Of a DNA stretch of 64,000 bases, positions 1-64,000 are shown one piece after another. The DNA comes from Mobula birostris. Taxonomy: Eukaryota. Within the stretch, counting starts at the first letter, position 1. Each line of letters begins with the position of its first letter. Under the pieces are notes generated by a model. That model saw only the letters and a program-made list of their open reading frames with translations. It had not been told where the DNA came from and made no database searches. The position numbers were made by a program, and so were the translations under genes. Where the stretch lies: assembly GCF_030028105.1 (NCBI RefSeq), contig NC_092398.1, forward strand, positions 23,079,649 to 23,143,648, in the 5' to 3' direction.

Positions 1-466
1 CTGTATCACTGCTGTGTGACTTCTGGCCTGAGCAGAAGGGCTAGTAGGGACCCACTGGGCTGAATTGTCCCCAGATAGCCATTAAAGCCAAAATCCTGCA
101 GACATTCAAGAACCTGAGACAAAACAGGGAAGCTCCGTAGTGTCGGGAAACGCCCAGCAAGTCAATTGGCGTCTCAGGAGATGGAATTATCTACAGACAG
201 ACAGCTCCTCAGGTGCTCCCACCCATGGACCTGCTGCATTGAGATGGTCCCATCACCCCCCACCACCCCACCTCCGACAGTAGTACAGTCCAGGGAAGAA
301 TTACAGACAGCCCTGTGGTCCGTGCCTTGGACAGCTTCCCTCTGGAAACGAAGGCTGGGAAGGTTGGACCCACTCACTGTGCTCTTCATTCCCGGTCTGG
401 ATATAGGAATCCGCCCATTCACCACCACCCCAACACCCCACCAACCAGCACTAGGCCTCGACTCAC

Positions 467-16508
<16,042 letters not shown>

Positions 16509-16890
16509 GGCGACGCCGCCACGTCTCTACGCATGCGCAGCCAGTGATGTTTTCAGACTGATTAGTTTGTTTGAGATACCATCACGCTGATGCTCACATC
16601 CAGGGTGATAAAAGGTCTGGGCTCCCTCCGCTAACTTCTCCCTTAGCCATTTACCTTTTGCACCGATCACCACCCAGTCTATCACACAGTACATACTGTT
16701 CCAATCTTGATAAGGGTCTGAGCCCGAAATGTCCACTGTTCATTTCCCTCCATGAATGCTGCCCGACCTGCTGAGTTCCTCCAGTATTTTGCGTGTATTA
16801 TTCTCGATTAACAGTATCTGCAGATTCTATGGTCCAGCTCTGTCTGGCATTCTTTGCAGAGACAACACTGTGTCTTAGGCACAAATATAC

Positions 16891-17218
16891 AAGTTCTATT
16901 TTAACTTCATCAGTCCACAGCACTTGTTTCCAAAATGCATCAGGCTTGTTGAGATCTTCCTTTGAACCTTTAGAATAGAACTTTTTGGCCGCAATGAGCA
17001 AAGGCATGTTTGGAGAAGAAAGGGTGCAGAATTTCATGAAAAGAACCCCTCTCCAACTGTTAGGCACAGGGATGGATCGATCTTGCTTTGGGCTTGTGTT
17101 GCAGCCAGTGGCACGGGGAACATTTACTGGTAGAGGGAAGAATGAATTCAATTAAATACCAGCAAATTCTGGAAGCAAACATCACACTGTCTGTAAAAAA
17201 GCCGAAGATGAAAAGAGT
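16891..17218. mobile_element. Tc1-like transposase remnant, internally inverted
   Basis: Minus strand FWKQVLWTDEVKIEL; plus strand ELFGRNEQRHVWRRKG...PTVRH...WACVAASGTG...MNSIKYQQILE. Confidence 0.85.
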
Positions 17219-17221
17219 GAA

Positions 17222-17352
17222 CATGAGGAAAGCTGCAGATGCTGGAAATTCAAGCAACCACATCAAAGTTGCTGGTGAACGCAGCAGGCCAGGCAGCATC
17301 TCCAGGAAGCGGTACAGTCGACGTTTCCGGCCGAGACCCTTCGTCAGGACTA
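17222..17352 (-). mobile_element. Penelope-like terminal-repeat fragment with hammerhead motif
   Basis: Reverse complement tagtc-ctgacga-agggtctcggccg-gaaacgtc-gactg followed by the family tail gatgctgcctggcctgctgcgttcaccagc. Confidence 0.75.
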
Positions 17353-17674
17353 GAATTGAATTGATTTTATTACTTACATTCTTCATATACATGATGGGTA
17401 ATAATCTTTTATGTTATGTCTTCGTCTAAATGGCAATATATTAAATTTTAATAAATAATATATACAACAGGATAGTCAATATAACATAGAAAGACAATTG
17501 CATCACATAGTGGGTAAATGCTGTCTTCCTGATGTTCAGGAGAGTCAGTCTATTGTATCCGATGTGACTATCAGCCACTTGAACAAGAAATGCGAAGGAA
17601 ATCGCAGAAATTAAAAGTATACAGTAAAGTTGGGATGGAGTTCGCAACGCGGCCGACATACACGGCAGAGTACT

Positions 17675-18890
17675 TAGACCATCAGACACAGCAGCAGAAT
17701 TAGGCCATTTGGCCCATCGAGTCTGCGCCGCCATTCAGTCATGGTTGACATATTTTCCCCTCCTCGGTCGTACTCCCTGTCCTCTGCCTGTAACCTTTGA
17801 TGCCACAGCCAATCAAGAAAATATCAATCCCTGCTTTAAGTACACCCAATGACCTGGCAGCATGTGCTAATAAATTCCACAAACTCACCACCCTCGGGCT
17901 AAAGAAATTTCTCTGCATCTCTATTTTAAATGGACACCCCTCTATCCTGAGGCTGTGCCCTCTTGTCCTAAACTCCCCCACCGTGGGAAACATCCTTTCC
18001 ACATCTGGTCTGTCTAGGCCTTTCAACATTTGAACGATTTCAATGAGATCTCCCCTCATCCTTCTAAATTCCAGCACGTACAGGCCCAGAGCTAACAAAC
18101 ATTCTTCATATGAGAAACCTTTCATTCCCGGAATCATCCTTGTGAACCTCCTCTGAACCCTCTCCAATGCCAGCACATCTTTTCTTTGATGAGGAGCCCA
18201 AAATTGTTCACAATACTCAAGGTGAGGCCTCACCATCACATCCTTGCTGTTAAATTCTAGCACTATTGAAATGAATGTTGACATTGTATTTGCCTTCCTC
18301 ACCACCAACTTTACCTGCAAGTTATCCTTCAGGGTGTTCTGCACAAGGATTCCTGAGTCCCTTTGCATCTCAAATTTTTTGGATTTTCTCCCCATTTAGA
18401 AAATAGTCTGTACATTTATTTCTTCTACTAAACTGACTATGCTTTTACCAACATTGTATATCATTTGCCACTTTCTTGCCCATTCTCTTAATCTGTCTGC
18501 AGCCCACCTGTTTCCTCAACACTATCTCTCTATCTTTGTATGATCTGTAAACTTGGCAAGAGAGCCACCTGTTCCATCCTCTAAATAATTGAAAAACAGC
18601 ATATAAAGGTGCCGTCTCAAAACCGACCCCTATGGAGGACCACTAGTCACTGGCAGCCAACCTGAAAATGATTCTTTTATTCCCACTCACTGCCTCCTAT
18701 CAGTCAGCCAATGCTCTCACCATGCTAGTAACTTTCCTGTGATACCACAGGCTCTTAACTTGGTAAGCAGCCTCATATGTGGCACCTTGTCAAAGGCCTT
18801 CTGAAAGTCCAAATATACAACATCCACTACATTCCCTTTATCCATCCTATTTGTAATCTTCTCAAAGAATTCCAACAGGTTTTTCAGGGA
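17675..18890 (-). mobile_element. CR1-like LINE, degenerate ORF2 (RT to 3' end)
   Basis: [16 protein letters not shown] and VRPHLEYCEQFWAP...[14 protein letters not shown]. Confidence 0.92.
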
Positions 18891-19211
18891 GATTACAAGT
18901 AGGATAATTAAAGGGGATGCAGTGGATGTTGTATATTTCAATTAGCTTTGTATTAATAGTTCAATAGTATTAAGTGTTGTTTGGTAACTGGAAAGACAAT
19001 ATAGAGTACTTTGCGAAAGTCAGCTATATATATGTACAGTATTGTATTATGAACAAAGTTATTTGAATTTATATTTGGAATTCTGTTAGGAATAAAAATT
19101 ATTTTTAAACTATCTTTCTAAGTACACAAAATCATACTAAAATATTTACAAAGGGAGGGAAAGAATTGTCAAGAGTTTTAAGGTCCATTCCAAACCCCGA
19201 ACTCCACAGGT

Positions 19212-19349
19212 TGCTGGGAATTGTAGTTCAAGGATCGGAGGCTGCCGGGATTGTAGTGCGGTAATATCTGTGACTACGTTTCCCGACGTGTATTGCGGCA
19301 TCTGCGCCTGCGCCCTGCGTGTGTCCGGAGAGGCCCCGGGACCGAGGTG
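19212..19349 (+). promoter_or_regulatory. GPKOW promoter with three ZNF143/THAP11 (SBS, ACTACA-type) motifs
   Basis: tgctgggaattgtagt at 19212-19227, tgccgggattgtagt at 19243-19257 and actacgtttcccgacgtgtattgcg at 19273-19297, followed by a CpG-rich first exon. Confidence 0.8.
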
Positions 19350-19513
19350 ATGGAGCAGCCGCCGGCACCGCAGCGAGAGGAGCCCGAGGCTGAGCGGGGA
19401 CCCGTCTCCTTCGGCTTCACCCGGACCGTCAGCAAACCGCGGGCGAAGGAGGCAGTGGAGTCGGAGGCCGAGAAGGAGACGGTGACCGGCGTGGAGGGCG
19501 GGGAGGTGTTGAG
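19350..19513 (+). CDS. GPKOW: GPKOW exon 1
   Basis: ATG 19350; PVSFGFTRT; donor gag|gtgagc. Confidence 0.9.
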
Positions 19514-22500
19514 GTGAGCAGCGGCCGGTGTCCGGGGGGTGGGGGGATCGGGGTGAGACCCAGGGTCCGAGGAGGGGATCCGGGTAGGTGGGGGTGAGAC
19601 CCGGAGTCCGGGAGTGGGAGAGACCTGTGCTGGTGGATTGAGGGGACGAGATAAGATTGGGGTGATCGATTGAGGGGGAGACCCTGGGTGGAGGGTGATG
19701 AACTGGGAATGAGCCAGAGTCCGAGGAGGTGATCGGGGAGGGGGCGAGACCCTGAGTCCCGGGAGGGGGAGTAACCCACAGACCCGGGTGGTGGATTGAG
19801 GATTGATGGGGGGGGGGGCAGACCCAGAGTTTGAGGAGGAGATTGGGGGAATGAGACTCAAGAGTCTCCGGAGGGGTCGGGGTAGAGACCTGGGGTGGTG
19901 AATTGAGGGGATGACAGAATCAGAGAAGATCAGGGTTGGAGGGGCGAGACCCACAATCCCAGGAGAGGGAAGTGTGAGGGGAGGGTTCTGTCCCTTGCAC
20001 ACATTCTCTTCCCCCAGGGCCCCCTTCATCCTAATCCACCCCCCATCCCATACACTCCCTCACACTCAATGCCCTCTCCTATCTCTCAATGCTCCCTCTT
20101 CCTCTCTTCGCACATCCTCTGCCATAACTAACCCTCCACTAAATTTGCTCCTCCCTGAACTTAAACAATGATGCTCCCCAAATCCATAAACAACCCCCCC
20201 CCCCGCACGCCCTCTACAAAAAACACCTCCTCCCCTTTCTCCACGTCCCAGCTGTAATTATCCTTTCTTCCTCCATCTAAACTCTATCCCTCGGCACGTC
20301 CTCCCACCCCAAGGTGCTTCCTTTTCTCTCTCCCTCCCACACCCCACGCTCTGGCCTTTGGGTTTCTGAGGGTGTGTGAGAGAGAGGGAAGGTGCTGTGT
20401 TTATGTGTGGACGTGGGAGGGAACCGGAGCGCCCGGGGGAATCCCACAGGGTCACAAGGAGGGAGAACGTGTGTATGCAGTTTGCACGTTCTCCTTGTGA
20501 CACCTTGTGTGTTTCCCCCATGGGTGCTCCAGCTCCCTCCCACGTCCCTGCGAATGTGTTGGGTTAATTGGCTGCTTCCTGGGGTGTATGAGATAGGGGA
20601 GTGTCAGTGTGGACACGAGGGGGAGTTGATGTACATTTGTAGCAGAGCCTGTTCCGGGGCCATGGGGATTCAAGAGGGATAGAGGTTAGGAGGAAGGACG
20701 AGAGCATTGGGGAGTGTTGGGGCTGAGAACGTTCAGAGATCTGTGGCAGGGTTGGGGAGAGAGTGCAGAAGAGGTGAGAGAGGAGAGGGTATATCTGCAT
20801 GAGGGACAGAGGATTTACGGGAAGGAGGGAGGGACAGACAGGCTCGAGGGAGGGAGGAAATCATTGGGTATAAGGGACGGAGGGTGGGGTGTGGGAGGGA
20901 GAGGAAAATGGGAGAATCTCATGATGGACGGGCGTGCTGATGGATGGAGAAAGGGAGAATGTTTTTTATAGAGAGAGCGCTGAGGGCGGGGGTCTTTTAT
21001 GGACTGGGGAATATTGTTCTATAAGGTCGAGGGGGTATTTAGTGAAGAGAGTGTTGAGGGGTATTAATGGCAGAGGGTGTGCTAAGGGGGTGAGGTATTG
21101 AGGGATAGACAGAGGGTGTATAGGACAGAGGGAATACTGAAGGGGGATTTAGGATGAAGGGGTGCTGGGGGTGTAAGGGAATATGTGTGAGGAACAGAAG
21201 ATGGAGAGAGTGATAAGATGGGGTTTGAGAAAGGAGGATAGAGGTTAGGAGGGAAGACAAGAGAATTGGTGAGGCTGCATCCGCCTAATTTATGTCCATT
21301 CCTCTCTGATTTCCTCTGCTGACCCATGTCCGTCCCTCTGTTACTCCCCCGCAACTAACTGACCTGTGTGCCTTTCCTCTCCCTTCCCCCACTGACCTGT
21401 GTCCGTCCCTCTCCCTTCTTCCCCCACTGACCTGTGTCCGTCCCTCTCCCTTCTTCCCCGATTGAACTGTGTCCGACCTCTCTCCCTTCCCCATTGACTT
21501 GTTTCTGTCTCCCTCTTCTTCCCCATTGATTTGTGTCCGTCTCCCTCTTCCTTCCCCCATTGACTTGTGTCCTTCTCCCCTCACCCTTTCCCCCATTGAC
21601 CCCATTTGTCTGTCTCCTGTCACTTACCCCCGCCAGCTTAAAGCCGCGGGAGAAGCCCCAGGAACTGATTGTGCCCCTCATCCGGAAGAACCGTTGGCAC
21701 AAGCCGGATTCAGGGGCCATGGCGACAGAGGAGAAGGAGGCAGAGGAGCAGGAGGACCCCGAGGTGCTGTCCAAGGCCGTGCAGGAGCTGATTGAAGGTG
21801 CAGAGAGTGGACTGGTGCCTGATTTGGGTGGAGTGTCTGCAGACCCCCTCAGGACTGGCACTGTGGGTGGTGGGTGTGCCAAGGGTCCCGGTGAGGGTAA
21901 GGCTAATTTTTGAGAGTGACCTACCTCCATTCTCCCACTCTGTGTTTGACCCTGGACAGAACGAGAGTCTGTTCCTCCTCAGGACAGATCCTATGCCGGG
22001 CCACAGACAGACAGCTTGCCATATTGGCACTGAACCACAATCAGCAGGCTCCAGTACTCCACCGACTTACCGCCCTTTGGCTATAAACTTCCTCCTCATC
22101 TCTGTTCTAAACCAACATCCTTGTATTCTGAGACTGTGCCCGCTGGTCCCAGACTCTTCCGCTATAGGAAACATCCTCTCCGCGTCCTCTCTATCAAGGC
22201 CTTTCAATATATGTAGTGTCATAAGACGTTGGCAGTCACACTCTTTCCTTGACCGTGATTGCTGTTGGCAAAGTCTTTCTACTGAAGTGGTTTCCTGTTG
22301 ACTTCTGGGCAGTGTCTTTACAAGATGGGTGACCCCAGTCTTCAGAGGCTGTCTGCCTGGTGCCAGCGGTCACATACCCAGGACTTGTGATCTGCACCAC
22401 CTTCTTCCACAGTTTCACGTGACCCTGATCCAGGGGGAGGGGGTGTGGCTGAGCCTTGCCCAAGGGTGACCTGTAGGCTAGCAGAGGGAAGGAGCGCCTT

Positions 22501-25500
22501 ACACCTCCTTTGGGGGAGATGTATCTCATAGAGCATAGAATAGTACAGCACAGTACAGGCCCTTCGGCCCACAATGTTGTGCCGACCTTCAAACCCTGCC
22601 TCCCATATAACTCCCCCACCTTAAATTAACTATACCTGTCTAGTAGTCTCTTAAACTTCACGAGTGTATCTGCCTCCACCACTGACTCAGGCAGTGCATT
22701 CCACGCACCAACCACTCTGAGTAAAAAACCTTCCTCTAATATCCCCCCCTTGAACTTCCCACCCCTTACCTTAAAGCCATGTCCTCTTGTATTGAGCAGT
22801 GGTGCCCTGGGGAAGAGGTGCTGGCTATCCACTCTATCTATTCCTCTTATTATCTTGTACACCTCTATCATGTCTCCTCTCATCCTCCTTCTCTCCAAAG
22901 AGTAAAGCCCTAGCTCCCTTAATCTCTGATCATAATGCATACTCTCTAAACCAGGCAGCATCCTGGTAAATCTCCTCTGTACCCTTTCCAATGCTTCCAC
23001 GTCCTGCCTATAGTGAGGCGACCAGAACTGGACACAGTACTCCAAGTGTACTACCCTATCTACCTGTGAGATTTTCTCTGTAGAAAACTTTGGCAGGAAC
23101 AGACTGTGAATGTTCACATCATACGACGACACTTCACAGAATGATGATGTCATACAACACAGCACAGAATGATGATGTCATATGGCACTGCACAGAATGA
23201 TGATGTCATACGACACAGCACATGATGATGATGAAAAACGACCTGTATACACAGGGTGGTTCATATATGGAGTGAACCATCAGAGGAACTGGTTGAAGCA
23301 GGTGCATTAACAACATTTCAGTGACACTTCACCAGGTACATGGATAGGAAAGGTTCAATAGTCTTCTCAATAGGGTAGAAGCTGTCTTTGAGCCTGGTGG
23401 TACATGCCCGCAGGCTTTTGTATCTTCTGCCCGATGAGCGAGGGGGAGAAGAGGGAGTGTCCAGGGTGAGAGGAGACTTTGATTATGCTGGCTGCTTTAC
23501 TGGGGCAGCAGGAAGTACAGGTGGAGCCCATGTGGTAGGAAAGCAGAGGAGGGATTTGGTCTGTAGGTTTAGACTGGGGGCGCCGGGAACACTCAGCAGG
23601 CCAGGACAGAGTCATCCACTCAATTGGCACCCTGCCCACCCCCTGAAATGCTCCCTCCTTCCATCCGTACTCTCTACAGAACACACCAGGGCTGGGGAAT
23701 TGAGAATGAGAGATTGGGTGAGAGAGGGGCAACTTTTTCACCCAGAGGGTGGTCCGTATATGGAAAGAGCTGCCAGAGGAAGTGGTTGAGGCAGGTACAG
23801 GAACAATGTTTAAAAGAGATGGGTATGTGGATTGGAAAGCTTTGATAGTCTTCTGACAACGGGATAGAAGCTGTCCTCGAGCCTGGTGGGACATGCTTTC
23901 CGGCTTATGTATCTTCTGCCCAGTGGGAGAGGGGAGAAGAGAGAATGTCCGGGGTCTTTGATTATTCTGGCTGGTACCGAGACAGAGGGAAGTGCGGACA
24001 GAGTCCACGGAGGGGAGGCTGGTTTCCGTGACGTGCTGAGCTGTGTCCACCACTGTCCGCGGTTTCCCACAGTCACGGGCGGACCAGTTGCCGTACTGAG
24101 CCGTGATACATCCGGATAGGATGCTTTCTGTATTCATCATTAAAACTTGGTGAGGGTCTATGCGACCGATATTCTCAGCATTCCCAGCAAATTCACTGCC
24201 AAAGTTCAAACAAAATTTTATTATCAGAGTGCATATATGTCACCATCTACAACCCTGAGATTCATTTTCCTGTGGGCAAACTCTGCCAATGTATAGACTA
24301 GTAAGTATAACAGGACCAATGAAAGGCCGCCCAACTAGGGTGATCAGTGGTGACTCGGTTTCTCCCCAGCTGGGGCTGGCTCGGCAGGAGTGGATGGGTT
24401 GCATTGGTGGGTGGGGAAGGTTTGGGTTTCGGTGGCGGGGTGGGGGGCAGGTTTGGGTTTGTATTGGTGGCTGGGGCAGGTTTGGGTGACGGGGTGGGGG
24501 GCAGGTTTGGGTTTGTATTGGTGGCTGGGGCAGGTTTGGGTGACGGGGTGGGGGGCAGGTTTGGGTTTGTATTGGTGGGTGGGGCAGGTTTGGGTGACGG
24601 GGTGGGGAGCAGGTTTGGGTTTGTATTGGTGGGTGGGGCAGGTTTGGGTGACGGGGTGTGGGGGGCAGGTTTGGGTTTGTATCGGTGGCTGGGCAGGTTT
24701 CGGTGACGGGGTGGGGGGCAGGTTTGGGTTTGTATTGGTGGGGGGGCAGGTTTGGGTGACGAGGTGGGGGGCAGGTTTGGGTTTGTATTGGTGGGGGGGC
24801 AGGTTTGGGTGACGGGGTGGGGGGCAGGTTTGGGTTTGTATCGGTGGCTGGGGCAGGTTTGGGTGACGGGGTGGGGGGCAGGTTTGGGTTTGTATCGGCT
24901 GGGCAGGTTTCGGTGACGGGGTGGGGGGCAGGTTTGGGTTTGTATTGCTGGGGGGGCAGGTTTGGGTGAAGAGGTGGGGGGCAGGTTTGGGTTTGTATTG
25001 GTGGGGGGGCAGGTTTGGGTGACGGGGTGGGGGGCAGGTTTGGGTTTGTATCGGTGGCTGGGGCAGGTTTGGGTGACGGTGTGGGGGCAGGTTTGGGTGA
25101 CGGGGTGGGGGGCAGGTTTGGGTTTGTATTGGTGGGGGGGAGCAGGTTTGGGTGACGGTGTGGGGGCAGGTTTGGGTGACGGTGTGGGGGGCAGGTTTTG
25201 GTGACGGTGTGGGGGCAGGTTTTGGTGACGGGGTGTGGGGGCAGGTTTGGGTTTGTATCGGTGGTTGGGGCAGGTTTGGATGACGGGGTGGGGGGGAGCA
25301 GGTTTGGGTGACGGGGTGGGGGGGTTGCAAGTGACCCACCGATACTCCTCTCAACCTTTCTGCTCTTGCGCTGCCCCGGCCGCAGAGTCGCAGAGGTACC
25401 AGGAGAAGTGGAAGGAAGGCAGCCGGGATGACGGGACCCTCAGCATCCCTCTGCTGATGCAGAACCAGGCGCCCCGCGGATACGAGGACGGGGAGAAGGT

Positions 25501-28500
25501 CAACGTGGAGCTGCGGCCGGAGTCGGTGGGTCAGGGGTCAGAGATGTGTTGGGATGGGGGGAATGCTAACCTTTTTAGCAACCACTGATTTAACCCTAGT
25601 CTGATCACGGGACAACTTACAGTGTTCAATTAACCTACCAAGCAGTGCCTCTTCGGAATGCGGCAGGAAACTGAGCTCCCGGAGGAAAGTTGTGTGGTCT
25701 CGGAGAGAGCGTACAAACCCGTTACAGGCAGCGGTGGGGATTGGTACTGTAAAGCGTTGTGCCAGGGCGAAGCCTGTGGGCAGTAGCGGTGACGAGGGGT
25801 GTGCCCCTACTGCAAGAATGCAGTGTGGAGGGATCTCCCTCACCGCCCGTGTTGACCGCGGAGGGGTAGAGAGAACGCGAGACAGTTCGGAGGAGGGGTC
25901 TGCCCTCTTGGGAGGGGCGGTTAGAAGGGATGTACAGCCCCCCCCCCATCAATTCATGTTGACTAGGAGGGGCAGGGCTGTCCAATGTGTGAGAGGGGCT
26001 CTGAGGTTGGATCTCCTCCACTGTGGGAGGGATGTGAGGCAGGTACTTGGTGCAGTGGGGCAGAACTGTCCAGTGTGTGAAATGATGGGGAGGGGTTGTC
26101 CCGTGGGGAGGGGTGAGGAAGTGGGATGTTTCTCGGTGACTGACCAGCGCTCCCCCCCACCCCCCCGCTCAGTCCACAGCAGAAGACTACGAGTCGGTGC
26201 CTGTGGAAGCCTACGGCATGGCCATGCTGAGAGGCATGGGCTGGAAGGAGGGAGAGGGAATCGGACGCACATTCAAGCAGTGAGTTGGGGTGCTGGGGGG
26301 GCAGGGGGAGGGGCCCGTGCGAGGCGGGATCTGTCAGTGTGGGCGGAGACTGTCAGAGGCGGGATCTGTCAGTATGGGCGGAGTCTGTAAGAGGCGGGAT
26401 CTGTCAGTGTGGGCGGAGCCAGTGAGGTGCAATCTGTCAGTGTGGGCGGAATCTGTAAGAGGCGGGATCTGTCAGTGTGGGCGGAGCCAGTGAGGTGTAA
26501 TCTGTCAGTGTGGGCGGAGTCTGTAAGAGGCGTGATCTGTCGGTGTGGGCGGAGCCAGTGAGGTGTAATCTGTCAGTGTGGGCGGAGTCTGTAAGAGGCG
26601 TGATCTGTCGGTGTGGGCGGAGCCAGTGAGGTGTAATCTGTCAGTGTGGGCGGAGTCTAAGAGGCAGGATCTGTCAGTGTGGGCGGAGCCTTGTAAAAGG
26701 CGGGATCTGTCAGTATGGGCGGAGTTTGTTAGGGGCGGGATCTGTCAGTGTGGGCGGAGCCTGTCAGAGATGGGATCTGTCAGTGTGGGTGGAGCCTGTC
26801 AGAGGTGGGATCTGTCAGTGTGGGCGGAGCCTTGTAAGAGGCGGGATCTGTCAGTGTATTGGGGCCTGTCAGAGGCGGGATCTGTCAGTGTGGGCAGAGT
26901 CTGTGAGGCGGGATCTGTCAGTGTGGGTGGAGTCTGTCAGAGGCGGGAACTGTCAGTGTGGGCAGGGGCAGAACTGTCGATGTAGTTGGAGCTTTATCAG
27001 GTTGAGGGGGGGAGCCAGTGTGGTAATTTCTACCCCTTTCCCTTTCTCTATTTTCAATTCTGCATTACGGGTGGGAGGGGACAGGGTCAGTGATTGGTGG
27101 GAGGCTCGGAGGTCGCAGTCATTGATTGGCGGGTGGATCAGAGGGCGGGGCCAGTGATCAGTGGGTGGGGCAGAGGGCAGGACCGGTGATTGGCGGTTGG
27201 ATCAGAGGTCATGGTCAGTGACTCGCGGTTGGGCCAGAGGGCAGGGTCAGTGACTGATCGGCAGGCGGCGCCTGTGATGATCTCTGTTTCTCTCCCCCCC
27301 CCCCCCACCCCCCGAGGGACGTGAAGCCATTGGAGCAGCAGCTGCGGCCGAAGGGGCTGGGACTGGGGGCGGACCGGTCCGTGGCCCGGGACCTGGAGCC
27401 GAGCCGTCCCACCAGGCCCCCAAAACCGGGCGAGGAGCGGCCGGAGGAGGAGCCGCAGGGCCCAGCTCTGGGCAGGAAGGTTCAGATCCGGCAGGGACCC
27501 CACCGGGATCTGTACGGACAGGTAAAACAGGTCCAAAACCTCCCCTCCAAGAACACCCCCCCCCCTATCTCCCCTCCATCAGCACCCCCACCCCCCACTG
27601 CCCATGGGGCAGAGCTGTAGGGTCAGGTAACCCTCCTGGGACTAACCTTCTGTCTCACACACCTGTGGGACCCTCCCCACCAAGAGCATTATGGAGAGAT
27701 AACACCTTGTCGCCTCCTCTCTCTCCTTCCTTTATAGGCTTCTGCTAGTCTCATGAGACCATGGATTTGTGCCTTGGAAGGTTTCCAGGGTGCGGGCCTG
27801 GGCAAGGTTGTATGGAAGACCGGCAGTTGCCCATGCTGCAAGTCTCCCCTCTCCATGCCACCAATGTTGTCCGAGGGAAGGGCATTAGGACCCATACAGC
27901 TTGGCACTAGTGTCGTCACAGAGCACTGTGTGGTTAAGTGCCTTGCTCAAGGACACAACACGCTGCCTCAGCCAAGGCTCGAACTAGCGACCTTCAGATC
28001 ACCAGACGAATGCCTTAACCACTTGGCCACGTGCCAATGCTCTCTCTCCTACCCCACTAGAAACTGAACAGATAAGTAACCCCGTTTCATTCTCACCCCC
28101 CCCCCCCCACCGGGTGTGAACGAAGGTCCACAAGTGTCAGCATCTCTGACGACCCATCCTGACCCTCGCGTTTCGATACAATTACAAAGAAGGCAAGACA
28201 GCGGCTATATTTCATCAGCAGTTTGAGGGGATGTGGTTTGTCACGGCAGATGTACCGTGGAGAGCATTCTGACTGACTGCCTTCACAGTTCGGTATGGGG
28301 GTGTGGGTGATGGTGTCGGGCTTCAGCAGCTGCAAAAAGTTGTGAACGCAGGCAGCTGCATCGTGGACACTGGCCTCTTCAGCATCCAGGACATCAAGGA
28401 GCACTGCCTCAAAACGGCGGCATCCATTATTACAGACCCCCGTCACACAGGACAGGCCCCTTTCTCACTGTGACCATCCAGAAGGAGGTACAGGAGCTCC

Positions 28501-31500
28501 ATCCCTCCCCCTCCTGTCTTCTCCTATCATTTTGGATCTCCCCCTCCCCCTCCCACTTTCAAATCTCTTACTAACTCTTCCTTCAGTTAGTCCTGACGAA
28601 GGGTCTCGGCCCAAAACGTCGACTGCACCTCTTCCTACAGATGCTGCCTGGCCTGCTGCGTTCACCAGCAACTTTGATGTGTGTTGCTTGAAATTCCAGC
28701 ATCTGCAGATTTCCTCGTGTTTGCGAGGTACAGGAGCCTGAAGGCACACACTCAGTGAATCAGAAACAGCTTCTTCCCCTCCGCCATCAGATTTCTGAAC
28801 GGACATGGAACCCGTGAACACTACCTCGATGTTTTTCCCTCTTTTTTTGTACAACTTAATAATAATTATATATTATTATTATTATTTGGTTTTTATTACT
28901 ATGTATGGCAACGTACTGCTGCCACAACACAACAAGTTTCATGGCATGTGCCGGTGACACTAAACTTGATTTTGATTCTAACTACCCCCGCAGATCGAAG
29001 GGCTGGACCCTGACAACGCCCGCGTGGTGGTACGGCTGGCGCTGGGCAATGAGGTGGTGACCGTCAGTCAGTACGGGCTCAATTACGTCAGCGCCGGAGA
29101 GTACCAGCGTTACAGCCGCGACCTGAGTGAGTTGGGGATGGGGACTGCGCAGGTCAGAGTAGACAGGGTCGCTGCCTGCACTGGGACTGTGCGTGCATAC
29201 AAGCCCCTGGCCTGCATAACACCGAGCTCCCCTCGACAGCACACAGGGGAGCAGAGAGATAGCGTTAGAGAGGGGATGTGGATAGAGGCGCCAGTACGTG
29301 GGGGGGGGGTGGAGGGCGAAGAGAGACACGGGTGAGGACAGGCGCTGGGGAGAGAGCTGTGGATGGAGGGATAGGGAGATGGTTGGGGATGGGGGAGGCC
29401 TCTCTCAGCTCAATGTCTTCTTCCTTCCCACAGGCCGGCTGAGCGCCGCCCACAGGGAAAGCCAACGGCAGCAGGAAGCCGCGCGGGGCAAGGAGGTTGA
29501 GAAGGAGAAACGCACAGAACACCGGGAAAGGAAGAGAAAGCATGAGGCCAGCGCAGAGAGGTGGGTCCGACCCCGCATCTGTGGAGGGAGTACTGGGAGA
29601 CCTCAGTAAACGAGGGTAGGACACACACCGTGAATGGTGGGGAGTATCAAGGGATAGAGGGATCTTTCTGTACAATGATCAGACACACTTTGTGAATAGT
29701 GGGGAGTGTCAAGGGATAGAACGACCTCGGTGTACAAGGGTAGGACACACACTGTGAATGGTAGGGAGTGTCGAGGGACAGAGGGACCTCGGTGTACAAT
29801 GGCAGGACACACTTTGTGTCAAGGGATAGAACGACCTCACACAAATTGTGTATGGTGGGGGGGTGTTGAGGGACAGCGGGACCTCGGTGTATGAGGGTAG
29901 GACTCACACCATTACTGATGTTGTCGCAGGAGTGAGGGAGGGGAAGTATGACGGGGAGGAGGATGTACTGTGGGAGGGGTTGTGCTCTGCCCCACAGGGA
30001 GGGGAGGTGGGAGCAGTGAGGAAGGGGGTAGTACCCAGGCAGCTAACGGTCACCGCTCTGCCCCCACAGGGACAGGAAACGGGACAAGCGGCCGAGCAGT
30101 CCCACTCCCCGCCGCCCGTGTTGGCTGCGCAGTGACCTGCTGGTCCGGCTCATCGACCGGCGCTACCAGAAGGGCGCCTACTATAACTGCAAGGTAACCC
30201 TGGCCTGGGTCACGGGGCTGGAGGTCGGAGGGCAAGGGGCAGTGACGATGCGGGGAGGGGGAGGCTGCCGGTGAGAGGAGGGAGGGGGATAAGGTGGGGG
30301 GAGGTGAAGGAGAGGGAAGTTCAGGGACGGTGTGAGGTATGTGGGGATGGGAAGGCAGGAGGGTGAAGGGGAGGATGGAGGTCAGTGGGAAGGGGTAAGG
30401 GCAGGGCTGGGGGAAGATGGAGGTCTGTGGGACGGAGGGAAGGGCAGGGGTTGGGAGGTGAGGGGGAAGATCAGGGTAGCTGGTGACAAGTGGACATCAG
30501 CTGGTGACGGGAGAGGAAGAGAGGAGGTGGGAAGAAGGGTCGGGGTTGTGGGGGAGGGAGGGAAGGTGGGACAGTGGGGGAGAACATTCAGAGATTTGGG
30601 GTGTAAAGGTGAAGGGAAGGGGTGAGTGTGGGGAAGGAGGGGAGAGGGAAAGGAGAAGAGGACAGTGGAAGCGTATGAGCCTCCTTCCACATTGATTCTG
30701 ATTTTTTCTCTCTCTCCGCCCCACCTCTAGGTCACCATCGAGGACGTGCTGAGCACTGACTCGTGTGTGTGTCGGACCGACGGTGGACGACTTCTGGAAG
30801 GTGGGAATCCCGGGACCGCGGGTGGGTGGGGAGGGTGGTGGCGGAGCACTGAGGGAGCGGCAAGGAAGGGCAAACGACCTGAGGCTGCAGAGCTCGGGCC
30901 GGTGCGACGGTGAAGTCCAGAGCAAGTGGCTGGCTGGCAAGAAGGCATACAGTACACTTGCCTTCAAAGCCAGCTTGCCCACAGTTTTATTTATTGAGAT
31001 ACAGCGTGGGACAGGCCCTTGGAGACTCCCCAACAGCAACGCACCGATTTTAACTACAGGCAATTTGCAACGACCAATTAACCCACCAACCAGTTCGTCT
31101 TTGGACTGTGGGACGGAAACCCACACATTCCACGCGGAGGACGTACAGGCTCCTTACAGATTGAACTCTGACACATCGAGCTGTAATGGGAGTCGCACTA
31201 TCCACTACGCTACCGTGGCGCCCAAGACTGAGGGAGCTGGTCAGCGGCACTTATTTTGGCTGGAAGTCCCTGAGCAGTGATTACCGCTGTCTAAAACTCT
31301 GCTTAGGCCTTTTGTGTTCAGTTCTGATCGCCCTGTTATGGGAAGAAGATACAGGGGGGCTTTGGAGAGGGGGCAGAAGAGGTTCTCCGGGATGCTGCCT
31401 GGGTTACAGCGATGAGCTTACAAAGTGAGGTTGGAAAAACTTGGGTTGTTTTCCTCCAAAGCAGCGAGGGCTGAGAAGTTGATTAAGATTGTAAGAGGGT

Positions 31501-32958
31501 TAGATGAGAGGCCAATATCTATCCCCCCCCACCCCCGAGCAGGATCAAAATGGCTTTTTGCTGGGCGTGTCGATAAGGTGAGAGGATTGAAAAAGATGTG
31601 CAGGGCAAACCTGGTACCACAGCACCGTAGCTGTTGTCGTGTTGCTGTTACAGCTCGGGCTGTCGGGTCTTGAAGTTCATTCCCCGTGTCCTCTTCAAGG
31701 AGTTTGTACATCCTTGCCGTGGAGCGTGTGGGTTTCCTCCTACCCTCCAAAGATGTATTGGTTAGTTGGGTCATTAGAGTTGCTGGTGTCTCGAAGGACC
31801 TGTTCCATGCTGTTTCCTGAAATAAATAGTTTTTTTTTTTACACAGAGTGCTGGCACTGCCAGGGTTGGTGGTGATGGAGGCAGATACAAGAGAGAGGCA
31901 CATGGAAGTGCAGAGAACGGAGGGAAATGGGATTTATGTCAGTGTTGTTGGGTATTTGAATATTGACTACGGTGGTTGCAACATTGTGGGCCGAATGGTC
32001 TCGTTCCGGTGCCGTCGGGTCTCACCCTCCCTCTCCCGACAGGGATTAAACAGTCAATGCTGGAGACGGTGATTCCCAAGTCGGATTCTGCTCACGTCAT
32101 GGTGGTGCTCGGCAAACACAGAGGCGCGGTGAGTGAGTCTGCGCCCCACCCCCGCGCGCTTGCACACCCTTCATTACCTCGCTGCTGGGGATGGGAGGGT
32201 GCTGTGTATACACAGGGTTCTCGGTAGCTGGGCTCAGTTGTTTCACCGGACACTCCTCCCTGGACGGACAGAGTGCTGACTGATACCCACTGGTCCCGGG
32301 GACGGGAGGGAGCTCGGGTGGTTCCCCCACCCACCCGCCGACACTCCTGTGTGGTGCGTGTGTGTCTCTGCCTCTGTCTCTCTCTGTCGCCCTGGTGCTG
32401 TGAGCGGGAAAGAGCTGGGTTGTCAGTAGCTGGGCTTGGGTGCTGCCCCTGACACTCCTGTGCATGTGTGTGTCTCTGTATCACCCTGGTGCTGTGAGCA
32501 GGAGAGAGCTGTGTGTCCCTCCACAGGGTTGTCAGTAGCTAGGCTTGGGTGCTGCCCCTGACGCTCCTATGCGTGTCTCTCTGTCTATATCTCTATCACC
32601 CTGGTGCTGTGAGCGGGAAAGGGCTGTGTGTCCATCCACAGTGTTGTGTGTAGCTAGGCTTGGGTGCTGCCCCTGACACTCCTGTATGCGTGTGTGTGTC
32701 TCTCTGTCTTTATCTCTATCACCCTGGTGCTGTGAGCAGGAGAGAGCTGTGTGTCCCTCCACGGGGTTGTCAGTAGTTGAGCTCGGGTGCTTCCCCCTGA
32801 CGCTGCTCTTGCCCTCTCTTTCCCAGGTGGGCCGGATACTGAAGCGGGACAGAGCGAAGTGCCAGGCGCTGGTGCAGCTGCAACATAACGAGGAACACCT
32901 CCTGCAGCTGGACTACGACACCATCTGCCACTATGTAGGGGCGTCGGGGAGCGACTGA
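19350..32958 (+). CDS. GPKOW: G-patch domain and KOW motifs-containing protein (Spp2/MOS2 homologue), complete, 482 aa
   Basis: join(19350-19513,21637-21797,25386-25525,26173-26279,27317-27521,28994-29126,29434-29560,30070-30193,30731-30800,32043-32128,32827-32958) = 1449 nt; all GT-AG and phase-consistent. Motifs [16 protein letters not shown]-patch [52 protein letters not shown] and C-terminal LDYDTICHY. Confidence 0.97.
21300..21615. repeat. Pyrimidine-rich tandem repeat (about 35 bp) directly upstream of GPKOW exon 2
   Basis: Unit ttcccccactgacctgtgtccgtccctctccc. Confidence 0.8.
21637..21797 (+). CDS. GPKOW: GPKOW exon 2
   Basis: [15 protein letters not shown]...[10 protein letters not shown]; ccag acceptor, gtgcag donor. 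Confidence 0.9.
22530..23050 (-). mobile_element. CR1-like LINE 3' end
   Basis: [33 protein letters not shown]; tail catagagcatagaatag. Confidence 0.92.
23128..23235. repeat. About 30-bp tandem repeat, 3-4 copies
   Basis: Unit cacagaatgatgatgtcatacgacacag. Confidence 0.85.
24400..25325. repeat. G/T-rich minisatellite (ggggcaggtttgggtttgtattggtg / ggggcaggtttgggtgacggggtg)
   Basis: About 900 bp of alternating subunits; accounts for the 336-aa ORF. Confidence 0.95.
25386..25525 (+). CDS. GPKOW: GPKOW exon 3
   Basis: ESQRYQEKW...[13 protein letters not shown]...VELRPES. Confidence 0.9.
26173..26279 (+). CDS. GPKOW: GPKOW exon 4 (G-patch)
   Basis: [35 protein letters not shown]; donor gtgagt. 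Confidence 0.95.
26320..26985. repeat. About 30-bp minisatellite (gaggcgggatctgtcagtgtgggcggagtctgt)
   Basis: About 21 copies immediately after GPKOW exon 4. Confidence 0.95.
27317..27521 (+). CDS. GPKOW: GPKOW exon 5
   Basis: [18 protein letters not shown]...GPHRDLYGQ; rare GAG acceptor. Confidence 0.9.
27740..28037 (-). mobile_element. tRNA-derived SINE
   Basis: Minus strand tggccaagtggttaagg (A box) ... agttcgagcc (B box) ... gtgtccttgagcaaggcacttaac. Confidence 0.8.
28498..28724 (+). mobile_element. Short Penelope-like element with hammerhead motif, inserted into a Rex1-type LINE fragment
   Basis: Flanked by a perfect 13-bp direct repeat gaggtacaggagc (28485-28497 and 28725-28737); hammerhead motif at 28589-28624. 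Confidence 0.85.
28994..29126 (+). CDS. GPKOW: GPKOW exon 6 (KOW1)
   Basis: [27 protein letters not shown]. Confidence 0.93.
29434..29560 (+). CDS. GPKOW: GPKOW exon 7
   Basis: [10 protein letters not shown]...ERKRKHE; cacag acceptor, gtgggt donor. Confidence 0.88.
30070..30193 (+). CDS. GPKOW: GPKOW exon 8
   Basis: [24 protein letters not shown]. Confidence 0.93.
30731..30800 (+). CDS. GPKOW: GPKOW exon 9
   Basis: [23 protein letters not shown]. Confidence 0.93.
32043..32128 (+). CDS. GPKOW: GPKOW exon 10
   Basis: [28 protein letters not shown]. Confidence 0.93.
32340..32805. repeat. About 120-bp tandem repeat, roughly 4 copies
   Basis: Recurrent ccctggtgctgtgagc...ttgtcagtagct...gggtgctgcccctgac. 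Confidence 0.85.
32827..32958 (+). CDS. GPKOW: GPKOW exon 11 (KOW2, stop codon)
   Basis: [18 protein letters not shown]...[16 protein letters not shown]. Confidence 0.95.
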
Positions 32959-33398
32959 AGGAGTCTGTGGATGGCTGGGATGGGGGGAGCGAGAGACAGT
33001 CCCAATAAACCCCCCAGCATTTCCCTCTCCACTTGTTCTTTCCATGTCTGCTGACACTCAGCGCTAGAGGGAGCCAATCGGAGTGGTTGAACTGATGGCC
33101 GCTCCTCGTCTCCACTAGGGACCTGGCCCCACCTCCCCTGTGAGGTTTTGACCCCCCAATCTCCCCGGATTTGGCCCCGTTCCTCACAGTGACCCGCTGC
33201 TCAAACAGGGGGCCGGTACCCCTGCTCACAGATGTCCTCCTGTGGCACCACTGTGCTACTGCAACTCAGGGTCGAGTGTGGTGGGAGAGTGAAGAGGAGT
33301 CCACACTGCTGGGTCTCGAGGGCTGGGTAACACTGTGGCTTCGGTGGGTTTGTATCCCCCTGTTGGCCCATACAGGACCCATATTCCATAAGCTGGTG

Positions 33399-33404
33399 AA
33401 TAAA
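33399..33404 (+). terminator. GPKOW polyadenylation signal (a proximal AATAAA is also present at 33004-33009)
   Basis: AATAAA followed about 25 nt later by the GT-rich tract tgtgtctgtgtgtct. Confidence 0.65.
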
Positions 33405-33829
33405 AGCTTAATGTTACAGACGTGACAATGTGTCTGTGTGTCTAGGGAGAGGGCTGGGTGAGGTGAGGCTCCTGAGAGAATGGGACAGTGGGATTAGTTT
33501 GGGGATGGACACAGGGCTGTGCTGATTTTCCTGAAGGTTTCTTTTATCATGCGGGGAGAAGTGTGTGCCTGGGGTAGAGGCCGGTACAATAGAGGTGTTT
33601 AAGAGGCTCTTGGACAGGAATATGAATGAGCAGGGAGAATAGATTAGACGTCACCAACTTGATTAGATCAGCAAAACATCACAGTGGGGCGGGATATATG
33701 GTGTAGATTCCAGTTAATCAGGGCAGCCGTTTATTTGGGACAAAGACTAATCATCAAAATAGATGGGATTCTAAGTTCCAGTGGGGTGAGGCAGGTAGAG
33801 CAATTGGACACGAAGGCGTCTCTATTCAC

Positions 33830-34920
33830 AGGATGGACCGAACTGCTGATTCGGAAAAGGCAAATGGTGGAGGTGTGTGTTTCATGATAAACTCTTGGTG
33901 GTTCTCCGATGTGGCGGTTTTGTTGAACTCGTACTCTTCTGACCTTGAACACCGAATGAGCGAATGCTGTCTGTTCTATGTACCAAGGGCTCTTCCATAA
34001 TCCTGACCGCAGTTCACATGCCACCAGCAGCCAACTGCAATCAGGTGCTTGAGATACTGTAGTGTGCTGTCTCCAAACAAGAAACAGTCCATCCTGCTGC
34101 ATTTCAACTGTTAGTCAGGGATTTCAGCTAGACTTGTGTGAAGAAACCCTTCCCAATTATAATCAGCCTATAAACTGTAACACCAAGGGTCTGAACACAC
34201 TAGACCATTGTTACACTAAGATAAGGAATGCCTAGCATTCTATGGCTAAACCGCACTTTGGTAAATCCAATCACTTGGTGGTCCTCCAACCCACACGCAG
34301 GCAGAGGATAAGGAGCGAAGCTCCAGAGGAGCAGCTGAGTGATTGTTCTGGGCTGTGTTCAATGACTCAACTGTGGATCTGAATAAACATACCATTGTTG
34401 TCATGGATTTCATTAAAACGGTTGTAGATGAGTGTGTTTCCCCCAAGATCGTTCAGTCTTTCCCAACAAGATGCTCTGGATGAAGTATGAGATCTGCAGT
34501 CTGCTGAGGGCCATATCAGAGCCTTTCAAGTCAGGTGACTATGAAAGTTACAAGAAGTCCCGGTGTGATCTCCAGAAAACCATCTCATGGGCAAAGTAGC
34601 AATTCTGGACTAAATTTGAATCAACAAAGGAAGCTGGACAGTTGTGGCAGGACTTGAATACTATCACCTCTTATGAACTTAAATCAAGTGACATAGGTGA
34701 CAACAGGGCTTCACTTCCAGATGAGGCTCAATGCCTTCTGTGCTCACATACGTGAACCATCACGAACTCCCACAGCCCCTGATGACCCTGTGATTTCAGT
34801 CTCTGAGGCTGTCATGCGAGCAGCCTTTAGGCAGGTGAACCTGTGAAGAGCATCCAGCCCAGACCTGGGCCAAGTATTAAAGACCTGTGTCGATCAACCA
34901 GTTGTAGTGTTCACTGAGGT
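33830..34920 (+). mobile_element. Degenerate Rex1/Babar-type LINE fragment
   Basis: Endonuclease-to-linker remnants (GGGVCF, LDHCYT, FGKSNHL, LPDE.NAF), with many stops. Confidence 0.7.
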
Positions 34921-35884
34921 AACAGCATTCATTTTGCAAGGGGTGACAGTATTTGCCCAACCCTGCCACAGCTGTCAAGCATCCAAAGCTATTTCAGAAT
35001 TGCCACTTTGCCCATGGATTGGCTTTCCGGAGACCGAACATGGACCTCTTGGATCTTAAATTTTAAAAAGTGCAAAAAGAGGAATAGAGAGGTAGTGTAC
35101 ATGGGTTCAATGCCCATTCGGAAATCTGATGGCGGAAGGGAAGCCATTCTTGTGACTTCCAGCTCCTGCACCACCACCTCAATGGCAGTGATAAGAAGAG
35201 AGCATGCCCTGGTTGCTGAGGATCCTTGCGATGGATGCTACCTTGAGGTACCTCGTCATGAAGATGTCCGCCATGGTGAGGAAGGCTGAATCTACAACCC
35301 TCTGCAGTCTCTGCTGTTGAAGCCCCAGCACACCATCACGCTCTACACTGACGTCCTGCTGCTTGGCAAACACCGATGCAAGGCACACCATTTAGGGCCA
35401 CTGTTGAACCTCCTGTAAGCTTCTGCCCCCCAAGATCCCAGAGATCAAGCTCGTTTTGGTTGCCTTCAAGGCTTGCATTTCCTCGCGGAGACCAGCCCCC
35501 CCAACCCTCTCGCTGTGTTCCACTCACCCTGAGATTCTCCAGATCCCTCTGACAGAAACATTTCAGTCAGATTTGCAGAGCAACACGCTATCGATGCAGG
35601 CCCTTCAGCCCCACTAATCCATGCCAACCATGGTGCCCGGCCAACTTCTTGCATTCAGCCCATATCCCTCCATTTGTATGTACCTATCCAAGTCATTCTT
35701 AAATGAGACTAGTGTTGTACTTGCCTTAACCACTTCCTCCAGCAACTCATTCCAAATACTCACTGGGTGAAAAAGTTGCCCATCAGGTTCCCATCCCACC
35801 CTCAACCTGCATCCCCTAGTCCTGGACTCCCCTACCCTGGGGCAAAGACTGTCACCGCCTATCTTGTCTATGTTTCTCGTGGCA

Positions 35885-36235
35885 AGGTGGAGATGCGTCC
35901 CTACCAAAGGAGGTGGAAGGCGCTCCTCTCCGGTAGCCCGTAGGTCACCCTTGAGCAAGGTGTAGCACCTGCTCAGTCCACAACAATCAGGGACACATGA
36001 AACCGTGGGAGCAGGTGGTGGATGGTCGTATGAGCAGCTGGTGCATATCACATGTGACCACTGAAGCCAGGCAGACAATCTGTGTAGAGTTTTGATAATG
36101 GTTGGGGTCGCCCCTCTTGTAAAGACACTGCTTAGAAGAAGGCAATGGCAAACCGCTTCTGTAGAAAAATTTGTCAAGAACAATCCTGGTCATGAGACCA
36201 TGATTGCCTTCAACATGCAACATGACACATGAACA
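35885..36235 (+). mobile_element. Dispersed short interspersed repeat, probably RTE-related; other copies at about 22240-22528 (-) and 52875-53185 (-)
   Basis: Shared aaaggaggtgtaaggcgctcc...gcaaggtgtagcacctgc...aaggcaatggcaaacc. Confidence 0.7.
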
Positions 36236-36629
36236 AATTAATAAAGGTCACCCCCTCCCCCTCTTGCGTTCCAAAGATCAAGTCCTAGTCTTGCCCAATA
36301 ACTGAGGCCCTCAAGTCCTGCCAACAGCTTCTCTAACTCTTCCCAGTTTACCATATTGTCTCCATAAAAGGGCAACCAAAACTGCACATCAAACTCCAAG
36401 CAGTCTCATCACCTACTTATAAAACTGTAACATGATACTGCATCTCGTATACTCAATGCCCAGACTGATGAAGGCCAGCACATCTCTGTGACTCCAGTTT
36501 AAACAAACTATGTACTTCTGCTCCTAGTTCCATTATACTCTCCAGTGACCCCCTCATGTGACACGGCACTGCACTCCCTTCTCACCATCCCCTCGGCAGT
36601 GTTCAGACCCCACCTCTCCTCCCATGGCA

Positions 36630-36830
36630 TGGCGCTCCCTCCTCATTGCCCTTCCCGAAGCTCAGTGCTCCCTCTTCATCGCCTCCCCGAAGCACAGTGC
36701 TCCCTCCTCACTGCCCCTCCTGAAGCGCAGTGCTCCCTCATTGCCCTTCCCGAAGTTCAGTGCTCCCTCCTCATCGCCTCCCCGAAGCGCAGTGCTCCCT
36801 CCTCATCACCCCTCCTGAAGCACAGCGCTG
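36630..36830. repeat. About 31-bp tandem repeat, about 6 copies
   Basis: Unit cagtgctccctcctcatcgcctccccgaagcg. Confidence 0.85.
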
Positions 36831-37392
36831 TTCATCGCCCCCTCCGGTGGTGCGACACCCCCCACCACAGTGTTCACTCCCCACCACCCCTCCTACTGCA
36901 CAGAGCTCCCTCGCAACCTCTCCCACAACACAACACCCCCTGCTCGTACCGGGAGCAGTTCTCCCAAATTGCACCGGGCTGCAGTTGCAGGGGCGGGGAA
37001 GTGGGAGGGGGCAGGATTCTGGGACCCCAAAACCACAGAGCTCACCCTGAAACAAGCCCACCCTCCCATCAGTGTACTGGACAGCAGCAGGATACGAGAT
37101 CCTAGGAGAGGGAGCGAGGGGGGTGGTGGGGGACAGTGGGAACGCTGCAGGCCACTACCCCATCCCAATCACCTCCCCTGCCCAAGCCCTGGCGGACAAT
37201 CCTACAAGTGGCTGCACGTCCCTCAGGACCTGGGATGATGCCCAGCACAAGGAGGTGTGAGGGTAGATCAGATGGGAAGATGGAGGAGTTGGAGCAGAGG
37301 TTTGGTCCTCACCTAACCCCACCCAGCCCCTCCCCATTAGCAGCCAGGAACCAGCTCTGAAAGAACCACAAAACAAGACCAGAGACAAATAT

Positions 37393-37398
37393 TTTATT
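37393..37398 (-). terminator. TIMM17B polyadenylation signal
   Basis: AATAAA on the minus strand about 160 nt after the stop codon, followed by a GT/T-rich tract. Confidence 0.7.
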
Positions 37399-37558
37399 CT
37401 TGTCCCCCTTCCCCTTCCCTCTCGTGAATCTCCCCAGCGTGGAGGGGAGGCTTCAGATCGGCTGGAATCGTAGCCCCTCACTCGCTCCTCGCGCTGGGGG
37501 TGAGGAGGAGAGGGTCTCTCACCTCCACTCCGCTCCGCCTGGCCCCCCACCGCCCGGG

Positions 37559-37638
37559 CTACTGGTAATAGCTGTAGCTGCCATAGGTCGAGGGGTCCTT
37601 GGGGGGCAGCTGGCTGGGGTCCTCAAGCAGTGGGCTGG
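37559..37638 (-). CDS. TIMM17B: TIMM17B last coding exon
   Basis: [25 protein letters not shown]. Confidence 0.92.
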
Positions 37639-40600
37639 CTGTGGGTGAGAGAAGAGGGGTGGAGGAGTGACGAGGTGGGAGAGAAACACCCCTACCTCCC
37701 GCACACCTACCCTCTCCCACTCTGCCCAACATCACCTCCTCCTCTCTCCACCCCCCCCCCCCACCATCTCACCCCTCCTGGATCCCACCCCTCCCTTCTC
37801 CCCCTCCTCCTTCCCTCACCACCTCCCACTTGCCTCCCCCACTTCTGACTCCTTCCTGCTTCTCTTTCTTTACCCTTCCCACTTGCCTTCACCCCTCCTC
37901 TTACCCCCTCTTGCCTCCCACTCACCCTCAGCCTGCTTCTCCCCTTTTCTTTCCCCTCTCACTTGCCTTCACCACCCCGCTCCGTACCCCTTCCTCCTGC
38001 CCCCCACACCCTCCCATCGCCTCACCCCTACCCCCCCTTCCCTTCATTCCCCCCCCCGCCCTCAGACTCCCGCTCCTCCCCTCCCCCACCCCACTGGGAT
38101 GGGTACTCACGGTTTTGGAATTGCTGTGCAGTGTACCGGGTGAGGAGGATACCCACCCCCTCGATCAGTGCCAGAAGGATGCCCCCCATCATGGCCGATC
38201 CCACCATGGCCAGGGGCCCACCTGTGGGAGCAGAGCGGCCGCCTGTTAGACTAGGCCCAAAGAGTAAACCCTCCCCCATCGTTAGGCTGTTTGACTCGTC
38301 ATCCCCACAATGACAACACCCTGCTGCCCCTCCCTGGGACATCCGGCCCATCACCCCCACACTGACCCCACTGCCCCGGAGCCCTCCGCAACCTGGGTAT
38401 CCCACATCCCAGACTGCTGCCAGTGACACTCCAACCACACTCTGCACCATGCTGTTCCCAGTGCTATCCACCCTCATCCCATCTCAGGATCTCTCTCCAC
38501 CCCCACACAAAGCCAGGGAGAACAGACCATGAGAACCAGAGCTCGCTGAGGGCCAGATCAGTGCCACTTCAAGTCTGGAGACCAAGAAAGCTGCAAGAGG
38601 TGCAGGAATGATCTCCGGAAAATGGAGATTCCGGACTAAACTTGAATCAACGAGGGGTGCTCGCCAGTTGTGGCAGGGTATGAACGCTGTCACCTCCTAC
38701 AAAGTTAAATCAAGTGACAGGGCTTCGCTTCCAGATGAGCTCAACGCCTCCTTTGCTCACTATGCCCGTCAGAACACTGTGAGCCCCCAGGTCCCCTGGA
38801 GGTCCTTCGATCTCAGTATCCTGAAGCTGACGTGAGGGCTGCCTTCAGAAGGGCAAATACCTGGCCATGTACTAAAGACCTGTGCTGACTAACTGGCTGG
38901 TGTATTCAATGAGATCTTTAACCTTTCGCTTTGCCGGTGTGTGGTACCCACCTGCTTCAAGCAGGCTTCAATTATACCAGTGCCCAAGAAGAGTCAATAG
39001 GAAAGATGTTAATAAAATTGAGAGGGTACAGAGCAGGTTTACTAAAATGTTGCCTGGGTTGAAAGGTTGAACAAGTTGGGTCTTTATTCTTTGGAGCGTA
39101 GAAGGTTGAGGGGGGACTTGATAGAGGTGTTTAACATTATGCGGGGGACAGATAGAGTTGACATGGTTAGACTTTTTCCATTGAGAGTGGGGAAGATTCA
39201 AACAAGAGGACATGGGTTGAGAATTAGAGGACAAAAGTTTAGGGGGAACTTCTTCACTCAGAGAGTGGTAGCTGTGGGGAATGAGCTTCCAGCAGAAGTG
39301 GTTGAGGCAGGTTTGATGTTGTTGTTTAAAGTTAAATTGGATAGGTATATGGACAGGAAAGGAATGGGAGGTTATGGGCTGAGTGCAGGTCGGTGGGACT
39401 AGGATAGGGTAAGAGTTCAGCAGGGACTAGAAGGGCCGAGATGACCTGTTACCGTGCTGTGATTGTGATATGGTTATAAGAGTCTGGTGTCCCACCTCAA
39501 TGATTATCACTCAGTTACAGTTAGATCTACAGCAATACAAGTGTTTTGAGAGGCTGATAAAGAAACATATCAGCTCCTGCCTGAGAGGAGACTTGGATTG
39601 ACTCCAATTTGCCTGATGGAGCAACAGGTCCAGAGCAGATGCCATCTCATCGGCCCTTCACTCTACCGTGGAACATCCAGACGTCAGGAAGCTCTTTATC
39701 GATTGCAGCTTGGCATTCAATAGCATCATCCCCTCAAAACTAATCAAGAATCTCCAAAACCTTGGCCTCAATACCTCCTGGATTTCCTCACTTGTAGACC
39801 TCAGTGAGTTCAGATTGGTAATAACATCTGCATGATCTCCATCGGCACAGATGCACCATGGGGCCTTAAGGCTGATTTATACTTGTGCGTCAACTCAACG
39901 CCGTAACCTACGCAAGAGACCGACACGCGCTGTGAGCATTTATACTTGTGCGCTTGTGTGTCTGCGTCGCTCTGCAATTCGCGAATGTCACGCATGTGCA
40001 CACAGCTGTCCGTGCAAGGCTTCAAGGTCATGGTAGTCTTTCTCGGGGTAAACAAGAAGCAAGCATCTTTTTTTGTAAAAGCAAAATGTGTCCTCCGTAA
40101 TTTCAGGGGTCTGTAAAGCTTTATGGAGAGCACTGCAGCCAGAGTTCCCTCCCTGCCCTTCAGTCACCCAATGGGAAGCTGTTGCAGCGTAGGATGAAAT
40201 GCGATGCTACCAAGCAGACCAATCACAGCTGTTGCGGTCTGCGTTACCGCGACGCGTAGTTACATTCTGGGAGAGGTGCACGTCAGGCTACGGCGTAGGG
40301 ATCCGCGTAGGCACTGCGTAGGGTTCGCAGCTGCGCCGTACCTACGGCGTCGAGTTGACGCAGAAGCATAAATCAGCCTTCAGCCCCCTGCTCGACCCGC
40401 TTTACACCTCTGACTGTGCGGCTAAACACAGCTCCAACACCGTCATCGAGCGTTGGCCGAATCAAAGGTGGTGATGAATCAGCACACAGGAGGGAGACTG
40501 AAAATCAGGCTGAGTGGTGCCACACCAACCACCTCTCACTTAATGTCGGGCAAGACCAAGGAGCTGATGGTTGACTACAAGAGAGGGAAACAAATGGTCC

Positions 40601-43600
40601 ATAAGCCTGTACTGATCGAAGGATCAGAGGTGGAGAGGGTTAGTAACTTTGAATTCCTGGGTGTTACCATTCCAGAGAAACTGCCCTGGTCGCTGCACAG
40701 TGCAATTGCGAAGAAAGCTCAGCACCACCTCTATTTCCTTCGGAATCTGCGGAGACTCAGCATGACATCTAAAACTCTGACAAACTTCCAATAGATGTGT
40801 CGTGCAGAGTGCACTGACTGGCTGCTTCACAGCCTGGTACGGGAACACCAATGCCTTTGAACGGAAAATCCCGCAAAGGCCAGCACATCACGGGTAATGA
40901 CCTCCCAACCATCAAGCATATCTGCACGAAACGCTGTCGTAGGGAAGCAGCCAAAGTCGCTCCCCCCCCCCCCCCGGCTTTGGCCACACTCTTTTCTCGC
41001 TGCTGCCATTAGGTAGAAGGTACAAGAGCCTCAGGACTCACACCACCAGGTTCAAGAACAGTTTACTACCCCTCAACCATCAGGCTCCTGACCAAAGGGA
41101 ACTACACTCACTTGCCCCAACATTGTGATGTTCCCACAACCAATGATCTCACTCCATCTCATTATCACAGGTTCTCATTATTTATTGCTATTTATTTATA
41201 TCTGCATTTGCACTCACTGATCCTGTCATAGTTACTAGTCTATAGATTTGCTGAATATGCCCACAGGAAAATGAATCTCAGGGTTATACATAGTAACCTC
41301 TATGTATTCTGATAATAAAATTTACTTTGAACTTTTGAACTTTGAAGGCAAGCTTTTCACTCTATCTCGGTACATGTGACAATTAACCAATTCTATTTCC
41401 AAAGTTTCATGATGTATGTCAGTTATTATTAGTCTGATTCTGATTCATGACAAAAACAGCTGGTCATTGATTTCAGAAATGAGGAGGTTCAACACACACC
41501 CCCCAGTAACACAGCCAGCATAATCAAAGACCCTACCCACCCCGGACATTCTCTTTTCTCCCCCCACCCTCTCCCATCGGGCAGAAGATCGGCCTGAAAG
41601 CATGTCCCACCGGGCTCAAGGACAGCTTCCACCCTACTGCTATCAGACTATCGAACAAACCCCAAGATAAGATTCCTGGGTTCACAATCTAGCTCGTTAT
41701 GATTTACGGCAGGTAGTCAAAACTGCCCAAAGCATCACTGGCAGGAGCCTACCCTCCATCAAGGGCGTACAGAAAGGTGCCAGAGAAGGGCCGGTAACAT
41801 CATGAAGGATCCCACCCACCCTGCTGAGAGACTGTTTGTCCCACTCCCATTACAGAGGAAACTAATTGGCATCTGAGCCAGAACCACAACACTCGAAAAC
41901 ACTTACTTTCCCCAAGCAGTAAGGCTGATCAACACCTTCGGCCACTAACCCCACCCCTCCAAAACCCCCACCACTACTCCTTTGAACACTTGGACTGAAC
42001 TGTAATGAAATATGCCTCTTAATTTCGTGATTTTATATTCTGCGTTTTCGCGCTTTTTTTGGTTGCCATTTGCGCGGTGGAGGAGGGGGTTTGATGTTTT
42101 CTTTGGGTGGGTTAGTTCCAGGGTTGTTCTTGTTTCGTGACTGTCTGTGGGGAAGACGAACTTCAGGGTTGTAAACCGAAGACATACTTTGATAAGTAAA
42201 TGTACGTTGAACTTTGAACTTGATCATCTCCTGTCAGAGTCACCTTACCTAGACATTCCTGTGCCTGGCGTCACTTTATGGACAAATTATCAATCTGTGT
42301 GTAAGCTATCTTACTGTATTTATATTTATTGTATTTTTTTATTAATGTGTTCTTTATCTTATTCTGCTGTATCGGATATGGAGTATCAATTATCTTATTC
42401 TCCTTTACACTTGAGTACTGGAAATGACATTAAACAATCTCGAATCTTGCCTCTCGAGTAGCCTTGCCCGCTAGGAAGAGGTCGCCGTGTTTGTTTTCCA
42501 TTGCTCCACGGCTGCTCCTGCCTCCTCCAGAAATCCCCAGCCATGGGGGATTTCACGGGGGGGGGGGGGTGGTTGTGCTTAGAGAAGTAGTTCTTTGGTT
42601 GAGTGTTTCACAGTTTGTTTGAAAATCGATAGATGCTGGCTCGCAGTCAGGGTCTCCTGTCCCACTTCTCAAATCTTTTTTATTATGATTATTATCCAAA
42701 ATTAACAAGAGTACATCGAAGTAAGCAACACTTACAATGTCTCAAGAAAAAAAACATTTTAAAGATTGAAAAATTATTGGTGACAATAAGAAACCCTACT
42801 GAGCAAGAAAAAGTGAGGGGATCCTGTACCTTCACCTCACGCTTCCGCATTTCTTCCCTCCCCCACTGCTTGCAAAACAAAATAGTCTGAAAGTCTGAGA
42901 AATGTAAGAAGATCTCAAAGATGCTTCCAGAAGTTAATCTTTCGTTTTCATGGTGGAAATGGGAGAGAGCTGTTTCCTCAAGAGGTTTAATGGTTGGACT
43001 GAAGCTGGAATTCTATCTCAGGTGGAAGATGACATTCTGTCCTGCCTGCTGGATAGAGCCTCTTAACACTGGATGCCAGGGTCACACTTCAAATGGAGTT
43101 CCTATGGGTGGTTGGCAGTCTGTTTCTGTTACGATCGCAGAAGATTGTAGCAATTATTTGCACATTGCCTCTCACGCACTGGAGAGCGGCAAAGGTCAAG
43201 GGAGATGGTAGTATGTATCACCCAGTAACACCTGGATGGAGTTGTGAAGAATTCTAAACTTCACTCAAAGTTTACTGAGATCCCTGTGCTGCCTGACTGC
43301 TGACTGCAAGTGTTGAAGTATCTCTTCAGCTTTAGTCCTCAATGCTGGATGTGTTTTGCAACTTTGAAAATGCATGTTTCTCCCTAGTTTGGGAGATGTC
43401 CTGCAAATAATCATAATGCTGACTGCGGTTGAAGGAACTCCACAAAGAGTTCCTCATCTGGAATGGGTCGTGTTATTTTCTTTGTTCAGGACTGCCAACA
43501 GCCTTCACAGCACGACAGGGGTCGAATTCTGATAATTATTTTAACTGTACTGTATTGTAACTGCAACCTCCCTCCCTGCCTGTCCGCCAGCCAAACCAGG

Positions 43601-46600
43601 CTAACATCTGCCTTTTAAAGTAGCTCACCATTCCAAAAATCAGACCATTCATGTAAATGTTATTAGCCTGAAATAAAGATGGCATCTGATTTCAGTCTTT
43701 TAAAAAAAAAGGGAGGGGAAAAAAACCCCATTAGGTGTTCAACCCCGGAGCCATGCGTCATACAAAAAGCTTCGAAAGATAAACATCAAACTGCCAGCAA
43801 GAAAACAAAATGTACCAGAAATTTATAATTAGATCGTGGAGGAAATCTAACAATTAACTCAAATGATAATAACGAGCAAATGAACCCCATCCTTTCTCAA
43901 AAACACTCAACGGGTCTGCGAACTTGCTTCCGCGTAACAGGATGTGAAGAAGGTGTACGATATACTTGCCGTAATCAGTTGAGTACAAGAGTCGGGAGGT
44001 CACAGTGCAGCTGTGTAAAGCTCTGGGCAGGTAACATCTGGAGTGTTGTGTACAGTTCTTGTCACCTGCCCCACCACCCCTGACACAATCACAGGAAGAA
44101 CATGGAGGCTTTGGAGAAGACAGCAGAAGAGATTCACCAATACGCTGCCTGGATTAGAGAGGATGACCCATAAGGAAAGGTTGGATAAACTTGGATCATT
44201 TTCTCTGAGGACAGACCCGATAGAGGTTGATAGAAGATTATGAGAGGTAGAGATGGGGTCGACATCCTCCCCTCCATGGACTCTCTCTGCACTTTGCTCT
44301 CAGTAAAGCAGCCAGCAGAATCAAAGACCCAACCCACCCCAGACATTCTCTTTTCTCCCCTCTCCCATCAGGCAGAAGATACCACGTCCCACTAAGCTCA
44401 AGGGCAGCTTCTACCCTGCAGTATTGGACCTCTTGTATAATAAGACAGACTCCTGGCCTCACAATCTCCCTCGTTATGACCCTGCACCTTATCGTTGCCC
44501 TGCACTGCACTCTCTCTGTAGCTGCGACACTCTATTCTGCATTCTGTTATTGTTTTACCTTGTTCTACCTCAAGGCACTAGGTAATGATCTAGAATTGGG
44601 CCATTCGGTCCATCCAGCCTGTCTTGCCATTCCATCACGGCAGTGTGAATCGCTGTGGGTGAGGTGTGAGGGGAAGGGGACAGGGTGCAGTTACTCACTG
44701 CGGGAGGCCAGCACAGCCCCGGTCAGCGCGCCGCTGCTGATGGAGTTCCAGGGGTCCTCCTTGCCGCGCAGCCTCACCAGGCCGCAGTCGATGGTGGAGA
44801 AGAGGCCGCCCCACACGGCAAAGCTGCCTGAAACACAACCAGAGCCCGGGATGATTCGCCGGGGGGCAGAGGGCGGGTCACGGGTTGTGGCCGCGGAGGG
44901 CCGGGGTCGAAGGTGTTTCCTGATACAAACCCAGGCTAAACCTAGGTCAGAGGTCATGGACGTCTCAAAGTCAGGGTCAGGTCTAAAGTTACAGCTGGGT
45001 CAGGGTGTGCTGATGTAGCGGCCGGACCAGTTCAAGGGTTACAGCCAGGTTAAGGTGTGTGGATGTAGAAGTTGGGGCCAGGCCAAAGGTTACAGCTAAG
45101 TGAAGCTGTGTGGGCATAAAGATCAAGGCCAAGTCAAAGGTCCAGGGTCAGGTCAGAGGTCAGAGCCAGGTCAACAGTGACAGCTGAGTCAGGAGTATGG
45201 ATGTAGAGGTCAGGGCCAGGTCAAGGGTTAGAGCTGGGTCAGGGGCCAGGTCAGAGGTTCCAGCTGGGTTAGACTGCCAGCATGGGGTCAGGCTGGGGAA
45301 GAGGTAGCAAGTGGGAGATTCGAGCTGGTTTAAGATTTTCAGAGCACAATGTCAATGTTTCAAGTCTTGGGAGCCAAGTCAAGGCTCAGGATAAAGGTCA
45401 GAGATCTGATACAAGTCTTTGGGGGGGGGGGGGGTGGAATTGCAGGCTCAATCAGCCCTACAACACATACCTCCGATCTGAGGAGCCCGGATCCTGACGG
45501 CATTAACGCTCCCTCTTAGCCGATGCCGGACGCCCTGGGGCAGGAGACAGAGAGAGATCAGCACCGGTGGAGGAGGGTGGGGGGAAGAAACGATGAGGAA
45601 CAGCGAGAAAAGGAGAAAACGTATGTGGGGATGGAGAAGAGTGTCTATGGAAGGAGGGGGAACCAAGTGCAGGGGGCATTGGAATTGATTTGTTATTGTC
45701 ACAGGTACAGGGATACAGTGAAAAGCTTGTCTTGCACACTATTCATACAGGTCAGACCATTACACAGGGCATTGAGGTAGAACAATAACAGAATGCAGAA
45801 TAGAGTGTCACAGTTACAGAGAAAGTGCAGGTTAATGATCATAATGAGGTAGATGCGAGGTTTAGTTCGTTTCATCGTACAGGATGTCTCCTCAATAGTT
45901 TTATAACAGCGGGGTCAAAGCTGTCCCTGAGCCTGGAGGGACGTGCTTTCAGGCTTCTGTATCTTCTGCCCGATGGGAGGGGAGAAGAGAGAATGTCCGG
46001 GGTGGGTGGGGGTCGTAGACTATGCTGGCTGCTTTAGTGAGACAGAGGGAGGTGCAGACAGAGTCTATGGAGGGGAGGCTGGTTTCCGTGATGTGCTGAG
46101 CTGTGTCCACAACTCTCTGTGGTTTCTTGTGGTCTCAGGCAGAGCAGCTGCTGTGCCCAGCCGTGTTGTATCAGGGTAGATAGGATGGGACGAGGCAATG
46201 GATGGAGGGGAGCAGAGAGAACGTATGGGGTGGGTAGGGGTCTTTGGTTATGCTGAGGCAGTGAGAAGTGTGGACAGAGTCCATTGGGGGGAGGCTGGTT
46301 TCTGTGACGTGTTGACTGTCGGGAGGGCAGTGACAGCGGAGTCAGAATCAGAATCACTTTGATTATCAGTGACAGGTCGTGAAATCTGGTATTTTCCGGC
46401 GGCACCAAAACATTTTAAAAACTGCCGTGAGTTACAAAAATTAACCGAGAGTACAAGAGAGGAATAGTGAGGCAGTGTTCGTGGACCATTCAGAAATCTG
46501 ATGGTGGTGGGGGGCGGGGGGGGGGGGGAACTATTCCTGAAGCATTGAATGTGTGTCTTCAGGCTCCTGTACTTCCTGCTTGACGTACAATGAGAACCGG

Positions 46601-49600
46601 GCATGTGCTGGGTGGCGAGGGACCCTAATGATCGGTGCCGTCTTCCTGAGGCACTGCCTTGTGAACACGTCCTCGATGGTGGGGAGGGTCGTGCACGTGA
46701 TGGAACTGCCTGAGTCTGTGGCCTCGTGTATTGGCAACGTGGGGAGAGTGGGAGAGGAGAACAGAGTGTTAGCGGAGGGGGAGATAGGGGGTGTATGCAG
46801 GAGGAGAGTAGTAAGTTGGGAAAGGGGAGAGTGATGGGGAGAAGGAGAAAGGAGATAGTGGAGGGAGAGGAGACAAGAGTGTTGGCGGGAGGATGCAATA
46901 GACGGGGGAGGAGGGAGGGGAGTGTTGCCAGCAGAGAGGAATGGATGGAGAAGGACAAGGGAGTATTGGTGGGAGGGGGAGATTGGGAGAAGGGGTCGGA
47001 TGGGATAGAGTGTTGTCGATATGAGGAGAGAAGGGGGAGTGGACGAGATAGTACTGGTGGGAGGGGGAGATTGGGAGAAGGGGTCGGATGGGATGGGGGG
47101 AAGAGTGTTGCCAATACAAGGGAGAGGAGGAGTTAATGTTAGCAGGAGGGTGGAGTAGACAAGAGAGTACTGGTGGAAGGGGTTATTGGGTGAAGAGGAG
47201 ACGAACACCATTGGCAGAAGGGGTGAATGGACAGGGAGGGCAGCAGGAATTTTAAGAGGTTTGTGCTTCAAGTCTACAGTGGACGAGCCGGGGGGAGTCC
47301 CGCCAACAGAGATGCAAGAGTTGGGAGTCAGCCAGTGAGGAATTAAAGGGGATGTTGTGTTTGGGGTCCGACGGCAGGCAGCAGCTTACCACCGGCGCAT
47401 TCCTGAACCCTTTAATGGACTGGAAAATGCCTCCTCCGATGGCGCCCATGGTGAAAGCCCCCCCGCAGTCATCCACGATTCGCCAGGGGCTGCAGGGAGC
47501 AGGGACAGAGGGTGGGGAGAAGAATGCAGGGAGGGGCAAGTATTATAAAGAAGGGAATGAGAGTGATGCATTAGTGAGGTGGGAGGAGACGGCAAGAGAT
47601 GGGGGGAAGACAGGGAGGAGGGAGAGGGAAAAAAACAACAGCGGGAAAGAGGGAAGGAAGACGACCAGGAAAAGCAAGGGAAGGGGGAGTGCAGAGAGGG
47701 AAGTGACAGGGATGTCAATGTGGAAAGGGATGGGACAAGAGGGAGAGGTTAAAGGGGAAAGCGTGAGGAGGAAAGGCGAGTGGCGGAGAGAGAGGAGAGA
47801 GAAGCAAGGGGGAAATAAGAGGTTATAGGGTAAGGTGGAAGGGGGAGAGGAGGGAGAAAAGAGATCAAGGGTGAAGGGGGAAGGAGCAGAGGAGAGGGTG
47901 AAGGGCAAGGGGAGGGGGAAGCAAAGAAAATGATCGGTGAGGAATGTGACCACCAATCATCGCACAGCAGTCCCCTTCTCAACGCTCACAAGCCCTGCCC
48001 CCAAAGACACACCGGTGGACAACCCTCAGCGTCACAAACTCTCAGCCAGTCAGGCAGCCGCTGCAGAAGGAAAACAAAAGCCACAATGTACAGCACAGAA
48101 ACAGGCCCTTCGGCCCATCTAGTCTGTGCTGAACCATTTAAACTGCCTACTCCCACGAACCTGCACCAGGACCGTAGACCTCCATCCCCTTCCCATCCAT
48201 GTACTATCCAAACGCTACTTAAATGTTGAAATCGAGCTCGCATGTACTGCTGACACTGGCAACTCGCTCCACACTCTCACCACCCTCTGAGTGAAGAAGT
48301 TTCCTCTCATGGTCCCCTTAAACATTAGATTAGATTATGGGGACACGCAGTCCTCTTTTATTGTCATTTAGTAATGCATGCATTAAAAAATGATACAATG
48401 TTTTTCCAGAATATCACAGAAACACATGACAAACCGACTCAAGAACTGACAAAAACCACATGATTATAACATATAGTTACAACAGTGCAAGGCAATACCG
48501 TAATTTGATAAGAACAGACCATGGCACGGTAAAGTCTCAGAGTCTCTCGAAAGTCCCATCACCTCACGCAGACGGTGAACCTCCAGCGCCACCAACTTGC
48601 CGATGCAGCGTACTGGAAGCATCCGACCACAGTCCGACTCCGAGTCCGTCCGAAAACTTCGAGCCTCCGGCCAGCTCTCCGACACCGAGCACCATCTCTG
48701 CCGAGCGCTTCAACCCCGGCCCTGGCAACAAGCAACAGGCAAAGCCGAGGATTTGGGGCCTTCCCCTCCAGAGAATCTCGATCGCACAGCAGCAGCGGCA
48801 GCGAAACGGGCATTTCAGAAGTTTCTCCAGATGTTCCTCTGCGCTTCTTATGGCTGTCTCCATCAAATCAGGATTGTGCACGGCCCCCTAGTTAACACAT
48901 ATCGATATCATTCGGAACGGCCGTGCGCCATCTTCTCCTCCCTCCCCTTTCACCCTTAACCCATGACCTCTGGTCTGTGACGACTGGTGTCGAATTTGGA
49001 TCCAGTATTGAGACACAGACCAACTTCAAACACACAATACAGGACAACGGGGGCGGGGTCACCATAGAATAGCGGTTAGCGCGACATTATTACAGCTTGG
49101 GGCGTCGGGAGTTCAAAGGGCAATTCCGACGTCTTCTGTAATGAGTTTGTACATTCTCCTCATGACTGCATGGTTTCCTCCGGGTGCTCCAGTTTCCTCC
49201 CACAGTGCAAAGACGGACCAGTTAGTAGATTAATTGGCCATTGCAAATTGTCCCGTGATTAGGCTGGGGTTAAATTGGTGGGTTTCTGGGTGGCGCAGCT
49301 CGCTGGGCTAGAAGGGTAGTTCCGTGCTGCAATTAAATGGGAACCCACGACATAGGGCTGAATTAATCAAACCCCCGGGGAGCATGGGGTGTCCAGGGAG
49401 GGGAAGCACCTCTGGTGGCGGGGAGGGGGCTTGCCATGTCCATTCCAGGGCAGCTGACTCACCTTGGCTCCCCACCAGACACTCGTCTCTCAGCTGGAGC
49501 TCCAAGTAGCTGTTTGCATGCGACAGCAGCCACATCCCGGTATGCCACTTCGACAGGGATGGGCTAAACCAGGTGAGGGTAGCCAGCGCGCCTCATCCCC

Positions 49601-52600
49601 TGGTGAGGTAGAGACATGACTGTCCTAGCACGCGAAGTCAGCTCCAGCAGACTGGCAGATGAGCTCTACAGTGATATCCAATGGCCAGGAAGGCTGGGAA
49701 CGCTCCGTGGACAGCAAAGGGCATTTCAAAGCACAGGAGACATCATGGTCATCCACTGCAACCAGGGAAGACCCCAGTTTGTGACATTTGTTCATACCTC
49801 TAGACCCCGACCCGAGGCCAAGAGAGTGGATTACCCCAGAGCAACAGCTATTCCACTTTAAAAACTCTCCCGCTCAGATTTCCTGTCATCGTCAGACATG
49901 ACAGACAACCACCACAATTAAAAACCTAATTAAACTCATTCTTTCTCCTACACAGGGTCTATATCTTTCCATTCTCTGCACACTCAGGGGAAGAGCCATG
50001 AAATAATGTTGCAGCTCTGTCAAACCCTGGTTAGACCACACGGAGTATTGCGTTCAGCTCTGGTCGCCTCATTATGGGAAGGATGTGGGAGCTTTAGAGA
50101 AGGTGCAGGGGGGATTTACCAGGATGCTGCCTGGATTGGAGAGCCCGTATTCTGAGGATAGGTTGAGCGAGCTGAGCCTTTTCCCTCTGGAGCGAAGGAG
50201 GATGAGAGGTGACTTTGTGTACAAGATGATAAGAGGAGAGAAAGCTTCCTATAGTGAGGGAGTATAGGGCCAGAGGGCACAGCCTCAGAATAGAAGGACG
50301 TCCCTTTAGATCAGAGATGAGGAGGAATCTCCTTATAACTAGTAAATTAAACATCTAACTAATCTATTTCTTTCTGCCTACACAATGTCTACCTTGATAC
50401 ATCTATGTGTCTGTCCGGTGGTCGTCCATGGTCCAACGTTGACAGGAAACCTGTGTGGAGAGTTTTCAAAGTGGCAAAACCATTGCACTGGGCAGTTTCA
50501 CTCTCGAACTCAGAAGTCTGAGTCCAATAGTCCAAACAAGTGTCACAAACTAGGGTCTTCTTTGGTTACAGCAGATGACCAGGCCGTCTATTGCGCTCTC
50601 CAAGGAGCATTGCAGTATCGCCTTCCTAGCCATTGGAGATCACTGTAGATCTCATCGGCCCAGTCCGCAGGCATGTCCCTAGAAAGGGGCTGCTGGCTAC
50701 CCGAAGCGGTACAACGGGGTGCGGCCGCAATCACATGCAGACAGCCACTTGGATCCCCAGGTGAGAGCTGAGCGTCTGCTGGGGACCAAAGGTGAGGGAG
50801 CTGCCCTGGAATGGACACAAGCCCCTTCACCAGAGGTGCAACCCCTACTAGGACACCCCATGTACCCTTAACAGTCTTAAACATCTCCATCCCATCTGCC
50901 TCCACCACCACTCCTGGCAGTGCATTCCAGGCACCCACCACATAAAAGCACTTGTCCCACACATCTCCTTTGAACCTGTGCCCACTTATATTAAATGCCC
51001 TCTGACATTAGACAGTTTGACCTTGGGAAACAGACACTGGCTCTCTACTGTATCTATGCCTCCACTAATCTTATAGCCTCACTGTTCCACAAAATAAAAA
51101 TGGGTCTATTAATAAGATTATAGAGGACACAGTGATGGGTGGATTAGCAAGTTCCCGATGACTGCACAATCGGTGGAGCCGTGGAGAGCATAAAGAGCTT
51201 TAGAAAACATATACACATCAGTGACACGAGAGATTCTGCAGACGCTGGAAATCCACAGCAACATACGCAAAGTGCTGGAGGAACCTGCAGCATCTCTAGA
51301 GGGGAATAAACAGTCAACATCTCGAGCCGAGACTCTTCATCAGGGACATTGATCAGTTGCAGATATGGGCAGAGAAATGGGAGATTGGAGTTTAACTGGG
51401 CAATGTTCAAAGTAAATTTATTATCGACGTACATATTTTGACATTCTGAGATTCATTTTTTTTACAGGCATACTCCGTAAGTCCGTGACAGAATCAATGA
51501 AAGACTGCACCAACAAAGACTGACAAGTGAGCAATGTGCAAAAGTTGACAAACTGTGCAAATACAAAAAAAAGACCAATAAATAACTAATACTGAGAATC
51601 TGAGTTCTGGAGTCCTTGAAAGAGTGTCTATAGAGGTTGTGGGAACATTTCAATAATTGGGCAAGTGAAGTTAACCCCTTCGGTTCAAGAGCCTGATGGT
51701 TGAGGGGTAATAACTGTTGGGGTGTATTCTGGAGTTATGGTTTATAACAAATACCAATCTTAATAGCAGCCAGTCTCCAGACCTTAACATGGATTGTAGA
51801 TTGAATTTAAACCGCAACTCAGAACAAAGCTGCATTTTGGGGAAACATTCCACTTAACCTGAGATGTCTGCATTTGCATGAATGCAACCCAGAGTCAGTG
51901 GGAATTAACATTCATTCTGGGTATCTGGAGTGTGGGTGTGAAGATGGATATGGCTGAAAATTATATGTAATTCAAAGGAAGCATTGTAGATACGTTGTAA
52001 CTATCAAATTGTCCTACCGCTATCTTTGATCTTTAACAGATGAAAATGTCGTGTAACATTTCAGATGAGCAGGCCCCTTCTTCCAAGAGTGTCTCAATAT
52101 GATGCCTGGTGCTCATTTCGCTGAATAAACTTCTATATCCACTAGCTTCAGTGTCTCGCTGGTGACTTCGTTCACACTTACAACAATAATTATTCCTGAA
52201 CCTGGACGTGTGAGTCCTGAGGCTCCTGTACCTCCTTCCTGGTAGCAGCAACGAGAAGGTGAGAGTGTGAGATGTTGTATTTTGGGATGCAAAGCACAAG
52301 GGAAAAGCATCAGTCAACAGTAGGAGTCGTTACAGCACTGAGGAACAGAGGGACGTTGGGGTCCAGGTCCACAGCTCCAAGTAAATCGAGTAGGAGAGGG
52401 TAAATGTTACAGTAATCTTCACTGGTCAGAGCAATGGGTATAACAGTAAGGATATCACGTTGCAGCTGTATACAGCTTTGGTAGACCACACTTAAAGAAT
52501 TGCGTACAGTTATGCCTGCCCTGTTACGAGAAGGATGTGGAGGCTTTTGAGAGGATGCAGAAGAGGTTCACCAGGATGCCGCGTGGATTAGAGAGTGTGA

Positions 52601-55215
52601 CCTATAAGGAGAGGTTGGACAAACTTGAGTTGGCGGAGTATGTGGATGAGGTTGTAAATGAGGATCTCGTGTCAGCGCGAGGACATGGAGGATAGTGAGA
52701 TCAGTGGAGGATGCTAGTATGCCAGAGCATCATGAAATAGAGGAGATAAGTGTCCATTCGTTACTGTCATTCAACTGTACACGTCTACAGCCAAATGAAA
52801 CAACGTTCCTCCAGACCAAGGTGCACAACACAGTACATGTAACTCACACACAACACATAAAGTAATACTTATTTTGTTATGTTCGGTGTTGTACGATGTG
52901 GGCAATCATGATCTATCCATGATTGTTCTTGGCAAATTTTTCGACAGAAGTGGTTTGCCATTGCCTTCTTCTGGGCAGCATCTTTACAAGGCGGGTGACC
53001 CCAGCCATTGTCAATACTCTTCAGAGATAGTCTGCCTGGCATCAATGGTCACATGACCAGGACTTGAGATGTGCACCGGCTGCTCATACAACTGTCCCCC
53101 ATGGCTTCACATGATCGGGGGCTAAGCAGGTGCTACGCCTTGCCCAGGGCTAGCGGAGGGAAGGAGTGTCTTACACCTCCACTCAGAAGTAAGAGTAGGT
53201 TCTCTTAAAGAATTCAGGGAATATTTGATTCTGCGCTTTGCGCTCCCTGGAGTACAAATCGATAGTAAATAGTAAAAATTTAAATTACAAATCATAAATA
53301 GAAAATAGAAAAGGGAAAGCAAGGTAGTGCAAAAAACCAAGAGGCAGGCCCAGATATCTGGAGGGTATGGCCCAGATCCGGGTCAGGATCCATTCAGCAG
53401 TCTTATCACTGTTGAAAAGAAGCTGTTCCCAAATCTGGCCGTACAAGTCTTCAAGCTCCTGAGCTTTCTCCTGGAGGGAAGAGGGACGAAAGGTGTGTTG
53501 GCTGGGTGGGTCGTGTCCTTGATTATCCTGGCAGCACTGCTCCGACAGTGTGCGGTATAAAGTGAGTCCAAGGACGGAAGATTGGTTTGTGTGAGGTACT
53601 GCCCCGTGTTCACGATCTTCTGCAGCTTCTTTTGGTCTTGGACAGGACAACTTCCATACCAGGTTGTGATGCACCCTAGAAGAATGCTTTCTACGGTGCA
53701 TATATAAAAGTTAGTGAGGGTTTTACAGGACAGGCCAAATTTCTTTAGCTTTCTCAGGAAGTAAAGGCGCTGGTGGGCCTTCTTGGCAGTGAACTCTGCT
53801 TGGTTGGACCAAGTCAGGTCATTTGTGATATTGACCCCGAGGAACTTAAAGCTTTTGACCTGTTCCACTTGCGCACCACCAATGTAAATGGGGTCGTGCA
53901 GTCCGCTACTCCTTCTGAAGTCAACAACCAATTCCTTCGTCTTGCTGACGTTGAGGGATAGGTTATTGTCTTCGCACCATGCCACCAAGTTCTTAATTTC
54001 CTCTCTGTACTCAAACTCATCATTACCCGAGGTACGGCCGACAATTGTGGTGTCATCAGCAAACTTATACACTGAGTTCGATAGATATATATAGCTCTTG
54101 TAATTGATTTACTTATTTATTCCTTTCTTTCTATATTACAATGTATTGCATTGTACTACTGGTGCTAAGTTAACAAACTTCATGACACATGCTGATATTA
54201 AACCCAATTCTGATTCAAATGGCTGTTACACAGACACGAGTGCAGTGAATGGAGGGAGATGGGTCACGATAACAGCGGGGTAGAAGCTATCCTCGAGCCT
54301 GGTGGGACATGATTTCACACTTTTCTTTCTCCTGCCCCATGGGAGAGGGGAGAAATAGGAGCAGGAGTAGGCCATCTGGCCTGTTGAGCCTGCTCTGCCA
54401 TTCAATCAGATCATGGCTGACCTGACCATGGACTCATCTCCACCTATCCGCCTTTTCACCATAACCCTTAATTCCCCTACTATGCAAAGACCTACCCGAC
54501 CTTGTCTTAAAAATATTTACTGAGGTAGCCTCCACTGCTTCATTGGGCAGATAATTCCACAGATTCACCAGTCTTTGGGAAAAACTTCATCAACCATGGG
54601 TTAGATAACGGTGACCATTAGGGCACGATAACAGCTGGGTAGAAGCTATCCTCGAGCACTCAGGGCACCCCTTGCCCTCCTGCCCAAAGCACCCAGATGT
54701 GGAACCATCTTGTTTTGGGCTCCCTCTCAGTCTAGAGGGGAAACATTCACCATTTCCCTCCCCATAGATGCTGCCCGACCGATTTAACCATGTCACCTGA
54801 GAACAACTCGCGCTATCACTATTATTTAGAATTTGTCTCCTTTTTTGCACATTGGCTCTTTCTCAGTTTATGTTTTTTTTACATAAATTCTATTTATTTT
54901 CCGGTAGATGTTCGCATTTGCTGACCGGTATGTACTTTGATAATAAAGTAATCGGCTTTCCGGATCACGTGACACAATCGCCGACCCGGAGAGCAGGTGG
55001 GCCACGTGACTTAGCTCCCCGCGAGGGGCTCACGTGACGATATTCCGCGCTATCCGCTGTCTACGCAGGCGCAATGCGTTCCGCCCGGACAACGCAAGCC
55101 CGCTAACCCCCGTAACCTTGCCACCGCTGCCGATGGGTCTCCCCGGGGTCGTCCCCCCCATCCGCACTGCCCGCCGCCCGGCACCGTACCATGGTTCGCG
55201 GGCGTACTCCTCCAT
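37559..55215 (-). CDS. TIMM17B: Mitochondrial import inner membrane translocase subunit Tim17-B, complete, 169 aa
   Basis: complement(join(55190-55215,47390-47489,45471-45534,44699-44827,38111-38221,37559-37638)) = 510 nt. [29 protein letters not shown]...; the C-terminal [11 protein letters not shown] tail and head-to-head position with PQBP1 indicate the B paralogue. Confidence 0.97.
38111..38221 (-). CDS. TIMM17B: TIMM17B coding exon 5
   Basis: [36 protein letters not shown], 111 nt. Confidence 0.96.
38996..39477 (+). mobile_element. CR1-like 3' end nested in the Rex1 element
   Basis: [19 protein letters not shown]; 7-bp TSD aagagtc (38989-38995 and 39478-39484). Confidence 0.88.
39869..40379. 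mobile_element. PIF/Harbinger-like MITE nested in the Rex1 element
   Basis: About 37-bp TIRs aggctgatttatacttgtgcgtcaactc / gagttgacgcagaagcataaatcagcct; flanks tta / tca. Confidence 0.85.
42676..43915 (-). mobile_element. L1-type LINE 3' end interrupted by an insertion at 42821-43710
   Basis: Minus strand ...[20 protein letters not shown], followed by a T-rich 3' UTR ending aataaaaa. Confidence 0.65.
42821..43710 (+). pseudogene. Probable processed retrocopy of an unidentified polyadenylated transcript
   Basis: AATAAA at 43672-43677, poly(A) at 43702-43710, and flanking direct repeat aaaaag(t/g)gagggg (42808-42820 and 43706-43718). Confidence 0.6.
44699..44827 (-). CDS. TIMM17B: TIMM17B coding exon 4
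   Basis: [42 protein letters not shown], 129 nt. Confidence 0.96.
45471..45534 (-). CDS. TIMM17B: TIMM17B coding exon 3
   Basis: [21 protein letters not shown], 64 nt. Confidence 0.96.
47390..47489 (-). CDS. TIMM17B: TIMM17B coding exon 2
   Basis: [33 protein letters not shown], 100 nt. Confidence 0.96.
49060..49335 (+). mobile_element. tRNA-derived SINE (related copies at about 25560-25770 -, 30985-31225 - and 31610-31810 +)
   Basis: tagcggttagc...gagttca head; core ggtttcctccgggtgctccagtttcctcccacagt. Confidence 0.8.
49383..49915 (+). mobile_element. RTE-like non-autonomous element with HDV-like fold at its 5' end; diverged inverted copy at about 50400-50862
   Basis: The two copies align from catggggtgtcc to ...ccacttt(a/g)aaaactctcc...tttcctgtca. 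Confidence 0.7.
53190..54080 (-). mobile_element. Young Rex1/Babar-type LINE 3' end with open RT C-terminal frame
   Basis: Uninterrupted 229-aa frame [11 protein letters not shown]...[15 protein letters not shown]...FKFLGV...[12 protein letters not shown]. Confidence 0.92.
55190..55215 (-). CDS. TIMM17B: TIMM17B coding exon 1
   Basis: aacATG GAG GAG TAC GCC CGC GAA CCA TG|gtacgg, 26 nt. Confidence 0.95.
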
Positions 55216-55639
55216 GTTGCTCCGCGGCCGACGGGCGCTCCCCGCCGCCGCCTGGTGACGACAGTACGACGGCTCCGCTTCTTGTCACGTGCCCCTCCTT
55301 GCCTGGCGTCACGGCCAAACCGTCAGGTCGAACGACGGATTACGTCAGACGTGTCAGGTGACGCAATTCCTCATTAAACGCGATTGCTGCAGAACCGAAA
55401 GGAAACGTGAACGTTAAACATTCTGTACATATTGCTGAAGCGGTTTTGTCTTCTTGTTCTGATTGGATGACGTGAATGCCAATCAATGAGGTTTTCCCAC
55501 CTCCAGGAGACGTCGCATGCGTCGTTGAATGAGTCCGAATCAGTCAAATGGTGAATGACCCCACCTTCACGGTCTCCGATTGGCCCGAAAGACCGTCCAT
55601 CACCAGCAGACGCGTCTAATTGTGACGTTTACAACCTGC

Positions 55640-55692
55640 GACGGACGACCACGTTAATGGAACGCGACAAAACGGAGTCGCTGCTGTTGAGG
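55640..55692 (+). other. PQBP1: Probable non-coding first exon of PQBP1 (start approximate)
   Basis: Strong donor gagg|gtgagt at 55692/55693 at the edge of the CpG island; matching acceptor cccccgcag| before 58107. Confidence 0.6.
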
Positions 55693-55857
55693 GTGAGTGA
55701 CTGAGGGCCAGAGTGAGGGAGGGAGAGAATGAGGGGAAAGTGAGGGAAGTACGCATGATCATGTCGTCTGTTTATAACCGTAACCCCGGTCTTTCCGAGC
55801 CTTGACGCCGTTATCCCGTCACTCTGCCCTCTGATCCTTGACCCTTGACCTAGGCAT

Positions 55858-55996
55858 CAACACGAGAAAATCTGCAGGTGCTGGAAGTTCAAACAACTAT
55901 CCTGACGAAGGGTCTCGGCCCGAAACGTCGACTGTATTTCTTTCTATAGATGCTGCCTGGCCTGCTGCGTTTCACTAGCATTTTGTGTGTGTGTTA
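55858..55996 (+). mobile_element. Penelope-like terminal-repeat fragment (inverted tail plus hammerhead unit)
   Basis: cacgagaaaatctgcaggtgctgga (inverted family tail), then ctgacgaagggtctcggcccgaaacgtcgactg...gatgctgcctggcctgctgcg. Confidence 0.75.
55897..55934 (+). ncRNA. Minimal type I hammerhead ribozyme motif
   Basis: CUGACGA at 55902-55908, stem II GGGU-CUCG-GCCC, GAAAC at 55922-55926, GUC cleavage triplet at 55927-55929. Confidence 0.7.
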
Positions 55997-56429
55997 CCGT
56001 AATTCGTCATTCTGACTTCTGACCTAGGTTGTGATCGCTCTGGTACCTGGACCACAATTTGTTCATAATCCCGTAGCTCTGACCTCTGCTCCAGGATGTG
56101 ACCGTAACCAATTGCTCTGACCCTTGACCCAGACTGAGACGGTAACCAGTCGCTCTGACCCTTGACCCAGCCTGTGTGCGTAACTCCGTTACTCTGACCC
56201 CTAACCCTGGATCTGACCAGGTGTAGAGTGCCCAAGGCTGGCATTTCTGAGACATGGGTCCCCTGGGGTCACAGGCAGCCATCACTCCCTTCCCCCTTAT
56301 GTTGGCAGAGAGACATCATCACAGTGATCCCCTTCACAGCTCTGCCGGTGGTGCTCCACACTCGACATTTCCAACATCCTTTGCTCCCACCAGATTTACA
56401 AACTCCTCTCTGCTCCATGTTGACAAATA

Positions 56430-56496
56430 CAGTACTGTGCAAAATCTCAGGCACCCCAGCAAAATATATAGTGCCTAAAACTTTTGCATAATACCG
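56430..56496. mobile_element. Tiny Tc1/mariner-type MITE
   Basis: TIRs cagtactgtgcaaaatctcaggcac / gtgcctaaaacttttgcataataccg with TA flanks. Confidence 0.7.
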
Positions 56497-57050
56497 TATA
56501 TGTCACCATATACACCCCGATGAGATTCATTTTCTTACGGGCATACTCACGAAATCTGATAGCCATAATAAAATCAATGAAACACCACACCAACAGGGCA
56601 GACCACCAGTGTGCCAAAGACAACATAGTCATACTTTATTGATGCTGGGAAAAATTGGTTTTCATTACAGTTGCACCATAAATAATAAATAGTAATGGAA
56701 CCATAAATAGTTAAATGGTAATATGTAAATTATGCCAGTAAATTATGAAATAAGCCCAGGACCAACCTATTGGCTCAGGGTGTCTGACCCTCCAAGGGAG
56801 GAGTTGTAAAGTTTGATGGCCACAGGCAGGAATGACTTCCTATGAAGCTCTGTGCTGCATCTTGGTGGAATGAGTCCCACCGAGATTGCACAAAATGTGC
56901 AATTACAAAAAGAAAGAAAAATAATATATAAATAAGCAATAAATATCGAGGACATGAGATGAAGAGTCCTTGAAAGTGGATCCATAGGTTGTGGGAACAT
57001 TTCAATGATGGGGCGAGTGAAGTTTTCCCCTTTGGTTCAAGAGCCTGATG

Positions 57051-57559
57051 CCGACATCCCACCCTGCAAAAACTTATTTCAGGGAGGTAGCACCAGCAAT
57101 TTGCGGGATACTCCCATAACTTCCGGGAGAGGTGGGATGTCTGCAGTAGAGTAGCTCCTTAGCAGCTAGCCAGCTGGTTTAAATAACATTATCTACGCTA
57201 ATGAACGAATGATACCTGTTAAATTCACCTCATCATGTCTTTTACAGTCTTACCCCACCATGGGCAATAGAAAAGTCACTGTTGCAAACAGTGCAGTGAG
57301 CAACACTGTCATTATTTTGACCCCTATTAGGCAGGGGTACACTTTAGTGTAGTTTGGGGTGACGTATGTTTTATATTTTCTTCTTTTGGAACACTCTGCC
57401 ATGGCGCGCTCATGCTCTCTCTGTTGTGGTCGCTCTCGTGCGCTCTCTCACTCTCAAAAAAATTGGTTTCCATGATATTGTACATAATTTGCGGGCATCA
57501 GGGAGCCACTATCAATATGCAGGAGACTCCCGGAACCTCCGGGAGAGGTGGGATGTCTG
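57051..57559. mobile_element. Non-autonomous DNA transposon (hAT-like)
   Basis: TIRs ccgacatcccacc / ggtgggatgtctg and flanking ctgatg duplication; an internal copy of the right end sits at about 57110-57143. Confidence 0.75.
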
Positions 57560-58167
57560 CTGATGGCTGAGAGGTAATAACTGTTCCTGAACCGGTCGGT
57601 GTGAGCTCCTAATGGCAGTGGCGAGATGAACTATGAACTTTGAACTTCTCACTGCCTCAGTAAAGCAGCCAGCAGAATCAAAGACCCCACCCACCCCCGA
57701 CATGGTCCCTTCTCCCCCCCCCATCGAGCAGAAGATTCAAAAGCCTGAAAGCACCTCCCACCAGGCTCAGGGACAGCTTCTACCCCCCCCCCCCCGTTAG
57801 AAGACAACTGAACGGTTCTCTCGTGCAATTAGTTGGACCCCCTACCTCACAGACTACCTCGTGATGACTTTCAATTGTATTGTCTACCTGCACTGCACTC
57901 TCTCTGTAACTGTTACACTCTATTCTGCATTCTGTGATTGTTTTACCTTGTTCTCCCTTGCGCTCTGTGTAATGATCAGATCTGTATGGACAGTGTGCAA
58001 GACGAGCTTTTCCCTGTATCTCGGCACCTGTGACAATAATTAATGCCAACGAGGAATTGCATTGTACCCACTGTGTTGGACGATAATCTGATTTGTGCCC
58101 CCGCAGTTCGGCGCCTGGCGTCCGACGGCCTGAACAGGAAGACGTGCTCACTGGTCCTCCCCCCACC

Positions 58168-58234
58168 ATGCCTCTCCCCCTGGCGCTCCAAGCCCGTCTG
58201 GCCAAGCGAGGCATCCTCAAGCACGTGGAACCAG
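58168..58234 (+). CDS. PQBP1: PQBP1 first coding exon
   Basis: ccaccATG Kozak context; donor cag|gtatgt; 67 nt. Confidence 0.95.
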
Positions 58235-61200
58235 GTATGTTCCCCGCTTCCCGACACTCCCGACCCCCCCCCCCCACCTGCGGAGCCACCAGAGCAGCCC
58301 CTCACTTCTCACTAGAGCACTACGCCGAGGGAGTCGGCGTAGTGCTCTAGTGAGAAGTGAGGGGCTGCTCCGGTGGCTCCGCAGGTAGTGCTGCTAACTC
58401 GCGGCTCCAGGAACCCGGGCTGGATCCCTGACCAATTTGCCCGAGCGTGCCCCCGTATCCCTCGCATGGTGGGTTAGTAAACTGTCCTCTGGTGTGTGGG
58501 TCAGAAGTCTCTTCGGGGTGCTAAAGCGGTTTGTCAGAATGAGGGGCGGCTCCCATTGAAACCGGCTAAATATTGAAATGCCCAGATGGAGCAGATGTGG
58601 AAAGGACGTTTCCTGTAGCGAGGTAGCCTTGGACCAGAGGGCACAGCCTCAGAATGGAACGCCATCCATTTAGAACAGAGATGAGGAGGAATGTCTTCAG
58701 CCAGAGGGCAGTGAATCTGTGGAATTCATTGCCACAGTCGGCTGTGGAGGCCAAGTGATTGGGTATATGTAACCCTCTCACCGTATGTTCATAATCAGTT
58801 AGCTATTACTGCGAATACAAGATAACAGCAACATAACTCAATAATGCATGGAAATAACAATGAAAAGCCCATATTCCCAATAAATAAACATGTCCAGTGT
58901 AAAAATGATGCAGGCAAGCACAACACCAAAAAGTCTGAATGTTCCTTTAAGGGAACACAGGACAGTTACTTGAATGAACACTGACCGCACATGTGAATGT
59001 ACCATTTGCCAGGGAGCACACCATTATAGAGGCATAGAGAAGTACAGCACAGAAACAGGCCCTTCGGTCCGTCTAGTCCATGCTTAAACCATTTAAGCTG
59101 CTTACTCCCATCGACCTGCACTGGGACCATAGTCCTCCATACCCCTCCCATCCATCTACCAATAGAAACCTCTCTTAAACTTTGAAATCGAGCTTGCATG
59201 CACCACTTGTGCTGGCAGCTGGTTCCACACTCCGATGACCCTCTGAGTGAAGAAGTTTCCCCTCATGTTCCCCTTAAACTTTTCACCTTTCACCCTTAAC
59301 CCATGACTTCTAGTTGTAGTCCACCCCAACTTCAGTGAAAAAAGCCCGCTAGCATTTACCCTATCTGTACCTCTCTTAGTTTTGTACACCCCTATCAAAT
59401 CTCCTCTCAATCTTCTACGTTCCAAAGAATACGGCCCTAACCTATTCAATCTTCCCACATAACTCAGGTCCTCCAGACCCAGCAACATCCTTGTAAATTT
59501 TCTCAGTACTCTTTCCACCTTGTTTACATCTTTCCTGTAGGTAGGTGCCCAAACCTGCACACTCCCAATTAGGCCTCACCAACATCTTGTACAAATTCAA
59601 CATAACATCCCATCTCCTGTACTCAGTACTCTGATTTATGAAGGCCAATGTGCCAAAAGCTTTCTTTACACCCCTATATGCCTGTGATGCCACCTTCAAT
59701 GAATTATGTATCTGTATTCCCAGATCTCTTTGTTCCACCACACTCCTCAGTGCCCTGCTGTTCACTGTGTAAGCCCTATGCTGGTTGGTCCTACCAGAGT
59801 GCAAAACCTTACAGATGTTCATATTGAATTCCATCGGCTATTTTTCAGCCCACTTTCCAGCTGGGGCAGACCCTTCTCCATGCTGTGATAGCCTTCCCCA
59901 CTGTCCACTACACCCTCCCCCCCAATCTCAGCGTCACCCGCAAATTTCCTGATCCTGTTAGCCACATTTATCATCCAGATCATTGATATAGATGACAAAC
60001 CACAGCAGACCCAGCACAGGCCTCCAGTCAGAGAGGCAACCAACTACGACCACTCTGGCTTCTACCAATTTACTACCTCATCCTGAATGCCGAGTGACTG
60101 AGCCTTCTCGACCAGCCTCCCATGCGGGACCTTGTCAAATGCTTTGCTGAAGTCCACGTAGACAACATCCACTCCCTTGCCTTCATCCACTTTCCTGGTA
60201 ACTTCCTTGAAAACCTCTAAGATTGGTCAGACATGAAGCCATGCTGACTGTCCTTAATCAGTCTATGTCTATCCAAATACTTAGATGTGTGATTCCGTAG
60301 AGTATCTTCCAATAACTTTCAGACTCACTGCCATATAAAATCCTGGTTTCTTTATAAACAGCAGAACAACATTGACTATCCTTCAATCCTCTGGTAGCTC
60401 TCCTGTTGATAAGAATGATTTAAATTTCTCTGCCAGGGCCCCAGCAATTTCTGCACTTGCCTCCCACAGGGTCCAAGGGAACACCTGTCAGGCCATGGGG
60501 ATTTACCCACCCTGATTTGCCTCACTTCCATAGACTCTGTGTCTGTCTCCCGAGTAAATACAGATGCAAAGAATGCATTGAAGATCTCCCCCATCCGTTT
60601 TGGCTTCCAGTGGTCCTCAGTCATACACATACAGACTCTCATCGGCACACGGACGGTCATACACACACTTGGAGGGGAGGGGGCGCTGTGCAGTGTGGGT
60701 TGAAGAGTCTGTTCCGTGCTTTATGTCAATAAATAAATAAAATCCTTCAACTCCAGTCGTACATACACACAGGCACAGTGCGTCCCTCTTCCCTCACTCC
60801 CTCGCCAAACCCCCAACTCCACCCCCTCCCCCATCTCCACCCCCCTCCCCATTCCACCCCCTCTCCCCCCAACTCCACCCCCTCTTCCCCCACACTCCCC
60901 CTTCTTCCCTGCCCCCTCTTCTCCCCCCCTTCCCACTCCCTCTGTCTCTGCCCCCCTCCCCCTCCCTCTCTCTCACACTCACAGTGCCGGAGATCATGAT
61001 CAAACCCAGGGCTCTGTATCTGTGACCCAGCCTCTCTCCCCTCTGAACTATCATGCGTCCTTCGCTGTGCACAGGGAAATAATACCTGGGGCAATGAGAC
61101 TGCTCCGGGAGACAGGATAAACTCGATGGGCCGAGTGGTCACCGCCTGTGCTACACAACTGTTGGCCACCTCCCCCTTGCTCTGATTCGCCGCCTTCCTC

Positions 61201-63948
61201 CATCCGTCCCCCCCTCAACATTCACCCCGACCACTCTCCCACCAACTCCACAGAGCCCGACGAGGAGATTATCGCTGAAGACTACGACGATGATCACATC
61301 GATTACGAAGCCACGCGGCTGGAGAATCTGCCCCCCAACTGGTACAAGGTCTTCGAGCCCAGCAGGTGAGGCTCACTGGGTGTTGACGTCTCCCCTCTAT
61401 CTCACTCTCCCTCTCTCCCACCCCTCCTGTGTCTGTCTCTCCCCACCTTCCTGGCAAAGCCTCTCCATCCCAATCCCTCTCCTTTCCCCGACTATCCCCC
61501 TCCACTTTCCCCGACTCTGCCTTCCGTCACACCCACTTTCTCTCTCACTTTCCCGCCCTCCTCACTGTTGTGTGTTCACTCTCAAATACCTTTGGAGATG
61601 ACGCAGCAAGAATGTGCAGCGGGTAGGGACGCTGTCTCCCAGCTCTTGAAACGCAGGCTCGATGCCGACTTCCACCACTCTATCTGTCCCTCTGTGTGTC
61701 CGTGTGTGCGCGTGTGTGGTGCCTGTGACCTGTGGGTTTCCTCCCTTCACTCCCGTGCCCAATCGGACATGCGGGGTCAGGAGCTTGTGGTTTGTGTGAG
61801 AGATGGCGTGACGGTGATGGGCGACGGGGAACGATTGGTCTGAGTACTGAGACTGTAATGGAAACTATTGAAGAGAACTACAGGACGTAAGACAGATCTG
61901 TCACCAGGGTGAGGTGGTTCTCACCGAAAGAGATTAGTGGGATTCAGGGGAGCTTTGTAAAGCATCAGTCAGACTGCAACACACACAAAATGCTGGAGGA
62001 ACTCAGCAGGCTAGGCAGCATCTAGGAAAACAATACAGTCGACATTTCGGGCCAGAACCCTTTGGCAGGACTACACTTTGGAGTACTGTGAGCAGTATTG
62101 GGCCCCTTATCTAAGAAAGGATGTGCTGGCAATAGAGAGGGTCCAGAGAAGGTTCATGAGAATGATCCCGGGAATGAAAGGGTTCACGTATGAGGAGCGT
62201 TGACAGCTCTGGGCCTGTGCTCACTGGAGTTCAGAAGAGTGAATTCATTGAAACCTATCGGATATTGAAAGCACGCAATAGAGTTGACAAGGAGGGTATG
62301 TTTCCTGTAGTGAGGGAGTCTAGGACCATAGGGCACAGCCTCAGAATAGAAAGATGTCCATTTAGAACAGAAACGAGGAAGAATTTCTTTAGTCAGAGGC
62401 TGGTGAGTCTGGAATTCATTGCCACAGGCAGCTGTGGAGGCCAAGTCATTGGGTGTATTTAAATCAAAGCTTGATAGGTTCCTAATTAGTCAGAGTGTTA
62501 AAGGTTACGAGTATGGGGTTGAGAGGGATAATAAATCAGCCATGATGGAATGGCAGAGCAGGCTCGATGGGCCAAATGGCCTAATTCTGCCCCTGTACCT
62601 GTAATTGGGTGCTTGTGGATGCTTTCAGAATGACACTCCTCCTATTAAGCTCCTTCTGCCCACCCTGAACTATCCCCGTTGGTGGGGGAGGTGGGAGTTG
62701 GGACCAGGAAAGCCGCAGGGGAGGGGATTGGCTGCCCAGGTTGAGGGGTAACTCGGTTCAGTCCACCTGCAAGGAAGTACAATTGAGTAGGAACAACTTT
62801 AGTGGGCGGTAGGGTGGAGGCCGCGGAGGGAAGGAGGAGGAGGACAAGTGAGAGTATCCGGGAGGGGAGAGGGCGAGTGTGGAGAGTTGGCATCGGGAGG
62901 AGGCGAGAGTTGGGGGGGGAACGGGGAGGGACAAATGGATGAAGTGTTGGGAGAGGAGGAAGAGACAACGAGGAGGGAGCAGAGGGACATGCAGATGGAG
63001 GGTCATGGGGGGGGTGGAAGGCCAGGAAGGGGGGAGAAAACTAGAATGTCGGGCAAGTGGAAACTAGAGGGTCAGGAAGGGGGAAGAAGAGACTGCAGGG
63101 TCGGGGGGGTTACTGTGGAAGGTCAGGGAAGGGAAGGGGAAATGAGGATCAGGGAGGGGGGAGAAGAGACTGCAGAGTCGGGGGGGTTACTGTGGAAGAT
63201 CAGGGAAGGGAAGCGGAAACAAGGATCAGGGAGGGGAAGTCTGTGGAGGGTCAGGGAGGGCAGAGAGGGAGAGTGGAGGGTCAGGGAGGGCGGGGGGTAG
63301 ACTAGAGGGCAGGGAGGGGGGAAGAGGAGACTGGAGGATCAGGGAGGGGTGGAGACTGGAGGGTCGGGGGTTACTCTGGAAGGTCAGGGGAGGGGAAGGG
63401 AAAACAAGGATCAGGGAGGGGGCAGAGACTGGAGGTTCAGTGGGGCGGGGCAAGGAGACCGGACGGTCGGGGGGAACTGGAAGGAGTGGGGAGGGGACGC
63501 CAGAGGTTCAAGGAGGAGGGAGGACACTGGAATGTCGGGGGGGGGAGGGAAGACAGTGGAGGGTTAGGGAGGGTGGAGGGGGGAGACGGGGGGGTCAGGG
63601 AGGGTAGAGGGGTAGACTGTGGAGGATCAGGGAAGGGGGAGGAACTGTGGAAGGTCAGGGAGGGGGGAGGAAACTGGAATATCAGGGAAGGAGAAAGGGG
63701 AGACTTTGGAGGGTCAGGGAAGGGGAAGGGCAAACGATCAGGAAGGGGGAGACTGGAGGGTCGGTGGGGGGGAGAGACTGTACAGGGTCAGCGGGGATTG
63801 GGAGATGGGCAAAACGACAGCCAGTAACTCTGACCCCTTGCCCCCAGCGGCCTGCCCTACTACTGGAACATCGAGACTGACCTGGTGTCCTGGCTGCCTC
63901 CCACTGACGCGGCTGCCGTCATCACCAAGTCCGCCAAGAAACTGAAAG
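58168..63948 (+). CDS. PQBP1: Polyglutamine-binding protein 1, 5' part including the WW domain; continues beyond the window
   Basis: join(58168-58234,61254-61365,63848-63948). [78 protein letters not shown]... Confidence 0.97.
58276..58386. repeat. Near-perfect inverted repeat: 53-bp arms, 5-nt loop
   Basis: 58276-58328 is the reverse complement of 58334-58386 with one mismatch. Confidence 0.97.
59028..60620 (-). mobile_element. CR1-like LINE, degenerate ORF2
   Basis: [36 protein letters not shown] and conserved 3' tail. Confidence 0.9.
61254..61365 (+). CDS. PQBP1: PQBP1 second coding exon
   Basis: [10 protein letters not shown]...LPPNWYKVF; 112 nt. Confidence 0.95.
62074..62600 (+). mobile_element. 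CR1-like LINE 3' end
   Basis: [16 protein letters not shown]...GHSLRIE and tail ctcgatgggccaaatggcctaattctgc. Confidence 0.88.
63060..63765. repeat. Purine-rich degenerate minisatellite (gactggagggtcagggaagggg)
   Basis: Recurrent unit throughout the PQBP1 intron. Confidence 0.8.
63848..63948 (+). CDS. PQBP1: PQBP1 third coding exon
   Basis: [33 protein letters not shown]; donor aag|gtgatt. Confidence 0.93.
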
Positions 63949-64000
63949 GTGATTGGTCTGCCACCTGACGAGCACCCTGTTGTCCCGCCCCTCAGGCCCC

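Follow-up and report, generated by a model that had tools for sequence, protein, structure and literature searches.

What kind of mobile element left the hammerhead-bearing unit that lies at 28498-28724 in a stretch of the Mobula birostris genome? The window analyzed here comprises 64,000 nucleotides of contig NC_092398.1 (forward strand), and all positions are counted from its first letter. Our preferred reading, to which we assign a probability of roughly 0.8, is that this 227-bp unit is a dead, 5'-truncated end module (a pseudo-LTR, or pLTR, with a minimal hammerhead plus a tail) of a very abundant Penelope-like (PLE) retrotransposon of a ray. The insertion itself is likely to be largely ordinary, as the hammerhead motif has already been published for such elements. 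The locus is composed of the following features.

28136..28497, plus strand: left part of a Rex1/Babar-like reverse transcriptase (RT) C-terminal fragment, the insertion target (tblastn, Pfam)
28485..28497, plus strand: left copy of the target site duplication (TSD), 13 bp
28498..28724, plus strand: insertion, likely the 5'-truncated 3' module (pLTR part and tail) of a Penelope-like element
28725..28737, plus strand: right copy of the TSD, 13 bp
28725..28803, plus strand: right part of the same RT fragment, in register again (tblastn)
28994..29125, plus strand: downstream host exon of GPKOW (G-patch and KOW; E 2e-9 to 7dvq_y)

An earlier note on this DNA had claimed that the unit interrupts a Rex1 fragment, that it inserted by itself, and that it is flanked by a 13-bp TSD. 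These claims were borne out. The flanks represent a single RT C-terminus that has been split: with the RVT_1/ALKBH8_N-bearing frame 53386-54108 (minus strand) as query, tblastn matched 28136-28464 (amino acids 92-207) and 28696-28803 (amino acids 202-240), the first part of the second match overlapping the insert. We take the fragment around the insert to be Rex1-like. The TSD is an exact 13-mer whose score was equalled in 0.25% of 2000 random window pairs, and the 13-mer is single and unduplicated in a second Rex1-like piece (52234-52222, minus strand). Its last two bases in the left copy also match the upstream continuation of the family, which amounts to 2-nt microhomology. The insert is in sense orientation within a GPKOW intron; additional G-patch/KOW matches at 27258-27617 are weak.

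The insert itself can be divided into four segments.

28498..28587, plus strand: pyrimidine-rich stretch upstream of the hammerhead (from sequence)
28589..28624, plus strand: minimal type I hammerhead (architecture as in PMC4209133)
28625..28687, plus strand: stretch between the hammerhead and the inner 3' end (copy-end alignment)
28688..28724, plus strand: optional tail of ~35 bp to the outer 3' end; five pieces stop at 28720-28724

The hammerhead comprises helix I (AGUC/GACU), the CUGACGA box, a bulged A and helix II (GGGU/GCCC). A loop-less palindromic ACGU substitutes for helix III, the cut is predicted to fall after 28620, and G12 is replaced by an A at 28613 through a CpG transition. Cervera and de la Pena (2014, PMC4209133) described minimal hammerheads from the pLTRs of metazoan PLEs; the genomes of fish, coelacanth and frog contain thousands of them each. 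In the portions of that paper covered here, these motifs resemble the ray family in being of type I with a short helix I, a bulged base before helix II, a palindromic 15.2-16.2 and no helix III, and in occurring mostly as single dispersed motifs, which were ascribed to truncated PLEs. We also count as a likeness that the intron of D. virilis Penelope ends at the 5' end of helix I according to the same portions, whereas the schistosome motifs given there have a helix II of 7-8 bp compared to 4 bp in the ray family. Cartilaginous fish are not named in these portions and in parts of the supplement. The covered part of the PMC8557442 supplement contains no mention of shark, skate or the motif, and the covered part of the PMC11167929 supplement yielded no matches. 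The ray family adds to the published pattern of dispersed minimal hammerheads from truncated Penelope-like elements.

Further copies in the window were located with an nhmmer profile, which was built from the six previously listed motifs and hence recovers those six by construction (best match in the reversed-window control: E 0.57).

1250..1372, both strands: head-to-head inverted copy, 1250-1304 minus and 1313-1372 plus (nhmmer E 2e-9)
16702..16831, plus strand: old copy; G5, A6 and G8 lost, 5' end ambiguous
17221..17352, minus strand: young copy, 92.5% to the unit; 11 core bases kept, closing pair of helix II broken
51224..51347, minus strand: old copy, beginning at the hammerhead edge; A14 to G, two-sided helix II change
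54730..54780, plus strand: weak remnant (nhmmer E 0.004)
55860..55992, both strands: head-to-head inverted copy, tail arm 55860-55897 minus and hammerhead arm 55900-55992 plus
61976..62073, minus strand: tail-less copy of ~98 bp; A6 and G8 lost

The unit had been credited with at least six relatives, but the list consisted of five relatives and the unit itself; six are reached once the copy at 1250-1372 is added. This copy lacks the hammerhead core, carries the tail on a single arm and is flanked by a 13-bp TSD with one mismatch (1241-1253 / 1373-1385). The copy at 17221-17352 spans the region from the hammerhead edge to the end of the tail, and that at 55860-55992 has an intact core and helix II, with the 5' strand of helix I cut at the junction. 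The repeat upstream of the copy at 51224-51347 is presumably CR1-like. The tail-less copy at 61976-62073 sits inside a CR1-like repeat, which resumes on the far side, and its 3-4 base overlap is TSD and microhomology at once. The remnant at 54730-54780 possibly represents an older subfamily. Clear TSDs were found for two of eight pieces, in addition to the 3-4 base one of the 62073 copy, and the TSD search gave nothing above chance for six of the eight.

All six hammerhead motifs are present at their listed positions with the listed base changes, and helix I AGUC/GACU, said to be kept in several copies, is complete in three of them. None of the six is a complete hammerhead, and two retain all 11 core bases. 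That most copies have lost catalytic bases is therefore true of the window, where at least one core base is gone from 4/6 copies, but not of the family majority, in which G12 is kept. This base accounts for 90, 73, 78 and 91% of the depth in the four runs X1, X2, X7 and X14 of public contigs (contig depth does not equal copy number), and it is implied by 14 of 15 antisense and both sense Mobula peptides that cross the site. The family consensus bears the CUGANGA/GAAA core: the majority sequence of alignment A1 contains both boxes, a UH cleavage site, and helices I and II. The core losses in the window copies are CpG-biased decay (14/22 substitutions on 10/33 CpG columns, p = 0.0013). C11.1 has often been changed to U at 28612 (35-67% of depth); this weakens the usually conserved G10.1-C11.1 pair and is a point against the preferred reading. 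Across the six window copies 83% of the helix cells are paired, compared to 19-44% when the helices are slid. The replacement of GGG/CCC by GAG/CUC in the 51311 motif, previously read as compensatory, is real as a change, but the compensatory signal is not significant (the only two-sided change among 9 pairs; 73/500 shuffles as high). Folding z-scores were not significant for any of the six motifs or for the 138-nt module, and dimer co-folds produced long intermolecular duplexes with no active hammerhead-dimer topology. An Rfam scan of the window with E values up to 5 returned 14 matches, none to a hammerhead family and none at gathering score; the minimal motif is not caught by the Rfam hammerhead models. 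The ribozyme may work, as a dimer or assisted by protein, only in source elements.

The length of 227 bp, which had been taken to define a discrete element, is unique to the copy at 28498-28724. It is the length of one 5'-truncated copy and not that of a fixed-length non-autonomous element, because one shared sequence continues 5' of it in public contigs. Loose contig ends before 28496 agree with each other in X2 (380 contigs, agreement 0.82), and the same consensus recurs in X7 (294 contigs, 0.76) and X14 (9 contigs, 0.91), whereas the loose ends behind 28725 in X1 are unrelated (30 contigs, 0.43). The continuation is visible for only ~30 bases, and hence the parent, too, could be a non-autonomous derivative of greater length. 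Elsewhere in the window the profile search found no clear counterpart of 28498-28587; by lenient alignment the 16705 copy reaches 28505 (138/195), but this match is of low complexity and ambiguous.

At the other side of the element, the copies end at two places. Apart from the pieces that reach the outer 3' end, three stop at the inner one at ~28687: the 62073 copy and the 1250 inverted arm at 28687-28688, and the 55900 copy (hammerhead arm) around 28684-28696. The end of the 16705 copy is ambiguous (at 28711), and the remnant at 54730-54780 is uninformative in this respect. The search for an internal repeat between the two ends gave a 9-base match at best. Among the seven well-supported copies, two consist of head-to-head inverted arms, only one of which bears the tail. 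Both features have been described for PLEs. In the covered portions of the literature on the insertion units of EN+ PLEs (Craig et al. 2021, PMC8557442; Arkhipova et al. 2013, PMC3846280), an optional tail of 30-40 bp is a hallmark, and inverted copies with a one-arm tail are reported in the latter study. 5' truncation, variable or missing TSDs, microhomology at the 5' junction and solo pLTRs are further points shared with the ray family. In the anole Poseidon element PAc (Frangieh et al. 2024, PMC11167929) the tail maps to two RT start sites, and PAc likewise has two ends defining a tail and a hammerhead that lies ~110-125 nt before the outer 3' end (111-118 nt from helix II in the anole element, 124 nt in the ray family). 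The two differ in that PAc starts in an AC-rich stem-loop, while both ends of the ray family are GU-rich on the hammerhead strand. The PAc ORF begins in helix II, whereas the ray motif has no ATG, and the target in the ray is not AT-rich, unlike that of PAc (PMC11167929).

The family thus displays a PLE insertion signature (a minimal type I hammerhead, two 3' ends, inversions with a one-arm tail, variable TSDs and microhomology junctions) together with the features of truncated PLEs, namely a pLTR hammerhead, the optional 30-40 bp tail, a shared 3' end with 5' truncation and an adjacent inverted copy. The proposal of a retroelement that is of the Penelope pLTR kind, carries a hammerhead and is present in very high copy number is supported as a reading, PLE membership being inferred, as no GIY-YIG/RT partner was found. 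None turned up in a six-frame motif scan of the window, in Pfam scans of 11 and 9 selected frames or proteins, or among 3, 4 and 15 protein matches; a decayed piece of a PLE ORF could have escaped these scans. The sense-peptide searches gave 3 and 4 matches, none with a PLE domain, and two of these (P0004 and P0005) were dropped as low-complexity. DNA pattern scans returned 0 and 0 matches in viral sequences, 0 and 0 in prokaryote genomes, and 0 and 1 in metagenomes; the sole metagenome match (L001) is chance-like and has no upstream hammerhead.

In the likely mechanism, the GIY-YIG endonuclease of a full-length element would nick the target, and RT would start on the element RNA at either of two sites ~35 nt apart, downstream of the hammerhead. 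Copying would run 5'-ward across the uncleaved hammerhead and stop early, and the cDNA end would be joined via a few bases of microhomology. Head-to-head copies with a one-arm tail would arise if the two start sites were used from opposite target strands. The enzyme and the priming steps are the presumptive parts of this scheme. An uncleaved RNA template is shared with PAc, for which cleavage was unnecessary in vitro (PMC11167929), and the window copies hold the cleavage site uncut.

Two other explanations were weighed. Self-cleavage by the hammerhead could determine where the copied RNA begins and hence how long the insert is, and the 1250 inverted arm does begin near the cut (alignment from 28615; profile position 45). 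However, 6/7 well-supported copies extend across the cleavage site, the start cluster lies ~30 nt upstream of it, and none of the anole reads stopped at that site (PMC11167929), which makes cleavage-set ends very improbable. We consider it equally improbable that the unit is the monomer of a non-LTR retrozyme, in which tandem hammerhead repeats cut themselves into monomers that are circularized and reinserted. Retrozymes (Cervera and de la Pena 2020, PMC7229834; Li et al. 2026, 10.64898/2026.07.22.740005) share with the ray family, in the portions covered, a type I hammerhead, the lack of an ORF, pLTR ancestry and presence in a cartilaginous fish. Their TSDs exceed 4 bp (PMC7229834), and vertebrate retrozymes derive from PLE pLTRs, leave monomers and occur in the sole chondrichthyan sampled according to the covered part of 10.64898/2026.07.22.740005. 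The ray family may already be among the chondrichthyan retrozyme families of that study. Yet retrozymes are defined by tandem repeats that give rise to monomers and circles, and the 62 TRF rows of the window include no tandem array of the unit. Moreover, the DNA copies end away from the cleavage site (28620/28621), a monomer of fixed length was not seen, and the hammerhead belongs to the minimal PLE type, whereas coral retrozyme repeats bear canonical type I motifs (PMC7229834).

The preferred reading of 5'-truncated PLE copies leaves one pattern aside, as random truncation does not explain the start cluster at 28588-28593, within which at least four of the six hammerhead copies in the window begin. 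The covered portions of PMC8557442 and PMC3846280 do not describe such a concentration of 5' ends at the hammerhead edge. These starts fall behind a splice-acceptor-like signal and away from the cleavage site: 28569-28587 reads as a TACTAAC motif, a polypyrimidine tract and CAG, resembling a 3' splice site. A splicing function would be a prediction from these letters, and the branch-like A at 28574 is variable (A>G in ~39-46% of the depth in family contigs). In the public contigs, X1 contains 16 contigs with unrelated loose ends before 28590, and joints to the opposite strand occur at 28589-28590 in three runs.

The same edge could mark an independent short non-autonomous element of ~100-137 bp, reaching from the hammerhead edge to the inner or outer end, which would have its own transcript and use PLE proteins in trans in a SINE-like manner; the 227-bp copy would then be a longer variant or come from the parent. 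The X1 ends and joints are compatible with such an element, as are the copies 17352, 51347, 55900 and 62073, which begin at 28588-28593 (two of them with verified unrelated upstream repeats), the matching ends at 28588 in 2/15 antisense peptides, and the sufficiency of pLTR sequences for movement in trans in a rotifer (covered part of PMC3846280). Conversely, the short copies fall into several age classes (78-93% to the unit) and not into one young family, and 13/15 peptides, which were selected for a splice donor there, extend upstream together with hundreds of contigs. A short copy would also lack an upstream transcription start unless its promoter were internal, and ARAGORN detected no tRNA genes in the window, although decayed heads would be missed. 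On balance, we regard a short independent element as unlikely.

Within the PLE reading, a tentative and rather doubtful explanation for the cluster is that the template RNA of the Penelope family begins at a fixed point, the upstream hammerhead edge, which lies at the splice-acceptor-like AG and not at the ribozyme cut. Copying primed internally, 100 or 137 nt further downstream, would run off this end and yield large numbers of a discrete class of short, 'strong-stop' inserts. If so, such inserts would reveal the position of a PLE RNA end across the genome, the ribozyme would be shown to remain uncut on the transposing RNA, and antisense strong-stop inserts would provide rays with an Alu-like in-frame cassette exon. 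A 5'-end peak at the upstream hammerhead edge and not at the cut site, if real, bears on the role of PLE hammerheads and on which RNA is copied, and the abundance of the family permits statistics on PLE ends.

In 14 Mobula genes, antisense copies of the family appear in the annotation as in-frame exons. Their recurrence across the gene models points either to genuine Alu-like exonization or to an artefact of annotation, which would itself be useful to know of.

The unit, an insertion at 28498-28724 (+), is bounded on both sides by an exact 13-bp direct repeat, in agreement with the target-site duplication (TSD) proposed in the earlier note; the score of this repeat was reached by 0.25% of 2000 random window pairs. 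The same 13-mer is present once in another Rex1-like piece, 52234-52222 (−), and sequence comparison within the window showed that the flanks of the unit are two in-register parts of a single reverse transcriptase (RT) C-terminus. Therefore, the unit inserted by itself, as had been suggested. Rex1 is a name that we presume for the interrupted RT, with a domain basis (RVT_1 and ALKBH8_N) on a related frame only, the best preserved of many Rex1-like window pieces:

53386-54108 (−), open RT C-terminal frame of 241 aa with RVT_1 and ALKBH8_N.

The unit sits on the sense strand within an intron of a GPKOW gene; the G-patch and KOW matches upstream of it are weak.

The description of the unit as a discrete 227-bp element did not hold. 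Region 28250-29000 was compared with contigs of four of the 24 listed public runs (X1 and X2 from one sample, possibly the source of the window, X7 and X14 from other organisms), which placed 6379, 129199, 146397 and 6092 contigs, respectively, matches to the flanks included. Among the best 24 of 1894 rows, loose ends before 28496 followed one consensus (X2, 380 contigs, agreement 0.82; X7, 294 contigs, 0.76; X14, 9 contigs, 0.91), and those behind 28725 were unrelated (X1, 30 contigs, 0.43). The 3' end of the family is therefore fixed, its sequence continues upstream, and 227 bp is one truncation rather than the length of a fixed-length element. At its 5' junction, the unit shares 2 bases of microhomology with the TSD end. 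All 18 named protein matches to the unit's reading frames were from Mobula, which makes a ray the likely source of the window.

The positions and base changes reported earlier for six hammerhead motifs were confirmed. A profile built from these motifs added two pieces, one an inverted copy (1250-1372) and the other a weak remnant (54730-54780; best E in the reversed window, 0.57), and revealed no clear counterpart of 28498-28587 in any other window copy. An inner 3' end at ~28687 is shared by the 62073 copy (61976-62073), the 1250 inverted arm and the hammerhead arm of the 55900 copy (55860-55992), and an outer end at 28720-28724 by the unit, the 17352 (17221-17352) and 51347 (51224-51347) copies and the tail arms of both inverted copies. 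The 16705 copy has an ambiguous end (28711 on the unit). In both inverted copies (1250 and 55900), the tail (28688-28724) is on a single arm only. Between hammerhead copies 16705 and 17315 lies another fragment, which we assign by likeness:

16850-17219 (+), presumed Tc1/mariner-like transposase fragment.

The unit's hammerhead, which the Rfam scan of the window did not catch, has the minimal type I form: helix II is 4 bp long and preceded by a bulged A, and the palindrome ACGU takes the place of helix III. All 11 core bases are kept in two of the six window copies, and none of the six has a complete hammerhead (core and both helices). G12 is lost in the unit itself, and X1, X2, X7 and X14 retain it in 90, 73, 78 and 91% of depth, respectively (40 of 64 variant rows listed; depth is no copy number). 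Hence the claim that most copies have lost catalytic bases stands for the window, but not for the family majority with respect to G12. Substitutions were CpG-biased (14 of the 22 lay in 10 of the 33 columns, p = 0.0013), as expected for neutral loss after insertion. The compensatory pair change claimed for helix II is present on both sides, but it is the sole such change and was matched by 73 of 500 shuffles. Among the same listed variants, position 11.1 (28612) showed C-to-T, i.e. U, in 35–67% of contig depth. This is far more than at other CpG sites and exceeds the loss of its partner G12, and it points to a major subfamily whose closing pair is G-U. This frequency and the folding z-scores, which were not significant for any of the six hammerhead motifs or for a 138-nt module, count against a strict ribozyme reading.

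Antisense copies form a near-identical in-frame stretch of 35–55 residues in 15 annotated proteins of Mobula, encoded by 14 unrelated genes:

28722-28564 (−), antisense protein matches P0006-P0020, most ending at the same place.

Sense copies occur in three more proteins (P0001-P0003). Judged from annotated proteins, the antisense stretch looks like a putative Alu-type exonization (cassette exon) or an annotation artefact. With a TCN serine codon assumed, 14 of the 15 proteins and 13 of the 14 genes have a residue over G12 that points to an intact base, and both sense Mobula peptides crossing the site (2 of 2) imply the same, all among matches selected for likeness to the query.

No GIY-YIG or RT partner of the Penelope-like element (PLE) kind, one that the earlier note had recommended seeking, was tied to the family in the window motif scan, the selected Pfam-scanned frames or the protein matches. 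Therefore, the case for PLE membership is built on the RNA motif and on how the copies are inserted, from which we infer that the family is probably a ray member of the PLE truncated-copy hammerhead pattern. Six DNA pattern scans gave one match, which was chance-like. Minimal hammerheads in PLE pseudo-LTRs (pLTRs) are mostly single motifs ascribed to truncated copies, and the type I form, bulged A and palindrome for helix III agree with these published motifs (PMC4209133; PMC6155905). PLEs are described as having an optional tail of 30–40 bp, truncation at the 5' end and an inverted copy next to them, and the two 3' end positions and inverted copies observed here resemble the tail and the adjacent inverted copy (PMC8557442; PMC8969392). 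For rotifer PLEs, one account (PMC3846280) gives TSDs of 8–10 bp or none, 5' junctions that microhomology can form, and a tail on one of the inverted pLTRs, like the single-arm tails found here; self-priming on an antisense template, offered in the same source, could be another route to head-to-head copies. In an anole element (PMC11167929), the tail is the stretch between two RT start sites, with initiation 111–118 nt past helix II; in vitro, cleavage by the hammerhead was not required. The outer end here lies 124 nt past helix II compared with those 111–118 nt, the ends on the hammerhead strand are GU-rich rather than AC-rich, and the target, unlike that of the anole element, is not AT-rich.

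Tandem copies, sought for the retrozyme-like reading, were absent: the window held no tandem array of the unit, and the retrozyme definition, as given in PMC7229834 and a preprint (10.64898/2026.07.22.740005), therefore does not apply here. The preprint reports retrozymes in the only chondrichthyan sampled. The observation is real and mostly ordinary, and the family probably represents, in a ray, a pattern known in print since 2014. Among the papers listed by the literature search, with Repbase, Dfam and the preprint's tables outside its scope, none described this family and none joined Mobula and Penelope.

Part of the wider value lies in a cluster of 5' ends at the hammerhead edge, which was not described in the literature searched. 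The 17352, 51347, 55900 and 62073 copies start at 28588-28593, in the helix I 5' strand and ~30 nt upstream of the hammerhead cut site. The upstream flanks of the 51347 and 62073 copies are another window repeat, and the flanking repeat resumes on the far side of the 62073 copy. Among the best 24 of 1894 rows, X1 had 16 contigs whose loose ends before 28590 were unrelated, and three runs showed opposite-strand joints at 28589-28590. TACTAAC, a polypyrimidine stretch and CAG (28569-28593 region) form a 3'-splice-site-like signal directly before the cluster. The pLTR intron of Penelope in D. virilis has its end at helix I (PMC4209133). The entry point of protein P0002 into the element fits the splice-like acceptor, and the branch-like A varies within the family (40 of 64 variant rows listed). 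The cluster could stem from a defined RNA 5' end, from RT stalling or from a favoured microhomology, and its size could be inflated by older subfamilies whose upstream part has diverged.

Further features of the window, the first two assigned by likeness, are:

177-9605 (−), exon-like frames resembling the PDZ and guanylate-kinase parts of what we take to be a MAGI-type scaffold gene.
10578-12057 (+), long open frames of 343 and 200 aa, presumably a Tx1/L1-type ORF2 C-terminal part.
18811-18940, 20409-20547 and 58276-58386, three long hairpins with sub-threshold Rfam miRNA matches.

Pfam gave no match on the three frames tried from 177-9605 (−). The frames at 10578-12057 are inserted in a 52-bp minisatellite (9737-10573, 12159-12497), to which an array at 4855-5135 is related. 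The three hairpins are likely fold-back pieces of other repeats.

Follow-up and report, generated by a model that had tools for sequence, protein, structure and literature searches.

The PQBP1-like locus and its promoter setting

The window, meaning the whole 64,000-nucleotide stretch of DNA analysed here, contains two genes arranged head-to-head, in which the first exon of a TIMM17-like gene (minus strand, ATG at 55215) opposes exon 1 of a PQBP1-like gene. RNA contigs from two presumed RNA runs, X1 (depth 145) and X2 (depth 449), join this exon 1 to position 58107 and agree with the window without a single difference over 472 nt and 502 nt, respectively, delimiting a 5'-UTR intron of 2,414 nt with GT..AG borders, and the coding exons start at 58168 (Table 1). 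Because these contigs bridge the donor (55693) and the acceptor (58106), the hammerhead motif considered here, whose core begins 209 nt inside intron 1, lies on the sense strand of that intron, in agreement with the earlier note, which had placed it about 210 nt past the exon 1 donor of PQBP1. The gene name is our assumption, based on the human protein and on synteny with a head-to-head TIMM17-like gene, and no database match names it. The downstream exons encode a PQBP1-like N-terminus with a weakly matched WW domain (Pfam E 0.02; two of the three query exons were out of frame), and in the databases searched for support of the name, the PDB returned nothing relevant, Atlas values stayed below 0.9, and Pfam gave the weak WW match only.

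The shared promoter region is a CpG island, and the hammerhead copy lies at its downstream edge, the observed/expected CpG ratio (CpG o/e) dropping to about 0.3 by 56100. RNA contigs are uninterrupted over 55190-55691, which suggests that the 5' ends of the TIMM17-like gene and PQBP1 overlap or abut. In exon 1, an upstream ATG (55657-55692 spliced to 58107-58133) would open a 20-codon uORF with its stop in exon 2, before the main start at 58168. Run X5, from a related organism, carries 13 additional nt at 55338 in the promoter region, which look like a short duplication in tandem.

Table 1. Coordinates of the features of the locus and of the hammerhead-bearing copies in the window
Feature	Position	Strand	Remark
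CpG island, shared head-to-head promoter region	54751..55950	.	CpG o/e 0.96-1.31 in 300-nt windows
Host intron 1, PQBP1-like gene	55693..58106	+	GT..AG joint in X1 and X2 RNA contigs
Inverted copy of the 3' tail of the Penelope-like element, 39 nt	55859..55897	-	90% to the reverse complement of the sibling tail at 28683-28721
5'-truncated, tail-less pLTR fragment bearing the hammerhead	55898..55995	+	84-89% to the window's three best siblings
Residual 5' strand of helix I, 2 bp, at the truncation junction	55900..55901	+	5 bp in siblings
Catalytic box CUGACGA (55902-55908) and extra unpaired A (55909)	55902..55909	+	
Helix II, 4 bp: GGGU (55910-13), loop CUCG (55914-17), GCCC (55918-21)	55910..55921	+	G10.1-C11.1 closing pair
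GAAA (55922-25), C55926, G55927, U55928, C55929	55922..55929	+	GUC triplet; predicted cleavage after 55929
3' strand of helix I, GACUG, intact	55930..55934	+	
Other hammerhead copies in the window	28593, 17347, 62068, 51343, 16712	+, -, -, -, + (in order)	

Anatomy of the hammerhead motif

Read base by base, positions 55902-55934 hold a complete hammerhead core, a 4-bp helix II with pair probabilities of 0.88-0.99 in local folds, and an ACGU palindrome. The earlier note had listed all the catalytic-core bases (CUGAnGA, GAAA and UH) as present, and each of them can be placed within 55902-55929; it had also described helix III as reduced to a loop-less ACGU, and this palindrome is found at 55925-28, where it replaces helix III and leaves no loop 3. 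The predicted scissile bond is 55929/55930. The description of the minimal hammerhead as intact holds for the core but fails for helix I, of which two of the five pairs seen in siblings are left. Compared with the minimal hammerheads (min-HHRs) of Penelope-like elements (PLEs), the copy shows the core, a helix II with G10.1-C11.1 and an unpaired 5' base, no helix III and a palindromic 15.2-16.2; the helix I of 4-5 bp that belongs to this class is present in the family, whereas the PQBP1-intron copy has 2 bp. The PQBP1-intron copy is a damaged member of the PLE minimal hammerheads.

The covariance-model search that the earlier note had suggested did not recover the motif, Rfam giving 0 matches at the gathering threshold in the window and none with E<=10 in 55700-56100, and a loose hammerhead pattern matched twice in the 64-kb window against 1.23 matches expected, which is not above chance. 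A chance match was nevertheless rejected as a reading, the 4.0-Gb genome containing 7,407 exact occurrences of the 32-nt core and none of its reversed control. Among 52 distinct copies, a single decaying family that provides little power, covariation was 0.189 versus 0.188 in shuffled alignments (211/500), and helix cells changed on both sides numbered 13 versus 8.1 in shuffles (23/500). Because within-family covariation is not above shuffles, the structure assignment rests on motif anatomy and PLE context.

Parent element and architecture of the insertion

Longer copies of the family run upstream from the shared sequence, via a pyrimidine-rich repeat, into a broken ORF, which in two copies (L031 and L032) contains reverse transcriptase (RT) motifs, a CxxxxCxxC linker and a CCHH GIY-YIG domain with two internal cysteines upstream of the hammerhead. 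Stops and frameshifts break both of the parent copies examined, and a CX2-5CxxC linker lies between RT and the C-terminal CCHH GIY-YIG in both long copies. The endonuclease frame matched Pfam GIY-YIG at E 0.0015, which is below the cut-off, and Atlas GIY-YIG clusters at 0.96. The RT pieces, both frameshifted, had no match in Pfam (RVT_1) or the PDB, so their identity as RT rests on sequence motifs. With RT and GIY-YIG coding sequence upstream of it in longer copies, the loop-less type I hammerhead comes from a PLE terminal repeat, as the earlier note had proposed. The Neptune/Nematis EN+ clade is described as defined by a linker between RT and CCHH GIY-YIG (PMC8557442), and the parent is putatively a Neptune/Nematis-type PLE, an assignment made from the linker motif and not from a tree.

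The insertion in intron 1 comprises 137 nt, in which an inverted 39-nt tail is joined to a 5'-truncated terminal-repeat fragment. This inverted tail is the part missing from the direct arm, which begins at helix I, ends (at about 55995) where the tail would start, and reaches up to 97% to copies elsewhere in the genome. The insertion signature of EN+ PLEs, in which a tail of 30-40 bp and an inverted, 5'-truncated neighbour are expected, is thereby found here with its 39-nt inverted tail; no target-site duplication was recognised by eye at the PQBP1-intron copy. A tandem of non-LTR retrozymes was also considered and rejected, as the insertion is single and the nearest hammerhead-bearing copies lie 4.6 kb and 6.2 kb away on the other strand.

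The short helix I had been attributed to the loss of one G relative to sibling copies. The 2-bp helix I is confirmed, but the missing G may equally reflect a 5'-truncation junction, because 10 of 12 examined copies that share the TATC start have flanks unrelated to the upstream sequence of the family, and the other two have truly lost a single G. The same helix I edge is the start of 12 of the 90 family copies listed out of 1,947 matches, and the short helix I therefore represents typical junction damage. In full copies, a pyrimidine tract and an AG stand immediately 5' of helix I, which the truncation has removed here; they precede helix I at window positions 28560-28590 and in most long copies (for example L005, L009 and L019). 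In Penelope of D. virilis, an intron is reported to end at the position of the AG before helix I (PMC4209133), and by analogy the pyrimidine tract and AG of full copies likely constitute the splice acceptor of a terminal-repeat intron. The loss of this predicted acceptor would therefore make a sense intronic copy easier to tolerate.

Family size and neutral decay

Approximately 6,055 exact copies of the core start with AGTC (full helix I) and 23 with TATC like the PQBP1-intron copy, both counts coming from patterns trimmed by one base at the 3' end. Across 34 stretches of 10 kb placed arbitrarily (340 kb), 37 copies covering the hammerhead were found, five of them fully intact, which extrapolates to a family of about 437,000 copies (95% 308,000-602,000) and about 59,000 fully intact ones (19,000-138,000). 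Variation among 67 unselected copies concentrates at five CpGs, and the catalytic G8 and G12 are struck as readily as neutral positions, G8 being retained in 50 of 65 copies and G12 in 52 of 66. The family decays neutrally at CpGs, catalytic G8 and G12 included.

All five CpGs are kept in 5 of the 67 sampled copies, among them the PQBP1-intron copy, which lies at a CpG o/e of 0.96. This copy is little diverged from its nearest relatives, although the yardstick is a copy selected for likeness to it, which biases the age estimate towards youth. Youth and a position at the CpG-island edge, where CpGs are lost slowly, would account for the pristine look of the core. CpGs dispensable for catalysis have been kept and the needed helix I has been lost, a combination that fits protection from methylation, the methylation status being read from CpG content, and not selection for cleavage.

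The five other hammerhead-bearing copies in the window are all damaged in the core or helix II. The copy at 28593 is sense and intronic, between GPKOW-like exons, and has lost G12. The copy at 62068 lies in antisense orientation within the PQBP1 intron that the exons at 61254 and 63849 flank. To examine strand bias, host genes were also sought for three intact neighbouring copies, where Pfam searches of 126 candidate ORFs returned LINE and coiled-coil matches only, one control exon likewise going unmatched. A LINE at L082:5901-9472 (+), with a coiled-coil ORF1-like frame, an AP endonuclease and RT pieces (RVT_1 E 3e-28), sits 2.6 kb from the fully intact hammerhead copy L082:3222.

Truncation points across family copies

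Truncation points were compared among 90 copies (L099-L188), the first 90 of 100 listed out of 1,947 matches, all from one contig and chosen by a pattern 3' of the ribozyme. In this sample, the 3' ends are bimodal, about 36 nt apart, and an inverted neighbour accompanies 26 of the 57 truncated copies. Together, the tail, the bimodal 3' ends and the inverted neighbours match the PLE signature (PMC8557442) and the two RT start sites described for the anole element (PMC11167929). At L105/L106, L111/L112 and L113, copies form inverted pairs, head to head, in which just one arm has the tail, and apparent target-site duplications of 9-13 nt can be read by eye.

The 5' truncations of the same 90 listed copies cluster within the hairpin, 29 of the 90 falling in 31 nt (-34 to -4 from the cleavage site) versus 16 in 88 flanking nt (binomial p 7e-8, for a window picked post hoc and with at least two pairs being arms of one insertion), and 19 of these 29 are flagged with an inverted neighbour. 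Hairpin self-similarity can move alignment ends in such an analysis, and the clustering is a lead; it suggests that reverse transcription stalls or switches template inside the ribozyme hairpin. Copies starting within 3 nt of the cleavage site number 3 of the 90 listed out of 1,947, with no peak at low power, in a test that concerns only copies reverse-transcribed from cleaved RNA. The truncation points give no sign of cleaved RNA as the usual template.

Predicted folding and capacity to cut

In three context lengths, the PQBP1-intron RNA is predicted to form an inactive rod. In this rod, CGUCG, which spans the cleavage site, is bound by the catalytic UGACG, and positions 55926-55929 are paired to the copy's own core (unpaired probability <=0.03). 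The predicted energy of the intramolecular rod is about -10 kcal/mol here and -13 kcal/mol in partners. Compared with the sibling:sibling dimer, the designed active dimer of this copy is penalised by 2.1 kcal/mol when the partner is a sibling and by 4.2 kcal/mol when the copy pairs with itself, these being relative values only, as nearest-neighbour energies omit Mg2+ and core tertiary contacts and place the sibling dimer at +10 kcal/mol. A bulged alternative for the dimer is predicted to be worse (-9.8 vs -12.0 kcal/mol). X1 and X2 also contain an RNA-contig joint at 55924-56624, which lies away from the cleavage site and probably derives from another repeat locus. In the four RNA runs used, of six listed, no contig covers the unique intron flanks, and since contigs show neither RNA ends nor strand, these data do not speak for or against cleavage at 55929/55930.

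A double hammerhead (dimer) model has been put forward for minimal PLE hammerheads (PMC4209133). In such a dimer, one molecule would, by reasoning from the model, give the 5' helix I strand and the core, and the other the GUC and the 3' strand. The missing G would harm only the enzyme role of the PQBP1-intron copy, and the trans geometry of the earlier note is therefore coherent; the note is also right that the copy could be cut only with a partner, its own helix I being damaged and its 3' substrate strand intact. Family sequence with an intact helix I strand occurs in many contigs in all four presumed RNA runs, and partners may thus exist.

Published minimal PLE hammerheads are described as inactive monomers that are weak even as cis tandem dimers (PMC4209133). 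The anole PLE hammerhead cleaves only with the PLE protein, and no RNA-seq ends are reported at its site (PMC11167929). One of nine Xenopus retrozyme dimers is reported to have cleaved (bioRxiv 10.64898/2026.07.22.740005). For Schistosoma SINE hammerheads, both cis and trans cleavage are reported in vitro (review PMC6765202). Tuning of mRNA maturation is described for the intronic Cpeb3 ribozyme, whose half-life is 2-3 min (PMC10919898).

Interpretation and alternative explanations

The reading that we favour, with a probability of roughly 90%, is that a 137-nt dead-on-arrival insertion of a PLE end carried the family's minimal hammerhead into intron 1 of PQBP1, where it is likely inert and spliced out. 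Reverse transcription would have begun at the two internal start sites of the element and ended in the ribozyme hairpin, where short copies most often end, and the truncation would have taken most of helix I together with the upstream pyrimidine tract and AG that likely form a splice acceptor. Youth and the position at the CpG-island edge would have kept the core CpGs from decaying, and the RNA rod, pairing UGACG with CGUCG, is predicted to allow no cleavage alone, nor with a partner at nuclear concentrations.

The earlier note had instead envisaged a repeat-dosage switch. In the form weighed here, an intact family transcript would supply the enzyme strand, form 5 bp in helix I and 4 bp across the ACGU palindrome, and cut PQBP1 pre-mRNA at 55929 so frequently that PQBP1 output falls when the repeats are expressed. 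Such a switch has a feasible geometry, in which the missing G touches only the copy's own enzyme strand, and thousands of intact partners are encoded, with family sequence abundant in the presumed RNA runs; Schistosoma SINE hammerheads (PMC6765202) and the Cpeb3 ribozyme (PMC10919898) offer precedents. However, 9 intermolecular bp plus 2 would have to compete with rods of about -10 kcal/mol (here) and -13 kcal/mol (partners), minimal hammerheads are reported to be poorly active even as cis dimers (PMC4209133), and nothing in the scheme is specific to PQBP1, as better substrates number in the thousands. This is one copy among ~10^5, worse than thousands of its siblings and with its substrate strand predicted to be sequestered, the family undergoes CpG-driven decay of its catalytic bases, and spliced PQBP1 mRNA was readily assembled in X1 and X2. 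The switch on PQBP1 is left unsupported by these data and is very unlikely. A genome-wide trans-cleavage network, built on tens of thousands of intact motifs and plentiful family RNA, in which rising PLE transcripts or protein would lead to the cutting of intronic sense copies (this substrate-only one among them) before splicing and dampen host genes, is highly doubtful too.

Incidental nicking of the intron at a low level, or nicking assisted by a bound PLE protein or RNA chaperone, would have no regulatory role and is improbable, if somewhat less so than the switch. The anole Poseidon hammerhead is reported to cleave only after the PLE protein is added (PMC11167929), and the core of the PQBP1-intron copy is complete; yet its helix I is 2 bp, the bulged dimer alternative is predicted to be worse, and the two parent copies examined carry disrupting stops and frameshifts. 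The 2-bp helix I of D. virilis Penelope is accompanied by a small helix III (PMC4209133), which is absent here. Least probable is that the copy has been kept for a non-catalytic role at the promoter edge, as an extension of the CpG-rich island or as an intronic hairpin affecting splicing. Its position at the island edge and its five retained CpGs agree with this, but passive protection against methylation gives the same data, the insertion folds with an unremarkable energy (z -0.31), and no alternative splice joint into the copy occurs among the stronger joints listed.

Under the favoured reading of an inert PLE-end insertion, the PQBP1-intron copy by itself matters little, being one damaged copy of a known RNA class. 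The ~59,000 extrapolated intact motifs would provide statistical power to test for in vivo cleavage by PLE minimal hammerheads, a question raised in PMC4209133 and PMC11167929. In the small sample here, truncation ends are in excess within the hairpin but not at the cleavage site, which is relevant to the way PLE reverse transcription stops and inverts. The trans switch, if true, would be a new way for transposon expression to act on host gene dosage.

Comparison with known systems

Metazoan PLE minimal hammerheads were reportedly treated by Lunse et al. in 2017 (cited through PMC6765202). Repeat content and genome size point to a probable cartilaginous-fish host. The literature searches made listed no paper on this PLE hammerhead family in sharks or rays, and the supplements of PMC4209133 and of the Lunse paper may list it. 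The RNA class itself has been known since 2014 (Cervera & de la Pena, PMC4209133). As described there, the min-HHRs of metazoan PLEs share with this family the type I order, the CUGAnGA/GAAA/UH core, the extra base between 9 and 10.1, G10.1-C11.1, the palindromic 15.2-16.2, the absence of helix III and the location in the pLTR, and they occur mostly as single dispersed copies, as here. In contrast, helix II has 7-8 bp in the Schistosoma families described and 4 bp in this one, and the family is far larger than the ~4,000 (coelacanth) and 9,000 (Xenopus) motifs counted in 2014 (PMC4209133).

Unlike Neptune/Nematis PLEs, the PQBP1-intron insertion is without coding sequence. The Poseidon_Ac (PAc) element of the green anole (Frangieh et al. 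2024, PMC11167929) is described as having a hammerhead of stems I and II only and two RT start sites that define its tail, matching the bimodal 3' ends of this family. It differs in belonging to the Penelope/Poseidon clade, in which the linker zinc finger is missing, and in being active and studied together with its protein. The amniote intronic ribozymes, including the RECK hammerheads and the HDV-like CPEB3 ribozyme, are likewise self-cleaving motifs in sense orientation within introns. These ribozymes are conserved across species, and for Cpeb3 both self-scission and an effect on mRNA are reported to have been measured (PMC10919898), whereas the PQBP1-intron motif is a young repeat copy.
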